IMG/VR virus record: IMGVR_UViG_3300048924_000605 | Coordinates: 16,693-80,692 of that record | Length of the DNA: 64,000 bases | Direction: 5' to 3' (one strand) | From: a virus | Shown here: positions 1 to 64,000 of the stretch, in pieces | Position numbering within the stretch: position 1 is the stretch's first letter | Layout of the letters: each line of letters starts with the position of its first letter | The notes under the pieces: generated by a model | The model's input: only the letters and a program-made list of their open reading frames with translations | Told to the model about the DNA's origin: nothing | The model's database searches: none | Position numbers and translations under genes: made by a program

Positions 1-1803
1 TACGATCGCTTCGGCCAGGTCGTGCGTAAGGTTCAGATCGTCGCCGGCAAGAGCTTTACGCTGCAGTATGCCTACACACCGGCGGGCAACGTGAGCACTA
101 TCACGTACCCCGACGGCGCCGTTGTGGATTACGTCCGCGACGGCAAAGCGAGGATCAAGGAAATCGGCATTCGGCCGAATGGCGGAACACGTACCACGCT
201 CTTGAGCAATGCGACCTACGAACCATTCGGCCCGGCTACCGGCTGGACCTACGGCAACGGTCGTAGTTTGGGCCGTACCTATGACCGAGATTATCGCCCG
301 AAAAGCATCCTGGATAGCGCTGCAGGCGGGCTGTCGATGGGTTATGGCTACAACACAGTTGGAGACCTTACCGAACTCAAGGACGGCCTGTTCAGCATTA
401 ATCATGCCAAATACGACTACGACACGCTTAGCCGCCTGACGGTGACGCGTGACGGAGCATCTAGCACGCCGCTAGAAACCTACGGATACGACAAGACCGG
501 CAATCGGAGCAGTGTCAAGCGCGGAACCGTGACTGAAAGCTATACCTACCCCGTTACCAGTCACCGATTAACCAAAGTCGGAACGGTTGCGCGAGCGTAC
601 GATGCCGCTGGCAACACCATCAGCATCGGCGGCACAGCTAGGCAATTCGTCTACAACGCCAATGATCGCCTGAGTCAGTTGAAGCTATCCGGTACCGTCA
701 AGGCAAGCTATCGATACAACTCAATCGGTCAGCGCGTTGCGACTACCGAGTCAGCGACTAACACGATCGACACTTACACGCTGTACGACGAGGCCGGCAA
801 ATGGATCGGCGATTACGACGCCCAGGGCAACGCCAAGCAACAGGCAGTATGGTTCGGCACAGCTCCCGTCGGCCTGCTCGTTGGCAGCGGCATCAGTCAG
901 ACCTTGAAGTATGTTGAGCCGGATCACCTGGGCACCCCGCGAGCCGTGATCGACCCCACCCGCAACGTCGCCATCTGGACATGGGATGCCAAGAGCGAGA
1001 TGTTCGGCAACAGCCCGCCGAATCAAGATCCAGATCTAGATGGAACTGCGTTCGTTTTCAACATGCGTTTCCCAGGCCAGCGCTTTGATGCCGCCAGCGG
1101 CTTAGTTCACAACTATTTCCGCGACTACGATCCGTCGATCGGGCGCTACATTCAAAGCGACCCGATTGGCCTGTCGGGCGGCGTCAGCACCTACCTGTAT
1201 GTTAACGGCGCTCCTGGAAGCTTGTCCGATATGTACGGACTTGCTACTGGGTTGATCGAGTGCGCGAGGTGCGTAGGAAGTCCAGATAAGCCGTCTCATG
1301 ACAGCTGGTCAATGATGCAAGTCAACCCCGCATTCCGGGACAAAATATCCGTTTCGACTGAGGATGGCGTAGTAGTCATTCGCGGAGACCTAACGGTCTC
1401 TGGCGTCGGCTCAACACATGCAGCGAAAGACATCAATCGTTACTGGAACGGCGCTAGCGGAATTTACGAGGGGACTGAGTATAGATCCGAAATAAATGTG
1501 ACCCGCGTCAATCGAAACGGGGACGTGACGATCAAGATGCGTACTGTCAAAGACTGGGAAAGGAGAAACGCATCCCTTTGCTCCGGCGTGTCAGCGGCAA
1601 GTGCCGATGTAGGCGGGCCGGAGATCATGGTTGCCCCATACCCCAGCCTATGGCAAGCAGACAGTGTCATTGCCCACGAGTTCGGACATAACTTGGGGCT
1701 GGATCACGCCCCCAAAGGACAGGGCACTATGATGGGTTACGATGAGCCGCCGAAGCTAATGGGAAGAGACCTCTTCAACGTCGCCAGCGGATACAAAAAA
1801 TGA
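1..1803 (+). CDS. Rhs/YD-repeat protein (5' end outside window) with C-terminal zinc metallopeptidase toxin domain
   Basis: Frame open from base 1; YD repeats, Rhs core (DHLGTPR, RFPGQRFD, RDYDPSIGRYIQSDPIGL, ending SDMYGL); tip has HEFGHNLGLDH (HExxHxxGxxH) and a Met-turn. Confidence 0.92.
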   Translation, partial: YDRFGQVVRKVQIVAGKSFTLQYAYTPAGNVSTITYPDGAVVDYVRDGKARIKEIGIRPNGGTRTTLLSNATYEPFGPATGWTYGNGRSLGRTYDRDYRPKSILDSAAGGLSMGYGYNTVGDLTELKDGLFSINHAKYDYDTLSRLTVTRDGASSTPLETYGYDKTGNRSSVKRGTVTESYTYPVTSHRLTKVGTVARAYDAAGNTISIGGTARQFVYNANDRLSQLKLSGTVKASYRYNSIGQRVATTESATNTIDTYTLYDEAGKWIGDYDAQGNAKQQAVWFGTAPVGLLVGSGISQTLKYVEPDHLGTPRAVIDPTRNVAIWTWDAKSEMFGNSPPNQDPDLDGTAFVFNMRFPGQRFDAASGLVHNYFRDYDPSIGRYIQSDPIGLSGGVSTYLYVNGAPGSLSDMYGLATGLIECARCVGSPDKPSHDSWSMMQVNPAFRDKISVSTEDGVVVIRGDLTVSGVGSTHAAKDINRYWNGASGIYEGTEYRSEINVTRVNRNGDVTIKMRTVKDWERRNASLCSGVSAASADVGGPEIMVAPYPSLWQADSVIAHEFGHNLGLDHAPKGQGTMMGYDEPPKLMGRDLFNVASGYKK

Positions 1804-2447
1804 AAAACTACGCCCACTCGCTTTTAGCAATCGCCCTCTTGGTGATTTGGTCAAACTGCGCGGCGACCCCGCAATTAGACCATGATGCGCTTTCCAAGAT
1901 CGCGAAATCTCAGAGTCTCTCTTCGATCTGGAGACAAAGTGTTCAGCCGGGTGTTGCACCGGATGCAGACTATGTTGCCTTTTTCTATTCAAAGCCTAAG
2001 AAGATAGCTAAAGACGTCTGCGCCATACATGAAACCATGCTCAGCATAAGGATGCTGGGAACAACGAAAGACGTTGTAGATCGCACTGAAAGTGATCGTA
2101 TTGCCTTCAAAAAATGCCAGGGATTGGAGCCGGAAGATTTTGTTCAGATATCAAACAACACCGACAAAATCCCTACACATGAAGTAGTTCGAATACTTCA
2201 AGGCGGCCTCCCGACATTCGGCGGACTTCCATCATCAATACAAGGCGCCCCCGAGCTAAGGCAGTGCTTCAACAGCTTGAGCGCAACGAATCTCGCGAGC
2301 GTTTTTGTTTACTCCGCATCTCAAGTTTCCGCCATCTTCACTGCTGGCGGAACTTGCTCCAAGGAAGTCGAGGCCAAGTTGATACGATCAGAAGATGGAA
2401 CGATTCACACCACCCTCCAAGAAGCCTTATCACCGTATATCAAATGA
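1800..2447 (+). CDS. Putative Rhs immunity protein, exported
   Basis: ATGA overlap with Rhs stop; N-terminal signal peptide; several Cys; lower GC. Confidence 0.7.
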   Translation: MKNYAHSLLAIALLVIWSNCAATPQLDHDALSKIAKSQSLSSIWRQSVQPGVAPDADYVAFFYSKPKKIAKDVCAIHETMLSIRMLGTTKDVVDRTESDRIAFKKCQGLEPEDFVQISNNTDKIPTHEVVRILQGGLPTFGGLPSSIQGAPELRQCFNSLSATNLASVFVYSASQVSAIFTAGGTCSKEVEAKLIRSEDGTIHTTLQEALSPYIK

Positions 2448-2507
2448 TGAAAAGTGAGGCGATCTAGCTTGCTAGTCCGCTTTAGTCACGCCAGACTGTA
2501 GATCGTA

Positions 2508-2536
2508 GGGAGGAGCATTTGCTCCTCCCTTTTTTG
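2508..2536. terminator. Intrinsic terminator between convergent immunity and tail-fibre genes
   Basis: GGGAGGAGCA-TT-TGCTCCTCCC hairpin followed by a T-run. Confidence 0.75.
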
Positions 2537-2537
2537 T

Positions 2538-2981
2538 TCATGCGTCCGAGCAGTATGTAATGTTGTCCAGTGTCAGCCATGCAACTTGTGTACTCGGCGG
2601 CAAGCCAACGAACACCTCTCCATTCGTCCGAACGTCAATCCGTGTCGGCGCGCCGGCATCGCTCAGCGTCGTCAAGATCAACTGCGCGGACGGGCGAAAC
2701 GCTGCGGGCAGTACGAACACCACTGTTCCGCCTGCTCCGCCCTTCACCACGCCGCGCAACTGCACGCGGTTCCCATCCTTTCGGTAGCCGACCGGAGCAA
2801 ACACATCTCCGAAATTCGTCCAAGGCGCGTTGAGCGTCGGCGCCGTCCACGCGCCCTTACGCGCATCGGCCAGCGCGGCGACGGTGGTTCGCCGGGTCTG
2901 ACCCCCTTGCACCACCGGCACGATTTCATCGCCGGTCAGCGCACTCGCCGCCGGCAACTGGGACAGTTTCAGGTTCGCCAT
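2538..2981 (-). CDS. Small tail fibre / receptor-binding-like protein
   Basis: Last gene of the tail operon; N-term KLSQLPAASALTGDEIVPVVQGG; C-term beta-rich YRKDGNRVQLRGVV...LPAAFRP seen in phage fibre tips. Confidence 0.7.
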   Translation of the reverse strand: MANLKLSQLPAASALTGDEIVPVVQGGQTRRTTVAALADARKGAWTAPTLNAPWTNFGDVFAPVGYRKDGNRVQLRGVVKGGAGGTVVFVLPAAFRPSAQLILTTLSDAGAPTRIDVRTNGEVFVGLPPSTQVAWLTLDNITYCSDA

Positions 2982-2982
2982 G

Positions 2983-5196
2983 TCATTCCATCAGTAGATA
3001 GTCGCCGGCCTCGGTCACCAATTCGTCGCTGGCCTCCGACCGCAGCAGGCCGTTCTTGAAGTCGAAGGTGTGTGCGGCCTTCTGCCAGCTCGCCAGTCCG
3101 TCGCGTGTCGAGCCGATCTCGGCCCGCACGCGATAGACGCCCTTGAGCGCAGCGGTGTAGCTGGTGCCGGTGATCGGCGCCGGGCTGTCGAGAACCGTGC
3201 CGGCGATGGCGTCCAGCAAGCGCAGCACGTAGGCGGTGCCGGCCTCCGGGCCGATCGATCCCTGCCCGTGGTCGACCAGCTGGTCGCCCTGCAGGCGCCG
3301 GTCGCGGTGCGCCCAGCCCACCACCAGGTCGCCATCGACGGCATCCGGATAGCGGGCGCCGACCAATTTCAAATCGCCCGGCGGATACGGCCGCGCTTGG
3401 CGCTGCGCCAGCTTGACGCTGTCCACCGGCGCCGACGCCGGGTCCAGCTGCGCGCTCGACGTGCGGGTCAGCAGCTTTGCCTCGACCGTCTCGCCGACGC
3501 TGTAGTCCGTGGGATCGGCCGCAGCGAAATCGTCGTAGAACCAGATCCGAGTGCCCTCGGCATGCGGCACTGGCACGGTGTCGGCGCAGCCACGCGCCAG
3601 CGTTGCGTTCTGCGCCTGTGGATCGATCGCCACCACGCGGACCAGCTCGTCCTCGATCCAAGCGGCAGTACCGATCACGACTTGATCCAGCGCGCGCCCG
3701 GCCGCCAGTTGGACGGCCGTCGTCGTCGCCGACAACGCGCCGGCTAAGACTGCGGTCGGGCACCAATCGCCGGTAGCGGCCTCGCCGTAGGCGCCGCTCC
3801 CGACCCGGGTGGTCAGGATGTAGTTCAGCGCCAGGCCGCCGGGCTGTTCGCCGACCGCCAGGACCAGACCCGCGTCTGCCGGCAGCGCCGCCAGCGCGGC
3901 GGGGTCGAGCGTGGTGGCCAGATCGCGATAACCTGCCTCGAACAACCGGCGCGTCGGCGCCGGCTGCGGGCTTCGGTCCGGGGGCACCCACACCGGTGGC
4001 TGCGGTTGCAGATAGCTCGTCGCCGGCAAGCCGAACACGTCTTGGACCGCCGATACGAGGATGGCGCCCTCAGCCAGGCGGCCGTCATCGAACGTGCCGG
4101 CACGCAGCACCAGGGTACCGATCTCGCGGAACGGGTCGCGGATGCAGAACACGCTGCCGGGCGCGAGGACGCCGCCGCGGCGATCGAGCCGGACCTTGAA
4201 CCGCTTCAAGGCCGAGCAGGCAATCGACAGGTCGCGCGTGCCGACCCGCGCCGCGAGCTCGGCGGTCGGCAGGCCGCGATACTCGGTGGTGGTCGAGGCC
4301 ACGCCACCGGTCGCTTGGATGCCGGCCAAATCCTGCACCCGGATCTGCCGTTCTTCATCCTTGATCGGGTCGTACCAGGTCACGATGACCTGATTGACGG
4401 CTCCGTCCTGCGCGCCGCCCTCGTCCTCCTCGATCGCCAGCAGGCCGGACTCGTAGTCGAACACCGGCAGGTCTTCGATCCGGTAGTCGTCGCGCAGCAA
4501 GCGCAGCGTCGAGCAGCCGGTGCTGCGGTCCGTGTACTGCGCGGCGCCGATGTGGTCGATCACGACCTGCATGAAATCGCTGATCGAGGTCTGACGCGCC
4601 CAGCGCAGGCATAGCCCGAAGCCCTCTGCGTGTAGCGTATCGGCGGCGCGTCGGTAGCTGGCCTCGTCCAGCAGGCCACGGTCCAGGCCGCGACCCCAAT
4701 CTCGATTCGTCAGGCACTCAACCAAGATATGCGCCGGGTTCATCGCCCGGATGGCGCCGTTGGCGAGCCAGATCACCGCCTTCTCGGGATACCACGGCGC
4801 GCCGTCCCACCCGGCCAGCGCGCGTCGCGCGCGTTCCTTCCACGGCTTGGGATACGGGTTGTTCGCCGCGATCTGGCCGTCGAAGTACTGGGTGGCGCTG
4901 CCGCGGAAGGCAGGCGTGGGCGTGCCGTGCAGCGCGGCCAATGCAGGCAGCACCGCTTGGTCAGCGTCGCCCATCAGCACGTCGAGCGTGCCCTTGATGC
5001 CGCCCTCGCCCTTGTCGCCACCGAACAGGTCGGGCTTGTTGATCAGGATGCGACCGCTCTTGGTGATCGAGCCTTTCCAGGCTTCGCGATCCCCGACCCG
5101 GATCTCGACAATCTCGTCCACTGGTCCTCGTGCGAGGCCCATGTGCAATCCGAACAGGTAGCGGTGGCCGACCGTTTGCTTCTTGCGACTACCCAC
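2983..5196 (-). CDS. Tail tip / central hub (host-specificity-like) protein
   Basis: Likely GTG start at 5196 (MGSRKKQTVGHRY); GGDKGEGG, MNPAHILVECLTNRDWG, EGFGLCLRW motifs. Confidence 0.85.
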   Translation of the reverse strand: MGSRKKQTVGHRYLFGLHMGLARGPVDEIVEIRVGDREAWKGSITKSGRILINKPDLFGGDKGEGGIKGTLDVLMGDADQAVLPALAALHGTPTPAFRGSATQYFDGQIAANNPYPKPWKERARRALAGWDGAPWYPEKAVIWLANGAIRAMNPAHILVECLTNRDWGRGLDRGLLDEASYRRAADTLHAEGFGLCLRWARQTSISDFMQVVIDHIGAAQYTDRSTGCSTLRLLRDDYRIEDLPVFDYESGLLAIEEDEGGAQDGAVNQVIVTWYDPIKDEERQIRVQDLAGIQATGGVASTTTEYRGLPTAELAARVGTRDLSIACSALKRFKVRLDRRGGVLAPGSVFCIRDPFREIGTLVLRAGTFDDGRLAEGAILVSAVQDVFGLPATSYLQPQPPVWVPPDRSPQPAPTRRLFEAGYRDLATTLDPAALAALPADAGLVLAVGEQPGGLALNYILTTRVGSGAYGEAATGDWCPTAVLAGALSATTTAVQLAAGRALDQVVIGTAAWIEDELVRVVAIDPQAQNATLARGCADTVPVPHAEGTRIWFYDDFAAADPTDYSVGETVEAKLLTRTSSAQLDPASAPVDSVKLAQRQARPYPPGDLKLVGARYPDAVDGDLVVGWAHRDRRLQGDQLVDHGQGSIGPEAGTAYVLRLLDAIAGTVLDSPAPITGTSYTAALKGVYRVRAEIGSTRDGLASWQKAAHTFDFKNGLLRSEASDELVTEAGDYLLME

Positions 5197-5404
5197 GCGC
5201 CGCCTCCGCACGCACGAACGCGACCAGGTGCAAGCCCAACGCGTCGCCGGTCGCTTCCAGCGTTTCGGCGTCGATGCCGTCGCGCACGAACGCGCTCCAG
5301 TCCAGGCCGTAGTAGGCGAACCATTCGCGTCCGCCCTGCGCGCAGAACCCCGGCCGCGCACCGAAGCCCGGCGCGCGGCGAAGATGATCCAGGGTCACGA
5401 TCAC
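5189..5404 (-). CDS. Small tail-assembly protein
   Basis: GTG at 5404 coupled to upstream stop; FCAQGGREWF..GLDWSAFVRDGI..L.ATGD pattern of BR0599-type tail modules. Confidence 0.75.
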   Translation of the reverse strand: MIVTLDHLRRAPGFGARPGFCAQGGREWFAYYGLDWSAFVRDGIDAETLEATGDALGLHLVAFVRAEAARG

Positions 5405-5637
5405 TTCTTGCCGCCCTTTTGCTTGATCGCTTGCGTGCGGTACTGGCCGACCCCGAGCACCATCCAATCCGAGATCCACACGTCGCCGAAGATCACCGCC
5501 TGCGGCGTGCCCTCCGTGCTTTGCGGAAACTGGAAGTCGCCGAACGCGGCCGGCTTCGGCTGTGGCGGTTTCGGCCGTGCGGCCGCCGAAACGAAATAGC
5601 TGACCAGCCAGATCGCCAGTTGGACCCATACGTTCAA
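5401..5637 (-). CDS. Small tail-assembly protein
   Basis: Hydrophobic N-term, FPQSTEGTPQAVIFGDVWI, ends KGGKK. Confidence 0.8.
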   Translation of the reverse strand: MNVWVQLAIWLVSYFVSAAARPKPPQPKPAAFGDFQFPQSTEGTPQAVIFGDVWISDWMVLGVGQYRTQAIKQKGGKK

Positions 5638-5699
5638 ACTCGTTTCGCCTCACGCCTCGTTAACAAAAAAAGCAAGACTTCGAATACACGAAACGCAAT

Positions 5700-5725
5700 G
5701 AATCCGTCTCGCGATTCACCTCGTA
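5700..5725 (+). promoter_or_regulatory. Possible ECF-sigma promoter of the fasciclin gene
   Basis: GAATCC-N16-CGTA about 60 bp upstream of the start. Confidence 0.35.
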
Positions 5726-5785
5726 AGGATGAGCGCAACACCCTCAGCGCTCTTGCGCTACGTACTGTCGTCCTGGAGGATTTCT

Positions 5786-6343
5786 ATGAACCGCATGAAC
5801 TTGATTCTTGCTTCTGCTTTGGCGCTTTGTTCCGTTACATCGACTGCGGCACTCGCCGCCGGTGGCAACCCGATGGTTGGCGGTGCGCCGATGCTCGTCA
5901 CCAAGGACATCGTGGACAACGCCGTCAACTCGAAGGACCACACCACGCTCGTCGCCGCCGTCAAAGCAGCGGGGCTCGTAGATACGCTGAAGGGCCCCGG
6001 ACCCTTTACGGTGTTCGCGCCAACGAATGCCGCCTTCGCGAAACTTCCCGCGGGCACCGTGGAAACGCTGGTGAAGCCCGAGAACAAGGCTCAGCTCACC
6101 CAGATCCTCACCTATCACGTCGTTCCGGGTCGCCTGGACGGCAAGGCACTGGCCAAGCAGATCAAGGCGGAGGGCGGCCGCGCACAGCTCAAGACGGTGC
6201 AGGGCGAGGTGCTGTCCGCAAGACAGTCGGGCGGCAAGATCACCGTAACCGATGCCAAGGGCAATGTGGCCCATGTGACGATTGCCGATGTCTATCAGAG
6301 CAATGGCGTCATCCACGTCATCGACACGGTGCTCATGCCGTAA
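5786..6343 (+). CDS. Secreted fasciclin (FAS1) domain protein, moron
   Basis: GGAGG RBS before ATG 5786; signal peptide; [32 protein letters not shown]. Confidence 0.93.
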
Positions 6344-6393
6344 GTCTGTCTGCGCGCGCCGTGCTGCACGGCGCGCGCTTGTTATCCCATTCG

Positions 6394-7209
6394 TTAGAAG
6401 ATCGGAGATCCGTCGAACGGCGATTTCCCAGGCAATCCCGGCGCGCCGCCGTAGTTCGGTGCGTTGGCGAACTTGCTGTGACAGACCGCGATGGTTCGGG
6501 CGCAGCCGGGATAAGCGACAACGGCTTGGCCGACGCGCAAGCCATCGCCAGCACCGAGCAAGATCAACCGCTCGCCCTGGTGAAATCGAATGCCGCGCCG
6601 CTCGACGCCGGCTTCACCCAGATCCCAGGCGATGAATCCACCAGCGAACCAGCCGTCCGGCAGCAGGCCGAATGCGCCCGCGGTGATCAGGTTGCCAGTG
6701 ACGGTTGCCAGCGACGCCGGTACTCGGTGCGCCTCGGGGTTCACCCGGCAGTTGCGGTCGTAGAGCGTGTGCGGGCAACCCCGCGTCCACGCCAAACGCA
6801 GGCCGGGTTGGCCGAGCGCGGCGTCCAGCGATTGGCACCGGACCTCGCTGGTTTCCAGCTTGGGTCGATTGACGCCCGTGATACGCCCCACCCACGACAC
6901 GCGGGCCTCGACATCGCCTTCGTGGATGTCGCGAACGAACACGGCGACCTCCGTCGATGGCGGCAAGCCACGATAGAGCCGGGCCACGTCGAAGTCGCCC
7001 GGCGCGGTGATCGTCAGCACGTCGCTGGCAACGTGGCCGGACTGGCGGATGCCATCGTCGCTGATCGCGATCGCGCGGTAGGTCTGCGTGTCGAGCTGGA
7101 AGTCGCGATCGCCGCCGGTGTACCGCCAGCGCTGACCGCCGCGGACGAACTCGTACAGCCGCCGGGGATTGCCCGCGGCGACCGAGCGCTCGTATTGGTC
7201 GAAACTCAT
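6394..7209 (-). CDS. Phage BR0599-family tail/baseplate protein
   Basis: CPHTLYDRNC and YPGCARTIAVCHSKFANAPNYGG Cys motifs. Confidence 0.88.
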   Translation of the reverse strand: MSFDQYERSVAAGNPRRLYEFVRGGQRWRYTGGDRDFQLDTQTYRAIAISDDGIRQSGHVASDVLTITAPGDFDVARLYRGLPPSTEVAVFVRDIHEGDVEARVSWVGRITGVNRPKLETSEVRCQSLDAALGQPGLRLAWTRGCPHTLYDRNCRVNPEAHRVPASLATVTGNLITAGAFGLLPDGWFAGGFIAWDLGEAGVERRGIRFHQGERLILLGAGDGLRVGQAVVAYPGCARTIAVCHSKFANAPNYGGAPGLPGKSPFDGSPIF

Positions 7210-8909
7210 GCCGGAGGGGGGCCGTCGTCTTGATCAGGGTCGCGCACGGCACGCAACACGACAGCCGCATCGGCGGCTCCGTCGCTGTCGGTGTGGTGCT
7301 CGATTTCGGTTTCGTCACTGTCGGCGCGCGACAGCGCCATGAAGCTGATCCGCTTGACGTCGCGCGGCCGAATCTCTGCGCCCAGCGCCGCGTTGAACGT
7401 GATCCGGTCCACGGCCTCGTCAAGGCTGACCGCGGCGGTGATGCGGCGATGGAAGGCGCGGCCGTCGCTCAACTCGATGCGTAGGTCGCGGCGGCCGGGC
7501 CGCAGCCCGCCGAACCGGGCCAAGCCTACGTTGGCCACGTCCGCCGCCGTCGCGGTGCCGGCGACGGTGGCCAGCAAGGCCAGGTCGTCGGCGTGGGTCG
7601 GCCGCCACACGGCGCGTTGGCGGCCGCGCAGGGCGTAGAGCCAGGACCGGACCCGCGCGCGCTCGGCCCGTCCGTGCATGCGCCAGCGGTGCGATTGGGT
7701 CACGGCCGCCCAATCGGCCGGGTCCAGCACGAATGGGGCGCCGAACTCGTTGTCCAGGGACAGCAAGGCGCGCTGCCAGCCCGCCGACAGCGATTCCGAC
7801 TCGTCCGGACGATCGGCCAGGACGGGATGTCCGCGGTAGACCGGCGCATCGATCAGCACCGGCCAGTCGCAGGGCTCGACCAAGTCGAAACGCACCGCGA
7901 TCGATGCCGCCTGATCGGTCAGGCGCGTGACCTTCGGCGCCTCGGCGAGGCGGGCGGTCCGGACAGGGTACAAGCGAGCGCCGCGCGACCATGCCCGCGT
8001 CGTTGGGTGCCGCAGCACAATGCGGTCGGTGCCGATGGACTCGATCTCGGCGACCTCGGTCTCGAACGCGGTGGCGCCGCGTAGCAGCACCAGGCCGCCC
8101 GGTCGGAAATCCCGATAGTTCGGATCGCAGCTCAGAACGCGAACCCCGAGTGCATGCTCGGCGCCCAGCCATTGCCCGTCCGGCCATACCGGCAGCGCCC
8201 AGGTCCGCCCGCCCCAGCCGAATACGGCCAGATCCAGCAGCACCCGCTCGCGGCCGTCCACGATCAGCGTCGCTTCGAACGACCGCCTCGGCGTCGAGCG
8301 CAAGCCACGCCGCTGCTCGACCTGCAACGGGCTGGTCAGTATGTCGGTCCGCCAAGCCAGCCGCTCCAGCACACCGCGCGACCAATCCGGCACGAAGGCG
8401 AAAGCGACGATGCGCTGGCCGGTGATGACGACCGGCAGTTCGGGGAAGCCGTCGAACCGGAACGCCAGGGTGGCGCCGATCACCGGCGGGCCATCGGTTC
8501 CCACGGCGACCTGCCACGTCCGCTCCGACAGCGGTGCGAACGGCAGCGGCGGCACGCCGGGAGCGGTCAGGACGATGCCCTCGCCGCCCGACAGCGTCGC
8601 CTCGGTCAACGTCAGCGCCCGGCTGCGGAACGCATTCCACACGCGCACCGCGCGTCGCTGCACGCTGCTGACGTTGCCCAGGTTCAGCGTCCGCGGCTCG
8701 GCATGGATGCGGTCGAAGAAATCGTCGCCGAACAGCGGTTGGAGGGCGCCGCGGCGCTGATCGCCGACATACTCCGGCGCCGCGACCGTGCGCTGGCCGT
8801 AGTCCGGCTCCGATCCAAGCGCACCGCTCGCGCGGCCGTCCCAGAACGGGGAAGATCGGAAATAGTCGCCTTGACCGCTGAAGGTCAGCGGCCACAGGCC
8901 ATGCCACAT
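7206..8909 (-). CDS. Tail structural protein (distal-tail-like)
   Basis: Likely start 8909; PDWSRGVLERLAWRTDIL...EQRRGLR..PRRSFE pattern; tail operon position. Confidence 0.78.
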   Translation of the reverse strand: MWHGLWPLTFSGQGDYFRSSPFWDGRASGALGSEPDYGQRTVAAPEYVGDQRRGALQPLFGDDFFDRIHAEPRTLNLGNVSSVQRRAVRVWNAFRSRALTLTEATLSGGEGIVLTAPGVPPLPFAPLSERTWQVAVGTDGPPVIGATLAFRFDGFPELPVVITGQRIVAFAFVPDWSRGVLERLAWRTDILTSPLQVEQRRGLRSTPRRSFEATLIVDGRERVLLDLAVFGWGGRTWALPVWPDGQWLGAEHALGVRVLSCDPNYRDFRPGGLVLLRGATAFETEVAEIESIGTDRIVLRHPTTRAWSRGARLYPVRTARLAEAPKVTRLTDQAASIAVRFDLVEPCDWPVLIDAPVYRGHPVLADRPDESESLSAGWQRALLSLDNEFGAPFVLDPADWAAVTQSHRWRMHGRAERARVRSWLYALRGRQRAVWRPTHADDLALLATVAGTATAADVANVGLARFGGLRPGRRDLRIELSDGRAFHRRITAAVSLDEAVDRITFNAALGAEIRPRDVKRISFMALSRADSDETEIEHHTDSDGAADAAVVLRAVRDPDQDDGPPPA

Positions 8910-8923
8910 GCAATGTCCGCTCG

Positions 8924-9859
8924 TTACTCGGTAATGCGATAGGCATAACCGTAGACGCCGCTGTTGGGCGTGCCCACGGGGCCGTTCTTGCGATGAACGG
9001 GGAACACTTTCCACCGATCGCTACCCAGCACCAGTTCCTCGCCGGGGGCGTAGCTGTCCAGGCGGATGAAGCGCAGGTCGGGCGGGTGGCCGATGTCGGT
9101 GTTCAGATCGCCACCGCGCGGAACCGCGCACCACAGCGGCTGGCCGGGCGCGCGGCCGGTCAAGGCGCTGTGCCCGACCTCTTTCAGCAGATTGATCGGC
9201 GCGCCTCGGCGACGCCAGCCACAGTACAGCGCGCGCGTATCGCCGCCGGCGTCCGAGACCCCATGCCAGCGCGGCGCGACGCCATCGAAATCGGCACGCA
9301 CGCGCGTCGTCGCCGACATGTAGTTCGCCCAATAATCATCGAATGCCACGGCATGACGAACATCGTCCGGACTGTTGATGTAGTTGGGATCGTAGTACCA
9401 CTGGCTGCCATAGACGTACTGGCCCGTGTTCACCGCGCCTGCGGTCACCAGCTTTCCCGTGCCGAAGTGCTTGAACGTGCCGGCCTGAGTTTCCAGCACG
9501 ATGTGCAGGTACGGCTGCGGCACCGTTCGACTGAAGAAGTGAACCGCGCTGTACGGTCCTTGGACGTAGTTCGCCCAGACCTGCGCGCTGGCGTCGGCCT
9601 GGAGATCGGGGTTGGCGTTCGCCGCGTAGCCCGTGTGCCCGAACGCGCCCACGAACGGCGGCGGCCGAGAACTATCGCCACCGCTCAGTTCGGTCAGAAA
9701 CGTCGCATACAGAGAACCCGCATGCACGCTCAGCGCTTTGCCGACCCGAACGGTTCGGTCGCGCCAGCCGTCCACCGCCCAGCCGTTGCCTTGGGCGAAC
9801 ACTCGCAGCTTTTCGAGTAGTTCGTTGGGGTCGTTCGCCGCGGACGTCGCGTAGGCCAT
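8924..9859 (-). CDS. Virion structural (minor tail) protein
   Basis: Start 9859 (MAYATSAANDPNELLEKLR); C-term WKVFP...SGVYGYAYR. Confidence 0.8.
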   Translation of the reverse strand: MAYATSAANDPNELLEKLRVFAQGNGWAVDGWRDRTVRVGKALSVHAGSLYATFLTELSGGDSSRPPPFVGAFGHTGYAANANPDLQADASAQVWANYVQGPYSAVHFFSRTVPQPYLHIVLETQAGTFKHFGTGKLVTAGAVNTGQYVYGSQWYYDPNYINSPDDVRHAVAFDDYWANYMSATTRVRADFDGVAPRWHGVSDAGGDTRALYCGWRRRGAPINLLKEVGHSALTGRAPGQPLWCAVPRGGDLNTDIGHPPDLRFIRLDSYAPGEELVLGSDRWKVFPVHRKNGPVGTPNSGVYGYAYRITE

Positions 9860-11436
9860 CAGTCGAGCTTCAAAGCGAAGTAGTTGTCGGGGGAGATGCG
9901 GAAGGCGTTCTGGAATGTCATCCAGACCGCACCGTCGTGGTCGATCAGGGACTCGGAGGCGGTACTGAAGCCCGTCGTCCATCCACAACCATCGAACTCG
10001 CCCAGCGTGTGCCGCGGCGACGTGTTGCCCAGGATGAGTGGCAGCACCGGCGAGGTGCCGTCCAGGTTCTCGCGGAGATTGGCCCGATCGCCCCAGGTCG
10101 ACATCGCGCTCGGATACACCTTGCCGGACGTCTCGGTGTCGCCGTTATCGCTTGATCCGGACGCGAATCGATTGGCATGCACCCGCCAGACGTTATCTGG
10201 ATAGTTCACAGCTAGCCCGTAGCGCCCAGGATCGAAGAAGCAGCGGAAGTTGGCGTCGGTCGCGTCCGGTGTCAGTGTTTCCGACGACCCGCATGCGCCG
10301 ATCGCGAGCGGGTACTCGTGGATCGACGGCGGCTCGTAGGCGTTGATGAAGCCCAGGTAAGCGCTCAGGTACACCGTGCCCACGCGCGCCACGATCACCA
10401 CGCGCTGGCCATTGATCGCCAGCCAGTAGGCGAAGGGACCGTTGCGCAGCGGCAGTCCGCGCGCACCGCTCGCGTTCGTCTGCGTCCGTACGCTACGCAG
10501 CGGGTTGTACGACCGGAACCCATACCAATTCAGGTTGTAGGCCGCGCGCGCGGCGTCCTCGTACAACTCGGCGCCGACGAAGATTGCTTTCCGCCCATCC
10601 AGGCCCGGCGCCTGCACGATCCACTGCGCCCGGTCTTCGAGCTCGAAGTCGGCGTTGAGATCGGTGTGGATACTGACATCGTTCACGTCGAGCGGATCGG
10701 CGCCGGCCGTGGCGGTGATCAGCACGCGCCAGAAGCGTCCGGCGGCAGGCGCGCCACTGATCGGGTAGGTGCGGCGCATGCGCGCGGTCGGCCAGACCTG
10801 GCCGGCCCACGCCTGCACCCGCGTCCAGACCGAACCGTCGTCCGAGCGTTGCAGTTCGAAGGCGGCCGGCCCGCGCGCGCCGCTATCGCCGATGCCGAGC
10901 GTGATCGCCTTGATCGAAGTGGGGCCGATCATCTCGACGCTGGCGTGCGCCGGCAGATCGGCGACCGGCCGGCTGCTCCAGGTGTCCGTGCGGTTGTCGA
11001 AGACCGAAGCCGGATTGGTCAGGTTCGTTGTGCGGAAGCCTGCATTGCGGCAGCCGTAGCGGCGAACCAGCGTCCAGGCCGGCGAGGTGTTGAGGGCGAA
11101 GCGGTCGCCGGCCACGAACGGAATCGATCCGGAATTGATGCGAAACCGCACCCGATCGGACTCGAAGGGCTGCCCCACCCGGGCGATGCCCAGATCGCCC
11201 GCAAGCGCGCCGACCACCTGGAACCGATCCGCATCGAGCGCCGTAAGGGTGAAGCCCTCGGCGACGCTGGCACCGCCGCCGCGGTACCCGCCAGCAGCGC
11301 CGTCCGGTCCGGTCAGCGTGCCGTTGCCCGCACCCGCATACAGCAAGCCCCAGGCGTGGCCCTCGGTACAGAGCGCGGATTCCAGGCGGTTGAGGAAATC
11401 GTAGTAGTCGGATGCGACGTCGGCTCGTACGGTCAT
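9859..11436 (-). CDS. Virion structural protein with inserted discoidin (F5/8C)-like domain
   Basis: Start 11436; internal ASVFDN...W, FELQRSDDGSVW, RFWRVLIT; C-term YPLAIG...NYFALKLD. Confidence 0.78.
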   Translation of the reverse strand: MTVRADVASDYYDFLNRLESALCTEGHAWGLLYAGAGNGTLTGPDGAAGGYRGGGASVAEGFTLTALDADRFQVVGALAGDLGIARVGQPFESDRVRFRINSGSIPFVAGDRFALNTSPAWTLVRRYGCRNAGFRTTNLTNPASVFDNRTDTWSSRPVADLPAHASVEMIGPTSIKAITLGIGDSGARGPAAFELQRSDDGSVWTRVQAWAGQVWPTARMRRTYPISGAPAAGRFWRVLITATAGADPLDVNDVSIHTDLNADFELEDRAQWIVQAPGLDGRKAIFVGAELYEDAARAAYNLNWYGFRSYNPLRSVRTQTNASGARGLPLRNGPFAYWLAINGQRVVIVARVGTVYLSAYLGFINAYEPPSIHEYPLAIGACGSSETLTPDATDANFRCFFDPGRYGLAVNYPDNVWRVHANRFASGSSDNGDTETSGKVYPSAMSTWGDRANLRENLDGTSPVLPLILGNTSPRHTLGEFDGCGWTTGFSTASESLIDHDGAVWMTFQNAFRISPDNYFALKLD

Positions 11437-11497
11437 AACGAATAAAAGCAAGAACCCCCGGCTTGGCCGGGCGTCCGAGAGATTAATGACTTGGACT

Positions 11498-12226
11498 CTA
11501 CGCGGATGTTTCGTCGCGCTTCGCTGCTGCTCGTGTGGCACGTTTGGCGGATGTAATCGCCACCACCGGATCAGAACTTGCCGGCGGATATCGCTCGTCG
11601 AACTTCTCTGTGAGCCAGTGAGCATGTCTCAAGCTATCGGACAACCACAACGATGCGGGCGTAGCAAACCACATAACGATCTGAAATAGGACAATGGCCA
11701 CCTGCATATCTTGGGAGAAGTGAATCCAGCGATGACCGATTAGCGCGATCCAGGGGGCGAACAGCAGTACGAAAGAACCAATCCCCAGGATATTCGCCCG
11801 CGCCTCAAACGAAAGTGGACCCGATGCATCCCAAGGAACGATCCGACCCTCACGGTAGCGAACGTAGCGACGTGCTCGTTTGAAACTATTGATGAAGGCC
11901 AACGGGTCGTCCCGCTCTCGTGCGATCTTCAAAACCCGCGGGTGAAGAATGAAGCCGAAGGCGGTCGCGGAAGACATCTGGTCGCCGAGAGCCTCCTTCT
12001 CGACCTTCTTATACAGCCTGGCCGTTGCTTGAAGATTTAGTCGCATTCGTCCCGAACGGTAGCGAAGCCAAGCAAAGATCGCCGCTACTGGCGCGATGAT
12101 GATGAGTGCGACGGGCAGGAGTTCCGGAACTTTCTGGATCAGCGATGTCAGCAGCGGATTCATAAATTGGGCCCGAAGGAGTGAGGCGCCCATCCCAGCA
12201 AAGTTCCATCTCACGGGCTGAGACAC
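11498..12226 (-). CDS. Hypothetical membrane protein, moron (start may be 12163)
   Basis: About three hydrophobic segments; lower GC than neighbours; inserted after tape measure. Confidence 0.65.
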   Translation of the reverse strand: MSQPVRWNFAGMGASLLRAQFMNPLLTSLIQKVPELLPVALIIIAPVAAIFAWLRYRSGRMRLNLQATARLYKKVEKEALGDQMSSATAFGFILHPRVLKIARERDDPLAFINSFKRARRYVRYREGRIVPWDASGPLSFEARANILGIGSFVLLFAPWIALIGHRWIHFSQDMQVAIVLFQIVMWFATPASLWLSDSLRHAHWLTEKFDERYPPASSDPVVAITSAKRATRAAAKRDETSA

Positions 12227-12295
12227 CGGCGGCTCCCAAGCAGCTGGTGCTTTTTCTGGACGCCAACATAAAAGCGCGCCGGTTTACGGCGTTCG

Positions 12296-15200
12296 TTATC
12301 CAAGATCCTGACGGACCGTAGGGGCGTTGGCCCGAATCGTAGACAAAATTATCTGCCGGCCCGCCTGAGTGCCCATTACGTTCACGATCTCGCGCGGGTC
12401 CAGATACAGGACATTGGTGATCTGCGAAGAGCGCGGTTCGGGCGCACGGGCGGCGGACCGCTCTGAGACCGGCCGACGCGCGACGGTGGGCGCGGTCGGA
12501 GCCGGTGATACGAAGCCCCCACTCGCATACCCACGCAGTCCATCCAATGCGGCCATGCCGACGCGGTTGAACCGCTCCAAGAACGATCGCGCGCCCGGCT
12601 GACGCACGACCTCCCGGCGATTGACGAACTCGCCGCGGTGGACGATGCCGGCAGGGGCGTACTTCGGGCCGATCCCGGTAAAGCCGCCCGTCGCGAAGAA
12701 CCCGCTCGCGCCCTTAGTCGCGTTGGCGGCCGCCAACGTGGCCGCGGCGGCCTGCATCGCGGAGGCCGCCTTGAGCACTACGCCGCCGGCCACGCCCAGC
12801 GCGACCGACGCACCCGTGATCGGGGTGGCGTAGGCGGCGCCGGCCGCTGCCGCTTGGACCGGGTCCGGCTGAGCAAGATCGGGCGTTTTGCCCCCGCCCG
12901 CGAACTTGCCTACGACCGACATCAGCTTGGCCGTCGCGAAGGCAGCCAGTTGCTGCGACGCCAACTGGGCCAAGGACCGAGCCATGTCCTGCACCAATCC
13001 CGTCAGCGCCTGCCGCAGCGTCAACGTTCCGGTGGCCAGTCCTTCCAGCGCATTGCCCAGGCCCGTCTCAAAGCCATTGGTCAGCGTCAACACCAATTCG
13101 TTCGACTGCGTCTTGAGCGCGGTGACCTGTGCTGTCAAATCCTTGACCCGCTCGATCGCTTCGGGCGAGCCGGTCTTGGCGGCCAGCGCGTCCATCTTCG
13201 GCAACAGCTGGTCGACTTCGGCCGCGGTACGACCATGCAGATCCAGCAGCTCACGGCGCGCGTCGATCTCGGTCAACAGACCCGCTTGCTGGCGGGTCTG
13301 GATCGACTGCTCCTGGCGCGTCTGATCACCAAACACCCGATCGACTTGCGCCTGCAGATCGTCCAGCTGAGCGCGGGCCACCTCGGTGTCGATACTGAGG
13401 TTCAGCTTCAGCCAGTCGCCCGTCCGCCCGCGTTGCAGCAGTTCGGCCAGCGAATCGCGATGCTCCAGCAGCAGTTCACGTTGCCGGGCCGCTGCGTTGT
13501 CGCCTCGGTTACGCAGCAGATTGGCTTCGGCCTCAGCGACGGTCTGATTGAGCTCGTCGTCGGTCTTTCGTTCCTTCTTCTCCTCGCGCTTTGCCGCCGT
13601 CTGCTCTTGTTTAGCGAGTCGTTCGGCCGCTTTCTGCGCCCGATCGGCTTCTCGCCGGGCCTTCGCTTGAGCGCGGTCCTCCGTGGTCGCCGCTTTCGCG
13701 GCCTCTCGCTCACGGACCTGCTCATCGATCAGCTTGCGAGTTGCCTCGGTGAGCTGAGTCGCATCCTTGACCCCGGCCGCCTTGGCGGCCTGATACTCCA
13801 ACGCGGCACGGAGGCCCTTCTCCCGCTCGATTCGCTCAACCTTGAGTTTCTCGTTCTGATCCGTCAGGGATTTGGCGAAGTCGGCAGCATCCTTGCTGGC
13901 CTGCTGCGTGGTGCGCCCGCCGGTCGCCTGAGCGCTTCGAAGTTCCGCCAGGGATTGCTGTACCGACTTGAACTCTGATTTGGTACGACCGAGTTGGGAC
14001 TGGACACGCTGCAGCTCGGCGTCAAGGTCTTCGCCCATCAACCAACGACCGGCGCTCTGACCGGCGTTGATATGGAATCCGCCGCCGCCGCGCTGAAGGC
14101 CTTGAAGATCCTCAAGCTCTTCTTGCAGCTGATCGCGCTGGGCAATCAGGCGCTTGCCGGCGTCGACACCCGAATCGATATCCTGCTGCTTGCGAAATTG
14201 CTGGGCGGCCTTGATCGTGGCCTCGAACTCCAGTTTCGCAGCTTTGGCGTTCGCACTCGCGTTTGCAAAGGCACTGGCTAGGAGCGTAATGCCGGTGATG
14301 GCAAGGCCGAGGGGACCGCCCATCAGGGACAGCACCGACGAGAGCGCTCGAATCGCGACAGCCTTCGCGCCGACCGCCGCAGTCGCGGCTTGGGTCGCCG
14401 CAGCGGTACGGGCCTGCGCGGCCGCCAACGCGGCCTCGGCCGCGGTCGCTCGCGCACTGCTCGCCCCGCCGAGCGCCAGCGCGCGGGCACGGCTGAGCTC
14501 TGCCTGGGCGGCGGCTTCGGCGGCTCGGGCTTGCGCCAGTTCCTCCTGCGCCAGCCGGCGGGTTTCGCGCATGCTTTGGACCTTGGCGGCACCTGCCAGG
14601 GTCAGCGTCGAAAGAAGCCGGCCCAACGCAGCGACGGCAACCACGCCTACGGCGCTCGCCAGACCGTCGAAGTTTTGCGACAACCCCTGGATCGCCTGAG
14701 CTACCGTCGAGGATACGCCGCTGGCTCGATCCTGCTGACCGATGAAGCGGGTGAATGCATTGTCCAGTTGCGTCAAGCTGCGCTCGATCGTCAGCGGCAG
14801 TTGGCCGAACTCGGATGCGATCTTCTTGGCCTGCTCCCCTGAGAACGCCTTACGCAGCTGCTCGCTGGTGAGCTTGCCTTCCTCTGCCAGCTTACGCAGT
14901 TGGCCGACCGTAACGCCCATGCTGTCGGCCAACGCCTTCATCAGGCGCGGTGCGGCGTCGTTGACGGAGTTGAACTCGTCGCCCCGCAGCGTGCCGGAGG
15001 CGAACGCTTGGCTCAGCTGAAGGATGGTCGAGGCCGCTTCAGCGCCGGTCGCACCAGAGACCGCCAGGGCCTTGTTGATGGTCTCGGTCAGGCCCAGTAC
15101 GTCACGCTGGGACGTGCCCTGCTCGCGCAGGGCACTGCTCAAGCGCCCAAACAGGGTCGCGGTTGCGTCCAGCGACGTGGACGTGCGCTGCGCGATCGCG

Positions 15201-15550
15201 AAGACCGCGGCTTCGGCCTGGTTGAAGCTGGCCTGCGACGTCGTCGCGAGCTTGATCTTGGCCGATAAGTTTGCGTAGCTGTCGGCGGCCTTGACGAGCC
15301 GCCCTACGACATCGCCCAGTCCTTGCAATCCAAGGAAAGCAACCAACTGGTTCTTCGTCTGCGACACCTGCGAACTAATCGCCGCTACGCTACCGCGCAC
15401 CTGATCGAACTGCTTCCTGCTCCGAGCGCCAGCTTGTTCGGCATCGGACGCGAAACTTCGAACCCGCGTTCCGGATTGTTGGAGCGCCTGGTTGAGTTGG
15501 GCCGCATTCGCGCGCACCAACAATGTAATTGTGGTGTCGCGATTGGCCAT
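12296..15550 (-). CDS. Tape measure protein
   Basis: 1084 aa, Ala-rich coiled coil; QLSQAFASGTLRGDEFNSV; C-term FATGGFTG..PAGIVHRGEFV. Confidence 0.95.
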   Translation of the reverse strand: MANRDTTITLLVRANAAQLNQALQQSGTRVRSFASDAEQAGARSRKQFDQVRGSVAAISSQVSQTKNQLVAFLGLQGLGDVVGRLVKAADSYANLSAKIKLATTSQASFNQAEAAVFAIAQRTSTSLDATATLFGRLSSALREQGTSQRDVLGLTETINKALAVSGATGAEAASTILQLSQAFASGTLRGDEFNSVNDAAPRLMKALADSMGVTVGQLRKLAEEGKLTSEQLRKAFSGEQAKKIASEFGQLPLTIERSLTQLDNAFTRFIGQQDRASGVSSTVAQAIQGLSQNFDGLASAVGVVAVAALGRLLSTLTLAGAAKVQSMRETRRLAQEELAQARAAEAAAQAELSRARALALGGASSARATAAEAALAAAQARTAAATQAATAAVGAKAVAIRALSSVLSLMGGPLGLAITGITLLASAFANASANAKAAKLEFEATIKAAQQFRKQQDIDSGVDAGKRLIAQRDQLQEELEDLQGLQRGGGGFHINAGQSAGRWLMGEDLDAELQRVQSQLGRTKSEFKSVQQSLAELRSAQATGGRTTQQASKDAADFAKSLTDQNEKLKVERIEREKGLRAALEYQAAKAAGVKDATQLTEATRKLIDEQVREREAAKAATTEDRAQAKARREADRAQKAAERLAKQEQTAAKREEKKERKTDDELNQTVAEAEANLLRNRGDNAAARQRELLLEHRDSLAELLQRGRTGDWLKLNLSIDTEVARAQLDDLQAQVDRVFGDQTRQEQSIQTRQQAGLLTEIDARRELLDLHGRTAAEVDQLLPKMDALAAKTGSPEAIERVKDLTAQVTALKTQSNELVLTLTNGFETGLGNALEGLATGTLTLRQALTGLVQDMARSLAQLASQQLAAFATAKLMSVVGKFAGGGKTPDLAQPDPVQAAAAGAAYATPITGASVALGVAGGVVLKAASAMQAAAATLAAANATKGASGFFATGGFTGIGPKYAPAGIVHRGEFVNRREVVRQPGARSFLERFNRVGMAALDGLRGYASGGFVSPAPTAPTVARRPVSERSAARAPEPRSSQITNVLYLDPREIVNVMGTQAGRQIILSTIRANAPTVRQDLG

Positions 15551-15718
15551 TGAGGATTACGCGTTCGCAGCGATGCGCCACCGCGATGACGGCGCCTTTC
15601 AATAGTTCAAGAAGGCGCCGCAAGCGGCAGGGAGATGCCTCCGCCAGTTCGGCGGAGGACTGCCGGACTACCTAGCTAGCAAGGCTAAGTTCGGCGAAGG
15701 TATGCAATTGCAAGCGGA

Positions 15719-15844
15719 CTATCTGGACAGCACGACAGTACCGGACGCTTTCCCATTCATTTCGGGCACAAACGTCGGGGGCTTGCAGCCAACGCAAGTC
15801 AAAACCAGAAAAACGAGGGTGAGAACCGCTGCGCGAGCTTTCAT
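15719..15844 (-). CDS. 41-aa putative lipoprotein (below ORF-track cutoff)
   Basis: GGAGA RBS; MKARAAVLTLVFLVLTCVGCKPPTFVPEMNGKASGTVVLSR has basic n-region, h-region and lipobox CVGC. Confidence 0.55.
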   Translation of the reverse strand: MKARAAVLTLVFLVLTCVGCKPPTFVPEMNGKASGTVVLSR

Positions 15845-15988
15845 CTGGTAGATCTCCATTAGGCGATAGCGCGGCGCCTGCCTCCGACGGAGGCATGCCG
15901 CGCTTCAATGTAGCTCGCCGTCCCTAAGCGCCCACTCGGTGAAAGGAGGCTGGAGATTGACCGAACTCACAGTTCATACGGGCGCAAC

Positions 15989-17662
15989 TCAGATTCCCTT
16001 AACGCCCTCCATGCCGGAGCGGTAACCGGTCACCCGCGCTCGACCTTCTTCCTTGCTTCGGTACAGTGCCGCGTCAGCCCGGCGCAGGAGTTGCTCAGGC
16101 GAATCATCTTCTCGCAGATCAGCAACGCCCATCGATAGGCTAAGCGGCACGGTATGCCCTTCAACCGAGACAGGGTGTCGCGTTACCGTTTCTCGCAGGG
16201 CGCTGGCGAGCACCTCAGCCTTTCCTTGGGATAGTCCCAACAGGACAAGCAACATTTCGTCGCCTCCGTATCTGGCCACAATATGCTCATCGGGAAGCCA
16301 GTTACGGATCCTTAGCGCAACGACCCGCAATGCTTCATCGCCCGCCTGATGCCCGTACTGGTCGTTGATCGACTTGAAATAGTCGATGTCGATAAACACC
16401 ACGGACAGATCCGTTCCAGCCTGATGCGCTCTCTCGATGTTCCGACGGAGCATGTCGCCTACGGCGTCTCGCGTGATTACCCCGGTCAGCTTGTCGTAGG
16501 TCCAACGTCGCTGCGCGCTGTCGCGATCAATGCGTACCTGCTCAAGCTTTGCGGTAAGCCCGAGCATCAGCGCGAGACCGCTGAAAGCCAAACCAGCGGG
16601 GAACATCGTCGGCACCCAATCGGGCATGGTCCACCAGTTTTGGTAGCCACCGACCATTACAACGAGTGTCGCCATCACAGGCGCCCAAGCCAGAAGCAGG
16701 AACACGGCTTCACGCTGTCGTCGGGCCAGTGCGCGAGCAATGCCTACGGCAATGGCCGCAAAGGCTGCGAGCATTACGGTATTCCCGAAGTAGGCGCTAA
16801 ACGTGGTCACATGAATCAGCGACACCAGGAGCAGGCCGCCCAGCAACACACTACAAACGTTCAGCAGGACAGCAATCCGCGGCTGTCGTGCTTCCAACTG
16901 CAGGAAGAACACAAGGAACCGGATGCCCGTCAATACTGCCGCAGTATTGATGACGATGTTGGTTCTTCGGTCGAGAGCAAACTCCGCAAGCGCTGGGACG
17001 ACGCCAATCTCCCCTCCCTCAATCATGAGATTTGCGAGCTGAGCCAGCATCGTCAAGCCGAGATAGGCGTAGCCATGTTCGCGCATGGCAGCGAAATAGC
17101 CGAAGGACAGCATCGCCACCAAAAATAGAGCGACGAGAACCGACGTTCGGTACTGCGTGTAGGCGATGTCCGCCTTATGCACGGAGGCCAGAGGCTCAAT
17201 CGCCAAATGCGATGGAATCAGATTGGGCGAAAACACCTGGACATAGAGGACGTCGCCAGAGCGAAGCGCCCCACCGAGAGACACCGAAAGAGCCCGGGCA
17301 GGCCGAGCCGCGTCCGAATCGTCGCCAAGAGCAGTCCGATGTATCGCGCGGGTAGCGCCGGGGAGCCAAACCTCGACTTCCTTCTGATTCGGGGGCGTAA
17401 TCACCAACTGCGGATTGGAATCGGCAGCCGGCGCCGCCTTCAAGACAATGCGCCACCACTGCGGCTCCTTCCGCGTCATGGCTATGTCTACTCCGGCCAC
17501 AGCATTGAATTCCTGGTCCCGAGTTCCTGCCACGATCTCGGCTGCGGGCAACTTCCCCGGCGTATCCAGCCGCTGGAGCGTGAATCCGACAGCCGCTGCA
17601 TGATCGCACCAAGCGCACAATAGGAGCAGAAGGACTAGGCAACGCGGCAATTTCGGCGACAT
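15989..17662 (-). CDS. 7TM-DISM sensor diguanylate cyclase (GGDEM variant), moron
   Basis: Signal peptide, periplasmic domain, ~7 TM, DKLTG, DIDYFKSINDQYGHQAGD, RYGGDEM, RADAALY. Confidence 0.9.
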   Translation of the reverse strand: MSPKLPRCLVLLLLLCAWCDHAAAVGFTLQRLDTPGKLPAAEIVAGTRDQEFNAVAGVDIAMTRKEPQWWRIVLKAAPAADSNPQLVITPPNQKEVEVWLPGATRAIHRTALGDDSDAARPARALSVSLGGALRSGDVLYVQVFSPNLIPSHLAIEPLASVHKADIAYTQYRTSVLVALFLVAMLSFGYFAAMREHGYAYLGLTMLAQLANLMIEGGEIGVVPALAEFALDRRTNIVINTAAVLTGIRFLVFFLQLEARQPRIAVLLNVCSVLLGGLLLVSLIHVTTFSAYFGNTVMLAAFAAIAVGIARALARRQREAVFLLLAWAPVMATLVVMVGGYQNWWTMPDWVPTMFPAGLAFSGLALMLGLTAKLEQVRIDRDSAQRRWTYDKLTGVITRDAVGDMLRRNIERAHQAGTDLSVVFIDIDYFKSINDQYGHQAGDEALRVVALRIRNWLPDEHIVARYGGDEMLLVLLGLSQGKAEVLASALRETVTRHPVSVEGHTVPLSLSMGVADLREDDSPEQLLRRADAALYRSKEEGRARVTGYRSGMEGVKGI

Positions 17663-17790
17663 CGACTAGGACTCCTTCCCGGTGACGGCGGAGGATAGCG
17701 GCCCCTTCGGCTGAGTCGTGGTGCGCCGGGTCACGGTTCCCGGTCCATCCTCGGGAATTTCCCGCCCGCCCAGGTCCGATAGCGTCGTTT

Positions 17791-17817
17791 TCTTGGATTT
17801 TTCCAAGAAAATGTTAA
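17791..17817. promoter_or_regulatory. Near-palindromic box TCTTGGATTTTTCCAAG-N3-ATGTTAA, copy 1
   Basis: Same 17-mer plus ATGTTAA also at 59001; upstream of the DGC gene. Confidence 0.55.
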
Positions 17818-17821
17818 GAAC

Positions 17822-18064
17822 TCAGCGATCTATTGCTGGTTCGACCGTCCAATGACACAGTCTCTGGCCCGTCAGGTTGTGGGCCAAAATCTGCCTTGCG
17901 GTCAGGTCCGTCAACACGTCCTGCCGCGACACCAAGATGGGCCGTGCCCAGGCGCAGTCGCCGTTTTCAATCTCGCGACCATTGGTCACGCAGCTGCTCA
18001 GCAGCAGTACCAGGAACAGCATTGGCCACGCGGCTGTCGATGCCGGTCGGAAGTCGCAACACAT
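17822..18064 (-). CDS. o-spanin (Rz1-like lipoprotein)
   Basis: Lipobox LSSC; CAWARPI...DVLT..TARQILAHN; overlaps the i-spanin 3' end. Confidence 0.8.
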   Translation of the reverse strand: MCCDFRPASTAAWPMLFLVLLLSSCVTNGREIENGDCAWARPILVSRQDVLTDLTARQILAHNLTGQRLCHWTVEPAIDR

Positions 18065-18272
18065 CGGTTTCTACCTCGCCTCGAATTTGCGCATCCGCCG
18101 CTTCACGTTCGGCAGCCGCAGTTCGTGCCCGTGCCTCCTCCTGATCGACGCGGTCCGCCGCTTCCTTCTTGGCGCGCCGGCTCCCGGCGAGGCGGCCAAT
18201 CCCGAATACCGTCAAGATCGCTAGAACCGCGGCGACGGCAGCAGCGCCCCAGGCCTGCAAGCGCGCGATCAT
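17967..18272 (-). CDS. i-spanin (Rz-like)
   Basis: N-terminal TM plus coiled coil, directly after endolysin. Confidence 0.8.
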   Translation of the reverse strand: MIARLQAWGAAAVAAVLAILTVFGIGRLAGSRRAKKEAADRVDQEEARARTAAAEREAADAQIRGEVETDVLRLPTGIDSRVANAVPGTAAEQLRDQWSRD

Positions 18273-18745
18273 GCGATGTGACCGCCGGCCTTCTGGTAGA
18301 CCGCGAGCAGGGCTTCCAGCGGATGCTCGCGCTGGCCGTAACCGGCATTGGGCAGCGACGCCCAGGTCTTCCGCGATTTGCGGATCGCCGATGCAATCCA
18401 GCCCGTTTGGATGTCTGCCAACGAACCGTTCTCGCGCAGAAGCTCAATCGCCGCCCGATCCTGCGATGCCGGGCCGAAGTCCGGCAGGTCCAGTCGCGTC
18501 TGCAAGCTATTCCAGGTACGCCACAGGAATTGGTAGCGACCGGCCGCGGTGGAGTGGATCCGATACTTCGGCAGCCAGACCAGCAATCTCGGGTGCTTGG
18601 AGTAGTCGGTGAAGCAGTCGCCGCCCACCAGCACGTCGTAGCCGCGCTGCTTGCCGAATCGCTCTACGCCTTCGGCATGGGCGATCATGTCCAGGAATGC
18701 GACGACGTTCTGGCCGCCGGCCTCATCAGCGGTCAATCGTGCCAT
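18269..18745 (-). CDS. Endolysin, lambda R-like lytic transglycosylase
   Basis: AFLDMIAHAEG, STAAGRYQFL, DFGPASQD, WASLP..GYGQ. Confidence 0.93.
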   Translation of the reverse strand: MARLTADEAGGQNVVAFLDMIAHAEGVERFGKQRGYDVLVGGDCFTDYSKHPRLLVWLPKYRIHSTAAGRYQFLWRTWNSLQTRLDLPDFGPASQDRAAIELLRENGSLADIQTGWIASAIRKSRKTWASLPNAGYGQREHPLEALLAVYQKAGGHIA

Positions 18746-18947
18746 CGCTGCCTCGCTGCTGGAACACGCGGCCGATCAGGCCCAGGAGAAGAACGCCTGC
18801 GGTGATGTAGGTGGCAGCGCGGTCTGGAACATGGGCGCGCAGATCGTCGGGGATATTGAGCCAGGCGCCTTGGACGGCCAGCGCCAGGCTCATCGCCTGC
18901 ACGCTTAGGAAGCGCCACGCGTGGCGCCAGTTGTCGATGAGCTTCAT
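18726..18947 (-). CDS. Holin
   Basis: MKLIDNWRHAWRFLSVQ, two TM helices, upstream of endolysin. Confidence 0.82.
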   Translation of the reverse strand: MKLIDNWRHAWRFLSVQAMSLALAVQGAWLNIPDDLRAHVPDRAATYITAGVLLLGLIGRVFQQRGSDGTIDR

Positions 18948-19213
18948 GGTATTTTCCGAAGGGATTGGACGAAGGCGTTGACGTCTCGGCCACCGGCAAA
19001 GCCGGCGTTGACGTCCTCGATGCGGTCGGCACGCAACGCGTGTTCGCGCTGGATCGCGACGCGGTAAAACAGCGCCAGCTGCCGTGCGGTCGCACGCTCG
19101 ATCCACGGCCAGTCGTGGCCGTGGTCGATCAGCGTGGCGAGGACGCTGGGCCAGTCGCTGCCGGGGCCGCGCGCTTCAGTTCCAGCGCCGCCAGCACGCG
19201 CTGCAGAAAAAAA
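18944..19213 (-). CDS. Tail assembly chaperone T-like segment, reached by -1 frameshift
   Basis: -1 frame open from the T7 slippery run to the stop at 18944. Confidence 0.7.
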   Translation of the reverse strand, partial: FFSAARAGGAGTEARGPGSDWPSVLATLIDHGHDWPWIERATARQLALFYRVAIQREHALRADRIEDVNAGFAGGRDVNAFVQSLRKIP

Positions 19214-19566
19214 TCGGCGTTGACCGCCCAAAAGGTGAGCAGCAACAGATCGCCGTGAGCGGCGGGTAGTGCTCGGACCCACTCAGGCGGTTGATCGCTG
19301 GCCTTGGCGAGCAGCGCGACGGTTGCCGCGGGCTGCTGGGCGCACACTTGGTGCAAGCGTGCAAGGTCGACACTGCCGTCCTCGGTCTGCTCGACCAAGT
19401 CGGCTACCAACGCCGCGATGGGGTCGTGCAGACTCAGGCTCTCGAAGAACCCGATCTCGCGCACCGTCACCGTTCGTCCACCGACGGGCAGCGTTCGGTT
19501 CGGCTGCAAGACGGCGAGATCGTGCGGCGAGCCCGCGGTAGCACGGGGCTGGACCTTGCGCGCCAT
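19129..19566 (-). CDS. Tail assembly chaperone (G-like)
   Basis: Follows tail tube gene; ends FWAVNADFF at slippery site GAT TTT TTT. Confidence 0.8.
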   Translation of the reverse strand: MARKVQPRATAGSPHDLAVLQPNRTLPVGGRTVTVREIGFFESLSLHDPIAALVADLVEQTEDGSVDLARLHQVCAQQPAATVALLAKASDQPPEWVRALPAAHGDLLLLTFWAVNADFFLQRVLAALELKRAAPAATGPASSPR

Positions 19567-20324
19567 TAGCCCCTCACCAGTTCGATTCGGCCGAAGCCGC
19601 CCAAGTCGGGGTCCAGCGCACGCGATTCATCGAACAGGGCGGCGCCGGACAGTTGCAAACTGCCCCACTCTTCCGAAATCAGGTCGAGCTGCTCGATGGG
19701 ATTGAAGGTGACGCGATACAGCGTGACTCGGGCGCGGCGGCCGTTGACCGTGTTGATGCCATCCAGGAACAGCATCCGCTCCGGCGGCGGCGTGCTGAAG
19801 AGGGCGATGTTGACGGTCTCGCCGTGCTTGTACGCGGCCTTGAAGGGCTGGGTGAAGCCGTCGACCTTACGCAGGCCGATCAGTCCCGACGAAGCAGACT
19901 CGGTCCACCAGTTCGCGGCAGGGACGGTGACCGGCGGGTTGGCGCTGTCGGTCAGGGCCACATCGCTGACCCAGCCGCGATCCAGGGCGACCAAGTCGTT
20001 CGCCTTCAGGCCGGTCGGGAGCAGCTCGCTGCTGACGGTGCCGGCCGGCAGCGACGCAGGCACCGAGTACATGCCCTCCGCCAGATTCTCCGGCGTCGCC
20101 TCGTCCAGCGTGAGGTTCACATTGGCGGTCTTCGACTGCACCAGCCGCCCGTACAGCAGGCGATTGCCGCTGAACGACTCGGTTTTGTCCGAGTTCTGGA
20201 CTTCCAAGGCCAGCTGAAGCTGGGGGGCATTGCCGACCCAGCGCAGCGGACCGGGCTTGCCCGAGGCCTGGCGGGTGGCGAGGTAAACCTTGCCTTGGAA
20301 CGAAAACAGGTCTTGCGCGGCCAT
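19566..20324 (-). CDS. Major tail tube protein
   Basis: FSFQGKVYL..RWVGN...GINT..VTLYRV.F; position in tail operon. Confidence 0.85.
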   Translation of the reverse strand: MAAQDLFSFQGKVYLATRQASGKPGPLRWVGNAPQLQLALEVQNSDKTESFSGNRLLYGRLVQSKTANVNLTLDEATPENLAEGMYSVPASLPAGTVSSELLPTGLKANDLVALDRGWVSDVALTDSANPPVTVPAANWWTESASSGLIGLRKVDGFTQPFKAAYKHGETVNIALFSTPPPERMLFLDGINTVNGRRARVTLYRVTFNPIEQLDLISEEWGSLQLSGAALFDESRALDPDLGGFGRIELVRG

Positions 20325-20360
20325 GTGGTCGCGTTCTCCTATATATAAGGTGTCGTGGGA

Positions 20361-20906
20361 TCAGCCGCGGCGAGCGCGCAGGACTTGGCGATCGATTTCG
20401 GCGGTGATGACCGCCAGTCCGGCCTCGGCCATGCGCTGGGGGCGGTCGCCCTTGCGGAGCATTTGCGCGATCGAGGGACCGTACAGGCGCCGGATTGGGG
20501 TACGCGGCACGCGCTTCTCCCCGTTCACGGGCGTACGCTCGAAGGCGATGTCCGCGCCGCGGTGGCGACCATGAAAGCCGCTTCGCTTGAAGCCGCGCTT
20601 CCCCTTGATCGCAACAAAGTCCAAACCTCGGTCGTCCGCGCTGCGCTTGGAGCGGAAGTTGCGCAGACCGACACCACGGGCGGTGCCGACCAGTTCCAGG
20701 CTCTCGTGAGTGGTCCGTACGCTTAAGCCAGAGCGGATGCGGGCCGCCGACAGTGCATACTCGGTTTGAATGTCCCGCCGGGCGAGGACGGGCCAACGAC
20801 GCCGCAGCGTGCCCAGCGCGCGGCGCTGCGAGAGGGCGATCTTGGCGGGCATCTGGCTCAGTTGCCGAGCCAGGTTCAAGGCGCCGTCGGCGTCGATCGT
20901 GATCAT
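20361..20906 (-). CDS. Minor tail protein (gpZ-like)
   Basis: Start 20906; basic; RTPIRRLYGPSIAQM motif. Confidence 0.75.
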   Translation of the reverse strand: MITIDADGALNLARQLSQMPAKIALSQRRALGTLRRRWPVLARRDIQTEYALSAARIRSGLSVRTTHESLELVGTARGVGLRNFRSKRSADDRGLDFVAIKGKRGFKRSGFHGRHRGADIAFERTPVNGEKRVPRTPIRRLYGPSIAQMLRKGDRPQRMAEAGLAVITAEIDRQVLRARRG

Positions 20907-21331
20907 GTGCGGTAGCGGATCGACAGAGCAACCTGCACGGCGACCACCGGCAAGCCTTCCGGGCGGTCCAGGAACACGATGTCCTCGACCTGCACCGGCA
21001 GCGCCTTCGGCAACGGAATCCAATCTACAAGCGCTGCCTCGACATCGGCCGCGATTGCATGACACCGGGCGTGGGCGTCGATGAGCGATGCCGGCACCGT
21101 GGCCTCGGCCAGCGCAGACAGAATGCGATGGCGGCCGTGCGGCTGATTTGCGTCACGCTGGATCGCCAGAGCGACCAGGGTCAAGCCCTCGACCGAATCG
21201 TCCGGATGCTGCGCTGGTTCTACCGCTACGGCATCGCCGATGTTCGTCCGGTAGCCTTGATCGCTCCGAATGCTCGACAGGCGGTACGCGACATTGGACA
21301 GCAAGGTCCAAGACTGCGCCGGCTCAGCCAT
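20903..21331 (-). CDS. Tail terminator / completion protein
   Basis: LSSIRSDQGYRTNIG; position between head-closure and tube genes. Confidence 0.65.
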   Translation of the reverse strand: MAEPAQSWTLLSNVAYRLSSIRSDQGYRTNIGDAVAVEPAQHPDDSVEGLTLVALAIQRDANQPHGRHRILSALAEATVPASLIDAHARCHAIAADVEAALVDWIPLPKALPVQVEDIVFLDRPEGLPVVAVQVALSIRYRT

Positions 21332-21614
21332 GCAGCACCGCCTCGTTTACGCGGCCATCGTTGCGGACGACCGCCTCAACTGTCTGGGACCGGCCGTCCA
21401 AGGTGACGATGTCGCCGCGGCGGAAGATCCAGTCCCGATTACGGGCATGCACATGCCTGACCAATCCGATGACTTGCTGGTACTCGCCTAAGCGCTCGAC
21501 GCCGTCGCGAACCACCAACCGAACAGGCGCCGAGGGGTTCGGAGGGCGTTGTACGTTCGCGACGACGCCGAGCACGTCGAAGACTACGGTATCGGCCGTG
21601 GAGAACGCATCCAC
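21324..21614 (-). CDS. Head-tail joining protein (FII-like)
   Basis: GTG at 21614 just after capsid stop; small beta-rich protein. Confidence 0.65.
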   Translation of the reverse strand: MDAFSTADTVVFDVLGVVANVQRPPNPSAPVRLVVRDGVERLGEYQQVIGLVRHVHARNRDWIFRRGDIVTLDGRSQTVEAVVRNDGRVNEAVLHG

Positions 21615-21616
21615 AA

Positions 21617-22624
21617 TTACGCCTTCAGCTTCACCAGCAGCGCCGGCCGGTGACACATCGGTAGCGGATTGGACTGGGTGTGCAGATCGGTGCCGCGATC
21701 AAATTTTCGCGGCGCTTGCTTGCTGTAGAGCAACTGGCCCAACGTGTTGACAGTCTCGTTGAAGTCGGCCGGCGCCACATAGGTCGCAAACGTGTCCAGC
21801 GTACCGAGAGGGAACGCGTGGCCTTCGCCTTCGGCGATGAATCGCCGGGAGGTACCCTCCGGATCGCTGGCCTCTCCGGTGTATTCCTCGAAGCGAATGC
21901 CCGCCAAGCGAAAGTCGGTGCGCATGTCGTCGCGCAGCGCCGCACCCTCCTGCCAACGCGCGTAGGCTTCCTTGACCAGCTTGTGCCCTGTTAGCGCGTC
22001 GAAGAACTCCGGCGACACCAGCACATGAATGCTGCTCATGCGCTCGCCCTTCAAGGACGCGCTCATGTAGCGCTTGAGATCCAAGCACTTCTTGCGCGGG
22101 TCCAAGTCCTGATTGCTCAACTGGAAGTTGAACGTCTCCGGCCGGATGTTGAAGATATCGAACAGGTTCGCCAGTTCGCTGCCATCGGCGTCCAAGATCA
22201 CACCCTTGAGCGCACCGATGCGAAGATGCTCCAAAGTGATCGCGTGCTTGTTGCGCATCGTCTGCAGGTGATCAGCCATCACACCGGCAATGGTTTCCAG
22301 ATCGGTCTCAGTACCGAAGGCACGAACACCCACTACCTCTTCGGGCAACACCACGTCCTCGTGAGGGATATGTGGCACGTTGAACGCACGTAGCGCTCGC
22401 TTGCCGCGCTTGCCTACCGACCCCGGGGAGCCGACCGGCTGAGTCGGCAGCAGCGACAGTACGCCGTTTCGCTCCTCGACGGTCACCTGGCGGGTGCGGA
22501 CCGGCTTGATCGGAAACAGATTCAGCTCGTCCAGTCGCCCGTACTGGTTCGGCAGGAGATTGATGGCCGTGGTCAGCGCGCTGACGGAGAACGCGGGATT
22601 GTGGAACGGATTGTTCATCGACAT
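21617..22624 (-). CDS. Major capsid protein (gpE family)
   Basis: LTTAINLLP, GALKGVILDADG, QSNPLPMCHRPALLVKL. Confidence 0.93.
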   Translation of the reverse strand: MSMNNPFHNPAFSVSALTTAINLLPNQYGRLDELNLFPIKPVRTRQVTVEERNGVLSLLPTQPVGSPGSVGKRGKRALRAFNVPHIPHEDVVLPEEVVGVRAFGTETDLETIAGVMADHLQTMRNKHAITLEHLRIGALKGVILDADGSELANLFDIFNIRPETFNFQLSNQDLDPRKKCLDLKRYMSASLKGERMSSIHVLVSPEFFDALTGHKLVKEAYARWQEGAALRDDMRTDFRLAGIRFEEYTGEASDPEGTSRRFIAEGEGHAFPLGTLDTFATYVAPADFNETVNTLGQLLYSKQAPRKFDRGTDLHTQSNPLPMCHRPALLVKLKA

Positions 22625-22627
22625 GGA

Positions 22628-23020
22628 TCAAATTCCTTGACGCACGAGTACGCCGATCGCCCGCAGTTGCTGGATGCAGACCGTGCGCTGTTCGGGGGTG
22701 ATGGCTTTCGGCCAGACCAGGGCGTGGTCGGCGACCGTGGCGTGGCGCGCGACGATCACGCCGTCCGGGCTCGGTGCATTGGCCGTGATGATTGGTACGA
22801 TCACGACGCCCTTCGCCTGCTCGCGGCCGTCGGTTGCGGCCAAGTCGAGTGCGGCCACCTGGCCGGTATCGGTGATGCGACCCACGACCTGACCGAGTTG
22901 CAGCGCCTGCTGCGCGGCCACGGTCACGCGATCGCGCGAGTAAAGGTTGTCGGCCTCGAACTTGAGCAGATCACCCAGGTTGTTCGGCTCGGACTGGGGC
23001 GGATAGACGGTAATGCCCAT
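22628..23020 (-). CDS. Head decoration protein (gpD-like)
   Basis: LKFEADNLYSRD..LGQVVGRIT; lies between protease and capsid genes. Confidence 0.88.
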   Translation of the reverse strand: MGITVYPPQSEPNNLGDLLKFEADNLYSRDRVTVAAQQALQLGQVVGRITDTGQVAALDLAATDGREQAKGVVIVPIITANAPSPDGVIVARHATVADHALVWPKAITPEQRTVCIQQLRAIGVLVRQGI

Positions 23021-23021
23021 C

Positions 23022-24200
23022 TCAGCGCTCCTTCTTCGATCGCGCGGCCCGCACCTTGACGGCGTGGATCAGCGGGTTGTCGTCCAACGACTGCGTAGCG
23101 GCGGCAGGTGCCGCGGCCGGCGACAGGTGGCTGGTGATCTCGGGCGACTCGGCGCGCAAGCCGAGCAGCTTGCGGCGAACGTCGGCGGTACTCAGGCGGT
23201 CGCCCAGGAACACCGCGGTCAGATCGGGACGGCCAGCGAGCGTGCAGAGCTCGGCGATCGCCAGGGCATCGCCGTGCGCTTGCGCGCGCACGGCGTCTAC
23301 GTCGACGGCGGGCGCCGTCGATTCGGGGGTGGACATCGTGGGGGACTCCAGGGAAAGGGGACGCGCGGCGGCGTCCAGTTCGGTGTGCATGTGCTGCACG
23401 GCGTCGCCGAGCGTGCCGATGCGATCGGCCAGGCCGGCATCGAGCGCGTCCTGGCCGAAGAACAACCCGGCTTCGGTGGCACGGATGGCGTCCACCGCAG
23501 AACCGCGTTGCTCGGCTACGGTCAGAACGAACAACTCGTAGAGGCGGTCGACCTCGGTTTGGATCGCCGCACGCGCCTCAGGCGTCAGCGGCTGATATGG
23601 GCTGCCGTCGTTCTTGCGCGCGCCGGCCAGAATCGGGGTGTAGCTCAAGCCGGCGTTGGCATCGCGGCGCGATTGGTCAACGTGCAGCGCGATCACGCCG
23701 ATGGAGCCGACGCCGGCCGTGCGCGTGACGAAGAGCTGCGTGGCGGCGCTGGCCAGGGCATAAGCAGCGGAGAAGGCGGCGTCGTTCGCGGCTGCCCAGA
23801 CGGGCTTCGTCTGCCGAGCCGCGTGGATCTTGTCGGCCAGGTCGAACACGCCGGCGGCCTCGCCGCCGGGGCTATCGATGTCGAGCACGATGCCCCGTAC
23901 CGCAGGGTCAGCCAGCGCGGCATCGAACTGCTGTGTAATTGCCTGATAGCTCGTCAGGCCCGACAGTGCGTCTAAGCCCGCAGTCCGCTGCACCAAAGTG
24001 CCGTGGATGGGAATAACGGCAACACCGCGCTGATCAACGTAGCGTGGTGCCGATACCGCCGGCGGCGCCATCTGCGGCGGCGGCAGGGTCTGAAGCTCGA
24101 ATTTGGGTTCGAGCACGCTCAGGATGACGTCCAGCTTGGCGCGCTGGATCAGCAGCGGCGTGTTGAACACGCGCGCCGCTAGATAGGGCAGTCCGGTCAT
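23022..24200 (-). CDS. S49 prohead protease / scaffold (gpC-like)
   Basis: LDIDSPGGE, AFSAAYALAS, GVGSIGV. Confidence 0.93.
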   Translation of the reverse strand: MTGLPYLAARVFNTPLLIQRAKLDVILSVLEPKFELQTLPPPQMAPPAVSAPRYVDQRGVAVIPIHGTLVQRTAGLDALSGLTSYQAITQQFDAALADPAVRGIVLDIDSPGGEAAGVFDLADKIHAARQTKPVWAAANDAAFSAAYALASAATQLFVTRTAGVGSIGVIALHVDQSRRDANAGLSYTPILAGARKNDGSPYQPLTPEARAAIQTEVDRLYELFVLTVAEQRGSAVDAIRATEAGLFFGQDALDAGLADRIGTLGDAVQHMHTELDAAARPLSLESPTMSTPESTAPAVDVDAVRAQAHGDALAIAELCTLAGRPDLTAVFLGDRLSTADVRRKLLGLRAESPEITSHLSPAAAPAAATQSLDDNPLIHAVKVRAARSKKER

Positions 24201-25690
24201 TTGACGGTTTCAGGTTCGATCGGCGCCGGCTCAGGCGGCGCGGATTGGAAGGCGCCGTTGCGGGCAACGCGGCGCGGGTCGGTGTCAAGCACCAGGCCCA
24301 GGCGGTCGGCGCGCTCGGCGTCGGCCGCGATCTCGCGGTCGATGGTCTCGGCGTCGTAGCCCGAGCTCGCGATGGCTTCCGCGCGCGACAACAGGCCCGC
24401 GCGAATCGCCAGGATCATGGCGTTGAACTCTTTCTCGGGATCGACCCAGTTCCAGCCTTGCGGCACCCACTTGCAGGCGCGGTACTGGCGTTTGCGACGC
24501 CGATAGCCCGGCAGCTCGATGGCGTCGGCCAGGACGGCCGCATCCACGAAGGCCGCCCAGATCGGCCGGCACATCTGATAGACCAGGACCGAGTGCTGGA
24601 CCTGCTCGCAGCGACGCCGAAATTCCAGCAAGCCGGCGCGGATGGACGAGTAGTTGACCCCGGTCAGATCGCCGGTGAGCTGCTCGTAGGTAACCCCCAT
24701 GGCCGCGGCGACCGCGCGGAACTGCGATCGCAAGAACGCCTCGTAACTGGCGCCCACGTCGGCCGGCTGGGCAAAGGCCACGTTCTCGCCCGGCTCCAAG
24801 ATTTGCAGACTGCCCGGCTCCAACCCGAGCGGCGCATTGCCGTGTTCGTCCGGCGGTGCGTCCCCCGGCAGCGGGTCGTCCGGTCCGTCGCGGGTAATGA
24901 AGCCGGCGAACATCGCCGCGGTCTTTTTACGGACCAGTTCGGCGTCGTCGTACTGGTCGAGCTCGTTGAGCTTGACCAGCGCGCGCGCGAGCCAGGGTTC
25001 GCCGCGGATCTGCCCCGGGCGCAGCGGCCGGAAGATGTGCAGCACTTCCGACGCCGGCACGCGGATGGTGTCCAGGCCGCCGTGGCGCGTCATCGGCGCC
25101 ATCGCCCCATCCTGCGGATGGGACAGATACAGGTGGTAGGCAACCCTTCGGCCTAATCGATCAAACTCGATGCCGGCGCGGATCAAGTTCCCGTTCGGCT
25201 CTTCCCGATTGAGGGTGATCGGCAGGTGCTCAGGCTCCAGCACCTGCAGTTGCAGGGGCACCGCGAAACCGTCCTCGGGCCGGCGCGGGCGCAGCCGGAT
25301 CAGGCATTCGCCGCCCTCCAGCAGCGCGCGGCAGGCCAGGGCTTGCAGGCCATAGAGATCGGTCAAGCCGGCGGCGTCGGCTTCGTCCACGAAGTCCCGC
25401 CACAGCGCCTGGAGCGCTTCGCGCTGCACGGTGTCCGCGATCAGCGACTGCGGCTTGATGCCGGTGCCGACCGCATTGGCGACGAACGCCTCGATCGCGG
25501 CGTTGGCCCAGGCGTTGCGGCGCACCAGGTCGCGAGAGCGCACCCGCAGCGCGTCGCCGGTCGCCAGCAGCGCGGCGACCGCGCCCGGATTGCTGGGCTG
25601 CCAGGCGGTCGACCGGCGACCGTGGCCCGCGACCTCATGCGCGGGCGAGCCGCCGGACATCGCGGCCTTGAGCTTCCCCCACCAACCCAC
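24197..25690 (-). CDS. Portal protein, lambda family
   Basis: RSRDLVRRN, RPGQIRGEPW, VNYSSIRAG, WVDPEKE. Confidence 0.95.
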   Translation of the reverse strand: MGWWGKLKAAMSGGSPAHEVAGHGRRSTAWQPSNPGAVAALLATGDALRVRSRDLVRRNAWANAAIEAFVANAVGTGIKPQSLIADTVQREALQALWRDFVDEADAAGLTDLYGLQALACRALLEGGECLIRLRPRRPEDGFAVPLQLQVLEPEHLPITLNREEPNGNLIRAGIEFDRLGRRVAYHLYLSHPQDGAMAPMTRHGGLDTIRVPASEVLHIFRPLRPGQIRGEPWLARALVKLNELDQYDDAELVRKKTAAMFAGFITRDGPDDPLPGDAPPDEHGNAPLGLEPGSLQILEPGENVAFAQPADVGASYEAFLRSQFRAVAAAMGVTYEQLTGDLTGVNYSSIRAGLLEFRRRCEQVQHSVLVYQMCRPIWAAFVDAAVLADAIELPGYRRRKRQYRACKWVPQGWNWVDPEKEFNAMILAIRAGLLSRAEAIASSGYDAETIDREIAADAERADRLGLVLDTDPRRVARNGAFQSAPPEPAPIEPETVK

Positions 25691-25692
25691 GT

Positions 25693-25911
25693 TCAGAAGC
25701 CTTTCGAGGTGGTGGTCAGCAGGCGCCGGACCTTGCGCGGGCGCCCTTCGGTCCCAGCCAAGGCCGCCTCGACCTCGCGGATCGCCGCCAGCAGCTCGTC
25801 CACCGATCGGTACTCGACCAGGCGGTCGCCGAAGCTGACGCGACGTTCGCCGCGCGCGAGCGCGGAGCGCAGCGCCTGCAATTGCTCGTGGGTATAAGGG
25901 AGGTCGCTCAT
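25693..25911 (-). CDS. Head-tail connector (gpW-like)
   Basis: LARGERRVSFGDRLVEYRS; lies between terminase and portal. Confidence 0.88.
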   Translation of the reverse strand: MSDLPYTHEQLQALRSALARGERRVSFGDRLVEYRSVDELLAAIREVEAALAGTEGRPRKVRRLLTTTSKGF

Positions 25912-27842
25912 CGCATGAAACGGCTGGAGATCACCCGGCGGCGGCCGGAAACAGAAAGGCCGCCCGGAGAGGCGGCCTTTGACGGAATGGGTAGGGGTGG
26001 TTCAGTTGGATCAGGCGGGCGCGGCGGGCGCACCCCCACCGATCGCTCGAGCTCGCGCCAGTGGCGCTCTTCGAAACGATCGACACCGGCCTGCATCGCC
26101 GCGGCACGCGCCATGACGTAGCAGTCCAGCGCTTCGTTGCGGTCGCGGCGCTTTTCCCACACCCGTTGCGGATAGCCGTGCCGGTCCCGACGGGTGATCA
26201 AGTGCTCGGCGGTCAGCTGCTGCACGAACTCGCCGTCTACCTTTGGTAGATGGACGTAGCCCGCAGGGAACGCGGACTGGCCGTCCGGCCCGATCTCGAT
26301 CGACAACCGCAGCGCGTTGTACAACTCCAGCTTGGCGATGCCGCCGGCCACGGCGAACAGCTTGAGGCCGCGCCGCAGGCGCTTGCCGGGAATGCTCACA
26401 TCGACCGCGGTCGGGATGCCGATCAAGGCGGCGCCGCTACCGACACCCTTCATCGGCAGCAGGCGCGGATCGTGCGCATCGCGCGCGAACGCATAGGCCT
26501 CCTGGGTGGCGTAGCCGGTATCCAGGCCGAGCCGGGTTAGCGGCAACAGCGCGCCGGAGGCATGGGTCCATTGCTCGCGCAGCAGGCTCGCCAGCTCTGC
26601 CCAGACTGCGGCGCGCGCGGTGTCGCCCATCAAGACACGATGCTCGACCAGCCAGGTCTCACGCTCGCGACCGAACGCCCAGACCGAGACCTCGATTCGG
26701 TCCTTCTGCACGTCGGCGCCGCCGGCCAGCAACAGGCCGCCGGCCGGCACGGTGCCGATCCGGTAATCCTCGCGCCGCTCCAGCAACCGCTCCCAATCCG
26801 GGGCTTCGCCTTCCTCTTCCCAGGTCTCGCCCAGTTCGGTGTTCTTGAACGCCTTGAGCGCGGTTGCCGAACCCTGCGCCGCTTCCCACGCCGCGGCGAT
26901 ATCGGCCCAGCTGCGCCAGCCAACGGGCGAGTACAGCGAGGACAGGTGGTAGCCCGCCGTCTTGCCGCGGTTCTGCGGTGCCGTCGCGACCCACTGGCCG
27001 GCGGCGAGCATCGTCGTCTTCTGGTGCTCGCCGATGGGCTGTTCACAGGACTCGCAGATGTAGCGGGTCGAGCGCGGGTCGCCCCAGGTCCAGCGCAGTT
27101 GCTCGAACCGCAGCCATTGTTGGTGGACGCAGTGCGGGCACGGCACGAAGAATCGCCGCTGGTCCGAGGCCAAGTACTCGCGCTCGATGGTGCTGGCACC
27201 AGCAATCGTCGGCGTCGACACCAGCAGAATCTTGCGCCGGATGAAGGTCCGGGTGCGCGCCTCGGCCAGCGCGACCGCATCGCCCTCGCCTTCCACGTCG
27301 CGCGGGTAGCCGTCCACTTCGTCCAGGAACAGGTAGCGCACCGGCATCGAGCGCAGGCCGACCGCGCTGTTGGCGCCGGTCAGGACCAGGACGCCGCCGC
27401 GGAACTCCTTGGCGAGGATCGTGTTGCCCGAGTCCCGCGCGCGCGAGGGCGCAATGCGCTCGCGCAGCGACGGCGACTCTTCGATCAGCGGGTCGACGCG
27501 CTGCTTCGAATTGCGCTTGGCCATCTCGACCGTGGGCGCCACGGCCATCATCGGTCCCGGCGCGCACGCGATCACGTAGCCGATCCAGTTATTGCCGCAT
27601 TCGGTCCCGCCGACCTGCGCGCCTTTCATGAACACGACGCGCTCGGTCGCCGAGGCCGGCGACAGGTCGTTCATGATGTCGCGCAGGTACGGCGTTCGCG
27701 CAGTGCGCCAGCGCCCCGGCTCAGACGACGAGGTGCTCGACAGCACGCGGTCGCGGTCGGCCCAATCCGAAACGTCCAGGAAGGGATCGGGCGTCAGACC
27801 GTCGCGCCAAGCACGCGCGACGTTCTCATGGCCGTCGTACAA
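25908..27842 (-). CDS. Terminase large subunit (GpA family)
   Basis: KGAQVGGTE, LFLDEVD, STPT, CPHC zinc finger, DVQKDR, RNEALDC. Confidence 0.96.
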   Translation of the reverse strand: MYDGHENVARAWRDGLTPDPFLDVSDWADRDRVLSSTSSSEPGRWRTARTPYLRDIMNDLSPASATERVVFMKGAQVGGTECGNNWIGYVIACAPGPMMAVAPTVEMAKRNSKQRVDPLIEESPSLRERIAPSRARDSGNTILAKEFRGGVLVLTGANSAVGLRSMPVRYLFLDEVDGYPRDVEGEGDAVALAEARTRTFIRRKILLVSTPTIAGASTIEREYLASDQRRFFVPCPHCVHQQWLRFEQLRWTWGDPRSTRYICESCEQPIGEHQKTTMLAAGQWVATAPQNRGKTAGYHLSSLYSPVGWRSWADIAAAWEAAQGSATALKAFKNTELGETWEEEGEAPDWERLLERREDYRIGTVPAGGLLLAGGADVQKDRIEVSVWAFGRERETWLVEHRVLMGDTARAAVWAELASLLREQWTHASGALLPLTRLGLDTGYATQEAYAFARDAHDPRLLPMKGVGSGAALIGIPTAVDVSIPGKRLRRGLKLFAVAGGIAKLELYNALRLSIEIGPDGQSAFPAGYVHLPKVDGEFVQQLTAEHLITRRDRHGYPQRVWEKRRDRNEALDCYVMARAAAMQAGVDRFEERHWRELERSVGVRPPRPPDPTEPPLPIPSKAASPGGLSVSGRRRVISSRFMR

Positions 27843-27845
27843 CGA

Positions 27846-28382
27846 TTACTCCAGGCGGGCGACGAAGTCCCCGAGTTCGAACAGGTGTTGCCGCACCTCG
27901 CGCTCCAGCGCGACGTGCATCGAATGCGGGTCGATGCCTAGTTCGGCGGCGAGCATCGAGCTGATCCGCGCAGGCCAGTTAAGCCAGGCGTCGCGCTCCG
28001 CGCGCGCCAGGGCGAAGACTTGGCCGACCGCCTGCTGGCGATCGATCAGCTCGCCGCGCAGCTGCGCAATGCGCAGCTTGTGATGTTGGGCCTTGAGGAC
28101 TTCGTTGGCGGTTCGAGCCTGGGCGTAGCTGTTGCTGGTGGGGACGCCACCGGCACCGTCGTCCACCAGCGTCGGTGCCGCCGCGCGCGCGCGCGCCGGC
28201 CGACTGCGCGTGCCGAGGCTCGACTGCGCCGGGTCGGTACTCGCGTCCCATTCCGCGTCGGCACGGACCGCGTCGATAGTGCCATCCGGCAGCGCCGTGA
28301 TCCGTCCGGACTTGATTGCTTTATGGACGGCGGTATCGGACACGCCGCGATGGCGCCCGTAGGCGCGAATGGAAATACCCAC
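27846..28382 (-). CDS. Terminase small subunit (Nu1-like)
   Basis: N-terminal wHTH SIRAYGRHRGVSDTAVHKAIKSGRI; directly upstream of terL. Confidence 0.85.
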   Translation of the reverse strand: MGISIRAYGRHRGVSDTAVHKAIKSGRITALPDGTIDAVRADAEWDASTDPAQSSLGTRSRPARARAAAPTLVDDGAGGVPTSNSYAQARTANEVLKAQHHKLRIAQLRGELIDRQQAVGQVFALARAERDAWLNWPARISSMLAAELGIDPHSMHVALEREVRQHLFELGDFVARLE

Positions 28383-28455
28383 AGGTCGTCAATGGCAGGT
28401 CTGGGCCTCCGCGACCGCCGGCCATCGGCGCAGATTCGGATAAAAGGAAGAGGGA

Positions 28456-28487
28456 ACACCCCAACGCCCGGCGAGGCGTTGGGGTGT
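28456..28487 (-). terminator. Terminator of cassette 1
   Basis: 13-bp stem ACACCCCAACGCC/GGCGTTGGGGTGT; pyrimidine/T-rich tail on minus strand. Confidence 0.7.
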
Positions 28488-28504
28488 GCGCTCTCACGCG
28501 TGCG

Positions 28505-29035
28505 CTAGTTGCGCGGTTCGAACTCAGCCGCGTCGCGCGCACGCTGGAGGTTCTTCACCGCCGCGCGCAGCCCCTTCTGGTAGCCGGCGTCCCGCACGTC
28601 CCAGACCTCCAGTAGCTTGATCCGTTGCAACAGCCGGTCCAGCTCATGCACCGGCAGCGCGCTGTACTCCGGCTCGTCGCCTTCGAGGTACCGATGGATA
28701 TGCGTCAGCAGCGCGCGAAGCGTCAGCTCATTCGCGCCCAACTCGGTCGGCATCAAGCGGCGCTTGAACCAATCGTCTGACTGCTCGACGGCGAACTCCA
28801 ACGGAGCCAGTTCGTAGCCGCAGCCTTCGATCATCCAGCTGATGATGTCCGGGTCCACGCGCCCCCTCTGATGCCCCATGCAGCGGGACGCCAGTAGGTG
28901 CGAGAGACCGTAGCAGCCGTACAAATGCATCTTCACCTCCGGCTCGAAGGCGGGCACCGTCGACATCAGTAGCCGCTCGATGCGGTCGCCCAGCGCGCGC
29001 AGATCCGCATTCGACTTCGCTATCCATTCGTCCAT
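28505..29035 (-). CDS. Cassette 1 hypothetical protein
   Basis: GAGGA RBS and ATG 29035 downstream of the conserved element; paralog of 29596-30102. Confidence 0.75.
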   Translation of the reverse strand: MDEWIAKSNADLRALGDRIERLLMSTVPAFEPEVKMHLYGCYGLSHLLASRCMGHQRGRVDPDIISWMIEGCGYELAPLEFAVEQSDDWFKRRLMPTELGANELTLRALLTHIHRYLEGDEPEYSALPVHELDRLLQRIKLLEVWDVRDAGYQKGLRAAVKNLQRARDAAEFEPRN

Positions 29036-29075
29036 TTCGCTTTCCTCTTCGTCACCGCGCCGTCGCGGCGACGAC

Positions 29076-29147
29076 ATGAACGCTTCAAGTGGATTGAATC
29101 GCAAGCGCTTCCGCCCACGTCTCGCTACCGAGACAGCCGACGGACAG
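29076..29147 (-). promoter_or_regulatory. Conserved upstream element 1
   Basis: CTTG-N15-GAAGCGTTCAT at 29105-29076; CTGTC repeats at 29147 and 29136. Confidence 0.85.
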
Positions 29148-29173
29148 GAACAACATCTGTGGGAAGAACGAAC

Positions 29174-29202
29174 ACCCCAGCCCTATCATCGGGGGCTGGG
29201 GT
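29174..29202 (-). terminator. Terminator of cassette 2
   Basis: ACCCCAGCCC/GGGCTGGGGT stem. Confidence 0.65.
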
Positions 29203-29217
29203 CTACGCTCTCCCGAC

Positions 29218-29466
29218 TCAGTTTGCCTCGTCGTTCAACGCCTTAATCACTGCGCCGAGATCCATATCAGGCCCGAAGTCCACGGCGCCCCGCTCGGCCA
29301 GTATCTGGACGATGTTGACGCAAGTGGCAGCCAGCTGCTGTGCGGCGATCAATTCTTCGTCGCTGAGTTTCCGCGGATCGCCGTCGACCATATCCTCGAG
29401 AACGCCCTCGCAGTCCCTCAAGGCCACCAGCGTGTTATGGAATCGGCAGTACGACATGTTCGTCAT
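29218..29466 (-). CDS. Cassette 2 small acidic phage protein
   Basis: NMSYCRFHNTL..LRDC, a recurrent small phage protein pattern. Confidence 0.8.
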   Translation of the reverse strand: MTNMSYCRFHNTLVALRDCEGVLEDMVDGDPRKLSDEELIAAQQLAATCVNIVQILAERGAVDFGPDMDLGAVIKALNDEAN

Positions 29467-29505
29467 TTCTGTTCTCTAGGTTCGCCGCGTCATTGCGGCG
29501 AGCAG

Positions 29506-29577
29506 ATGAACGCTTCCTTCGCCAAGGAAGCCAAGCGGAAGATGCGCCGCTCGCGAGTGAAGACAGGGTTCCGACAG
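29506..29577 (-). promoter_or_regulatory. Conserved upstream element 2
   Basis: Motif at 29535-29506; CTGTC at 29577 and 29566. Confidence 0.85.
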
Positions 29578-29595
29578 CTTCGTGCAGCGGCGCGC

Positions 29596-30102
29596 CTACT
29601 CCGGAAACTGCCCGAGCGCTTGCGCCAACCCGCTGACCGCGAAGCTGATGCCGTGCTGGTACTCGGCGTCGCGCGGCCGGAATACGTACAAGCGCTCGAC
29701 CAGATCCCGCGCCTGCTCGACCCACTGGCGCGGCGTCAGCGCCGGCCGACACTGGAGATAGACGTCCATTTGGCCGGCCGCAGCGGCGAATGCAGCGCTG
29801 ACGGCAGCGTTGCGCCGCTTGGCTCGCCGCCCCCTGAAGCCGCCCCGCACGCGCCGCTCCCACACATGCAGCTCTTCATCTGCGGCACGCACCCGCGCGC
29901 ACAGTTCGACCGCTTCAACGCGCCGCGCCCGGTCCAGGCGCGACCATGGTTTCAGGAACCGCGCCAGCGCCTCGCACGCCTGGGTCGTGCAGACCCCGTA
30001 CTCCCACACCGGCTCCAAATCGGTTGGCGCTTCTTCGACCAACCAACGAATCCGCTTGGGCAGCGTGCCCAGCGTGAACAGTGCGTCCTGTGCGTCTTGC
30101 AT
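29596..30102 (-). CDS. Cassette 3 hypothetical protein
   Basis: GGAGA RBS, ATG 30102; RDAEYQHGI matches RDAGYQKGL of cassette 1. Confidence 0.72.
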   Translation of the reverse strand: MQDAQDALFTLGTLPKRIRWLVEEAPTDLEPVWEYGVCTTQACEALARFLKPWSRLDRARRVEAVELCARVRAADEELHVWERRVRGGFRGRRAKRRNAAVSAAFAAAAGQMDVYLQCRPALTPRQWVEQARDLVERLYVFRPRDAEYQHGISFAVSGLAQALGQFPE

Positions 30103-30137
30103 CTGATTTCTCCGGCCACCGCCTCTTGCGGCACGGC

Positions 30138-30201
30138 ATGAACGCTTCAATTTCGGCGAAATCCAAGCGGTGCCGCCGCGTTCTGGACAGCAGGCGGACA
30201 G
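30138..30201 (-). promoter_or_regulatory. Conserved upstream element 3
   Basis: Motif at 30167-30138; CTGTC at 30201 and 30190; back-to-back with element 4. Confidence 0.85.
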
Positions 30202-30213
30202 CTTCGCCCGCTC

Positions 30214-30296
30214 CTGTCTGTCAGCTGTCCGGACACGCAGAATCGCCGCGCGCCCTAGCGAAAGCGCTTGGCTTCCAGCCGAACCGAAGCGTTCAT
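30214..30296 (+). promoter_or_regulatory. Conserved upstream element 4
   Basis: CTGTC at 30214 and 30225; motif at 30267-30296. Confidence 0.85.
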
Positions 30297-30327
30297 GCGT
30301 CCACCCAACGCGGCCAAGGAGGCCACC

Positions 30328-30714
30328 ATGAACGACACGCTATTCGCCGAAATCGCCCTAGAGCACATCGGGATTACCACACTGGAAAGTCGCAAGCGCG
30401 ACGATCTGGACTTCTACAGCGTCGCAGTCTGGGAGCTTCGCGACGTCATGCGGTCGGCGTATCTGGCCGGATACGCCGCCGCGCTGCGCGCGGCGCAGGG
30501 CGCCGCACCCGCATTGCCCACAGAGCGCCACACCATAACGGGCGAAGCCTGGCTAGGCGCGGGCGAAGCGAGCGACTACGGCGATGTTCCGAACGGCTAC
30601 ACGGTAACCACCCTGCCGATTCCCGAGGTGGACCTGCTGAGCTACCGATGGCAGGAGCGGCGCGCTTGCGAGGTGTTGATCCCGATGGCCATCCGGCACC
30701 GCCGCATCGACTAA
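30328..30714 (+). CDS. Cassette 4 DUF6900-like protein
   Basis: AGGAGG RBS; ITTLESRKRDDLDFYSVAVWEL...AYLAG. Confidence 0.8.
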   Translation: MNDTLFAEIALEHIGITTLESRKRDDLDFYSVAVWELRDVMRSAYLAGYAAALRAAQGAAPALPTERHTITGEAWLGAGEASDYGDVPNGYTVTTLPIPEVDLLSYRWQERRACEVLIPMAIRHRRID

Positions 30715-30729
30715 GGCACATCGCCACCG

Positions 30730-30756
30730 AAGCCCCCGCCCGAGCGGGGGCTTTTC
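30730..30756 (+). terminator. Terminator of cassette 4
   Basis: AAGCCCCCGC/GCGGGGGCTT stem plus T-run. Confidence 0.8.
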
Positions 30757-30773
30757 TGTTCCGAACTCCGAAG

Positions 30774-30856
30774 CTGTCCGACACCTGTCCGTGAACGAGA
30801 ACGATCGTTCTTCTTCCCAGAAACCGCTTGGCTTCATCCGAGAAGGAAGCGTTCAT
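30774..30856 (+). promoter_or_regulatory. Conserved upstream element 5
   Basis: CTGTC at 30774 and 30785; motif at 30827-30856. Confidence 0.85.
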
Positions 30857-30891
30857 GCGTCCACACCAACGCGGCCACGGAGGCCACCACG

Positions 30892-31116
30892 ATGAACGCC
30901 AAAGACCTGCTCAACGACTACCTGCGCGGCATGGCGCAGCACGAGCGCGGCATCTTCACGCTGCTTAGCGAGGAAGAGATCACCGCCCTAGCACAAGCCG
31001 AATTGAAGCGGCGCGCGGCCGTCACGCTGCAGCGCTTCGACTCCGAGATCATCGCCGGCTTGACGACCGGCGACATCTCGCTCCACAGGGCCATCGCCGA
31101 TGTCTGCACCGCCTGA
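30892..31116 (+). CDS. Cassette 5, gene a (hypothetical)
   Basis: GGAGG RBS downstream of element 5. Confidence 0.72.
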   Translation: MNAKDLLNDYLRGMAQHERGIFTLLSEEEITALAQAELKRRAAVTLQRFDSEIIAGLTTGDISLHRAIADVCTA

Positions 31117-31291
31117 CGCCGAACTCTGGTTCCTCAAGGCGCTGCACACGTCGGTATTGCTTGCCGCCGCCAACGGAACCCTCGACCTCAACCAACTCGC
31201 CCGCGATGAGCTGATCCGTCGCGGGCTGGACCCCGAAGGCGAGTGGGTTGGCCCCAGCCGCGCGCGGGAACTGCACCACCCCAACCACTAA
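31100..31291 (+). CDS. Cassette 5, gene b (small phage protein)
   Basis: AAANGTLDLNQLARDELIRRGLD..GEWVG pattern. Confidence 0.75.
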   Translation: MSAPPDAELWFLKALHTSVLLAAANGTLDLNQLARDELIRRGLDPEGEWVGPSRARELHHPNH

Positions 31292-31305
31292 CTAGGAGAA
31301 CAACC

Positions 31306-31887
31306 ATGAGCAACATCGAACTCACCACCAACCAGCGCGCCGTTTTGGAACTGGCCGTGGCCACCGAAGGCCGCATCGAAGCCTACCCCGCCGGCCTGCT
31401 GGGCGGCGCGCGCACCAGCGTCGTGCGCGGCCTGCTGCGCAATGAACTGGTCGAGCCGCACGACGCCGGCTACCGCCTGACGGCGGACGGCTACGCGGCC
31501 ATCGGGGTCGAGGCGCCGCCCAGCAACACCGGCGCCGGCGGCAGCGACAGCAAGGCGCCGAACACCGCCGCCCCCGGGAACGAGACCGCGACCACCGCGC
31601 TGGTCGCGCCGAGCAAGCCCAATCGCGCCGCGCGCGGCGACACCAAGCTGGCCACGGTGGTCAGCCTGCTGATGCGCCCCGAGGGCGCCACCATCGCGCA
31701 GATCATGGCCGCGACCGAATGGCAGCAGCACTCGGTGCGCGGGTTCCTGGCCGGCGCGGTCAAGAAAAAGGGCTACACGACCACGAACAGCAAGGAAGGC
31801 GACGGAGAGCGCGTGTACCGCATCGCGACCGATAACGCGAAAGCCGATGCCGCAAGCGCGAATCCGCAGGCCGATGAGGAGGAGTGA
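31306..31887 (+). CDS. Cassette 5, gene c: DUF3489 (winged-HTH-like) protein
   Basis: AGGAG RBS; TKLATVVSLLMRPEGATIAQIMAATEWQQHSVRGFLAG..KKKG...RVYRI. Confidence 0.88.
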   Translation: MSNIELTTNQRAVLELAVATEGRIEAYPAGLLGGARTSVVRGLLRNELVEPHDAGYRLTADGYAAIGVEAPPSNTGAGGSDSKAPNTAAPGNETATTALVAPSKPNRAARGDTKLATVVSLLMRPEGATIAQIMAATEWQQHSVRGFLAGAVKKKGYTTTNSKEGDGERVYRIATDNAKADAASANPQADEEE

Positions 31888-31895
31888 ATCCTAAT

Positions 31896-31921
31896 GCGAG
31901 CCGGGCACCTGCCCGGCTCGC
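31896..31921 (+). terminator. Hairpin after DUF3489 gene
   Basis: GCGAGCCGGGCA/TGCCCGGCTCGC stem, weak T tail. Confidence 0.5.
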
Positions 31922-32003
31922 TGTCTCAGACCTGTCCAACGCAATCTGCAGGGCGAATTACACGGAAACATCGCTTGATGTTCCGCCGCGATGAAGCGTT
32001 CAT
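31921..32003 (+). promoter_or_regulatory. Conserved upstream element 6
   Basis: CTGTC at 31921 and 31932; motif at 31974-32003. Confidence 0.85.
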
Positions 32004-32028
32004 GGCCTCCCAACCACGGAGAACAACC

Positions 32029-32310
32029 ATGCACGACGCAGCATTAGCCAACGACGCCCACGACCTAACGGCGCTACCGGAGCGCCTGATTCAACTGGTC
32101 GAAGACACCTTGTCCAACGACGAAATCAGCACCGACGCCGAGCTTGTGCAGTACCTGGCCCACAACGGCCTTTCCCGCGAGAACGCCCTGCATGCCCTGC
32201 GCTATCGGGAGATTTACCTCTCGAATCTCTGGGTCGCAGGATGCACGCCGATTCGCGGCGGCCTGCGCATCCGCCTCAACGTAGCGACGGGCCGCTACGA
32301 ACTCGCATGA
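32029..32310 (+). CDS. Cassette 6 hypothetical protein
   Basis: GGAGA RBS, ATG 32029; LSNDEISTDAELVQYL. Confidence 0.75.
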   Translation: MHDAALANDAHDLTALPERLIQLVEDTLSNDEISTDAELVQYLAHNGLSRENALHALRYREIYLSNLWVAGCTPIRGGLRIRLNVATGRYELA

Positions 32311-32344
32311 TCAGGATGTCGCCGCGCGCTGCGCGGCGGTATTC

Positions 32345-32417
32345 CTGTCCGACCGCTTAGCGGACTTGGACAGCGGGTGTATGGCGTCTTGGCTTCCAGG
32401 CGAAAAGAAGCGTTCAT
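32345..32417 (+). promoter_or_regulatory. Conserved upstream element 7
   Basis: Single CTGTCC at 32345 (with inverted GGACAG); motif at 32388-32417. Confidence 0.8.
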
Positions 32418-32439
32418 GACCTCCCCAACGGAGACCACC

Positions 32440-32763
32440 ATGACGAGTCGAATTCTTCCGCCGTTCCAACTGCAAGTGCGCTTCAGCCGCAATCCTCGCA
32501 ACGCCCGAGCGATGATGCGCGAGTTGACCGGCTATCACGTCGACCCCGAACTTGCCTGGGTCATCGAACAGAAGACGATGACGCAGTCCGAGTACCGCGC
32601 CTTTGAACGAGATTTTACCCAGCCGCAACATTGGATCATGCCGCTCAACAGCCGGCCGACACACTGCATCAGGGTCGTCGCACCCAGAATGCCGACGCTC
32701 TACGTCCGAGCCGAAGGTGCGAACTACGCCCGTCTCGTTGGGCTGGCTGTCGAGGAGAGCTAA
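32440..32763 (+). CDS. Cassette 7 small phage protein
   Basis: GGAGA RBS; FSRNP...CIRVVAP.MPTLYVRAEGANYARLVG. Confidence 0.75.
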   Translation: MTSRILPPFQLQVRFSRNPRNARAMMRELTGYHVDPELAWVIEQKTMTQSEYRAFERDFTQPQHWIMPLNSRPTHCIRVVAPRMPTLYVRAEGANYARLVGLAVEES

Positions 32764-32794
32764 GTGCTGCCCCGGCGCGGCGCGCGGCGCCGCG

Positions 32795-33937
32795 TCAGGG
32801 TCGCAACGCCCTCAGAATTTCGGCGGCGACTTGCGGGACGATCGCATTGCCGGCGGCGCGCAATCGAGGTACTCGGGCGGGTAGCCCATGAGCCAGAAGA
32901 CGAATTCCGGGGTCAGGGATCCGGCGGCCGGCGAGGGTTCGACCTGTCGTCCAAGCATCCCATTCACCGGTGCGCTGCCAAAGCTCGTCGCGTCCTTGTG
33001 ATCTCGGGTCGTCGGCGTCGCCCACAGCGCCGGTGGCGCCAGCCCCAGCGGGTCGCCGTACAACGCCGTGTCGATGGCCTGCGCCATCGGGTGTTGCGTC
33101 AGCGCCACCGTGTGCTCCTGCTCCGAACTCTGGTACGCCTGGGCCGGCAGCGGCGCCGTTGCTCCGCTGCCGAAGGACTGCCTGGGGCTGCCCTTCTCCC
33201 CGTCGCTCGCGCGCGGTGTACTCCAGACCGCCTTCACCACCCCCGGCAGACCATTGCGTCGCTCGGCCGCAAAGTCGCCCCGCTTCTCCGGATCGTTCGC
33301 CGTCGCGGTCGGCCAGACCGCCTTCGCCGCCACCTGAAGGCTGGTGATCGCTTTTCGGCGGCCGCCCGGCATCCGGCGCTTCATCGCCAGGTGCGCTGCC
33401 GGGGACTTGTTGTCGTCGTTCGCCACCGCGGTCGGCCAGACGCTGCCCGACGATCCAGACCCGATCTCGCCGGTGCGGGGCATTGACGGCGCAAGCTGGA
33501 ACAACAATCGCCCGGCTGGCGTAGCCTTCGCCCTCCAGGTCAGCAAGAACTCCGTCGAGCCCCAGCGCGATGAGCCCAGCAACGTTTTCGCCCAGGAATA
33601 GAGCGGGTCGCGCTTGTGCAATAAGGCGATGCAGTTCTGGCCAGAGGTGGCGGTCGTCGGCTTGCGCGCGCTGGTTGCCGGCGACGCTGAACGGCTGGCA
33701 GGGGAAGCCACCGGTCCAGAGCGGCGCGTCATCCGGCCAGGCCGCGAGTCGGGCGGCGTAGGCGAACCCGCCGATACCGGCAAAGAAGTGGCATTGGGCG
33801 TAGCCGCGGAGATCGTCTGCTGAGACAGATCGGATATCGCGGTCATCGACATCGCCGGTCGGGATAATGCCCGCCGCCATCAAGTTCTTCAGCCACTGGC
33901 ACAGATACAGGTCGTTCTCGTTGTAATAGACCGACAC
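32795..33937 (-). CDS. C5 cytosine DNA methyltransferase, alpha-like chain lacking motif IX
   Basis: GTG 33937; FFAGIGG (I), GFPCQPFS (IV), ENV (VI), HRRDRVW (VIII), GNAIVP (X). Confidence 0.9.
   Translation of the reverse strand: MSVYYNENDLYLCQWLKNLMAAGIIPTGDVDDRDIRSVSADDLRGYAQCHFFAGIGGFAYAARLAAWPDDAPLWTGGFPCQPFSVAGNQRAQADDRHLWPELHRLIAQARPALFLGENVAGLIALGLDGVLADLEGEGYASRAIVVPACAVNAPHRRDRVWIVGQRLADRGGERRQQVPGSAPGDEAPDAGRPPKSDHQPSGGGEGGLADRDGERSGEAGRLCGRATQWSAGGGEGGLEYTARERRGEGQPQAVLRQRSNGAAAGPGVPEFGAGAHGGADATPDGAGHRHGVVRRPAGAGATGAVGDADDPRSQGRDELWQRTGEWDAWTTGRTLAGRRIPDPGIRLLAHGLPARVPRLRAAGNAIVPQVAAEILRALRP
32812..33483 (-). CDS. Nested alternative-frame methyltransferase beta-like chain (start uncertain; frame open from 33852)
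   Basis: Four W(P/S/A)T repeats then LTPEFVFWLMGYP, resembling motif IX. Confidence 0.7.
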   Translation of the reverse strand: MPRTGEIGSGSSGSVWPTAVANDDNKSPAAHLAMKRRMPGGRRKAITSLQVAAKAVWPTATANDPEKRGDFAAERRNGLPGVVKAVWSTPRASDGEKGSPRQSFGSGATAPLPAQAYQSSEQEHTVALTQHPMAQAIDTALYGDPLGLAPPALWATPTTRDHKDATSFGSAPVNGMLGRQVEPSPAAGSLTPEFVFWLMGYPPEYLDCAPPAMRSSRKSPPKF

Positions 33938-35178
33938 TAGGCAACGTCCTCGACCTCCGCACCCGCCGCGATGAACGCGACGCCGTCCGAAGCGCGAATC
34001 GCCTGCAGACCGGTGTAGTCCTGCCAACGGCGAACGATCACGTCGACGTATTTGGGATCCAGTTCGATCAGCCGCGCGCGGCGGCTGGTTTTCTCGCAGG
34101 CGATCATGGTCGTACCCGACCCACCGAACGGGTCCAGCACCAGATCGCGGGTCTTGCTGCTGTTGCGGATGGCGCGCTCGACCAGTGCCACCGGCTTCAT
34201 CGTCGGATGCAGCTCGTTGCGCGCGGCTCGGTCGATGAACCAGACGTCGCCCTGGTCGCGCGCGCCGCACCAGAATCGGTCGTTACCGTCGCGCCAACCG
34301 TAGAGGATTGGCTCGTACTGCCGCTGATAGTCGGCGTGGCCCAGCGTGAACTTGTTCTTCGCCCAAATGATGAAGGTCGACCAGCGACCGCCCGCAGCGC
34401 GGAACGCGGTCTGCAACCGGTCGAGCTCGGACGACGACATGGCAATGTAGATCGCGCCCTTCGTCACCCGCAGCATCTCGGTGCAGGTCGCTTGCAAGAA
34501 GGTGCCGAAGTCGTCGCCCAGGTTGTCGTTGAGGATCGGGCGGTGTTTACCGCGTAGCTTGTCCTTCGGGTTGTTGGCGTAGTCGACGTTATAGGGCGGA
34601 TCGGTGAACGTCATGTCGATCAACTCGTCCCCGAGCAGCGCGGCGTAGTCCTCGGCGCACGTGGCGTCGCCGCACAACACTCGATGCTCTCCGCAGGTCC
34701 AGACATCGCCTGGGCGCGAGATCGGATGTTCTTCCGGCTCGGGTGCCGCGTCCTCCTCCGTCTGACCTTCGCCCGATACCGCAGCCAGCATGTCCTCGAT
34801 CTCGTCGTCATCGAAGCCGGTCAACGCCAGATCGAATTCGAGCGCGTCCAGGTCGGCCAGCTCCAGTTGCAGCAATTCCTCGTCCCAGTTCGCCCAGGTG
34901 GCGGAACGGTTCGCCAGCAGCCGGAAGGCTTTGACCTGGGCCTCGGTCAGTTCGTCCGCCAGGACGACCGGCACCGACTCCAAGCCCAGCTTGCGCGCAG
35001 CCTTGAGGCGGAGATGGCCGTCGACCAGTTCGCCGTTGCTACGCACCACGCACGGAATGCGAAATCCGAACTCGCGGATCACCGCGGCCATCTGGTCTAC
35101 GGCGTGGTCGTTCTCGCGCGGATTGCGCGCATAAGCGATCAGCCGGTCGACCGGCCAGTGCTCCAGTTGCAGGTTCAT
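33937..35178 (-). CDS. ParB-N domain N4/N6 DNA methyltransferase
   Basis: YARNPR..VDGHLRLKAA; TDPPYN, HPTMKP, DPFGGSGTT, ELDPKY. Confidence 0.93.
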   Translation of the reverse strand: MNLQLEHWPVDRLIAYARNPRENDHAVDQMAAVIREFGFRIPCVVRSNGELVDGHLRLKAARKLGLESVPVVLADELTEAQVKAFRLLANRSATWANWDEELLQLELADLDALEFDLALTGFDDDEIEDMLAAVSGEGQTEEDAAPEPEEHPISRPGDVWTCGEHRVLCGDATCAEDYAALLGDELIDMTFTDPPYNVDYANNPKDKLRGKHRPILNDNLGDDFGTFLQATCTEMLRVTKGAIYIAMSSSELDRLQTAFRAAGGRWSTFIIWAKNKFTLGHADYQRQYEPILYGWRDGNDRFWCGARDQGDVWFIDRAARNELHPTMKPVALVERAIRNSSKTRDLVLDPFGGSGTTMIACEKTSRRARLIELDPKYVDVIVRRWQDYTGLQAIRASDGVAFIAAGAEVEDVA

Positions 35179-35771
35179 TTCGCTCGCAGTGGGCGGCGCG
35201 CGCGGCCGAGCGCACCGGGCACATGCGGCCAAGTGTCGCCGACCACGGCGGAGTAGATGGTCATCATGGGCAGCCGGTAGGTCTGCGCCAGTTCGTTGTA
35301 GCGGCGACCCGCGCGCCGGTGATCGCGCAACTCGGTCACCAGGGATTCGGTGAGGTTGGCCGACGGATGTCGCTCGCCGCGGTTGTCCGGCGACGTACCG
35401 TGCAGTACCCGGTCGGCGCAATTCTCCTTCGGCGTGGCCCAGCGCAGGTTCGCGACCCAGTTGTGGCTGCGAACCCCATCGTTGTGGGCGACTTGGTGCC
35501 GCGGCGTCGGCGGCGGCCCCAGGAAAGTCAACGCCACTAGGCGATGAACATTGAAGTAGCCGTACCGGCCGTCCCGACTCAGCGCAACCTGCAGATAGCC
35601 ACCGGTGTCCGGTTTCGGCTTGAGCAGCTTCCCGGCCGGATGCTGTCGGTATGCGATCGACCGCCGGATCTTGCCGCGGTCGGAAACCTCGTAGCTCGGA
35701 TAGTCCGAGATCTGCCGCCAGCGCTCCGCGCCACCGTCGATTAGCGATGGTGGACGCGCGTTGGGAATCAT
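35175..35771 (-). CDS. NUMOD4-HNH homing endonuclease
   Basis: WRQI..Y..YEVSDRGKIR, VHRLVA..F, HNDGVRSHN..NLRWAT. Confidence 0.9.
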   Translation of the reverse strand: MIPNARPPSLIDGGAERWRQISDYPSYEVSDRGKIRRSIAYRQHPAGKLLKPKPDTGGYLQVALSRDGRYGYFNVHRLVALTFLGPPPTPRHQVAHNDGVRSHNWVANLRWATPKENCADRVLHGTSPDNRGERHPSANLTESLVTELRDHRRAGRRYNELAQTYRLPMMTIYSAVVGDTWPHVPGALGRARRPLRAK

Positions 35772-35866
35772 GATCTGCGCCGTGCTAGGCGCCTCGGAGT
35801 TGACTTATCGGGACGGCGCGAACGCGATCCGCAAACCTCATGAAAGGGTTGACGCTAGCGCGATTT

Positions 35867-35909
35867 TGCGGCTTGGCCCCCCGCATGCCCTGATGGCGAG
35901 GAAGGACCC
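35867..35909 (-). other. Putative cos site (cosQ- and cosN-like)
   Basis: Minus strand: GGGTCCT (lambda cosQ sequence) then dyad TGCG-GGGGGCCAAGC-CGCA at lambda-like spacing; GpA terminase present. Confidence 0.65.
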
Positions 35910-36154
35910 GGTCAATTCTTAGCCACCCCTCGCCGCCCGCCGCGCGTCCGCGTCGCGGCCAAGGGCGATAGGGGCTCACCGGCGCCTTCGACGCGCCGCG
36001 CCGTGTGCGCCTATGTGCGCGCCACGTCAGGTCGGCGTGATGCGACGCCACTCCCGGCCGTGCCGCCTATCGCGATCTGACGACGCTGGGGTATTACCCC
36101 CTAGTCAAATTGCCTACGACGCGCTTTGATGCTCGCGAGGCGAGGAGAAGCGCT

Positions 36155-36403
36155 ATGCTCCGATACCAGATCGTCCTCCGTCGCCGGCTCGGCTCGCTGC
36201 TGGATCTGCTTCCGCTGCGCGTCGTAGCCTTGGCCTACGTCCAGTCCCTCGAAGGGCTGCGTGATGTCCGGCTCGAATACGCCTCGGGCAAACAGGCCGT
36301 GCTGAGCTTCGCTTGGCCGGGCGAAGGGACACCAGTCATACCGGAGGTGTATCTTGATCGGTACGGACTGGAGCGCACAGAGCTTGCCGAGACCGTGACC
36401 TAG
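36155..36403 (+). CDS. Hypothetical protein, tandem paralog 1
   Basis: AGGAG RBS; C-term VLSFAWPGEGTP..P..YLDRYGLE. Confidence 0.72.
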   Translation: MLRYQIVLRRRLGSLLDLLPLRVVALAYVQSLEGLRDVRLEYASGKQAVLSFAWPGEGTPVIPEVYLDRYGLERTELAETVT

Positions 36404-36445
36404 TTCGCTCAGCTTCCACGTGAGTCCCTATGGGGAGGGGCCATC

Positions 36446-36718
36446 ATGCAGGCGTCGATCAGAATCCGCAGAGCGTGGAATGTCCAGCTCGTGGCCTTGC
36501 CGATCGAGGAGCTAGCCGTCATTGCCCTTCAGGCGGTGCCGGGTATCCGATCGCCTGTGGTCGAACGTGAGGATATGCATGGCTTGGTGCTTACATTCGA
36601 GTGGGATGGCCAAGGGACGCCAGACGTTCCAGCCGACTACTTGCACCGCTTCGGCCTGGAAATCGCACCCGAATTGGGCACGCCTTCCGACCAGGAAAAA
36701 GGCGGCGGTCCAATTTGA
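36446..36718 (+). CDS. Hypothetical protein, tandem paralog 2
   Basis: GGAGG RBS; VLTFEWDGQGTP..P..YLHRFGLE. Confidence 0.72.
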   Translation: MQASIRIRRAWNVQLVALPIEELAVIALQAVPGIRSPVVEREDMHGLVLTFEWDGQGTPDVPADYLHRFGLEIAPELGTPSDQEKGGGPI

Positions 36719-37154
36719 ACCGCCGCCCATCCCGCTGCGCCTACACCACCACGTGTCGGACATACCTGCGTCAGCATGGGATCTAGGCTAGGGCAAATCC
36801 GGGGCTTTTGGGACACCCCATAACGACCGCGATCATGATCCTGGATAACCGTGGATATCGGAGGATCCATTCAGTGCAATCGCCGACCCTCACAGCGCTT
36901 CAGCGACTCCGAACCGGCTAAGGAGGCTCATGCGGTCCTGGAGGTTTGCCTTCGAATAGGCACTATGGCATCACGTAGCGGATGCCGGGGGAGTCGGCTT
37001 TGCTTACCGTCGGCCAATAATCTGCGCAAGATGTCGTGGATTTTGACTAGAACATAGGACTTGAGACGGCAACACGCCGCGGAAGGCGCTAGAGTGCGCG
37101 CTTCGTAGCCGGTGCTCCGGGTAGTGCCGGCCCTCAATCTGTTCAGGAACTGTC

Positions 37155-39071
37155 ATGTCCGCCAACAGCCCGTCTCCCGCCCATGCCGACGGTTCGGCCG
37201 GCCATGCCAAGACCGGTCTCGCCGGATTGGTGGTCGGCGCCATCGGGGTGGTGTTCGGCGATATCGGCACCAGTCCGCTATACACGCTGAAGGAAGCCTT
37301 CTCGCCGCACTATGGTCTGACTCCCGATCAGCACACCGTGCTCGGCATCCTGTCGCTGGTGTTCTGGTCGCTGATGATCGTGGTGACCTTGAAGTACGTC
37401 GCGGTGATCATGCGCGCCGACAACGACGGCGAGGGCGGCATCATGGCACTCACTGCGCTGACCCAGCGCACGGTCAAGCACAACCCGCGCGCGGTCTACG
37501 TCATCGGCGTCCTCGGCATCTTCGGCGCCTCACTGTTCTTCGGTGACGGCGTAATCACGCCGGCGATCTCGGTGCTATCGGCCGTAGAGGGACTGGAAGT
37601 GGCGGCACCGCACCTTGACCGTTTCGTCGTGCCGATCACCGTGGCGGTGCTCGTCGTGCTGTTCCTGGCACAGCGCTTCGGTACCGAGGTAGTGGGCAAG
37701 GCGTTCGGTCCGGTGATGATCCTTTGGTTCGTTTCGCTCGGCGCGATCGGCATCTACAACATCGTCGATGCGCCGCAGGTGATCCGTGCGCTCAATCCGA
37801 TTTGGGGCCTGCGCTTCTTCATGGAGCACAACTGGCATGCGGTGTTCGTGCTCGGTGCGGTAGTGCTGGCGGTGACCGGCGGCGAGGCGCTGTACGCCGA
37901 TATGGGCCACTTCGGCAAGTGGCCGATCCGTCTGGCCTGGACCTACGTCGCCCTGCCGGCGCTTACATTGAACTATCTCGGCCAAGGCGCGCTGATGCTA
38001 GGCAAGCCGTCCGCGGTCGGCAATCCGTTCTTCGAAGCGGTTCCGGCATGGGCGTTGCTGCCGATGGTCGGCCTAGCCACTGCGGCGACGGTGATCGCCT
38101 CGCAGGCAGTGATCACAGGCGCGTTCTCGGTCGCGCGCCAGGCCATGCAACTCGGCTACATCCCGCGTATGGCGATCAAGCACACCTCGCGCGAGACCAT
38201 CGGCCAGATCTACATTCCGGCGGTGAACTGGATGCTACTGGTGCTGGTGGTTGTCTCGGTGGTCGGCTTCGGCAGTTCGACCGCGCTGGCCACCGCCTAC
38301 GGCGTTTCAGTGACCGGCACCATGCTCATCACGAGCGTACTAATGATCATCTATCTTCGCGGCAACTCTCGTATTCCTGCGCCTCTGTTCTGGTTGTTGG
38401 CGGCGATCTTCGTGCTGGTTGATCTGGCATTCTTCTACGCCAATATCATTAAGTTCATGGATGGGGCCTGGTTCCCCCTACTGCTGGGCGTGGTTCTGTT
38501 CACCATGATGCGCACCTGGCGCCGCGGCCGCGAACTTCTGCACGAGGAAGTGCGCAAGGAAGGCATCTCGCTCGATAGCTTCCTGCCCGGCCTACTGCTG
38601 GCGCCGCCGGTGCGAGTGTCGGGCACGGCAATCTTCATGACCGCCGACAAGGGCGTGGTGCCGCACGCGCTGTTGCACAACCTCAAGCACAACAAGGTGC
38701 TGCACGAGCGCAACGTGTTCCTCACCGTCGAAACGCTTGGAATGCCGCACGCACCTAAGGAGAAGCGGCTCAAGATCGAAGCCATCGGCAACGATTTCTA
38801 CCGCATTCTGATCCGCTTCGGCTTTATGGAAGTGCCCGACGTGCCGCTGGCGTTGATGCGCTCGTGCGACGCCGGCGGCGCCTACTTCGATCCAATGACG
38901 ACGACGTACTTCGCCAGCCGCGAGACCGTGGTCGCCAGACGCCACCGTGGCATGCCGATCTGGCGCGACCGCCTGTTCGCCTTCATGCACCGCAACGCGG
39001 CGCCAGCGACCGGGTTCTTCCGCATTCCGGGCAACCGTTTGGTCGAACTGGGTTCGCCGGTCGAGATTTGA
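37155..39071 (+). CDS. kup: KUP/HAK/KT potassium transporter, moron
   Basis: [60 protein letters not shown]. Confidence 0.97.
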
Positions 39072-39135
39072 GACGACAACAATGACATGTCGCCGATCCG
39101 CATCAATGAGGCCTTTGGCCCACCGCGAGATCGCG

Positions 39136-39546
39136 TTAGATCGATGCCTGGACGGCCGTGATCCGGGGCAACTGATCGTTGAGGTGCACGACGACAATCG
39201 CTAGCGCGTGCTGGTACCGGCGCCAGGCCGTCTTCCGGATCAGCCCGGTGCGATTGCAGATCTCTCGCCACGGCACGTACTGCGCCCGCAGCCAGACCAG
39301 GCGGCGTTGATCTTCGTCCAACCACTTCAGCCAGCGCACCGTCTCGCCGAAGCGGTCGATCGCGCCGGGCGACGCCGTGAACCGCAAGACGATGCGCTCG
39401 TCGGCATAGCCCTCCCACGACTGCCGGTTGATGTCCGGCCAGAAGGCCGCGTAGCCCTGGACGCGGGCTGGGGGCAGCCGGCGCGCGGTAACCGCGGCTT
39501 CCTGGAATCGGTCGGTGACACGCTGGATGTTCCAGTTCGCGCTCAT
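39136..39546 (-). CDS. DUF6362-like protein, putative late regulator (Q position)
   Basis: RLPPARVQGY..WP; C-terminal sigma4-like HTH WREIC..TAWRRY; last gene of the early operon. Confidence 0.75.
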   Translation of the reverse strand: MSANWNIQRVTDRFQEAAVTARRLPPARVQGYAAFWPDINRQSWEGYADERIVLRFTASPGAIDRFGETVRWLKWLDEDQRRLVWLRAQYVPWREICNRTGLIRKTAWRRYQHALAIVVVHLNDQLPRITAVQASI

Positions 39547-40007
39547 GCTTCGACTCCCTGCGACAGCGCCCAGTGCAGCAGCGCGAGCGCGTCGGCCTCG
39601 TTGTCGTCGCTGGGCGCGTGGCCGCGCCGCTCCATCGCAGCGATCATGGCGTCCTTCTTGGCGTTGCCCTTGCCGGTCGCAAATCGCTTGATCGTGCCGA
39701 CCGGCACGCCCTGATACGGAATCCGGTGCTGTTCGCACCAACCCGTCAGCTGTGCCAGGAAGCCGCCGTAAGCGTGGGCCGCATCGACGCCGCGGTGGCG
39801 ACGGACTTCCTCGAAGTAGATCGCCTCGACCTGGCCGACGAAGGCGAGGGTCTCATCCAGCCAGCGGCCGAATCGCAGGTAGCGCATGCCGCCGCCTTCG
39901 AAGCGGCCCGGGCGGAACGCCTGCGTTCCGCTGGCGATCTGTCCGTCTCGCGCCAGCGCCCAACCCATCGTCGTGCCCAGGTCCAGGGCCAAAGTCGTAC
40001 CGCCCAT
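39543..40007 (-). CDS. RuvC-like Holliday junction resolvase
   Basis: LALDLGTTMGWA, FEEV, ATGKGNAKK, DDNEADA. Confidence 0.88.
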   Translation of the reverse strand: MGGTTLALDLGTTMGWALARDGQIASGTQAFRPGRFEGGGMRYLRFGRWLDETLAFVGQVEAIYFEEVRRHRGVDAAHAYGGFLAQLTGWCEQHRIPYQGVPVGTIKRFATGKGNAKKDAMIAAMERRGHAPSDDNEADALALLHWALSQGVEA

Positions 40008-40030
40008 ATTTTGCTTCCTCGGGTATGGGC

Positions 40031-40127
40031 GGGTGACGTGTGTGACACGGTTGCCGGTTAACCCTTACATGTGCGTGCGCGCGCACACGCGGGGGGGTAA
40101 CTAGCAGCTATGTCACACACGTCACCC
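40031..40127. repeat. 97-bp imperfect palindrome with perfect 17-bp arms (candidate ori)
   Basis: GGGTGACGTGTGTGACA (40031-47) and TGTCACACACGTCACCC (40111-27); central GTGCGCGCGCAC. Confidence 0.85.
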
Positions 40128-40150
40128 ACCGAAGTAAGTGCTTGATTCTT

Positions 40151-42415
40151 TTAGCCAGCGTAGCGAGCGAAGCTTTTCGGCCGCAGGCTGAGGCCGATGA
40201 CGTAGCGGGCGCCTTTTCCACCTCGATGGCGACCGTAGCGACGCGATTCGAGCATTTCGGAGAAGCGCTTGATCGAGCCGGCGAACTCACCGTTGGCCAT
40301 GCTCCAGTCCTTCCAATCGACAAACAGATCGGCAATCAGCGCCTTCGATTGCGAATGTTCCTGGCAGCGCTCCTCGATCCAGCGGCCGAGCGCATCCTCC
40401 GACTCGAAATACTCGTCGGTGGCGTCCAGAACGGATTTAGGCGGCTTTAGCCCGGCGCGTTGCCACTCCAGACAGCCTTCGACCGCCCACGCAAGAACGC
40501 CCTCCCGCTCAGCCAGAAGTTTCTTCGGCAGGTCGCCATCGCGTCGCTCGGGCGGCACCGTGACCGTGAACGGGATCAGGTGCAGACGCCGCCTCATCGC
40601 CTCGTCCACATTGCGAATCGCCGGCTTGTGGTTGCCGGCAATGACCAACTTGAACTGCGGCGTGTACTCGAAGAAGTCCTGGCGCATGAACCGCGCCATG
40701 ATCTTGTCGCCGCCTGTGATCGCCTTGAGCTTCGATTCGTTCCAGCGTCGCCCCTCTTCGGTCTCGACGGCGGCGACGAAGCGCGCACCGCGCAGACCGG
40801 CGAGCTCGGTTGGATGGCGCTCGCCGCGGCTCTCCATGAATGTGTCCATCGGCGCGCTGGTGGCGTAATCGCCTAGGATCGTGGCCAGCGTGTTGACGAA
40901 TACGGACTTGCCGTTGGCGCCGGTGCCGTAGAGGAAGAACAGCGCATGCTCGGTGGTGACGCCCGTTAAGCAATAGCCGGCCATGCGCTGCAGGTACGCC
41001 TGCAGTTCGCTATCGCCGCCGGTTACGTCCGCCAGGAAGTTCTTCCAGCGGCTGCACTTACCATCCATCCCCGCCGTCGCCATGCGGGTCAATCGGTCCA
41101 GCCGAGAATGCTTTCGCAACGTTCCGGTTTTGAGATCGATGGTTCCCGCAGGCGAGTTGAGCAACCAGGGCCGGGTGTCCCACTCCTCGGCATCGGAGGC
41201 GTGATAGCGGTCGCTGCGGGCCATGCGCTCTACCGCTGAGACCGTCGAAGCGCTCGCTAGGCGGGATTGCTGACTACCCGTGTTCGCGTAGGTGGCCGCA
41301 ACGCGGCAGACGCCGCGCACCAGGTGGTTGACCGTCAGCGTGCGATCGGGATTCCATCGCTGACCGCTCCACACCATCCACTGCCCCCAAGCCGCGCAGT
41401 AGCGCCAGTCCTCGTGGTAGCGGTTGGTGAACGCCGTGGCCAAGCCGTCGTCGGTGTGCCAACCGAGCTCGCCGAAGTCGATCGCTTCGGCGCGCTCGGG
41501 CCGAGTGATCGGCGTGCGCTCTCCGGCGCGCAGGAACCCGATGACATCGAAGTGTTCCTCGACGGCGTCAGCGGCATCCCAACCTTGCTCCTTGTCCTCC
41601 GGGGGGTAGAGAATCGCGCAGGAGATCGCGCCGGCCGCGAGCGCAGCTTGGGCGACGGCTAGAGCATAGTCCCAGCCGGCCTTGTCCTTGTCCGGCCAGA
41701 TCAGCGCGTGCTTTCCGCGCAGCGGCGACCAGTCCGTCTTCTCGACCGGCGCCTTCGCGCCGTTCATGGCGGTCGTGGCGGGCACGTCCAGGGCGATCAA
41801 GGCATCCGCCGCCTTCTCGCCTTCCACGACTACTACGTCGAGAGCCGCGGCGAGTCCAGGCTGGTTGTAGAGCGGCCGCGGCTCCGGGGCCAGATGCTTA
41901 CGCCGCTTCGCATCCCAAGGCCGGTACTCCTTGCCGGTCGGTGGATCGTAGCGGTACACGCAGGCGATCAACTCGCCGTCCGCGCTGAGGTAATCCCAGC
42001 GCGAGGTTGCTGGTCCGAGCTCGTCCAGCACGGGTTCGGCGCGGCGACGCGACGGCGACGAAGCCACCGGAACGTGCCCAGCCAGATCCGCCGCTCGCGC
42101 CAGAACCGCAGCAAAGTCGTGGCGGGAATCCAAACCGGCGTGTACAGCGACCAGGTCGAAAACATCGCCGCCCTCGCCGGTCGCATGGTCGGTCCAGAGC
42201 CCCGCCTTCGGCCCGGACAATTCGACTTCCAGGCTGTCGCCCTTCTCGCCCTGGATATTCCCGAGATGGAATTTCCCGCGCCGAACGCGCCCGTGCGGAT
42301 ACAGCGCCTGGAGCACACCCTCCAGGCGTTGCAGCAGTTGCGCTTTGACGGCATCCCGCGACGGACGCTCGGGCCTAGGTTCGGTCGGAATCTCTGCGTC
42401 GTTGAAGTCCATCAT
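40151..42415 (-). CDS. Primase-helicase, P4/D5 family
   Basis: TOPRIM VEGEKAAD..WPDKD; SF3 helicase GTGANGKS, LKAITGGD, RRRLHLIPF. Confidence 0.94.
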   Translation of the reverse strand: MMDFNDAEIPTEPRPERPSRDAVKAQLLQRLEGVLQALYPHGRVRRGKFHLGNIQGEKGDSLEVELSGPKAGLWTDHATGEGGDVFDLVAVHAGLDSRHDFAAVLARAADLAGHVPVASSPSRRRAEPVLDELGPATSRWDYLSADGELIACVYRYDPPTGKEYRPWDAKRRKHLAPEPRPLYNQPGLAAALDVVVVEGEKAADALIALDVPATTAMNGAKAPVEKTDWSPLRGKHALIWPDKDKAGWDYALAVAQAALAAGAISCAILYPPEDKEQGWDAADAVEEHFDVIGFLRAGERTPITRPERAEAIDFGELGWHTDDGLATAFTNRYHEDWRYCAAWGQWMVWSGQRWNPDRTLTVNHLVRGVCRVAATYANTGSQQSRLASASTVSAVERMARSDRYHASDAEEWDTRPWLLNSPAGTIDLKTGTLRKHSRLDRLTRMATAGMDGKCSRWKNFLADVTGGDSELQAYLQRMAGYCLTGVTTEHALFFLYGTGANGKSVFVNTLATILGDYATSAPMDTFMESRGERHPTELAGLRGARFVAAVETEEGRRWNESKLKAITGGDKIMARFMRQDFFEYTPQFKLVIAGNHKPAIRNVDEAMRRRLHLIPFTVTVPPERRDGDLPKKLLAEREGVLAWAVEGCLEWQRAGLKPPKSVLDATDEYFESEDALGRWIEERCQEHSQSKALIADLFVDWKDWSMANGEFAGSIKRFSEMLESRRYGRHRGGKGARYVIGLSLRPKSFARYAG

Positions 42416-43266
42416 GCCCGTTCCTCGATGCCCTTACGCAGCGCGGCGTCGAGCTCGCGAATACCGGCAGTGGCCTTCAAGACCAGGCCGAGTTGCCCCT
42501 GTAGTCGCGGGCTGTCCCAGTCCATCTCGGCCACGCACCGGCGCGCGAATTCCTCCGGCGACTCGGCGGCATCCATGCTGTCGGTGGCGAAGCGTTCTAG
42601 CCGGATCAGCACTTGGCTGCCGTAACGGACCGTGGCTTCGACAGGCGCGACGAACTCAGGGCGGTCCACGCGGTTTCGACTCGCACTGCGATTGAGTGAT
42701 GCCGAAAGCTCGCGCTGCCGCGGCTTGCGCTCCTCGATCGCCACCAGCCGGGCCTGCGCTTTCGGATTCAGCGAGGCGATCTTGACGCCTTCGTGCACGC
42801 TGATCGCTCCCGCATCGATCTTGGCGACTAGCTCCGGGATTCCGGTCTCTCGGATACGAACCGCATTCGCGATCGTTCGGTCGGAAACCGCCAGCAACTT
42901 GGCTGCTTGGTCACGCGTCACAATCTCATTCTGCAAATTTGCAGAATGAGAATAGCTGCCTCCGACCTGCCGGTTAGCCAAGCGGGAGGCCACCATGCCG
43001 CGTTGCGATTCGCTGAGGTGCCGCCGGGTGACGTTCTCGCTGATGACGAAGGCCAGGGGATCGTCGCCGTCGAAGGTGACGAACCGGGGCTCGATGCCGC
43101 ACTCCAGGCATGCTCGATACCGGTGCCGGCCATCGAGGATGGCCCCTTCGAAAACAACGACCTCATGGCGAAGCCCGTGGGCCCGAATGTCCTCGACCAG
43201 TGCCCGAAACGCGTCGTCGGCCATGTCCGGCAGCGCCAAACAGAGCGGGTGGAACTCCATAGTCAT
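42412..43266 (-). CDS. ParB/Srx-like domain protein with HTH
   Basis: LVEDIRAHGL..ILDGRHRYRAC, N..RRHL. Confidence 0.8.
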   Translation of the reverse strand: MTMEFHPLCLALPDMADDAFRALVEDIRAHGLRHEVVVFEGAILDGRHRYRACLECGIEPRFVTFDGDDPLAFVISENVTRRHLSESQRGMVASRLANRQVGGSYSHSANLQNEIVTRDQAAKLLAVSDRTIANAVRIRETGIPELVAKIDAGAISVHEGVKIASLNPKAQARLVAIEERKPRQRELSASLNRSASRNRVDRPEFVAPVEATVRYGSQVLIRLERFATDSMDAAESPEEFARRCVAEMDWDSPRLQGQLGLVLKATAGIRELDAALRKGIEERA

Positions 43267-44144
43267 CAGATCAGCTCCGGCAGCTTCTCATCGGCGCGGG
43301 GGAACACCGCCCGCCACGACCGGACCTCTCGCCTGGCGCGATACAGATTCCAGGCTTTGAAGCACGCGTGGATTTGGACACCGTCGCGGATCGCTCGGCC
43401 CTGCATACGGGATTCCATGAATTTGTTGCGCAGGTGATAGATCGACTCGGTCATCGATAGCTCCCCGCCAGTGAACAACGCGGCGAGGAAGTCCTCGGCG
43501 TCATCCTGATCGATCTGAGCAAATCGCCAATGCAGAAACATCGCCTTGGCATGCGTGATCGGCGGATAGCGTTTGGAAAGCAGGGCGGCATATCGGCTCG
43601 CAGGCTGCACGTACGGATGCTGCTTCCAGAAGTCCAGTTGTGCCTGGTTCGTCGGACGCGCCGAACTGTGTGGCGGCAAACCGCGGCTGTAATTCACAAT
43701 CATCGGCAGCGCGGCGGCGGCGGTCCGGGCTTCGCTGAGCGAGATGCCGTCGATGGTCAAAATGTCGGAGCCGGTTCGTTGCCGGCCGGTATCGATCACG
43801 TCGAACGATCCGTCCTCCAACCCGGTATTCACAACGACATCGATGGTGGCGTCCGCTTCCACAATCGCAGAGAGTCGATGCTGCCCGTCCAGCAGGCGGC
43901 CGGTCCTACTGAACTTGATCGACTCGCCGGTGCTCTTCCAGTGCCCACCCAGCATGTCGTTGGCGTACTGCGTAACCGCCTTGAAGCGGATGGGACGATT
44001 GTTGCTATTCCGATGCAGCCACGCCGACGCGACCGCGGCATTGACCAAGACCACCTCGATCGAGCAGCGTTCGCGAGTGGGCAGCGCGATGGCCTCGGCT
44101 TCGGACTCGATCGTGATGGGCAAGGTGTGCACGTTCTGACTCAT
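43266..44144 (-). CDS. ParB-like (DGQHR) domain protein
   Basis: NRP..YANDM..G.W, LLDGQHRLSAIV, IDTGRQR. Confidence 0.75.
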   Translation of the reverse strand: MSQNVHTLPITIESEAEAIALPTRERCSIEVVLVNAAVASAWLHRNSNNRPIRFKAVTQYANDMLGGHWKSTGESIKFSRTGRLLDGQHRLSAIVEADATIDVVVNTGLEDGSFDVIDTGRQRTGSDILTIDGISLSEARTAAAALPMIVNYSRGLPPHSSARPTNQAQLDFWKQHPYVQPASRYAALLSKRYPPITHAKAMFLHWRFAQIDQDDAEDFLAALFTGGELSMTESIYHLRNKFMESRMQGRAIRDGVQIHACFKAWNLYRARREVRSWRAVFPRADEKLPELI

Positions 44145-44153
44145 GGGAAGTCC

Positions 44154-44903
44154 TTAGTGGTGGGTGGTGGGGATGGACAAGGTCCAGCAGCGGTCCTGCC
44201 AAGCGCAGCCACGACACGTTTGGTGGGTCGGTGTCGTGCTGATTCGGGGGAGCAGTTCGGCGGCGTCGCAGGCGCGCAGAATGTCGACGGCGCGATCGGA
44301 CGCGCGCTGGGCCAGGCCGCGATCGAAGACCACGCGCTCCGCGTAGATCGACATGTCGTCGGCGCAAATAGCGGTAAACAGCGCCGGATGTTCGTGCAGC
44401 CCGAGATAGGCCTGATACAGCGCGATCTGGGTGGCGTACACCGGCCGGCTCAACGCCAGCCGTTTGCGTTGCAGTTCGCGGTAGGTCTTGGTACCGACCG
44501 CCTTGTTCTCCCACAACATGGGATAGCGGAAGCCGTCAGGGCCACCGACGATGACGCCGTCGATATGACCGCGCACTCGGCCGCCCGCCGTCTCGAACCC
44601 GAACTGCTGGCCGGCCGCATCGTGGGTCCGCAGGTCGAAGCCGGCCACACGCAGCCAGTCGGCCATCCAATCTTCCATCTGGTGGCCGCGCTGGAAGACG
44701 CGCAGCAGGCGGCCGGGAAAGTGGCGGCCACAGTCCTTGGCCGCGTCGAAGAACTGGAACTGCAGCCGGCGGCTGCACTCTTCGCCCAGACTGGATGCCC
44801 CCAGGTAGGCGCGCGCAGGGCGCTTTGCCGCCTCGCGCTCCATCGCTGCGTCGACCAGAGTCGTCAGTTGTTCCGACAGGTCGTGGGAGTTGAAGTCGAG
44901 CAC
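44154..44903 (-). CDS. Phage Cas4-like PD-(D/E)xK exonuclease
   Basis: YLGASSLGEEC.R, GHIDG, WENK, Q..LYQ, C-terminal C..C.W..RC. Confidence 0.85.
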   Translation of the reverse strand: MLDFNSHDLSEQLTTLVDAAMEREAAKRPARAYLGASSLGEECSRRLQFQFFDAAKDCGRHFPGRLLRVFQRGHQMEDWMADWLRVAGFDLRTHDAAGQQFGFETAGGRVRGHIDGVIVGGPDGFRYPMLWENKAVGTKTYRELQRKRLALSRPVYATQIALYQAYLGLHEHPALFTAICADDMSIYAERVVFDRGLAQRASDRAVDILRACDAAELLPRISTTPTHQTCRGCAWQDRCWTLSIPTTHH

Positions 44904-44966
44904 GTTGGCTCTCCTAGAAGATGCAAATGCACAAATTCATTTCGCGATGCACTTTTCGGGCGCGGG

Positions 44967-45398
44967 CTAGAAAGGGATCGGGTCGTCAAAGGGCCGGTCC
45001 GGATCGAGCGGCGCTACCGGTTTGTTTCGCGGATCCGCGTGCTCGCGCAGCGTGGACTCGTACGCCATCGTTACGGCCTCGATCACCTCGGTGGCTTGCA
45101 CTTGCGTGTACTGCGCCAGCGGCACATCGAAGCCGACGCGTTCGGCGACTTGCGCCAGCGCGGTCAGGCACGCGCGCTGGGCTTCATGGGACAGGGGGTG
45201 TGGCACGGGCAAAAGCTCCTCCACCGCGCTCGGATCTGTCCGGGCTCGGGTCGCGTAGAGTTGGTGAAAGGCGTTCTGGCAGGTGGTCGAACAGAACGCC
45301 CAGCGGTACGGGGTGCGCCGCGGATCAGCGATGCGGCGGCGCAGGTCCATGTGGCCGAACCCGCGCGCGGGTCGGCCACAGCCCCAGCACGGCGTCAT
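44967..45398 (-). CDS. DUF6511-like zinc-finger protein
   Basis: CWGC...FCSTTC; ends DDPIPF. Confidence 0.75.
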   Translation of the reverse strand: MTPCWGCGRPARGFGHMDLRRRIADPRRTPYRWAFCSTTCQNAFHQLYATRARTDPSAVEELLPVPHPLSHEAQRACLTALAQVAERVGFDVPLAQYTQVQATEVIEAVTMAYESTLREHADPRNKPVAPLDPDRPFDDPIPF

Positions 45399-45592
45399 CG
45401 GCCATGCCGCGATCGATCAAAGTCATGGTCGCGGTACTCGATCAGGGCTTGCGCGTGCTCGTCGTGGTGCTGCGCCAGAGCAAGAAGGCGCTGGATCTGC
45501 GCTTCAAGCTCGGCGCTGGACAACTCGCGTAAGGCGGTGAAGATGCCGTCCCCGTTCGGGTAACGGTCCTGAAGGCGGGAGTCTCGTGGCAT
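45395..45592 (-). CDS. Small hypothetical protein
   Basis: Translationally coupled within the operon. Confidence 0.55.
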   Translation of the reverse strand: MPRDSRLQDRYPNGDGIFTALRELSSAELEAQIQRLLALAQHHDEHAQALIEYRDHDFDRSRHGR

Positions 45593-45607
45593 GGCGGCGT
45601 ATGCCCA

Positions 45608-46216
45608 TCACTGCGCCCACGTCGGCCGACCAGCAATCGGCGCCTGCGCCGCCTGGTTTGCGGCGTGCGCAATGTGCGCCGGCACAGAGGCGGCTTGCGC
45701 CGGCAGCGGTTGCACCGCGCCCATCACCTCCTTGTACTGCGGGTGATCGGGCATGATCGGCACCTTGATCACCGCCTTGTCTTCGCCGTAGCTGTCCTTT
45801 TCCCAATCGACCTTGCCGACGAACGTCGTGCCGTCCAGGTCGCCGAAGCTCTCGATGCAGCGCCCTTGCTGTGCGGCCGCGCTCATGTCGTCGGGGTGCA
45901 GTGCGTTCGCGGAGTTCAGAACGCCCTTGATGAAGCTGCGCCCCATCTGACCCCACGTCGGACCCTTAGGACTGTGCAAGCCGATCAGCGTCCACAGCTT
46001 ACGGCGCGCGTATTTACCCTCCAGCACGACAAACTCGGCATTGAGGTAAACGGCGCCGGTGTCGCCGCGGCTGGCCCAGCCGTGCAGCCAACCGTTGGCG
46101 GCGTCGCTGTAGCCGCCGGGCTTGATGGTCATGCGGACCTTGACCAGCGTGCCCTTCGGGATGAGGGAGAACGCCGGGCTCTCGGCGTCGTTGAAGTTGT
46201 TCCAGGCGGAGGACAT
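45608..46216 (-). CDS. Putative phage ssDNA-binding protein
   Basis: LIPKGT, YLNAEFVVLEGKYARRK, Ala/Pro tail ending PTWAQ; follows Sak4-like ATPase. Confidence 0.72.
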   Translation of the reverse strand: MSSAWNNFNDAESPAFSLIPKGTLVKVRMTIKPGGYSDAANGWLHGWASRGDTGAVYLNAEFVVLEGKYARRKLWTLIGLHSPKGPTWGQMGRSFIKGVLNSANALHPDDMSAAAQQGRCIESFGDLDGTTFVGKVDWEKDSYGEDKAVIKVPIMPDHPQYKEVMGAVQPLPAQAASVPAHIAHAANQAAQAPIAGRPTWAQ

Positions 46217-46229
46217 GAATGACCTTTCT

Positions 46230-47057
46230 TCAGTGGAGCGTGGGAGGAGTGGGCGCGGCCGCCTCGGGCGCGCCGAGCTTGCGCATGAGCTGCCCGAGGT
46301 CCGGCGGCTCGATCATGTCGAGTCGCCCGGATCGATCTTTGGCGGGGTAACCCCAGGGATTGGCGGTGTGGCAGACGAAGGCGCGGTAGGCCGCGCCCTC
46401 GGCCGCGGGCACATCGGCCAGGGTGATCACTTCATCCACGATGCCGGGCAGTTCCAAGCCGGTCTTGGCGCCATCGATCTGCAGGTCGTGGCTACGGCGG
46501 CCGAAGTCATCGACCCGTTCTTCGAGGATGCCGACGAACCAGACGTGCTTGCCGCGGATGTGCTGGAGCTGGGTCAGCCAGCCCACCATCTCCTGCCCGA
46601 GCAGGCCGTAGGCGCCGCGGTTGTCCGGCTTGCCGGTTTTCTCGGAGAACGCCTGCGGCTGCCCTTTGCACCATTGCAGGCACAGCCGGCCGGCGACGGT
46701 GATCGAATCCACGAACAGGGTCTGGTACTTGGCGAAGACCGCAGGCTCGCCGTACCGCAGCTGTGCGGCTTCGAAGTGCCATTGACTAAAGGACTGGTTC
46801 TCCCGCAGCGCGGGATTAGCGCCGCCCAGCAGGACCGCGATGTCTCGACAGTCGTCCCAGGTGCGCGGCCGGATGCTGTCGCCGGGCCAGCTCTTGACCG
46901 GCAGGTCGCCGGCCTCGATGTCCACGAACAAGGTCGTGGCCGGATCCAGGGTCCACAGTTGCGAGGTTTTACCTCGCCCCCAGCCGCCGACGAGCACGCC
47001 CTTCACGCCACGGGCTTCGGCCAGCCGCTGTTCGGCGGTAATGATCGGCAGCGCCAT
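46230..47057 (-). CDS. AAA_24 / Sak4-like ATPase
   Basis: GGWGRGKT, D.EAGDL, FVDSIT, AKDRSGRL. Confidence 0.88.
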   Translation of the reverse strand: MALPIITAEQRLAEARGVKGVLVGGWGRGKTSQLWTLDPATTLFVDIEAGDLPVKSWPGDSIRPRTWDDCRDIAVLLGGANPALRENQSFSQWHFEAAQLRYGEPAVFAKYQTLFVDSITVAGRLCLQWCKGQPQAFSEKTGKPDNRGAYGLLGQEMVGWLTQLQHIRGKHVWFVGILEERVDDFGRRSHDLQIDGAKTGLELPGIVDEVITLADVPAAEGAAYRAFVCHTANPWGYPAKDRSGRLDMIEPPDLGQLMRKLGAPEAAAPTPPTLH

Positions 47058-47245
47058 CAGACTACGCTCCCAATCTTGCGCAGCAACTCGGCCACCGCTT
47101 CGGCCGGCTCGGTCGCCTCACGCGACATCGGTCCGATCTCTTCCTGGCCGAGATCGAGTTCGGTCAGGGCATAGGTCGTGCCCAGCTCGTGCACGGCGGT
47201 GGTAAGGATCCAGCGCCCGCAACTTACAGTTGTGATCTTCATCAC
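47057..47245 (-). CDS. Small hypothetical protein
   Basis: Coupled start/stop overlaps on both sides. Confidence 0.5.
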   Translation of the reverse strand: MMKITTVSCGRWILTTAVHELGTTYALTELDLGQEEIGPMSREATEPAEAVAELLRKIGSVV

Positions 47246-47712
47246 GCTTTACCCTCGGTCAGCGACAGGCGGAAGACCGATTTGCCGGGCTTGAGGGTTC
47301 GGGCAGAATCGAAGGACGCGCGCATCGATGCCGGCCAAGCCGTGTACTTGCTCTCGCTGACGCGGTAACTGATCTCCACGAACTCGGCGGGCTCTTCGCC
47401 GGCGGCGCGGATGCGCTCCACGATCTTGCCGAGCGCGGCCTGATCCCACTCGACCTTCTTCGGCACCTCGCAGGAAATCCGCACGGGGCCTTCGGTCAGC
47501 GTGACCGTGCCGGTGTCCTTGCCGGCCGCGAAGCGCTGCTCGGCGGCGCGCTTGCCGTAGCGGATGTCGAGCGCCTGGTCGATTTTTTCGGCCTGCGCAC
47601 GCGCCGCGGCAACGGCCTCTGCCGCCTGCAGCTTCAGGTCGAGCAGCAGGCCGGGCTCGAAGTCGGCCAGTTCGCTGGCCGGTCGGTCGATGCATCGAGC
47701 GAGCAGGTTCAT
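47242..47712 (-). CDS. Conserved phage early protein
   Basis: ATG 47712; GKDTGTV, PKKVEWDQ, VSESKYTAWP. Confidence 0.75.
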   Translation of the reverse strand: MNLLARCIDRPASELADFEPGLLLDLKLQAAEAVAAARAQAEKIDQALDIRYGKRAAEQRFAAGKDTGTVTLTEGPVRISCEVPKKVEWDQAALGKIVERIRAAGEEPAEFVEISYRVSESKYTAWPASMRASFDSARTLKPGKSVFRLSLTEGKA

Positions 47713-47981
47713 GCCGACGCTCCTTGCGCAGCCGCCGCGGCGCGCTCGCGCTGCGCCGCCAGACGCAGGTCGTTGCTGGGGATGCGCGCGTTGTCGGCGG
47801 TGGAGGTGCGCATGGACTCGGACTCGTACAACTCGATGTCCTCCAGGCGGTACTTCACGCGCCGGTCGACCAGCTTGAAGAACGGCGGGCCGATCGCTTC
47901 GGTGCGCCAGCGCGCCAGTGTCTCGGTCGTGACGTCCCAGCGCGCAGCGAGTTGTTCGGTCGTCAAAGAGTTGTCGTTCAT
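47709..47981 (-). CDS. Excisionase/AlpA-like HTH protein
   Basis: LTTEQLAARW.V...TLARWR...GP.F.K...RVKYR. Confidence 0.85.
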   Translation of the reverse strand: MNDNSLTTEQLAARWDVTTETLARWRTEAIGPPFFKLVDRRVKYRLEDIELYESESMRTSTADNARIPSNDLRLAAQRERAAAAAQGASA

Positions 47982-48060
47982 GGGAAGGTTCTCGTCGTCG
48001 ACGTGGTGCTGTCGGGACGAAAGACTGCGCGAAGACGAGCACGAAAGAAAAGTAGCAACG

Positions 48061-48144
48061 GCATAGAAACGCGTGGGCCGTTTCTATGCATTTCTATGCA
48101 CGATCAGCGAAACCGCTAAAAACCCGGCGAAACGCGCATAGAAA
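48061..48144. promoter_or_regulatory. Four GCATAGAAA operator-like boxes in the divergent control region
   Basis: GCATAGAAA at 48061 and 48136; reverse complement TTTCTATGC at 48081 and 48091. Confidence 0.7.
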
Positions 48145-48799
48145 TCGATCTGCGCCGACGCGAAAATATTTTTTGCCGAGCGCAATAGCCTGTGCGCTGG
48201 CTTGTAGCAACAGCGCGATGACGGTATCTGTCCAGGTCGACGCGGATGTCGAAGCAGATGCCGAAGCCGATGTCGTCGCGATGACGAACTCGCTCGTCAG
48301 TTCGTGCGTGGCGAGCTGAGGAGACTTAGCCGCGAGCGGAAAAAAATAGAAATCGGGGCCTGTTTCTAGCTAATTTGCATCTGAATCCGAACGAACCGTG
48401 AACTCGCATCCGTGACTTGTGGGGGATGGCGTTCAGTGATGTTGCGCACGACTTCCGCGGCGCGCTATCTTCGTTAACAAGAAAGAAAGCCCACTCGAAG
48501 TGGGCCGCACAATGAAGGACATCACCGATGCGCAATGGACTGTTCCACCACATCGTCGTGGCGGCTTCGCGCAACCACGGCAACCCCCTCCCCCGCTGCT
48601 ACCGCGCGCCGAACATCGGCTGCGTGCGAGACCGGATCGGCGTATGCGCAGGCCTACGCCACTCGATCATTGCCACGCACCCGATAGCGCGCCAGTCGAT
48701 CGACTGATCGACTAGTTCGTTTCGCCCCCTGCCGCACCCCGCTTCAGACCTTCCTGGCCTGACGGGCAGCATTTGCCCCGCAATACCCAAGGATTCCGC

Positions 48800-49729
48800 G
48801 TGCTCAACAGAGTCATCCACTGGTTCGAAATCGGACCGGTCGGCACCCTGCTGCCTTACGACAACGATGCGATGGAGCCGTTCGTAGTAGTCGGTATGTT
48901 GACCGAGCCCAAACGCACCCGGCATGTCGAATGCCGGAGCTGCAAGCTCAGGAAGTCGTTGCAAATCGGCGTGTGGGACGAGCGCACCGTGCAATGCAGC
49001 AGATGCGCGGGCGTGGTGACGCTGGGCACGGAGTACTTGTCGGTCAGCGTAGTCGAAAGCTGGCTGCCGGCCTCCTTGGCGCGTCAAGTCGAGGACCTGG
49101 ATGCTCTGCCCGAGACGCTGATCGAGGGACGCCTGTGGCGCCTGTCCCGAGCCGATGCCTCGCGCACCTGCGTGTACCTGTTGCGAACCGCGCTCCATCC
49201 AGACCTTGCTCCGATCCTTCAGGCGCTGGAGCGCGACAGCGGAACGCGTCGGCGCGTCGTGATCACCTCGTCCCCTCTCGCTTCGCCGCCCAACGGCGAC
49301 CCCAACCAGACCTTTGTCGCATTGAACACCATCTCACACATGGACGTGGAAGGCATCCGCTTGGACACCGACAAGTTCCTGCACCTGCTACGCGAAGACG
49401 CCACGCTGTGGTTCGACCTGCCGCCGCCCTACAACCGGTTAACCCTGGGGGGCGAGTCGCTGGAGCTGCGTCGTAATCAACGCGAGTTCATGCGCTTGCT
49501 CAAAGAAGCGCACGCATCCGGTCAAGCCACGACCAGTTGGCGCGCCCTGGTCGAACGCGCCGGCTACGACACCGATTACAACTACACCAGCATGTGGCAG
49601 CTGTTCTCGAAGAACGCCTCGCGCTTCATTGCTTGGTCCAAAGGCGAAGTGTGGATTCGCCGAGCGCCGGAACCCAGATCCGCCACCCCACGCGCGGGAC
49701 CACCCCGCAGGAAAAAGGACATCTCATGA
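48800..49729 (+). CDS. Putative regulator (Zn ribbon plus C-terminal wHTH-like domain) in repressor position
   Basis: CRSC...CSRC; divergent from the early operon; start uncertain. Confidence 0.55.
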   Translation: MLNRVIHWFEIGPVGTLLPYDNDAMEPFVVVGMLTEPKRTRHVECRSCKLRKSLQIGVWDERTVQCSRCAGVVTLGTEYLSVSVVESWLPASLARQVEDLDALPETLIEGRLWRLSRADASRTCVYLLRTALHPDLAPILQALERDSGTRRRVVITSSPLASPPNGDPNQTFVALNTISHMDVEGIRLDTDKFLHLLREDATLWFDLPPPYNRLTLGGESLELRRNQREFMRLLKEAHASGQATTSWRALVERAGYDTDYNYTSMWQLFSKNASRFIAWSKGEVWIRRAPEPRSATPRAGPPRRKKDIS

Positions 49730-49923
49730 ACGATTCGATACCCGCTTCTGCCCAGCAGCGACTGTTGATGGTCGCCGAACTACTCGCCACCGGCCTGCTG
49801 CGCATGCGATCCAAAAACTCCGCGTCCGCGCGCCGCCCTGTGGACCTTGATAACGCCTCCGAAGAGAGGGTGACTGTCCGCGCCCTCAAACCACCACGGA
49901 GAGACCGACGCGATGTCCATTAA
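49726..49923 (+). CDS. Small protein preceding DUF2924
   Basis: AGGA RBS, ATGA overlap; QRL..VAELLATGLLR. Confidence 0.6.
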   Translation: MNDSIPASAQQRLLMVAELLATGLLRMRSKNSASARRPVDLDNASEERVTVRALKPPRRDRRDVH

Positions 49924-50383
49924 GCCCTTACCCGCAAACGTTGTCGCCCAGATCGAATCGCTCTATCAGATGAAGTGGATCGATCTGAAAGCGATGTGGA
50001 CGGACCGCTTCGGCACCCCGCCGGGCATTAACAATCGACGCTACGTCGAGCGGCGTCTGGCCCATCGAATACAAGAGGACGCCGCGCGCGCTGCGCGGTC
50101 TTCGATTGTCGCCGCGAACGACGATCGCATCCGCCACCTTTTGAGTACCGGAACCATGAAAGCGCAGGACAAGAATCGGCTGCAGCCCGGCCTCGTGATC
50201 ACCCGAAACTACCACGGCGCCCTGCACTCCGTGCGCGTGCTGGGGCAGGACCGGTTCGAGTACCTCGGCAAGCCCTACACCAGCTTGTCGGCGATCGCGC
50301 GCGAGATCACCGGGACGCGCTGGTCGGGCCCGCTCTTCTTCGGCCTCAAGGCAGACTCCGCTTCGGGGAGGAAGACCCGATGA
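49913..50383 (+). CDS. DUF2924 protein
   Basis: RRLAHRIQE, PG.VITR.Y.G..H.V.V, SLSAIAREITGTRWSGPLFFGL. Confidence 0.9.
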   Translation: MSIKPLPANVVAQIESLYQMKWIDLKAMWTDRFGTPPGINNRRYVERRLAHRIQEDAARAARSSIVAANDDRIRHLLSTGTMKAQDKNRLQPGLVITRNYHGALHSVRVLGQDRFEYLGKPYTSLSAIAREITGTRWSGPLFFGLKADSASGRKTR

Positions 50384-50787
50384 CGCCGCCCCGCACCGTC
50401 GCCTGCTACATCCGCACGCCCAACTACCACCCCGACGCCCTGACCCAGCAGATCCGGGTGACGCGGCATTTCCTGCGGACGCAACTGGGCGCCTACGCCA
50501 GCGTCATCTACTGCGACGAAGCCCATTCCGGCACAACACTCGACCGGCCCGGCCTGCAATCGCTGCTGGCACACGTTGAAGCCGGCGGCGTCGAAGCCGT
50601 CGTCGTCGCCGAGTACCAGCGCCTGTCTCGCATCCACACCCAACTGCTCACGGTGCAGATGAAGCTGGAACGCGCCAACGTCGCCCTCTGGGTCGCCGCA
50701 CCGCACCCGCGCTCGTGGGCCGGACTGCCCCGCACCGCGACCCATTCCTTTCTCTACGACGCCCCGATCCCGGAGGCCCGCCCATGA
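50380..50787 (+). CDS. Stand-alone resolvase-like domain, predicted inactive
   Basis: YIRTP in place of YxRVS; SGTTLDRPGLQSLL, RLSR. Confidence 0.75.
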   Translation: MTPPRTVACYIRTPNYHPDALTQQIRVTRHFLRTQLGAYASVIYCDEAHSGTTLDRPGLQSLLAHVEAGGVEAVVVAEYQRLSRIHTQLLTVQMKLERANVALWVAAPHPRSWAGLPRTATHSFLYDAPIPEARP

Positions 50788-51146
50788 CCACCCAGCTGCG
50801 TATCGCCGTCTACTGCCAGACCGCCGTCGCCTCGCCCGACCACATCACCGTCCAGCGCGTCACGCTGGTCGAGACCCTCAACCGCTGCTGCGACGCCACT
50901 CCGATACTGTCGGTCTACGTCGATGACGGCTACTGTGCGCACAGCCAGAACCGCCCCGGCTTGCAGCGTCTCCTGCAAGCCGCGGAAGCGCGGCAGATCG
51001 ACTGTGTCGCTGTGCTTGGCCGCCATCACCTTTCGGCCAGAGCAGCGGACTACGACGAGCTGACCCGCGTGCTGGAGCAGAAGTATCACGTGCAGGTCAT
51101 GGAGTGCGAGCAAGCGCCCGCCCGAATTGTCCGGGGCGCCGCGTGA
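50784..51146 (+). CDS. Second stand-alone resolvase-like domain, predicted inactive
   Basis: YCQTA in place of YxRVS; YVDDG..NRPGLQRLL. Confidence 0.72.
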   Translation: MTTQLRIAVYCQTAVASPDHITVQRVTLVETLNRCCDATPILSVYVDDGYCAHSQNRPGLQRLLQAAEARQIDCVAVLGRHHLSARAADYDELTRVLEQKYHVQVMECEQAPARIVRGAA

Positions 51147-52471
51147 ACGGCCGCGCGCGGCTTCGCTGCGCGGTTTACACGCGCGTCTCCACGGACGAGG
51201 GCATGGCGCAGCTCTACACCTCCATCGACGCCCAGCGCGACGCCGGCGAATCGTACATCGCCAGCCGCAGAGCGGAGGGCTGGGTACCGGTCAGCGACAT
51301 ATACGATGACCCCGGGTTCTCCGGCGGCAGCCTGGATCGCCCTGCTCTGCAGCGACTTCTGGCGGACATCAAGACCGGACGGGTCGACGTGGTGGTTGCG
51401 TACAAGCTGGACCGGTTGAGCCGGTCGCTGCTGGACTTCTACGACCTGATCAAGGTGTTCGATGCCCACAACGTCACGTTCGTGTCGGTGACGCAACACT
51501 TCAACACGACCGACGCGATGGGGCGGATGCAGCTCAACATGCTGCTGGCCTTCGCGCAGTACGAGCGCGAAGTCACCGCCGAGCGTATTCGCGACAAGTT
51601 CGCCGCCAGCAAGCGCAAAGGGCTTTGGATGCACGGGATCCCGCCGCTTGGCTACGACATCCAGGAACGCCGCTTGGCCGTCGTGCCGGCCGAAGCCGAC
51701 ACCGTCCGCTGGGTCTTCACCGAGTTCCAGGCTGTGAAATCCATCCAGAAGCTCGCCGAGAAGGCGCGGCGACTGGGATACCGCAACAAATCGTGGACCA
51801 CGCGAGCCGGTCGATTCCTTGAAGGCAAAGTCCTCGACAAGAGCGGCCTGCACAAAATCCTGCACAACCGCACCTACCTGGGTCACCTGAAGCACGGCGA
51901 TTCCGAAATCACCGACACGCACCCGGCCATCATAGACAAGGCCCTATGGGACGCCGTTCATGTCCTGCTGTCGACCAACTCAGTGGCGCGCGGGAATGCA
52001 ACGCGTTCACGCATCCCGTTTTTGCTGAAGGGCATTGTGTTTGCGGCCGACGGTCGTGCGCTCATCCCGTGGCACACCACCAAGGGAAACGGCCGCCTCT
52101 ATCGTTACTACCAAACCCGCGAGACGATGGAACGCGGTCGACTATCCGAGTCCGTACTTCCGAGACTTCCAGCGAACGAACTGGAAGACATCGTGCTTCA
52201 GCAGCTTCGTGACATCTTCCGACGCGAGGATGTCCTATCCGAGGTGGTCAAAGCAGCGGTATTGAAAGACCCCGCTTTGGACGAGGCGCGGGTCACCGTC
52301 GCCATGCGCCAGATCGACCGGATCTGGGAGTCGCTATTCCCTGAAGAACAATCCCGGCTGGTGCAGCAGCTTATCGAACGTGTCGTGGTCACACACGACG
52401 CTATCGAGATCCGGATGCATGCGCTCGGCTCATCCGCTTCGATCCAGAATCTACTGAGGGATAAGGCATGA
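51143..52471 (+). CDS. Large serine recombinase (integrase)
   Basis: YTRVST, DRPALQRLL, KLDRLSRS, ERIRDK, PPLGY, HPAIID. Confidence 0.95.
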   Translation: MNGRARLRCAVYTRVSTDEGMAQLYTSIDAQRDAGESYIASRRAEGWVPVSDIYDDPGFSGGSLDRPALQRLLADIKTGRVDVVVAYKLDRLSRSLLDFYDLIKVFDAHNVTFVSVTQHFNTTDAMGRMQLNMLLAFAQYEREVTAERIRDKFAASKRKGLWMHGIPPLGYDIQERRLAVVPAEADTVRWVFTEFQAVKSIQKLAEKARRLGYRNKSWTTRAGRFLEGKVLDKSGLHKILHNRTYLGHLKHGDSEITDTHPAIIDKALWDAVHVLLSTNSVARGNATRSRIPFLLKGIVFAADGRALIPWHTTKGNGRLYRYYQTRETMERGRLSESVLPRLPANELEDIVLQQLRDIFRREDVLSEVVKAAVLKDPALDEARVTVAMRQIDRIWESLFPEEQSRLVQQLIERVVVTHDAIEIRMHALGSSASIQNLLRDKA

Positions 52472-52914
52472 CCGATCCTGTCATCCAGATCGGCGGCGCC
52501 GCCGACATCGTTCACATCAGCAACGGCGACACGCTTGTTCGTATTCCGGTGAAGCTTCGGCGCCGTTCCGGCAAGCGCCGGCTGCGTCAAGCCAAGGTGC
52601 AGTGCGCCGAGCCCTCTCCCGACTTGACCGCGCTTCAGGCCGCGCTCGCACGCGGCTTTCGCTGGCGCGATCTGCTGGACGCGGGTGAAGTGGCGTCCAT
52701 GAAAGACATCGCCGAGAGCGAGAGCGTCGACCGCAGTTACGTCGCCCGGATGATCAATATGACGCTGCTCGCACCCGAGCTGATCGAGGCCATCCTGGAC
52801 GACACCGTCCCCGACTGGACGTTGGACGACGTGGCCATCGCTCCACCGGATCGCTGGGATGAGCAGCTAGCTAAGTTCAGCGCGCTCAAGACCAGTTTGT
52901 CCCACTACAACTAA
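52468..52914 (+). CDS. Recombinase-associated HTH protein
   Basis: ALARGFRW..LL..G, SYVARM..TLLAP.LIEAIL.D, P..W.EQ. Confidence 0.75.
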   Translation: MTDPVIQIGGAADIVHISNGDTLVRIPVKLRRRSGKRRLRQAKVQCAEPSPDLTALQAALARGFRWRDLLDAGEVASMKDIAESESVDRSYVARMINMTLLAPELIEAILDDTVPDWTLDDVAIAPPDRWDEQLAKFSALKTSLSHYN

Positions 52915-52950
52915 TCGCTTAGTCTCGAATGGCCACACAAGGAATCAACC

Positions 52951-53607
52951 ATGCCTAACCTCGCTACGATTCTCAAAGCCGAAGTAACACGACTGACGCG
53001 CAAGGAACTCAAGCTCCAGGTCGAACCGCTCCGCAAATTAGTAGGCGAGCAACGTAAGATAATTGCCACGCTGCGCGCCGACGTCGCAAAACTTCAAAAG
53101 GGCATTGCGTCAGGAAGCCGAAAGGCCGTCGCGGCCCAGCGCGCCGAAGACGCTCCTGCAACCCAGGCGCGGTTCTCCGCCAACGGGCTGAAGAAGCTGC
53201 GTACCCGGCTGGGCCTGACACGCGACGTATTTGGCGTTTTGCTGGGCGTGAGCGGCCAAGCTATCTATATGTGGGAGAACGGCCAGAGTCGCCCGCGGGC
53301 GGAGTCGATCCAGAAAATCGCAATCGCGCGCGGCATGACTAAGCGACAGGTCCAAGATCTGCTGGCTCAGCATGCGCCGTCGGCCAAGCCTGTCGTACGT
53401 CGCACCCGGAAGCCGTCCGCGAAGAAGGCTGCTCCGATCGCAGCGAAAAAGGCGTCCAGTAAGACAGCAACTGCGGTGACGAAGAAGGCAGCCCGCAAGG
53501 CTCCGACCGCGAAGAAGACGACTAAGAGCGAATCGCCGCCGGCAAGCAAGCCAAGACAACGCAAGGGCGAACAGAAGGCGAACGGGGCAACCACGGGCCT
53601 ACAATAA
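52951..53607 (+). CDS. XRE-HTH protein with coiled coil and Lys/Ala-rich tail
   Basis: LRTRLGLT...LLGVSGQAIYMWENG..RP; KKAA repeats. Confidence 0.8.
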   Translation: MPNLATILKAEVTRLTRKELKLQVEPLRKLVGEQRKIIATLRADVAKLQKGIASGSRKAVAAQRAEDAPATQARFSANGLKKLRTRLGLTRDVFGVLLGVSGQAIYMWENGQSRPRAESIQKIAIARGMTKRQVQDLLAQHAPSAKPVVRRTRKPSAKKAAPIAAKKASSKTATAVTKKAARKAPTAKKTTKSESPPASKPRQRKGEQKANGATTGLQ

Positions 53608-53611
53608 AAGA

Positions 53612-53639
53612 TGCCCGCCGGTTTCCTTACCGGCGGGCA
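53612..53639. terminator. Hairpin between convergent genes
   Basis: TGCCCGCCGGT/ACCGGCGGGCA stem. Confidence 0.6.
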
Positions 53640-53766
53640 ACCAAGGTGAGCGGTGACGCGGCGGCTGTGCCGAGGAGGCATACCACGGCGCCGCGTACCG
53701 CTCATGCCAGTTTAGCAGGCGGCGATTTTTCGTCCAAGATGCACAGGCCACCTTGTCGCGCTGACG

Positions 53767-56700
53767 CTAGTGCATGATGGGCTTGGCGCGCTGCTCGTCC
53801 TGCTGTCGCTGGGTGGCCTCCATCGCCAGTTGCTGATCGCGCTGCTGGTTCACGATCTGCGTCTCTTTCAGCGTGTCCTGCATATTTGGAACGGGGCCGT
53901 TCGCGGACACCACTGCGTGGAAGCCGGGAGTCACGCTGCCGACCCAGAGCTTTCCGTCTGCGATGCCAACCTGACCCACGCGCTCCATGTCGGGGATGCC
54001 GTTGCGCTTGGCCTCCAGCATGGCCTTGGCCACCACCTCGTCTGGAACGCTAGCAGGGGCGGCGCCCCGGATCTTCGCGAACATTGCTTGGTCGGCAGGC
54101 GATAGGCGCGCCAGTTCGCGTTCTGTTTCCCGCCGATCTTGAGCGGGCTCGCCTGCAAGCTGTCCGTGGACGGCACGCGAATCGACAGGTTTGCCGTGCT
54201 CCGCTTGCGAGTACGACGGTTGCGCGGACTCCCTAGCCCCCACGTCCGCCAGCATGTCCGAGACTTGGGTTTTCGGCGCGGCCACGATTGGGTCGTTTTC
54301 CGGCGCCGCGTAACCCGCCAATGCCGGCGCCGGTGCCGCGCGGACCTCGGCTGTCGGCGTAACCGGCGCGGTTTGCTGCGGCTCGTTAGCGACAACGGTC
54401 TGCGGGCTCTGCCCGTCCGTTGCCTGCGCCGGCTGCCCCTGCACCTTGGCGACTTCGGCCCCGTCGGCCTGCGGCACTGCTTTCTGAGCCTCGATTTTCG
54501 CCTGCTGGGCCACCGCGAGCGCCTGGAGCGTATCGGGGTCGACACGGCCCGTTTCAGCCAGGCCGTGGTCGCGCTGGAGGTGGCGCACCGCGTGTTCCGT
54601 CGCGGCATCGAAATGCCCACGCTCGGGGACTGGCGCATCGTCCGGGCCGCGATAGCCCACCCGCTGAAGCCGGTACTGCAGCAGCTCGACCTCCTGCCCG
54701 CGGTCGCCGCGCTGCAAGGTGCTGTCGTCCGGTGCTGGAGCAGGCGCCACAGCGACCGCGGGCGCAGCCGGCGCCGGTGCGCCGGCCTCCGCGACGTCCG
54801 GTTTTCCCGTCGTCGGCGCCGGGGTTGCTTCTACCGGCGACGACGCAATGCGCGGGGCGGACTCGGCCTCCGCGACCGCCTGCGGCGCAACCCGGGGCGC
54901 CGCGGCGGCCGGCGCCTCCACGGCCGCGCTGGGCGCGGTTTCGGGCTGACGGGGCGGCGCGACAGGGTTGGCCGACTGGGCCGCGATCACCTCAGGTTGC
55001 GGCTGCTGGTCCGGTAAGCCGGAAGCTTGGTGCTCGGGCTGCTGGGGAGGAGCGGCAAATTCCCCGTTGCTTACGGTGGGAGCCTGCTTAGCTTCGGGAC
55101 TTACCGCCGCGGGTGTAACAGGCGCCGACGTGGCCGATGCTACCGGCGCTCCGCTGGAACGGTCCGGCACCGCCTCGGCGTCGCGATGCCCAGGCTTTGA
55201 CGGTGGTTCCAACGGCTTACTAGCCGCCAGATCTACTTCGACGGGTTTCGGGGGTTCAACCGGCGCCTGGTCAACGGCCCGCGGCACCTCGACCTTCGTT
55301 GGCTGTACTGAGCGCTCCGCCGCCACGGCGCCGATGACGATCTCAGGCTCCACGTCTGCACGGCTAGCTGCCGCCACCGCTTCGCGCGCGGTGCCCTGCA
55401 CTTCGTCGCGCGTCAGGCCGACGCGATTGGCTTCCCGGACGACCTGCTCCAGAGCTTCCTGCTGCTTGGGCGACAGGTTGGCGATGCGCAGCTCCGACGC
55501 CTCTGGCGAAGTGGGCGGCGGAGACCGCAGATCCAGCATGGCGAGTTGCACTTCCAACGGGCTCGTCACGGCATGGACCCGGTTCGCGCCATCAGCATCG
55601 CGGCCAATATGCTCGATCGGGCTGTCGATGTCGAAGTTGCCCGCGGCATTGCGTCCGAGGTGCAGGGACGTAGCAAGCGGTGCGACACCCTGCTCGTGCT
55701 GGGTTCGCCTGACAGCCTCCAGTGCGGCCTCCAACTGCTGGGGATTCGGATTGACGTTGTGGACCTTGTAGGTCGCCATCAGATCCGCGCGCTCGATGTC
55801 CTCCAGCGTAGGCGGCTGCCTAGTCGGAATGGCCGCGAGTTGTTGCTCGTGTTGCGCTAACTGCGGCTGCAATGCCGAGCGAGTCCCGTCCAGTTCCGCA
55901 CGCAGATTGCCGGCGGCCACAACAGACTCGCCGTTGCGCTGCCATTGGCCTTCCGCCGTGCGCTGGTACAGCTTGCCGTCGGACGCCACCAGCGAGTCGT
56001 CCTGCAGCGCGGCGTTGATCGAGGCTGGTACGGCGCCAAACCGCTCCCATCCTTCGCTCCGATGCACCATCGCATACCGCGCCGCCATCGGCGCCGGACC
56101 ATTGGCGATGTTGTCGAGGATTGTCTGCTCCGCAGCGCGATTGAGTTCGGCCGCGCGTTCCGAACTGGCCGAATCGATCCGAACCATCGGAACGCCGCGC
56201 TGTTCAAAGCCCACGACAACCTTCCGGTCCCACTCGCCGCTTTGCGGATTGCGCTCCCAATCTGCGCGACGCAAGCTGGGCGGATCGGTTTCCGCCGCGG
56301 CTTGTGAGTATGGGTTGCGCGGCGACTCCAACTTGCCGATCGCGAGCTCCGTGGCCGAGTTGCTCGCCCGGTAACTCAGTTCATTGGCCTTCTCCGGATC
56401 GGCAGAAAATGCCTGCTTCACCGGGTTGTTCTGGCCGTCCTCGCTCAAATCGCCCAGATCCTGGCGCACCCACTGCCGTCCATTGGACTCCCAGGCAACG
56501 CCATCGCGGTCGGTCTGCTTGAAGGTCTTGTAGCTGTCCAGCACCGTGGCGACATGCTCGCCTACGTGCGCGCCGGCCACGGCCGCACCGCCGACTACGA
56601 TGAAGCCGACCACGCCGGGGCCAGTTGCCGCAGCACTGGCGACGACACCCGCTGTCGCGCCTCCGATCCAACCGCCTGTGCCGCGGGCGGCGTAGTGAGT

Positions 56701-58119
56701 CAGAGTTGATTGGGCCGCCAGCGGATTGTCCTGCGCGAGTTGCGTACTGACTTGATCCGCGCTCGCCTTCGCGTCCGCGATACTTGCGGCGACGCCAGCA
56801 ACGCCTGCCGCCGCCATTACCTTCGCACCAGGACTCAACTGCATAGGCGGTTGATAAGGGCGAAGCTCCACATTGCCGACCTTCTTATGCCATTCCGCCA
56901 TCGCCTCTTCAGCAGGTAACGCCGTCATCTGCTGAGGAATGGCGCGAACAACAGGAGTCGCTCGCAGAGTAACCTCGGCAACAGCCGGCGACATCGGCTC
57001 TGGCCGACTCCGCACGGCAGATTCCAAAGGATCGCTCGGTACCGGAGCACCCTTATCCGGCATCAACTTCGTCACCTCACCCGCCGGCAAGTCGCGCTGC
57101 GTCGTCGGCAGATATCTGAAGATGCCCCCCTCTTCGGAGCGGTGTATGACGTTCAGGCGCGGATCGTATGTCTCGGGCAGCCGCCGCAACAAGGGTTCAC
57201 TAAGCAAGGCATTGTGATAATCCAGCATCAGGTTCTGGCTGCGCGTGCCAAGCCCATTGCGCTGATAGCTTCCACCGATGTCAGAATGTGCGCCGGCCAC
57301 GCTGACACTAAGGAAGCGCCCATCTTCGGATAGTCCTTGCGGGATGATGCGATCCACTGGGAACTTTCCGCGTTTCTCGTCAGCAGCATTTATCTGGAAG
57401 CCTGAGACGACAGACGGCGGCAATCGACGATCCAGATTTTCCATCGCGCCGGTAGGCACCGGGTCATAGAGACCGACGGACATCGGGGTGTGCCCAGGCG
57501 CTTGATGGAAGTGTGGGTATGTCTTCGTGACACTGCCGCGCTCATCGTGAACGTACTCGGGCCGGTATAGATTGGGAATGCCACGCTGATCAATCATCCG
57601 GGCCAACAAAGGAACCTGGCTCGCCCCTCGGCTAAACCCTTCGGCGTGAATCGCAATTCTCGCATCTGGATCTGCCCGATAGATTTCTTGCGCGCGATTG
57701 ACGAGCCGTTGGTACATCCTTTCGGCAATCGCTTGACTAGTACGCCCTGTTGCCGCGTCGATGTTTTCAGCAATGGGGTTTGTCTGCGTGCCGGGTCCGG
57801 CCGAGTACTCAACAACGATTCGCTTGTGTCCAGACTGTCTTAGTTCCTGAATCTGATCGTTGAACTTCGAAACATTCGTGGCGTGCAAGGGATCTTTAGC
57901 TGCATCATTGCCGGTCCCGTCCATCAGGCCAATCAAGAGATATGAGTGACGATCCTTGACGTCATACAGGGACGGCACTTTGAATCTGTAGAGCTCATCG
58001 GCAGCCCGATCGTAGCTAGAGAGATGGTCAGCCGTCGCTGTGTAATGAGAAACATCAGCCTTGGGAAGGCCATCTTCTGCGAGTTGGACGATCTTCGTCT
58101 TGTTTCGCGTGTCTTCCAT
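53767..58119 (-). CDS. Putative T4SS effector: DUF2235 (Tle1-like) hydrolase, PG-binding domain, XVIPCD-like C-terminus
   Basis: DGTGN, GFSRGA, YDPV, GAHSDIGG; LQRGDRG..LQ..HFDAATEHAVR.LQ..GL..TG.V; Gln-rich C-terminal tail. Confidence 0.85.
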   Translation of the reverse strand: MEDTRNKTKIVQLAEDGLPKADVSHYTATADHLSSYDRAADELYRFKVPSLYDVKDRHSYLLIGLMDGTGNDAAKDPLHATNVSKFNDQIQELRQSGHKRIVVEYSAGPGTQTNPIAENIDAATGRTSQAIAERMYQRLVNRAQEIYRADPDARIAIHAEGFSRGASQVPLLARMIDQRGIPNLYRPEYVHDERGSVTKTYPHFHQAPGHTPMSVGLYDPVPTGAMENLDRRLPPSVVSGFQINAADEKRGKFPVDRIIPQGLSEDGRFLSVSVAGAHSDIGGSYQRNGLGTRSQNLMLDYHNALLSEPLLRRLPETYDPRLNVIHRSEEGGIFRYLPTTQRDLPAGEVTKLMPDKGAPVPSDPLESAVRSRPEPMSPAVAEVTLRATPVVRAIPQQMTALPAEEAMAEWHKKVGNVELRPYQPPMQLSPGAKVMAAAGVAGVAASIADAKASADQVSTQLAQDNPLAAQSTLTHYAARGTGGWIGGATAGVVASAAATGPGVVGFIVVGGAAVAGAHVGEHVATVLDSYKTFKQTDRDGVAWESNGRQWVRQDLGDLSEDGQNNPVKQAFSADPEKANELSYRASNSATELAIGKLESPRNPYSQAAAETDPPSLRRADWERNPQSGEWDRKVVVGFEQRGVPMVRIDSASSERAAELNRAAEQTILDNIANGPAPMAARYAMVHRSEGWERFGAVPASINAALQDDSLVASDGKLYQRTAEGQWQRNGESVVAAGNLRAELDGTRSALQPQLAQHEQQLAAIPTRQPPTLEDIERADLMATYKVHNVNPNPQQLEAALEAVRRTQHEQGVAPLATSLHLGRNAAGNFDIDSPIEHIGRDADGANRVHAVTSPLEVQLAMLDLRSPPPTSPEASELRIANLSPKQQEALEQVVREANRVGLTRDEVQGTAREAVAAASRADVEPEIVIGAVAAERSVQPTKVEVPRAVDQAPVEPPKPVEVDLAASKPLEPPSKPGHRDAEAVPDRSSGAPVASATSAPVTPAAVSPEAKQAPTVSNGEFAAPPQQPEHQASGLPDQQPQPEVIAAQSANPVAPPRQPETAPSAAVEAPAAAAPRVAPQAVAEAESAPRIASSPVEATPAPTTGKPDVAEAGAPAPAAPAVAVAPAPAPDDSTLQRGDRGQEVELLQYRLQRVGYRGPDDAPVPERGHFDAATEHAVRHLQRDHGLAETGRVDPDTLQALAVAQQAKIEAQKAVPQADGAEVAKVQGQPAQATDGQSPQTVVANEPQQTAPVTPTAEVRAAPAPALAGYAAPENDPIVAAPKTQVSDMLADVGARESAQPSYSQAEHGKPVDSRAVHGQLAGEPAQDRRETERELARLSPADQAMFAKIRGAAPASVPDEVVAKAMLEAKRNGIPDMERVGQVGIADGKLWVGSVTPGFHAVVSANGPVPNMQDTLKETQIVNQQRDQQLAMEATQRQQDEQRAKPIMH

Positions 58120-58133
58120 GTCACACCGCCTCC

Positions 58134-58670
58134 TCAGTAGGTCTTCGACCAGGCCTGGACCAAGTCATAGCGACCAACAATGTCGGGGCGATCAGGATTT
58201 GGAGGGAGCTTGGTTAGCACCCGTGCCTTCATATAGATATTGATCGTCCGGTCATTGACCTCCATTAGGATTTCGGGGTGCGGCTTATCATCGTAGCGCG
58301 CCCAGTCACCGTTCACTTCCTCCCGCGGGACGTTATGCAGCACGACTTGCCCAGGGCATACGTCTTTGATCAGATCGATTTCGTCAAAGTGCTCCACCCC
58401 ATCCATTGAGGTCCAACGAACCTCGACGGGACCGACTGGCAGCATTTCGGAGAACACGTTGAAGCTAGCCATCCAGTCTTCTTTCCAATCCGGATCTGCT
58501 GGCGGTCCGGAAGGTCGATCTAGCTCATTTGAAAGGGCGAACTGATGCTTCTCGAAGATGACGTTGCAGCGCAGCGTGTTAAACGCTCGGCTGCCGAACG
58601 AAAACTCATCAAAGGTCAGCGGCCAGGGGAAATCGAGCGCTGCATCAGCGGGGCGAGTGCCTTGGGTCAT
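58134..58670 (-). CDS. Putative cognate immunity protein
   Basis: Directly upstream of the effector; WPL.F..FSFG, EVNDRTINIYMKA. Confidence 0.72.
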   Translation of the reverse strand: MTQGTRPADAALDFPWPLTFDEFSFGSRAFNTLRCNVIFEKHQFALSNELDRPSGPPADPDWKEDWMASFNVFSEMLPVGPVEVRWTSMDGVEHFDEIDLIKDVCPGQVVLHNVPREEVNGDWARYDDKPHPEILMEVNDRTINIYMKARVLTKLPPNPDRPDIVGRYDLVQAWSKTY

Positions 58671-59000
58671 TGTGGTGAGTCCTAGAGAAAATATTTCGAA
58701 TGCGGACGAACTTCATGACCGGCACGCCAAAGACCGCGGATGCCGAGAGGCAGTCCAGGGCGATGACGAATTAGCGGGCATGAGACATAACCGTCCGTGT
58801 TCAACTGTCGGGCCGTACCACCCCTCCTGGGCGATATGGAGTTGCTGCCGATTGGGCTCGATCATCCAAAGTGTGTTGCGGTCGGGGACGCCATCGTTGG
58901 CGGCTCCCTTAGGTCTGTGGTCTTTCCCCGCGAGATTGATCCGACGCGCTCGGTGGCGTCAAGCCTAATCGCGGCTGTTGCGACACAGTTAGCAGGTCGA

Positions 59001-59027
59001 TCTTGGATTTTTCCAAGGAGATGTTAA
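59001..59027. promoter_or_regulatory. Near-palindromic box, copy 2
   Basis: Same 17-mer plus ATGTTAA as at 17791. Confidence 0.55.
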
Positions 59028-59186
59028 AAATGCGCTCCTTTTGCGCCTCTTGGACGCACGGCTCACGTCGCGGGCGGTGAGATTGGGGGCCAGTAGCTTC
59101 CCGACGTTCCGTCGGATTGGAGCGGTAAGCTGCCCGCGGCCGGCCACCCGATCCTGGAGCGGCCACCGAAGTATTGAGACAGAAGA

Positions 59187-59495
59187 ATGATTCAGCCGGC
59201 GCACGCCAACTTCGGCATTTGTGTATCCCGCTATGAGTGCCGCTTGCGCACGCGTCGCGAACCTGTCGTCTACAACGATCAGCAGTCCTTCGCGATCATC
59301 CAGGAAGTCCGCGAGCGGGACGAATGGGGCAACCCCGGGCGATTGGTGCGTCGCAAGCTCCTGTCCGTCGAAGGTCCGTTCGGGCCACTTTGGGCCGCGC
59401 ACCATCGATCGAAATACTCCGGCTGGCGCCTTGAGCTTGGCCCTCGCAGGGGGCCACTGAACTGGGCGGGCGCAGGCGACCTAGCGCTGGCCTGA
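59187..59495 (+). CDS. Hypothetical protein
   Basis: Protein-like composition; competes with antisense ORF 58989-59405. Confidence 0.45.
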   Translation: MIQPAHANFGICVSRYECRLRTRREPVVYNDQQSFAIIQEVRERDEWGNPGRLVRRKLLSVEGPFGPLWAAHHRSKYSGWRLELGPRRGPLNWAGAGDLALA

Positions 59496-59643
59496 CGGCG
59501 CGCAGATCTCGACCTGCAGCACTGTCGCCGAGTTCGGAAGCCACGTATTCCATCTATTAACTACCGTTACACTTTCCCGACGGCGACGGGTGTAGGCTGG
59601 CGCATCAATATTTAGGGAAGACACACAGGGGCGTGGTAGAGCC

Positions 59644-60270
59644 ATGTTGCACCGTGAAATTGGGAAGGACCCGGCCAGCGTGGAGTTGCCGCGCGGGAAG
59701 TCGCTTTGGGGCGACGCGATTTTCTTCCGAGTTGAGAGCGAGGGTGAAGAGCTCGAATTGTTGCGCGAGCAACTAGACGAACGACCGTATGCCGCGACCG
59801 GTACCGGCGAAGAGGGTGATCTAACCTTCCTTCGACCCGGGGAGTGGGTGTTCGCGCCGTTCAAGGAGGCGCTCATCGCCGCGGTCACGCGGTGGGATCA
59901 GATCGGAATCAAGACGCGCTGGTACGACTGGCGAGCGGACAAGAGTGCGGTTCCCAGCTACGACGACTTCGTGCGCGAACATGCCGAGCGCCAGGAGCGC
60001 TTCGATAGCAATCGAATGACCGTGTTCGAGGCGCTGGACCATGTCACGTACACGCCGGAAACATTCGCCGGCTATTGGCTCATCGAGAACCTGCCGATGG
60101 GGATGAGCATGATGGACTGGTACGGCTCGCGATATCGCCATTGCATCAAGCGCGATGCGAAGCTCAGTGAGGCGAAGTGCATCATGCAGGAGGCAACCTT
60201 CGACCACTGGCGTTACGCCCCACGGAGAGGGCTCAAGCTTATGGAAGGTCGACGGGGCGAGTGGCGCTGA
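59644..60270 (+). CDS. Hypothetical protein whose 3' end is duplicated downstream
   Basis: 208-aa ORF; the duplicate conserves its reading frame. Confidence 0.75.
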   Translation: MLHREIGKDPASVELPRGKSLWGDAIFFRVESEGEELELLREQLDERPYAATGTGEEGDLTFLRPGEWVFAPFKEALIAAVTRWDQIGIKTRWYDWRADKSAVPSYDDFVREHAERQERFDSNRMTVFEALDHVTYTPETFAGYWLIENLPMGMSMMDWYGSRYRHCIKRDAKLSEAKCIMQEATFDHWRYAPRRGLKLMEGRRGEWR

Positions 60271-60298
60271 CTAGTCCGCCGGGAATCGCGGACGGCAG

Positions 60299-60640
60299 CT
60301 ATCCCCAGAAACAGCAATAGGAATCGCGCCAAACCTCATCCACGAGTTCCGCCAGATCCTCTGCTTCGCGCATTGGTTCATACCCCTGCCACTTACCACT
60401 GGCCCGGGACCAAAACAGCTGCCAGACATGCTGCGTTCGAACGTACCGGAACCTGGCGATCGGGATATCGATGATCTCGTCTGGCTCGTCGTAAGCCGGC
60501 CTTGCGGAATAGATCTCGATGATTTGGCCCACCACTCGGTAGAGCACGGTCCCACCAGACTTCACGTGAGGGCTGAGGCGAGGCGTCAAAAGCCTCGAAA
60601 TAATCTTCTCGGCACGCTTGCGTTCAATATCATTTAGCAT
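60299..60640 (-). CDS. DUF3024 protein
   Basis: PIARFRY...WQLFW.RA..KW..Y...D.YCCFWG. Confidence 0.85.
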   Translation of the reverse strand: MLNDIERKRAEKIISRLLTPRLSPHVKSGGTVLYRVVGQIIEIYSARPAYDEPDEIIDIPIARFRYVRTQHVWQLFWSRASGKWQGYEPMREAEDLAELVDEVWRDSYCCFWG

Positions 60641-60692
60641 CGCGACAGTCTACGGTAGAGTAGCCAGAGTCTAGGCGGACACTTCGCCCCAC

Positions 60693-60794
60693 GAGGCGAA
60701 TTGCATCATGCAGAAGGCAACGCTTGACCACTGGCGCTACGCGCCGCGGAAAGGCCTCAAGCTGCTCGATGCCCGTAAAGGACAGTGGCGGTGA
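60693..60794 (+). pseudogene. Orphan diverged copy of the last 34 codons of 59644-60270
   Basis: EANCIMQKATLDHWRYAPRKGLKLLDARKGQWR* versus EAKCIMQEATFDHWRYAPRRGLKLMEGRRGEWR*. Confidence 0.85.
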
Positions 60795-60826
60795 CCTAGC
60801 GAACTCTCGCCTGCGACGGGGATGCG

Positions 60827-61723
60827 TTGGCGAACCTTAGGATGAGGTATACCTTGAAACCGCTCTTGCTACTTGAATCTGTCCGCAATCGACGTATCGA
60901 GCATCGTACGAGATCTCTCGTTTGGGAATCGAAGATTTCTAGCCTTAACTGGCAGGTCGAGGTCAAAGATAAGCTGCAACGAGCGGTGCTCGGCCACACA
61001 CCGAACTCCCTCCATGAGTTCAAGATCTCGGTACTGGACCGGACAGTCCATATTTCCGCTGTCCTCAGATCTCCTTTGCTACCGCCGACCGCCTGGGAAG
61101 AACGCAAAGTTCAGTACGATAAACCAGCTCAACTTGCAGTCGGGTTGTCCGTCTCGGGAGAAATCTCGTTCGTCTTGAGCGGCCACGCCAGCGACCACCA
61201 AGAGCCGTCGAATGCTCATTACGTAATTGACCTCGTCCGCCACTCTTGGGATCTTGGTGGTGCCGCCGGCGAGGCACGCATCAAGCGACATCTGCTTTCG
61301 CTTGAAAAACTGAGCATGCTGACGATGTCCACTGCTCGACCTACGAGGCAGAGCGGGAAGTATCTTGCAGAACTTCAGCGTCTGTCCACGCGATTCCAGT
61401 CCATTTACCCAAGCTCCACCGAAGCACGACGGCATCGAGTTTCACAAGAGACAGCGCTTGCAATGGGGCTGATAGCCGGACTGGTGTCTAGCACCGCCTT
61501 CCCACTGGCCCTGGAATCTGGAAAGGAATCTGCCGCCAAAGCCAAAGAAATTAGTGAACGCTGCGGCAAGCAGAGTCGTCCGACCCAATGTCTTCAGAGT
61601 TCAGACTACGAACACCACATGGATCTTGCGCGGCTGATGCAGCCATCGCACTTATTGCTGGCGTCGCTAATGATGACTGTGTCTTTGATCCTAATCGTGC
61701 AGAAGATCCTAAATCGAGCATAG
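60827..61723 (+). CDS. Hypothetical protein with two C-terminal TM segments
   Basis: 298-aa low-GC ORF. Confidence 0.6.
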   Translation: MANLRMRYTLKPLLLLESVRNRRIEHRTRSLVWESKISSLNWQVEVKDKLQRAVLGHTPNSLHEFKISVLDRTVHISAVLRSPLLPPTAWEERKVQYDKPAQLAVGLSVSGEISFVLSGHASDHQEPSNAHYVIDLVRHSWDLGGAAGEARIKRHLLSLEKLSMLTMSTARPTRQSGKYLAELQRLSTRFQSIYPSSTEARRHRVSQETALAMGLIAGLVSSTAFPLALESGKESAAKAKEISERCGKQSRPTQCLQSSDYEHHMDLARLMQPSHLLLASLMMTVSLILIVQKILNRA

Positions 61724-61784
61724 CCGTATGAGAAGGGCAACCCCCTCCCGACAAATTGGCTCAAATACATCATCGCAAACACGC

Positions 61785-62204
61785 ATGAACATCGATATCG
61801 ATAGGCTCAACCTGCGGGAACTGACCGCCCTTTTGACCGCCGCGGAAAAGCGACAGCAATTCCTATCGAAACGCCGCCCCGCTGCATCGGTGCGCAAGCA
61901 GGCAGTCGCGCTCGCTGCTCGCCACGGCTACACGATCGAGGAGCTCTTTGGGGATCAGCCGGATGTCCAGCCCACCCGGCGGAAACGCGGATCACGCCGC
62001 AAGCCAGCCAAAGTCGCGCCCAAGTACCGCGACCCAGACAACGAACTCAACACCTGGTCAGGCCGAGGGAGCATGCCGCGTTGGCTCGCTAAGAAGATCA
62101 GGTTCGGTCAGCACGCTACTGACTTCCTGATTCCCGGCATCGCGAAACCCACCGCACGGACGGCCAGTTCTATAGGCAAGCGAACGCTCGTCAAGCCCGG
62201 CTGA
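61785..62204 (+). CDS. H-NS family nucleoid protein
   Basis: KVAPKYRDP...TWSGRGSMPRWL. Confidence 0.92.
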   Translation: MNIDIDRLNLRELTALLTAAEKRQQFLSKRRPAASVRKQAVALAARHGYTIEELFGDQPDVQPTRRKRGSRRKPAKVAPKYRDPDNELNTWSGRGSMPRWLAKKIRFGQHATDFLIPGIAKPTARTASSIGKRTLVKPG

Positions 62205-62282
62205 AATTAAGCCCTTTGCTTTTTTTGATGCCTGGGACGCCCCAACCCGACAGAGGGTGGCTAACGCAGACCTGCCAACGGG

Positions 62283-62801
62283 TCACCCGCCCTTCCAAGC
62301 AGTACGGAACTTCAATGCAGCCATTAGGTCAAACGGTGAACACCATTTAACGCCATTGAGCGAGCATGCGTCCGGAATCTTCCGATTGTGCGGCTTCGCT
62401 GCGGGCGCGGATTTCTCGTTTGTTACAACGCAGCGATCCTTGGGGGAGGTCAAGGCGTGGGCTATGAGAAAGGGATCTCTACCAAGCTTCTCCACTTGGT
62501 CCTCAGTCAATTGGCTCGAATAGCCCTTCGAGAGGACAGCTTGAACTAGCGCGATGTCCGCGGCCTGCGGCAGTAGTATCGCCTGCTTGTTATTCGGATC
62601 TTGGATCCAGGCGTACATCTGGTCCTTGAACTCATCCTTGGATCCATCTTCGAACTCCTCGAATATCTCTAGCGGCACCTTTATAGAGCCGGCTTGGGCG
62701 TGAAAAGAAAGCCACTCCCAAAACTCGGGCACCCAATCGTGCCTGTAGTAGGTGTTTGCCGCGCTCATCAGCACGTTGGCGTCAACGAGGTAGAGCATCA
62801 A
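62283..62801 (-). CDS. DUF4411 PIN-like nuclease (putative toxin)
   Basis: YLVDANVL, PEFWEWL, DPFLIAHA, VVTNE, KIPDAC. Confidence 0.85.
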   Translation of the reverse strand: MMLYLVDANVLMSAANTYYRHDWVPEFWEWLSFHAQAGSIKVPLEIFEEFEDGSKDEFKDQMYAWIQDPNNKQAILLPQAADIALVQAVLSKGYSSQLTEDQVEKLGRDPFLIAHALTSPKDRCVVTNEKSAPAAKPHNRKIPDACSLNGVKWCSPFDLMAALKFRTAWKGG

Positions 62802-63982
62802 GCACCCCCACCACTGGAACCGCCCAACACGCTTTGTACGCTACGAGGAGCCACCCCAAAAATTCTGGCAGCCTTGGTGTAGCTAAGTCGCCCCTGCGAT
62901 AGCCCACGCTCCACTACGCTAATCAAACCTCGCCCAAGACGATGACGCTTGACTACGTAGTAATCCGGCGCGCCTTTCGAGGATGCTTTTTCTTTCGTTC
63001 GAAAATCTACCCACTCTTGCTTGAAACGGTCCCTCAAAGCGCGCCACATAGGCTCCTGAATTAGGCCAGAGCGAAGCAGCCTATAGGCGACAAGGCTTCT
63101 GCTGACCAATCTTGATCTAGCGAATTTTGTAATCGCCGACGGTAATTCATCTGCCGTAAGAATCGACGCAGTCGTAAGCTCTGCCAACTCACTTGGGTCG
63201 AGAAGGAACAATGACGCGACGTCATTACAAAAGACTTCCACTTTCCCGTCAGAGAAACCTCCGCTCACACCGGTCGCACCTATCCATAGATGCGCCACTT
63301 CATGCAGCAGTGTGAAGGACCAAGCAGTTCTTGCATCCTGATCGTTTATTACCACGAATGGAGCCAACTCGTCGGCCGATGCAAAACCTCGAAATACCTC
63401 GACATCGATGTTGGTGTGGTGCGTCCCAAGATTTCCAAGCAGGAGAACGAAGACACCACTTGATTCGATCTGGCGCCGAAGGTATGTGAACCCCTGATCG
63501 ACTGTCCGATGGGCACGAAATTCGCTACGCGAAATGCCCAGGGTTTTTTCCATAGATGCGAGGACACTATGGACGCCATCGGCGACACTCATGGAGGAAA
63601 CGAAGGGGAGTGCTTCTGCTTCCTCATCCTCTAGGACGTTTCGCACCAGTCCTTGCCGCGTGCGCAGGTCACGTAACAATGCATTTAAATTTGGCTCGTC
63701 CGCAGTCTCGCGCTGGGGCAAAGTACGAAAGTCTTCGCCGCGCTCACTAGGCACAGGAGGTTCTGGTAGGTAAAGCGTGAGGAGGGAACGACGATAGGCT
63801 TTGCTCATCCTAAGCAGCAATGGGCGACTAGGCTCGACTGCGCCGGACTCAAGCTGACCAATTCGCTTGCCAGGCTCCAAGTTCTTCAGGGGACCGAGTC
63901 CAATCTTCGCCGCAGCCGCGTCGGGGGTCAGCCCCGCAGTCTCTCGCGCCCATCGAAGAACGTTTGGACTGATCTTGGTCAT
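62798..63982 (-). CDS. XRE-HTH plus ImmA/IrrE (M78) metallopeptidase
   Basis: VLRWARETAGL HTH; FRGF, FTLLHEVAH, EVFCNDVA; coupled to DUF4411. Confidence 0.9.
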   Translation of the reverse strand: MTKISPNVLRWARETAGLTPDAAAAKIGLGPLKNLEPGKRIGQLESGAVEPSRPLLLRMSKAYRRSLLTLYLPEPPVPSERGEDFRTLPQRETADEPNLNALLRDLRTRQGLVRNVLEDEEAEALPFVSSMSVADGVHSVLASMEKTLGISRSEFRAHRTVDQGFTYLRRQIESSGVFVLLLGNLGTHHTNIDVEVFRGFASADELAPFVVINDQDARTAWSFTLLHEVAHLWIGATGVSGGFSDGKVEVFCNDVASLFLLDPSELAELTTASILTADELPSAITKFARSRLVSRSLVAYRLLRSGLIQEPMWRALRDRFKQEWVDFRTKEKASSKGAPDYYVVKRHRLGRGLISVVERGLSQGRLSYTKAARIFGVAPRSVQSVLGGSSGGGA

Positions 63983-64000
63983 TGACACTTGGGTCCACAT

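Follow-up and report, generated by a model that had tools for sequence, protein, structure and literature searches.

A repeated element heading small-gene units in a temperate phage is probably a promoter with an overlapping operator

The window, the whole 64,000-nucleotide stretch of viral DNA analysed here, contains seven copies of a strictly spaced 30-base motif; judging from its sequence, we think it probable, if well short of certain, that the motif is a promoter with an overlapping operator, confined to one temperate-phage lineage, that a separate transcription unit begins at each copy, and that the phage is a Lysobacter-type prophage of the AcaML1-like temperate lineage. Exact matches to CTTG-N15-GAAGCGTTCAT lie where the first-pass annotation had placed them, at 29105, 29535 and 30167 on the minus strand and at 30267, 30827, 31974 and 32388 on the plus strand; shuffling predicts 0.11 matches, none of 100 shuffles reached eight, and the 80.7-kb provirus record holds no extra copy with up to one mismatch allowed. 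The array is located between the packaging gene terS and two methylase genes, which end the early operon and had been noted before: a C5 MTase (32795-34270) and a ParB-N6/N4 MTase (33937-35421). Its right arm (D-E-F-G-H-I) runs against the early-to-late direction and its left arm (A, B, C) runs towards terS; the plus-strand units, earlier described as four running antisense to the late operon, diverge from that operon and do not overlap it.

A unit would be ordered as an upstream hairpin terminator, CTGTC-N6-CTGTC boxes, the core, a short leader that may hold a conserved inverted repeat or an anti-SD stem, an RBS, and one to three small genes. On the minus strand, copy 1 (29076-29105; an CTTGCGATTC variant) precedes ORF A (28505-29035; 176 aa), a helical bundle of the A/C family, which occurs only in Lysobacter prophages; 3' of it is a terminator-like hairpin with a T-rich tail next to it (28447-28476; -34.4 kcal/mol by RNAfold), the last element before terS. 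Copy 2 (29506-29535; with a perfect 8-bp dyad, GCTTCCTT/AAGGAAGC) precedes ORF B (29218-29466; 82 aa, B family, matching phrog_8760 in PHROGs) and its terminator-like hairpin (29173-29202; -39.2 kcal/mol by RNAfold), and copy 3 (30138-30167) precedes ORF C (29596-30102; 168 aa), a paralog of A by sequence comparison. On the plus strand, copy 4 (30267-30296) is followed by ORF D (30328-30714; 128 aa, with an N-terminal DUF6900 domain in Pfam) and, 3' of it, by an intrinsic-terminator-like hairpin plus TTTTCTGTT (30730-30760; sequence and RNAfold). Copy 5 (30827-30856) precedes ORF E (30892-31116; 74 aa), with which ORF F (31100-31291; 63 aa, matching phrog_22970 in PHROGs) and ORF G (31306-31887; 193 aa) are predicted from the layout to be co-transcribed. 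Copy 6 (31974-32003) is an CTTGATGTTC variant, kept at the H-type promoters of relatives, and precedes ORF H (32029-32310; 93 aa), in whose 5' UTR a CTCC is predicted by RNA folding to pair with the RBS GGAG; copy 7 (32388-32417) precedes ORF I (32440-32763; 107 aa), with a hairpin next at about 32769-32801 (sequence and RNAfold).

From copy 1 to copy 7, the motif ends 40, 39, 35, 31, 35, 25 and 22 nt ahead of the ATG, and a GGAG-type RBS precedes every ATG; a small ORF thus stands close behind each copy, as had been reported. Most units do end in a hairpin: by RNAfold these are strong (-28 to -40 kcal/mol) 3' of A, B, D, G, H and I and weaker after C, and a strict terminator scan called none of them. 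The dyad GCTTC-N10-GAAGC, seen earlier in several copies, is present in four of the seven, those of B, D, E and I. Phased CTGTC-N6-CTGTC boxes, with an 11-bp period and half-sites CTGTC(C/T)N, lie 34-53 nt upstream of the -35 element: in units A (29132-29147) and B (29562-29577), both on the minus strand, the distal box begins 42 nt 5' of CTTG; the divergent C/D control region (30186-30229) holds one pair for C (30186-30201, minus strand) and one for D (30214-30229, plus strand); upstream of the E promoter the boxes, 53 nt 5' of CTTG, accompany the palindrome AGAACGATCGTTCT (30774-30811, plus strand; sequence and alignment); and the hairpin 3' of G abuts a further pair (31896-31936, plus strand; boxes 31921-31936, again 53 nt 5' of CTTG). 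A Pho box consists of two CTGTCAT repeats with an 11-bp period, overlapping the -35 element; the period fits here, but the half-sites are not CTGTCAT and the -35 is not overlapped, and this identity was rejected.

Is the element a promoter? Its layout places TTG at -35, a 17-bp spacer, GTTCAT at -12 to -7 and C/A at -1/+1; GCGTTCAT spans -14 to -7, with a pyrimidine/purine start position 7 nt downstream. Sigma-70 promoters have a spacer of 17 +/- 1 bp and a start about 7 nt after the -10; the spacing here fits exactly, C/R is kept at the putative -1/+1, and the logo further displays an A/T-rich stretch at -46 to -40, C at -1, R at +1 and CACCAnCAAC at +1 to +10. The -35 hexamers (TTGGCT, TTGATG or TTGCGA) are near TTGACA, with TTG invariant and at most four of six bases matching. 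At -10, GTTCAT and its variants GTCAAT and GTGAAT keep T at -7 and always have T at -11; this is not the canonical sigma-70 -10 (TAnnnT, with A at -11), and the T at -11 makes use of the element by sigma-70 doubtful. A promoter scan of 27800-33200 found no sigma-70-consensus promoter anywhere and the divergent C/D junction measures only 100 bp, so the genes have no other visible promoter. Among related sites, 178 of 188 have an RBS and ATG downstream on the same strand (174 of them at 20-50 nt), and orthologous E-type promoters from 14 relatives align without gaps, with conserved blocks at fixed positions and diverged spacers. We infer that transcription starts at the motif.

Could the element instead be an operator only, bound by G or another phage DNA-binding protein, while transcription begins elsewhere, for example by read-through? 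The conserved stretch of about 50 bp, with several TTC/GAA dyads in its logo, exceeds what RNA polymerase needs, and G is modelled as a tandem winged-helix protein. Yet the units diverge from a 100-bp junction that has no other promoter-like site, most are bracketed by strong hairpins that would block read-through, and an operator would not need the orientation and RBS distance that are fixed in about 170 sites; we consider this reading improbable. Action in RNA, as a processing site or as a shared leader of longer transcripts, is very unlikely: conservation does extend into the leader, where stable stems are predicted, but the invariant CTTG lies 30 nt upstream and is set apart by a variable spacer, no common precursor is possible for the divergent C/D pair, and leader classes vary by gene family while the upstream core is constant. 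No covariation was found in the leader inverted repeat GCCGC-N6-GCGGC, where an RNA hairpin is at most putative.

The promoter-like motif is private to prophages and is no host repeat. The first-pass annotation had proposed separately headed, phage-specific units with a common upstream signal and had named a common host intergenic repeat as the refuting case; the 61 exact copies found in five whole Lysobacter genomes all belong to prophage arrays of two to seven, a reversed control pattern is absent, and a looser pattern has 15 of its 21 matches inside two arrays, the remainder being near chance. A 20-base form recurs in 55 genome stretches (Lysobacter, many Betaproteobacteria and Methylomonas) against about one expected, variant cores are present in AcaML1 and Ralstonia phage YO164_3, and the variant consensus CTTGGCTT-N14-GCGTnnAT is found in AcaML1-like phages of Beta- and Gammaproteobacteria and Acidithiobacillia. 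Hundreds of related phages carry the signal, and no published description of the motif system was found. The signal, promoter-like, very strictly conserved and lacking the -11 adenine, is common to a large and hardly studied group of temperate phages, whose hosts are soil, water and plant-associated Proteobacteria (Lysobacter, Ralstonia, Burkholderiales, Rhodocyclales, Acidithiobacillus).

This distribution bears on whether a host alternative sigma factor, ECF-like or sigma-32-like, reads the element, which would join prophage accessory genes to a host stress regulon. ECF -10 elements contain CGT(T), and sigma-32 promoters start with CTTG and end with CAT; the core here has CGT(T), its CTTG start and CAT end resemble a sigma-32 promoter, and the geometry suits a holoenzyme. 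But no host gene in the five Lysobacter genomes has the motif, the looser form is at chance outside arrays, and the motif is kept across three bacterial classes with differing alternative sigmas. A sigma-32 promoter would have its CTTG and CAT about 4 bp closer together. ECF promoters have an AAC core at -35, a CGT-type -10 and a host regulon that takes in the sigma gene itself; an ECF promoter was rejected because, although CGT is present, the -35 has no AAC and there are no host copies. Taken together, we hold a host alternative sigma to be distinctly improbable.

What reads the promoter? A core without the -11 adenine suggests that host RNA polymerase would be poor on the element alone and would need a phage protein to assist or control it. 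A search of Pfam and PHROGs found no phage sigma factor or RNA polymerase, and the best candidate reader or regulator would be G, because essentially all G loci carry the motif: 62 of 80 G-homolog loci have an exact CTTG-N18-GCGTTCAT, where a total of 0.07 is expected; the remaining 18 have GCGT(C/G)AAT or GTGTTCAT variants. G is also the one protein found in every array mapped. It matches DUF3489 (PF11994; E 1.4e-25, 89.6 bits against a gathering score of 29.5), and its structure model (pLDDT 80 overall, above 90 in both domains) comprises two winged-helix domains, each a three-helix bundle with a beta-hairpin wing, joined by a disordered, flexible linker; the best Foldseek matches are all winged-helix domains (E 0.01-0.1), and the putative recognition helices are invariant among proteins only about 40% identical. 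From its model G is probably a DNA-binding-type protein; each domain might bind one of the two invariant boxes, spaced two helical turns apart. Still, G could equally be a repressor, or be unrelated to the motif because co-occurrence tracks shared ancestry, and if it is an activator that belongs to the regulon it switches on, the circuit must have another trigger.

The boldest version, possible but unlikely in our estimate, is a private initiation system, in which the DUF3489 protein reads CTTGGCTT and GCGTnnAT and lets host RNA polymerase open promoters that lack the -11 adenine, otherwise essential; more than 500 prophages of three proteobacterial classes would use it for an establishment-type regulon. 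T4 middle promoters rely on sigma appropriation by MotA/AsiA, with a GCTT-containing box near -30 replacing the -35 and a consensus -10 retained. The array element, too, has a private GCTT-containing box near -30, and the T4 activator, like G, has two domains and a flexible linker; however, the -10 here is non-canonical, G is a tandem winged-helix rather than a double-wing protein, and no AsiA-like gene was seen. T4 middle and late, lambda CII-dependent and P2 Ogr-dependent promoters each exposed a new way in which host RNA polymerase is redirected. Initiation read by DUF3489 would, if true, amount to sigma appropriation, or an initiation factor, of a functionally new kind; at present it is a well-defined, directly testable hypothesis and not a new mechanism. 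The signal is tied to a family without an assigned function, and identifying the reader would give DUF3489 one, would show how integration and accessory genes are timed in these prophages, and would supply a compact, host-orthogonal promoter for these bacteria.

What might such a regulon be for? In AcaML1, as in 24 betaproteobacterial loci, the DUF2924/serine-integrase operon has the motif at its head, which makes an establishment-type regulon, as first proposed, plausible; the window's own integrase operon is without the motif (lost), so that the analogy to a CII-like system rests on relatives. Lambda pI, pRE and paQ form a non-consensus, CII-dependent class that requires a phage activator and drives integrase and anti-lytic transcripts. 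The regulon would be nearest to this set, with integration genes and transcripts opposing lytic flow: its putative promoter class is likewise dedicated and non-consensus and is linked to integrase (in relatives) and to anti-lytic transcripts. By contrast, the CII box TTGC-N6-TTGC is absent from the motif logo, no CII homolog was identified, and the link to integrase is seen only in relatives, not in the window.

A different function was assigned to the same promoters at first: anti-defence or host-take-over factors made on entry. The products are small proteins without known function, they have promoters of their own and two methylases adjoin them, and the A/C and B families, confined to one genus, differ in copy number, as counter-defence genes often do. 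However, the right-arm families keep their order across classes, like core genes, one cargo member (G) is a predicted DNA-binding-type regulator, and comparisons with Pfam, PHROGs, PDB sequences and folds returned no anti-defence, defence-related or take-over family; we judge this version unlikely. Nor is the earlier suggestion of modular, swappable cargo supported: the unique downstream ORFs, 172 in all, group into about nine large and eight small families in conserved order between terS and the two methylases. The count of nine ORFs, A to I, was correct, but calling them mostly unrelated finds no support, A and C being paralogs and the downstream ORFs grouping into families.

Copy number varies only in the Lysobacter-specific left arm facing terS (families A/C and B; two to seven units); unit B is the most variable among close relatives, with a mosaic break there, and promoter gains or losses occur ahead of F, G and I. 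Could the repeats then be recombination sites, attC-like or invertase-type, at which a DUF2924/serine recombinase shuffles or inverts cassettes? They occur in both orientations, one adjoins the recombinase operon in relatives, and the number of left-arm units changes; but in 24 of 24 arrays mapped both arms point the same way with respect to terS and the methylases, with no inversions, the right arm keeps its gene order, the asymmetric motif is tied to RBS distance, and homologous recombination between repeats is a simpler account of copy-number change, all of which renders such sites highly improbable.

As promoter-headed units, the array invites comparison with PeSL cassettes of T4-type phages, which combine a promoter and a stem-loop terminator in a compact repeated unit around small genes of unknown function and change in number by recombination between repeats (Arbiol et al. 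2010, PMC2839356). The array resembles them in its hairpins of -28 to -40 kcal/mol between units and its flanked small ORFs, and the varying number of its left-arm units (two to seven) may reflect similar recombination; PeSL promoters, however, are strong, canonical sigma-70 early promoters in ORFan-rich hyperplastic regions of lytic phages, whereas the array has a non-canonical -10, its phages are temperate, its motif is kept across bacterial classes and most of its cargo is order-conserved. The likeness to IncN CUPs and SAS/ESAS, drawn in the first-pass annotation, is loose. SAS overlaps the translation start, and CUPs are much longer repeats; both share with the array a repeated, conserved element upstream of several small mobile-element genes, but neither has its sequence or -35/-10 geometry, and the array element lies 22-40 nt upstream of the ATG. 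Like morons, the units are autonomous promoter-gene-terminator segments inside a prophage; unlike morons, which are acquired singly and have unrelated promoters, they share one promoter and would together form a conserved module between terS and the methylases.

The first-pass annotation had placed seven copies of an invariant upstream element, CTTG-N15-GAAGCGTTCAT, within window positions 28456-32763, three on the minus strand (29105, 29535 and 30167) and four on the plus strand (30267, 30827, 31974 and 32388). All seven were recovered there exactly, without a mismatch, against 0.11 expected from dinucleotide-preserving shuffles; the whole 80.7-kb IMG/VR provirus record holds no further copy. 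Every copy has a GGAG-type RBS and an ATG 22-40 nt downstream (sequence reading and folding), and the nine ORFs divide into a minus-strand left arm, with A (28505-29035), B (29218-29466) and C (29596-30102), and a plus-strand right arm, with D (30328-30714), E (30892-31116), F (31100-31291), G (31306-31887), H (32029-32310) and I (32440-32763). RNAfold gives hairpins of -28 to -40 kcal/mol downstream of A, B, D, G, H and I, one of them backed by a clear T-tract; a strict terminator scan of the array region called none despite these strong hairpins, and a promoter scan of the region found no σ70-consensus promoter. The promoter and leader of D (30260-30331) and of E (30820-30892) are ~88% identical over 72 bp, well past the motif, a sequence likeness which suggests that the whole module was duplicated or gene-converted.

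If the array lacks consensus promoters, what is the motif? Logos built from 170 and 143 non-redundant sites extend the conservation past the search pattern: an A/T-rich stretch lies directly upstream of CTTG, GCTTC follows it, GAA stands at mid-spacer, positions 35/36 are C then purine, and the leader begins with a conserved CACCAnCAAC-like sequence. Placing TTG at -35 to -33 yields a 17-bp spacer, GTTCAT at -12 to -7 and C/A at -1/+1, a canonical bacterial layout in all but position -11, which is T in all motif variants. Adenine at -11 is the most critical base for σ70; thus, the motif is promoter-shaped yet no standard promoter. Other classes were rejected: σ54, as GG-N10-GC is absent; σ32, as CTTG-to-CAT is ~4 bp too long; and σ28 and MerR-type promoters with a 19-20-bp spacer, on spacing or sequence. 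Binding sites for cosB/terminase were also discarded, because 400-1100 bp separate the copies, which are tied to RBSs. The E-type promoters, orthologous in 14 relatives, align without gaps as fixed blocks (terminator, CTGTC boxes, an AGAACG-N2-CGTTCT palindrome, core and leader) between diverged sequence.

The CTGTC boxes (CTGTC-N6-CTGTC, 11-bp period) occur six times in the window, all upstream of motif copies, against 0.2 expected. Measured from CTTG, the distal box begins 53 nt upstream in the case of D, E and H, 42 nt for A and B, and 34 nt for C, distances that recur among relatives; the boxes are limited to the Lysobacter clade, and their likeness to Pho boxes is in period only. In leaders of the B and A/C units, GCCGC-N6-GCGGC always stands directly after the predicted start, and may be either an RNA hairpin or a DNA palindrome serving as operator; its pairs hardly vary among 41 class-1 leaders, so the covariation count carries no information. 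Folding also predicts CTCC stems pairing with the RBS in leaders of the H, I and DUF2924 units.

Is this a common host intergenic repeat, as the first-pass annotation had allowed? Counts in five whole Lysobacter genomes reject this and tie the signal to prophages: all 61 copies of the exact motif lie in tight arrays of 2-7, and a reversed control pattern has zero matches. With the looser TTG-N18-GCGTTCAT, 15 of 21 matches in the complete L. enzymogenes genome fall in its two arrays, the other six being scattered at about chance level. Confinement to prophage arrays also argues against a host alternative-σ regulon. Scanning IMG/VR turned up many contigs that carry 2-6 copies, in every case ahead of an RBS and ATG. 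A more specific form of 20 bases is present in 55 stretches of species-representative genomes (~1 expected), with hosts that include Lysobacter spp., many Burkholderiales and Rhodocyclales, and Methylomonas. The closest relatives are two Lysobacter enzymogenes Lj46 prophages, 74-84% identical in nucleotides over the array. Acidithiobacillus phage AcaML1 and Ralstonia phage YO164_3 share a gene order, terS followed by a DUF3489 gene with small genes and then two methylases, with the variant core CTTGGCTT-N7-GAACAGCGCGTTCAT; further lineages have GCGTCAAT or GCGTGAAT cores, at times both in one phage, and the common denominator of all variants is CTTGGCTT-N14-GCGTnnAT. The exact strings GAAGCGTTCAT and GCGCGTTCAT matched only unrelated primers in the literature, papers on DUF3489 and AcaML1 and the phage 437 paper do not mention the motif, and no publication describing it was found in the literature searched.

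What, then, reads a promoter class without A at -11? Pfam and PHROGs identified no phage σ factor or RNAP among ~45 provirus ORFs, and the large flanking ORFs were excluded as polymerases: one encodes an RHS toxin and the other a Tle1-like effector. The DUF3489 protein G is the only protein found in every array (24 mapped loci). In a search started from G rather than from the motif, relatives proved to be encoded in at least 586 IMG/VR stretches; exact CTTG-N18-GCGTTCAT is present at 62 of the best 80 of these loci, against 0.07 expected in all, and close variants at the remaining 18. G is modeled as winged-helix domains at residues 1-65 and 112-175 (pLDDT >90) with ~45 disordered residues linking the two, and winged-helix domains account for all its top Foldseek matches (TFE-alpha, RPC34, ArsR, MarR and PapI). 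Among alignment members ~40% identical overall, its putative recognition helices, GGARxKV and TxWQxHTVRG, do not vary, a parallel to the two likewise invariant DNA boxes, which are spaced by about two helical turns. Co-occurrence with the motif, although it follows common descent, and the two-winged-helix model together make G the best candidate for reading or controlling the motif, as either activator or repressor.

The cargo had been taken for modular and swappable; instead, it is mostly conserved. Taking the first RBS-preceded ORF downstream of 188 related motif sites gave 172 unique proteins, which cluster into nine large and eight small families. Maps of the 24 loci show a fixed right-arm order, D-E-F-G-H-I, in which individual promoters are gained and lost (F, G and I are headed by their own copy in some phages only), and a left arm of 2-7 units drawn from just two families, A/C (ORFs A and C are paralogs) and B. 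The left arm is absent from distant lineages (AcaML1, YO164_3 and loci L021, L040 and L017), and alignment between close relatives breaks exactly at unit B; thus, the module is conserved and only its Lysobacter-specific arm acts like shuffling cassettes. The proposed anti-defence role is unsupported: Pfam, PHROGs and PDB searches matched no cargo protein to an anti-defence, toxin or other named family. Among 5.8 billion proteins, the A/C family numbers just 33, every one from Lysobacter and annotated hypothetical; its model, a helical bundle (pLDDT 85), lacks a convincing relative in structure or sequence (Foldseek E >0.7; VIA best Z 7.1, on helical bundles), and PDB searches returned nothing for A/C or B. 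ORF I has no usable match in the ESM Atlas. Profile comparison links A/C to B only via one member, a B-family protein (locus L093, 9870-10265, minus strand) whose C-terminal extension matches the A/C C-terminus (hhalign E 2e-5) and which is, judged by sequence, a domain chimera of the two families. AcaML1 (JX507079) has an unannotated DUF6900-like ORF behind a motif copy (~5566-5871, plus strand), 48% identical to ORF D and overlapping the annotated 'terS' gp33 on the opposite strand; TerS of the window resembles AcaML1 gp23 rather than gp33.

One of the nine large families, DUF2924, is the first gene of a serine-integrase operon, with the motif upstream in 24 loci. In AcaML1, a fourth motif copy lies immediately upstream of gp4, head of the gp4-gp1 recombinase operon; the DUF2924 gene of the window has a degenerate remnant only. 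The DUF2924 operon of the window also contains two short resolvase-domain ORFs (50380-51146, plus strand) ahead of the full serine recombinase (51104-52471). Of the establishment regulon initially proposed, the shared phage-private regulatory signal stands and extends to the integrase operon in relatives; the array is possibly of the establishment type. By analogy, it would resemble the lambda CII regulon in pairing one private promoter for integration genes with a block transcribed against the lytic flow; neither a CII box nor a CII homolog is present.

The closest described system is the PeSL cassettes, which share the same unit logic; they belong to T4-type lytic phages and carry canonical strong early promoters (PMC2839356), whereas the motif here is promoter-shaped but non-standard. 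The nearest functional analogues would be activator-dependent phage promoters, such as lambda CII-dependent and T4 MotA-dependent ones. The matter of interest, what reads a promoter class lacking the -11 A, is now directly testable.

The array occupies the gap from the end of the early operon to terS. Both neighbors are on the minus strand: the early operon encodes AAA_24, a PD-(D/E)XK nuclease, a D5-type primase, a RuvC-like resolvase, an HNH endonuclease, a ParB-N6 methylase and a C5 methylase, and the lambda-like head module comprises terS (27846-28382), terL, a lambda-family portal, major capsid protein E and tape measure; the DUF2924/serine-integrase module occupies 49.9-52.9 kb. Transcription of the right arm (D to I) converges with that of the early operon and diverges from that of the late operon, and the left arm (C, B, A) is transcribed into terS. 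In lineages without a left arm (L194-L204), only ~50-90 nt separate the terS start codon from the back of the first divergent motif, and a late promoter of its own would have little space; transcription of the late genes may there enter from the early operon via the right arm, in antisense. The early operon is headed by a large intergenic region (48043-48770) with four exact GCATAGAAA copies, in both orientations, within 85 bp (48061-48144), probably an immunity operator set. The C5 methylase ORF (32795-34270, minus strand) covers, in this frame, Pfam DNA_methylase profile positions 64-162 only, and an overlapping 346-aa frame (32812-33852) has no match; the partial matches are consistent with a frame problem. 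On the opposite strand in the early region, a complete Kup-type K+ transporter gene (37155-39071, plus strand; K_trans, E 2e-189) looks like a moron, since it was not found in the related proviruses compared. On either side of the prophage are genes for a 1756-aa RHS-repeat protein (L191 13225-18495, plus strand, extending into window 1-1803) and for a 1450-aa Tle1-like T6SS phospholipase with a peptidoglycan-binding domain (53767-58119, minus strand); left of the window, the record encodes EAL, response-regulator/LuxR, VirB5-like and VirB6 proteins.
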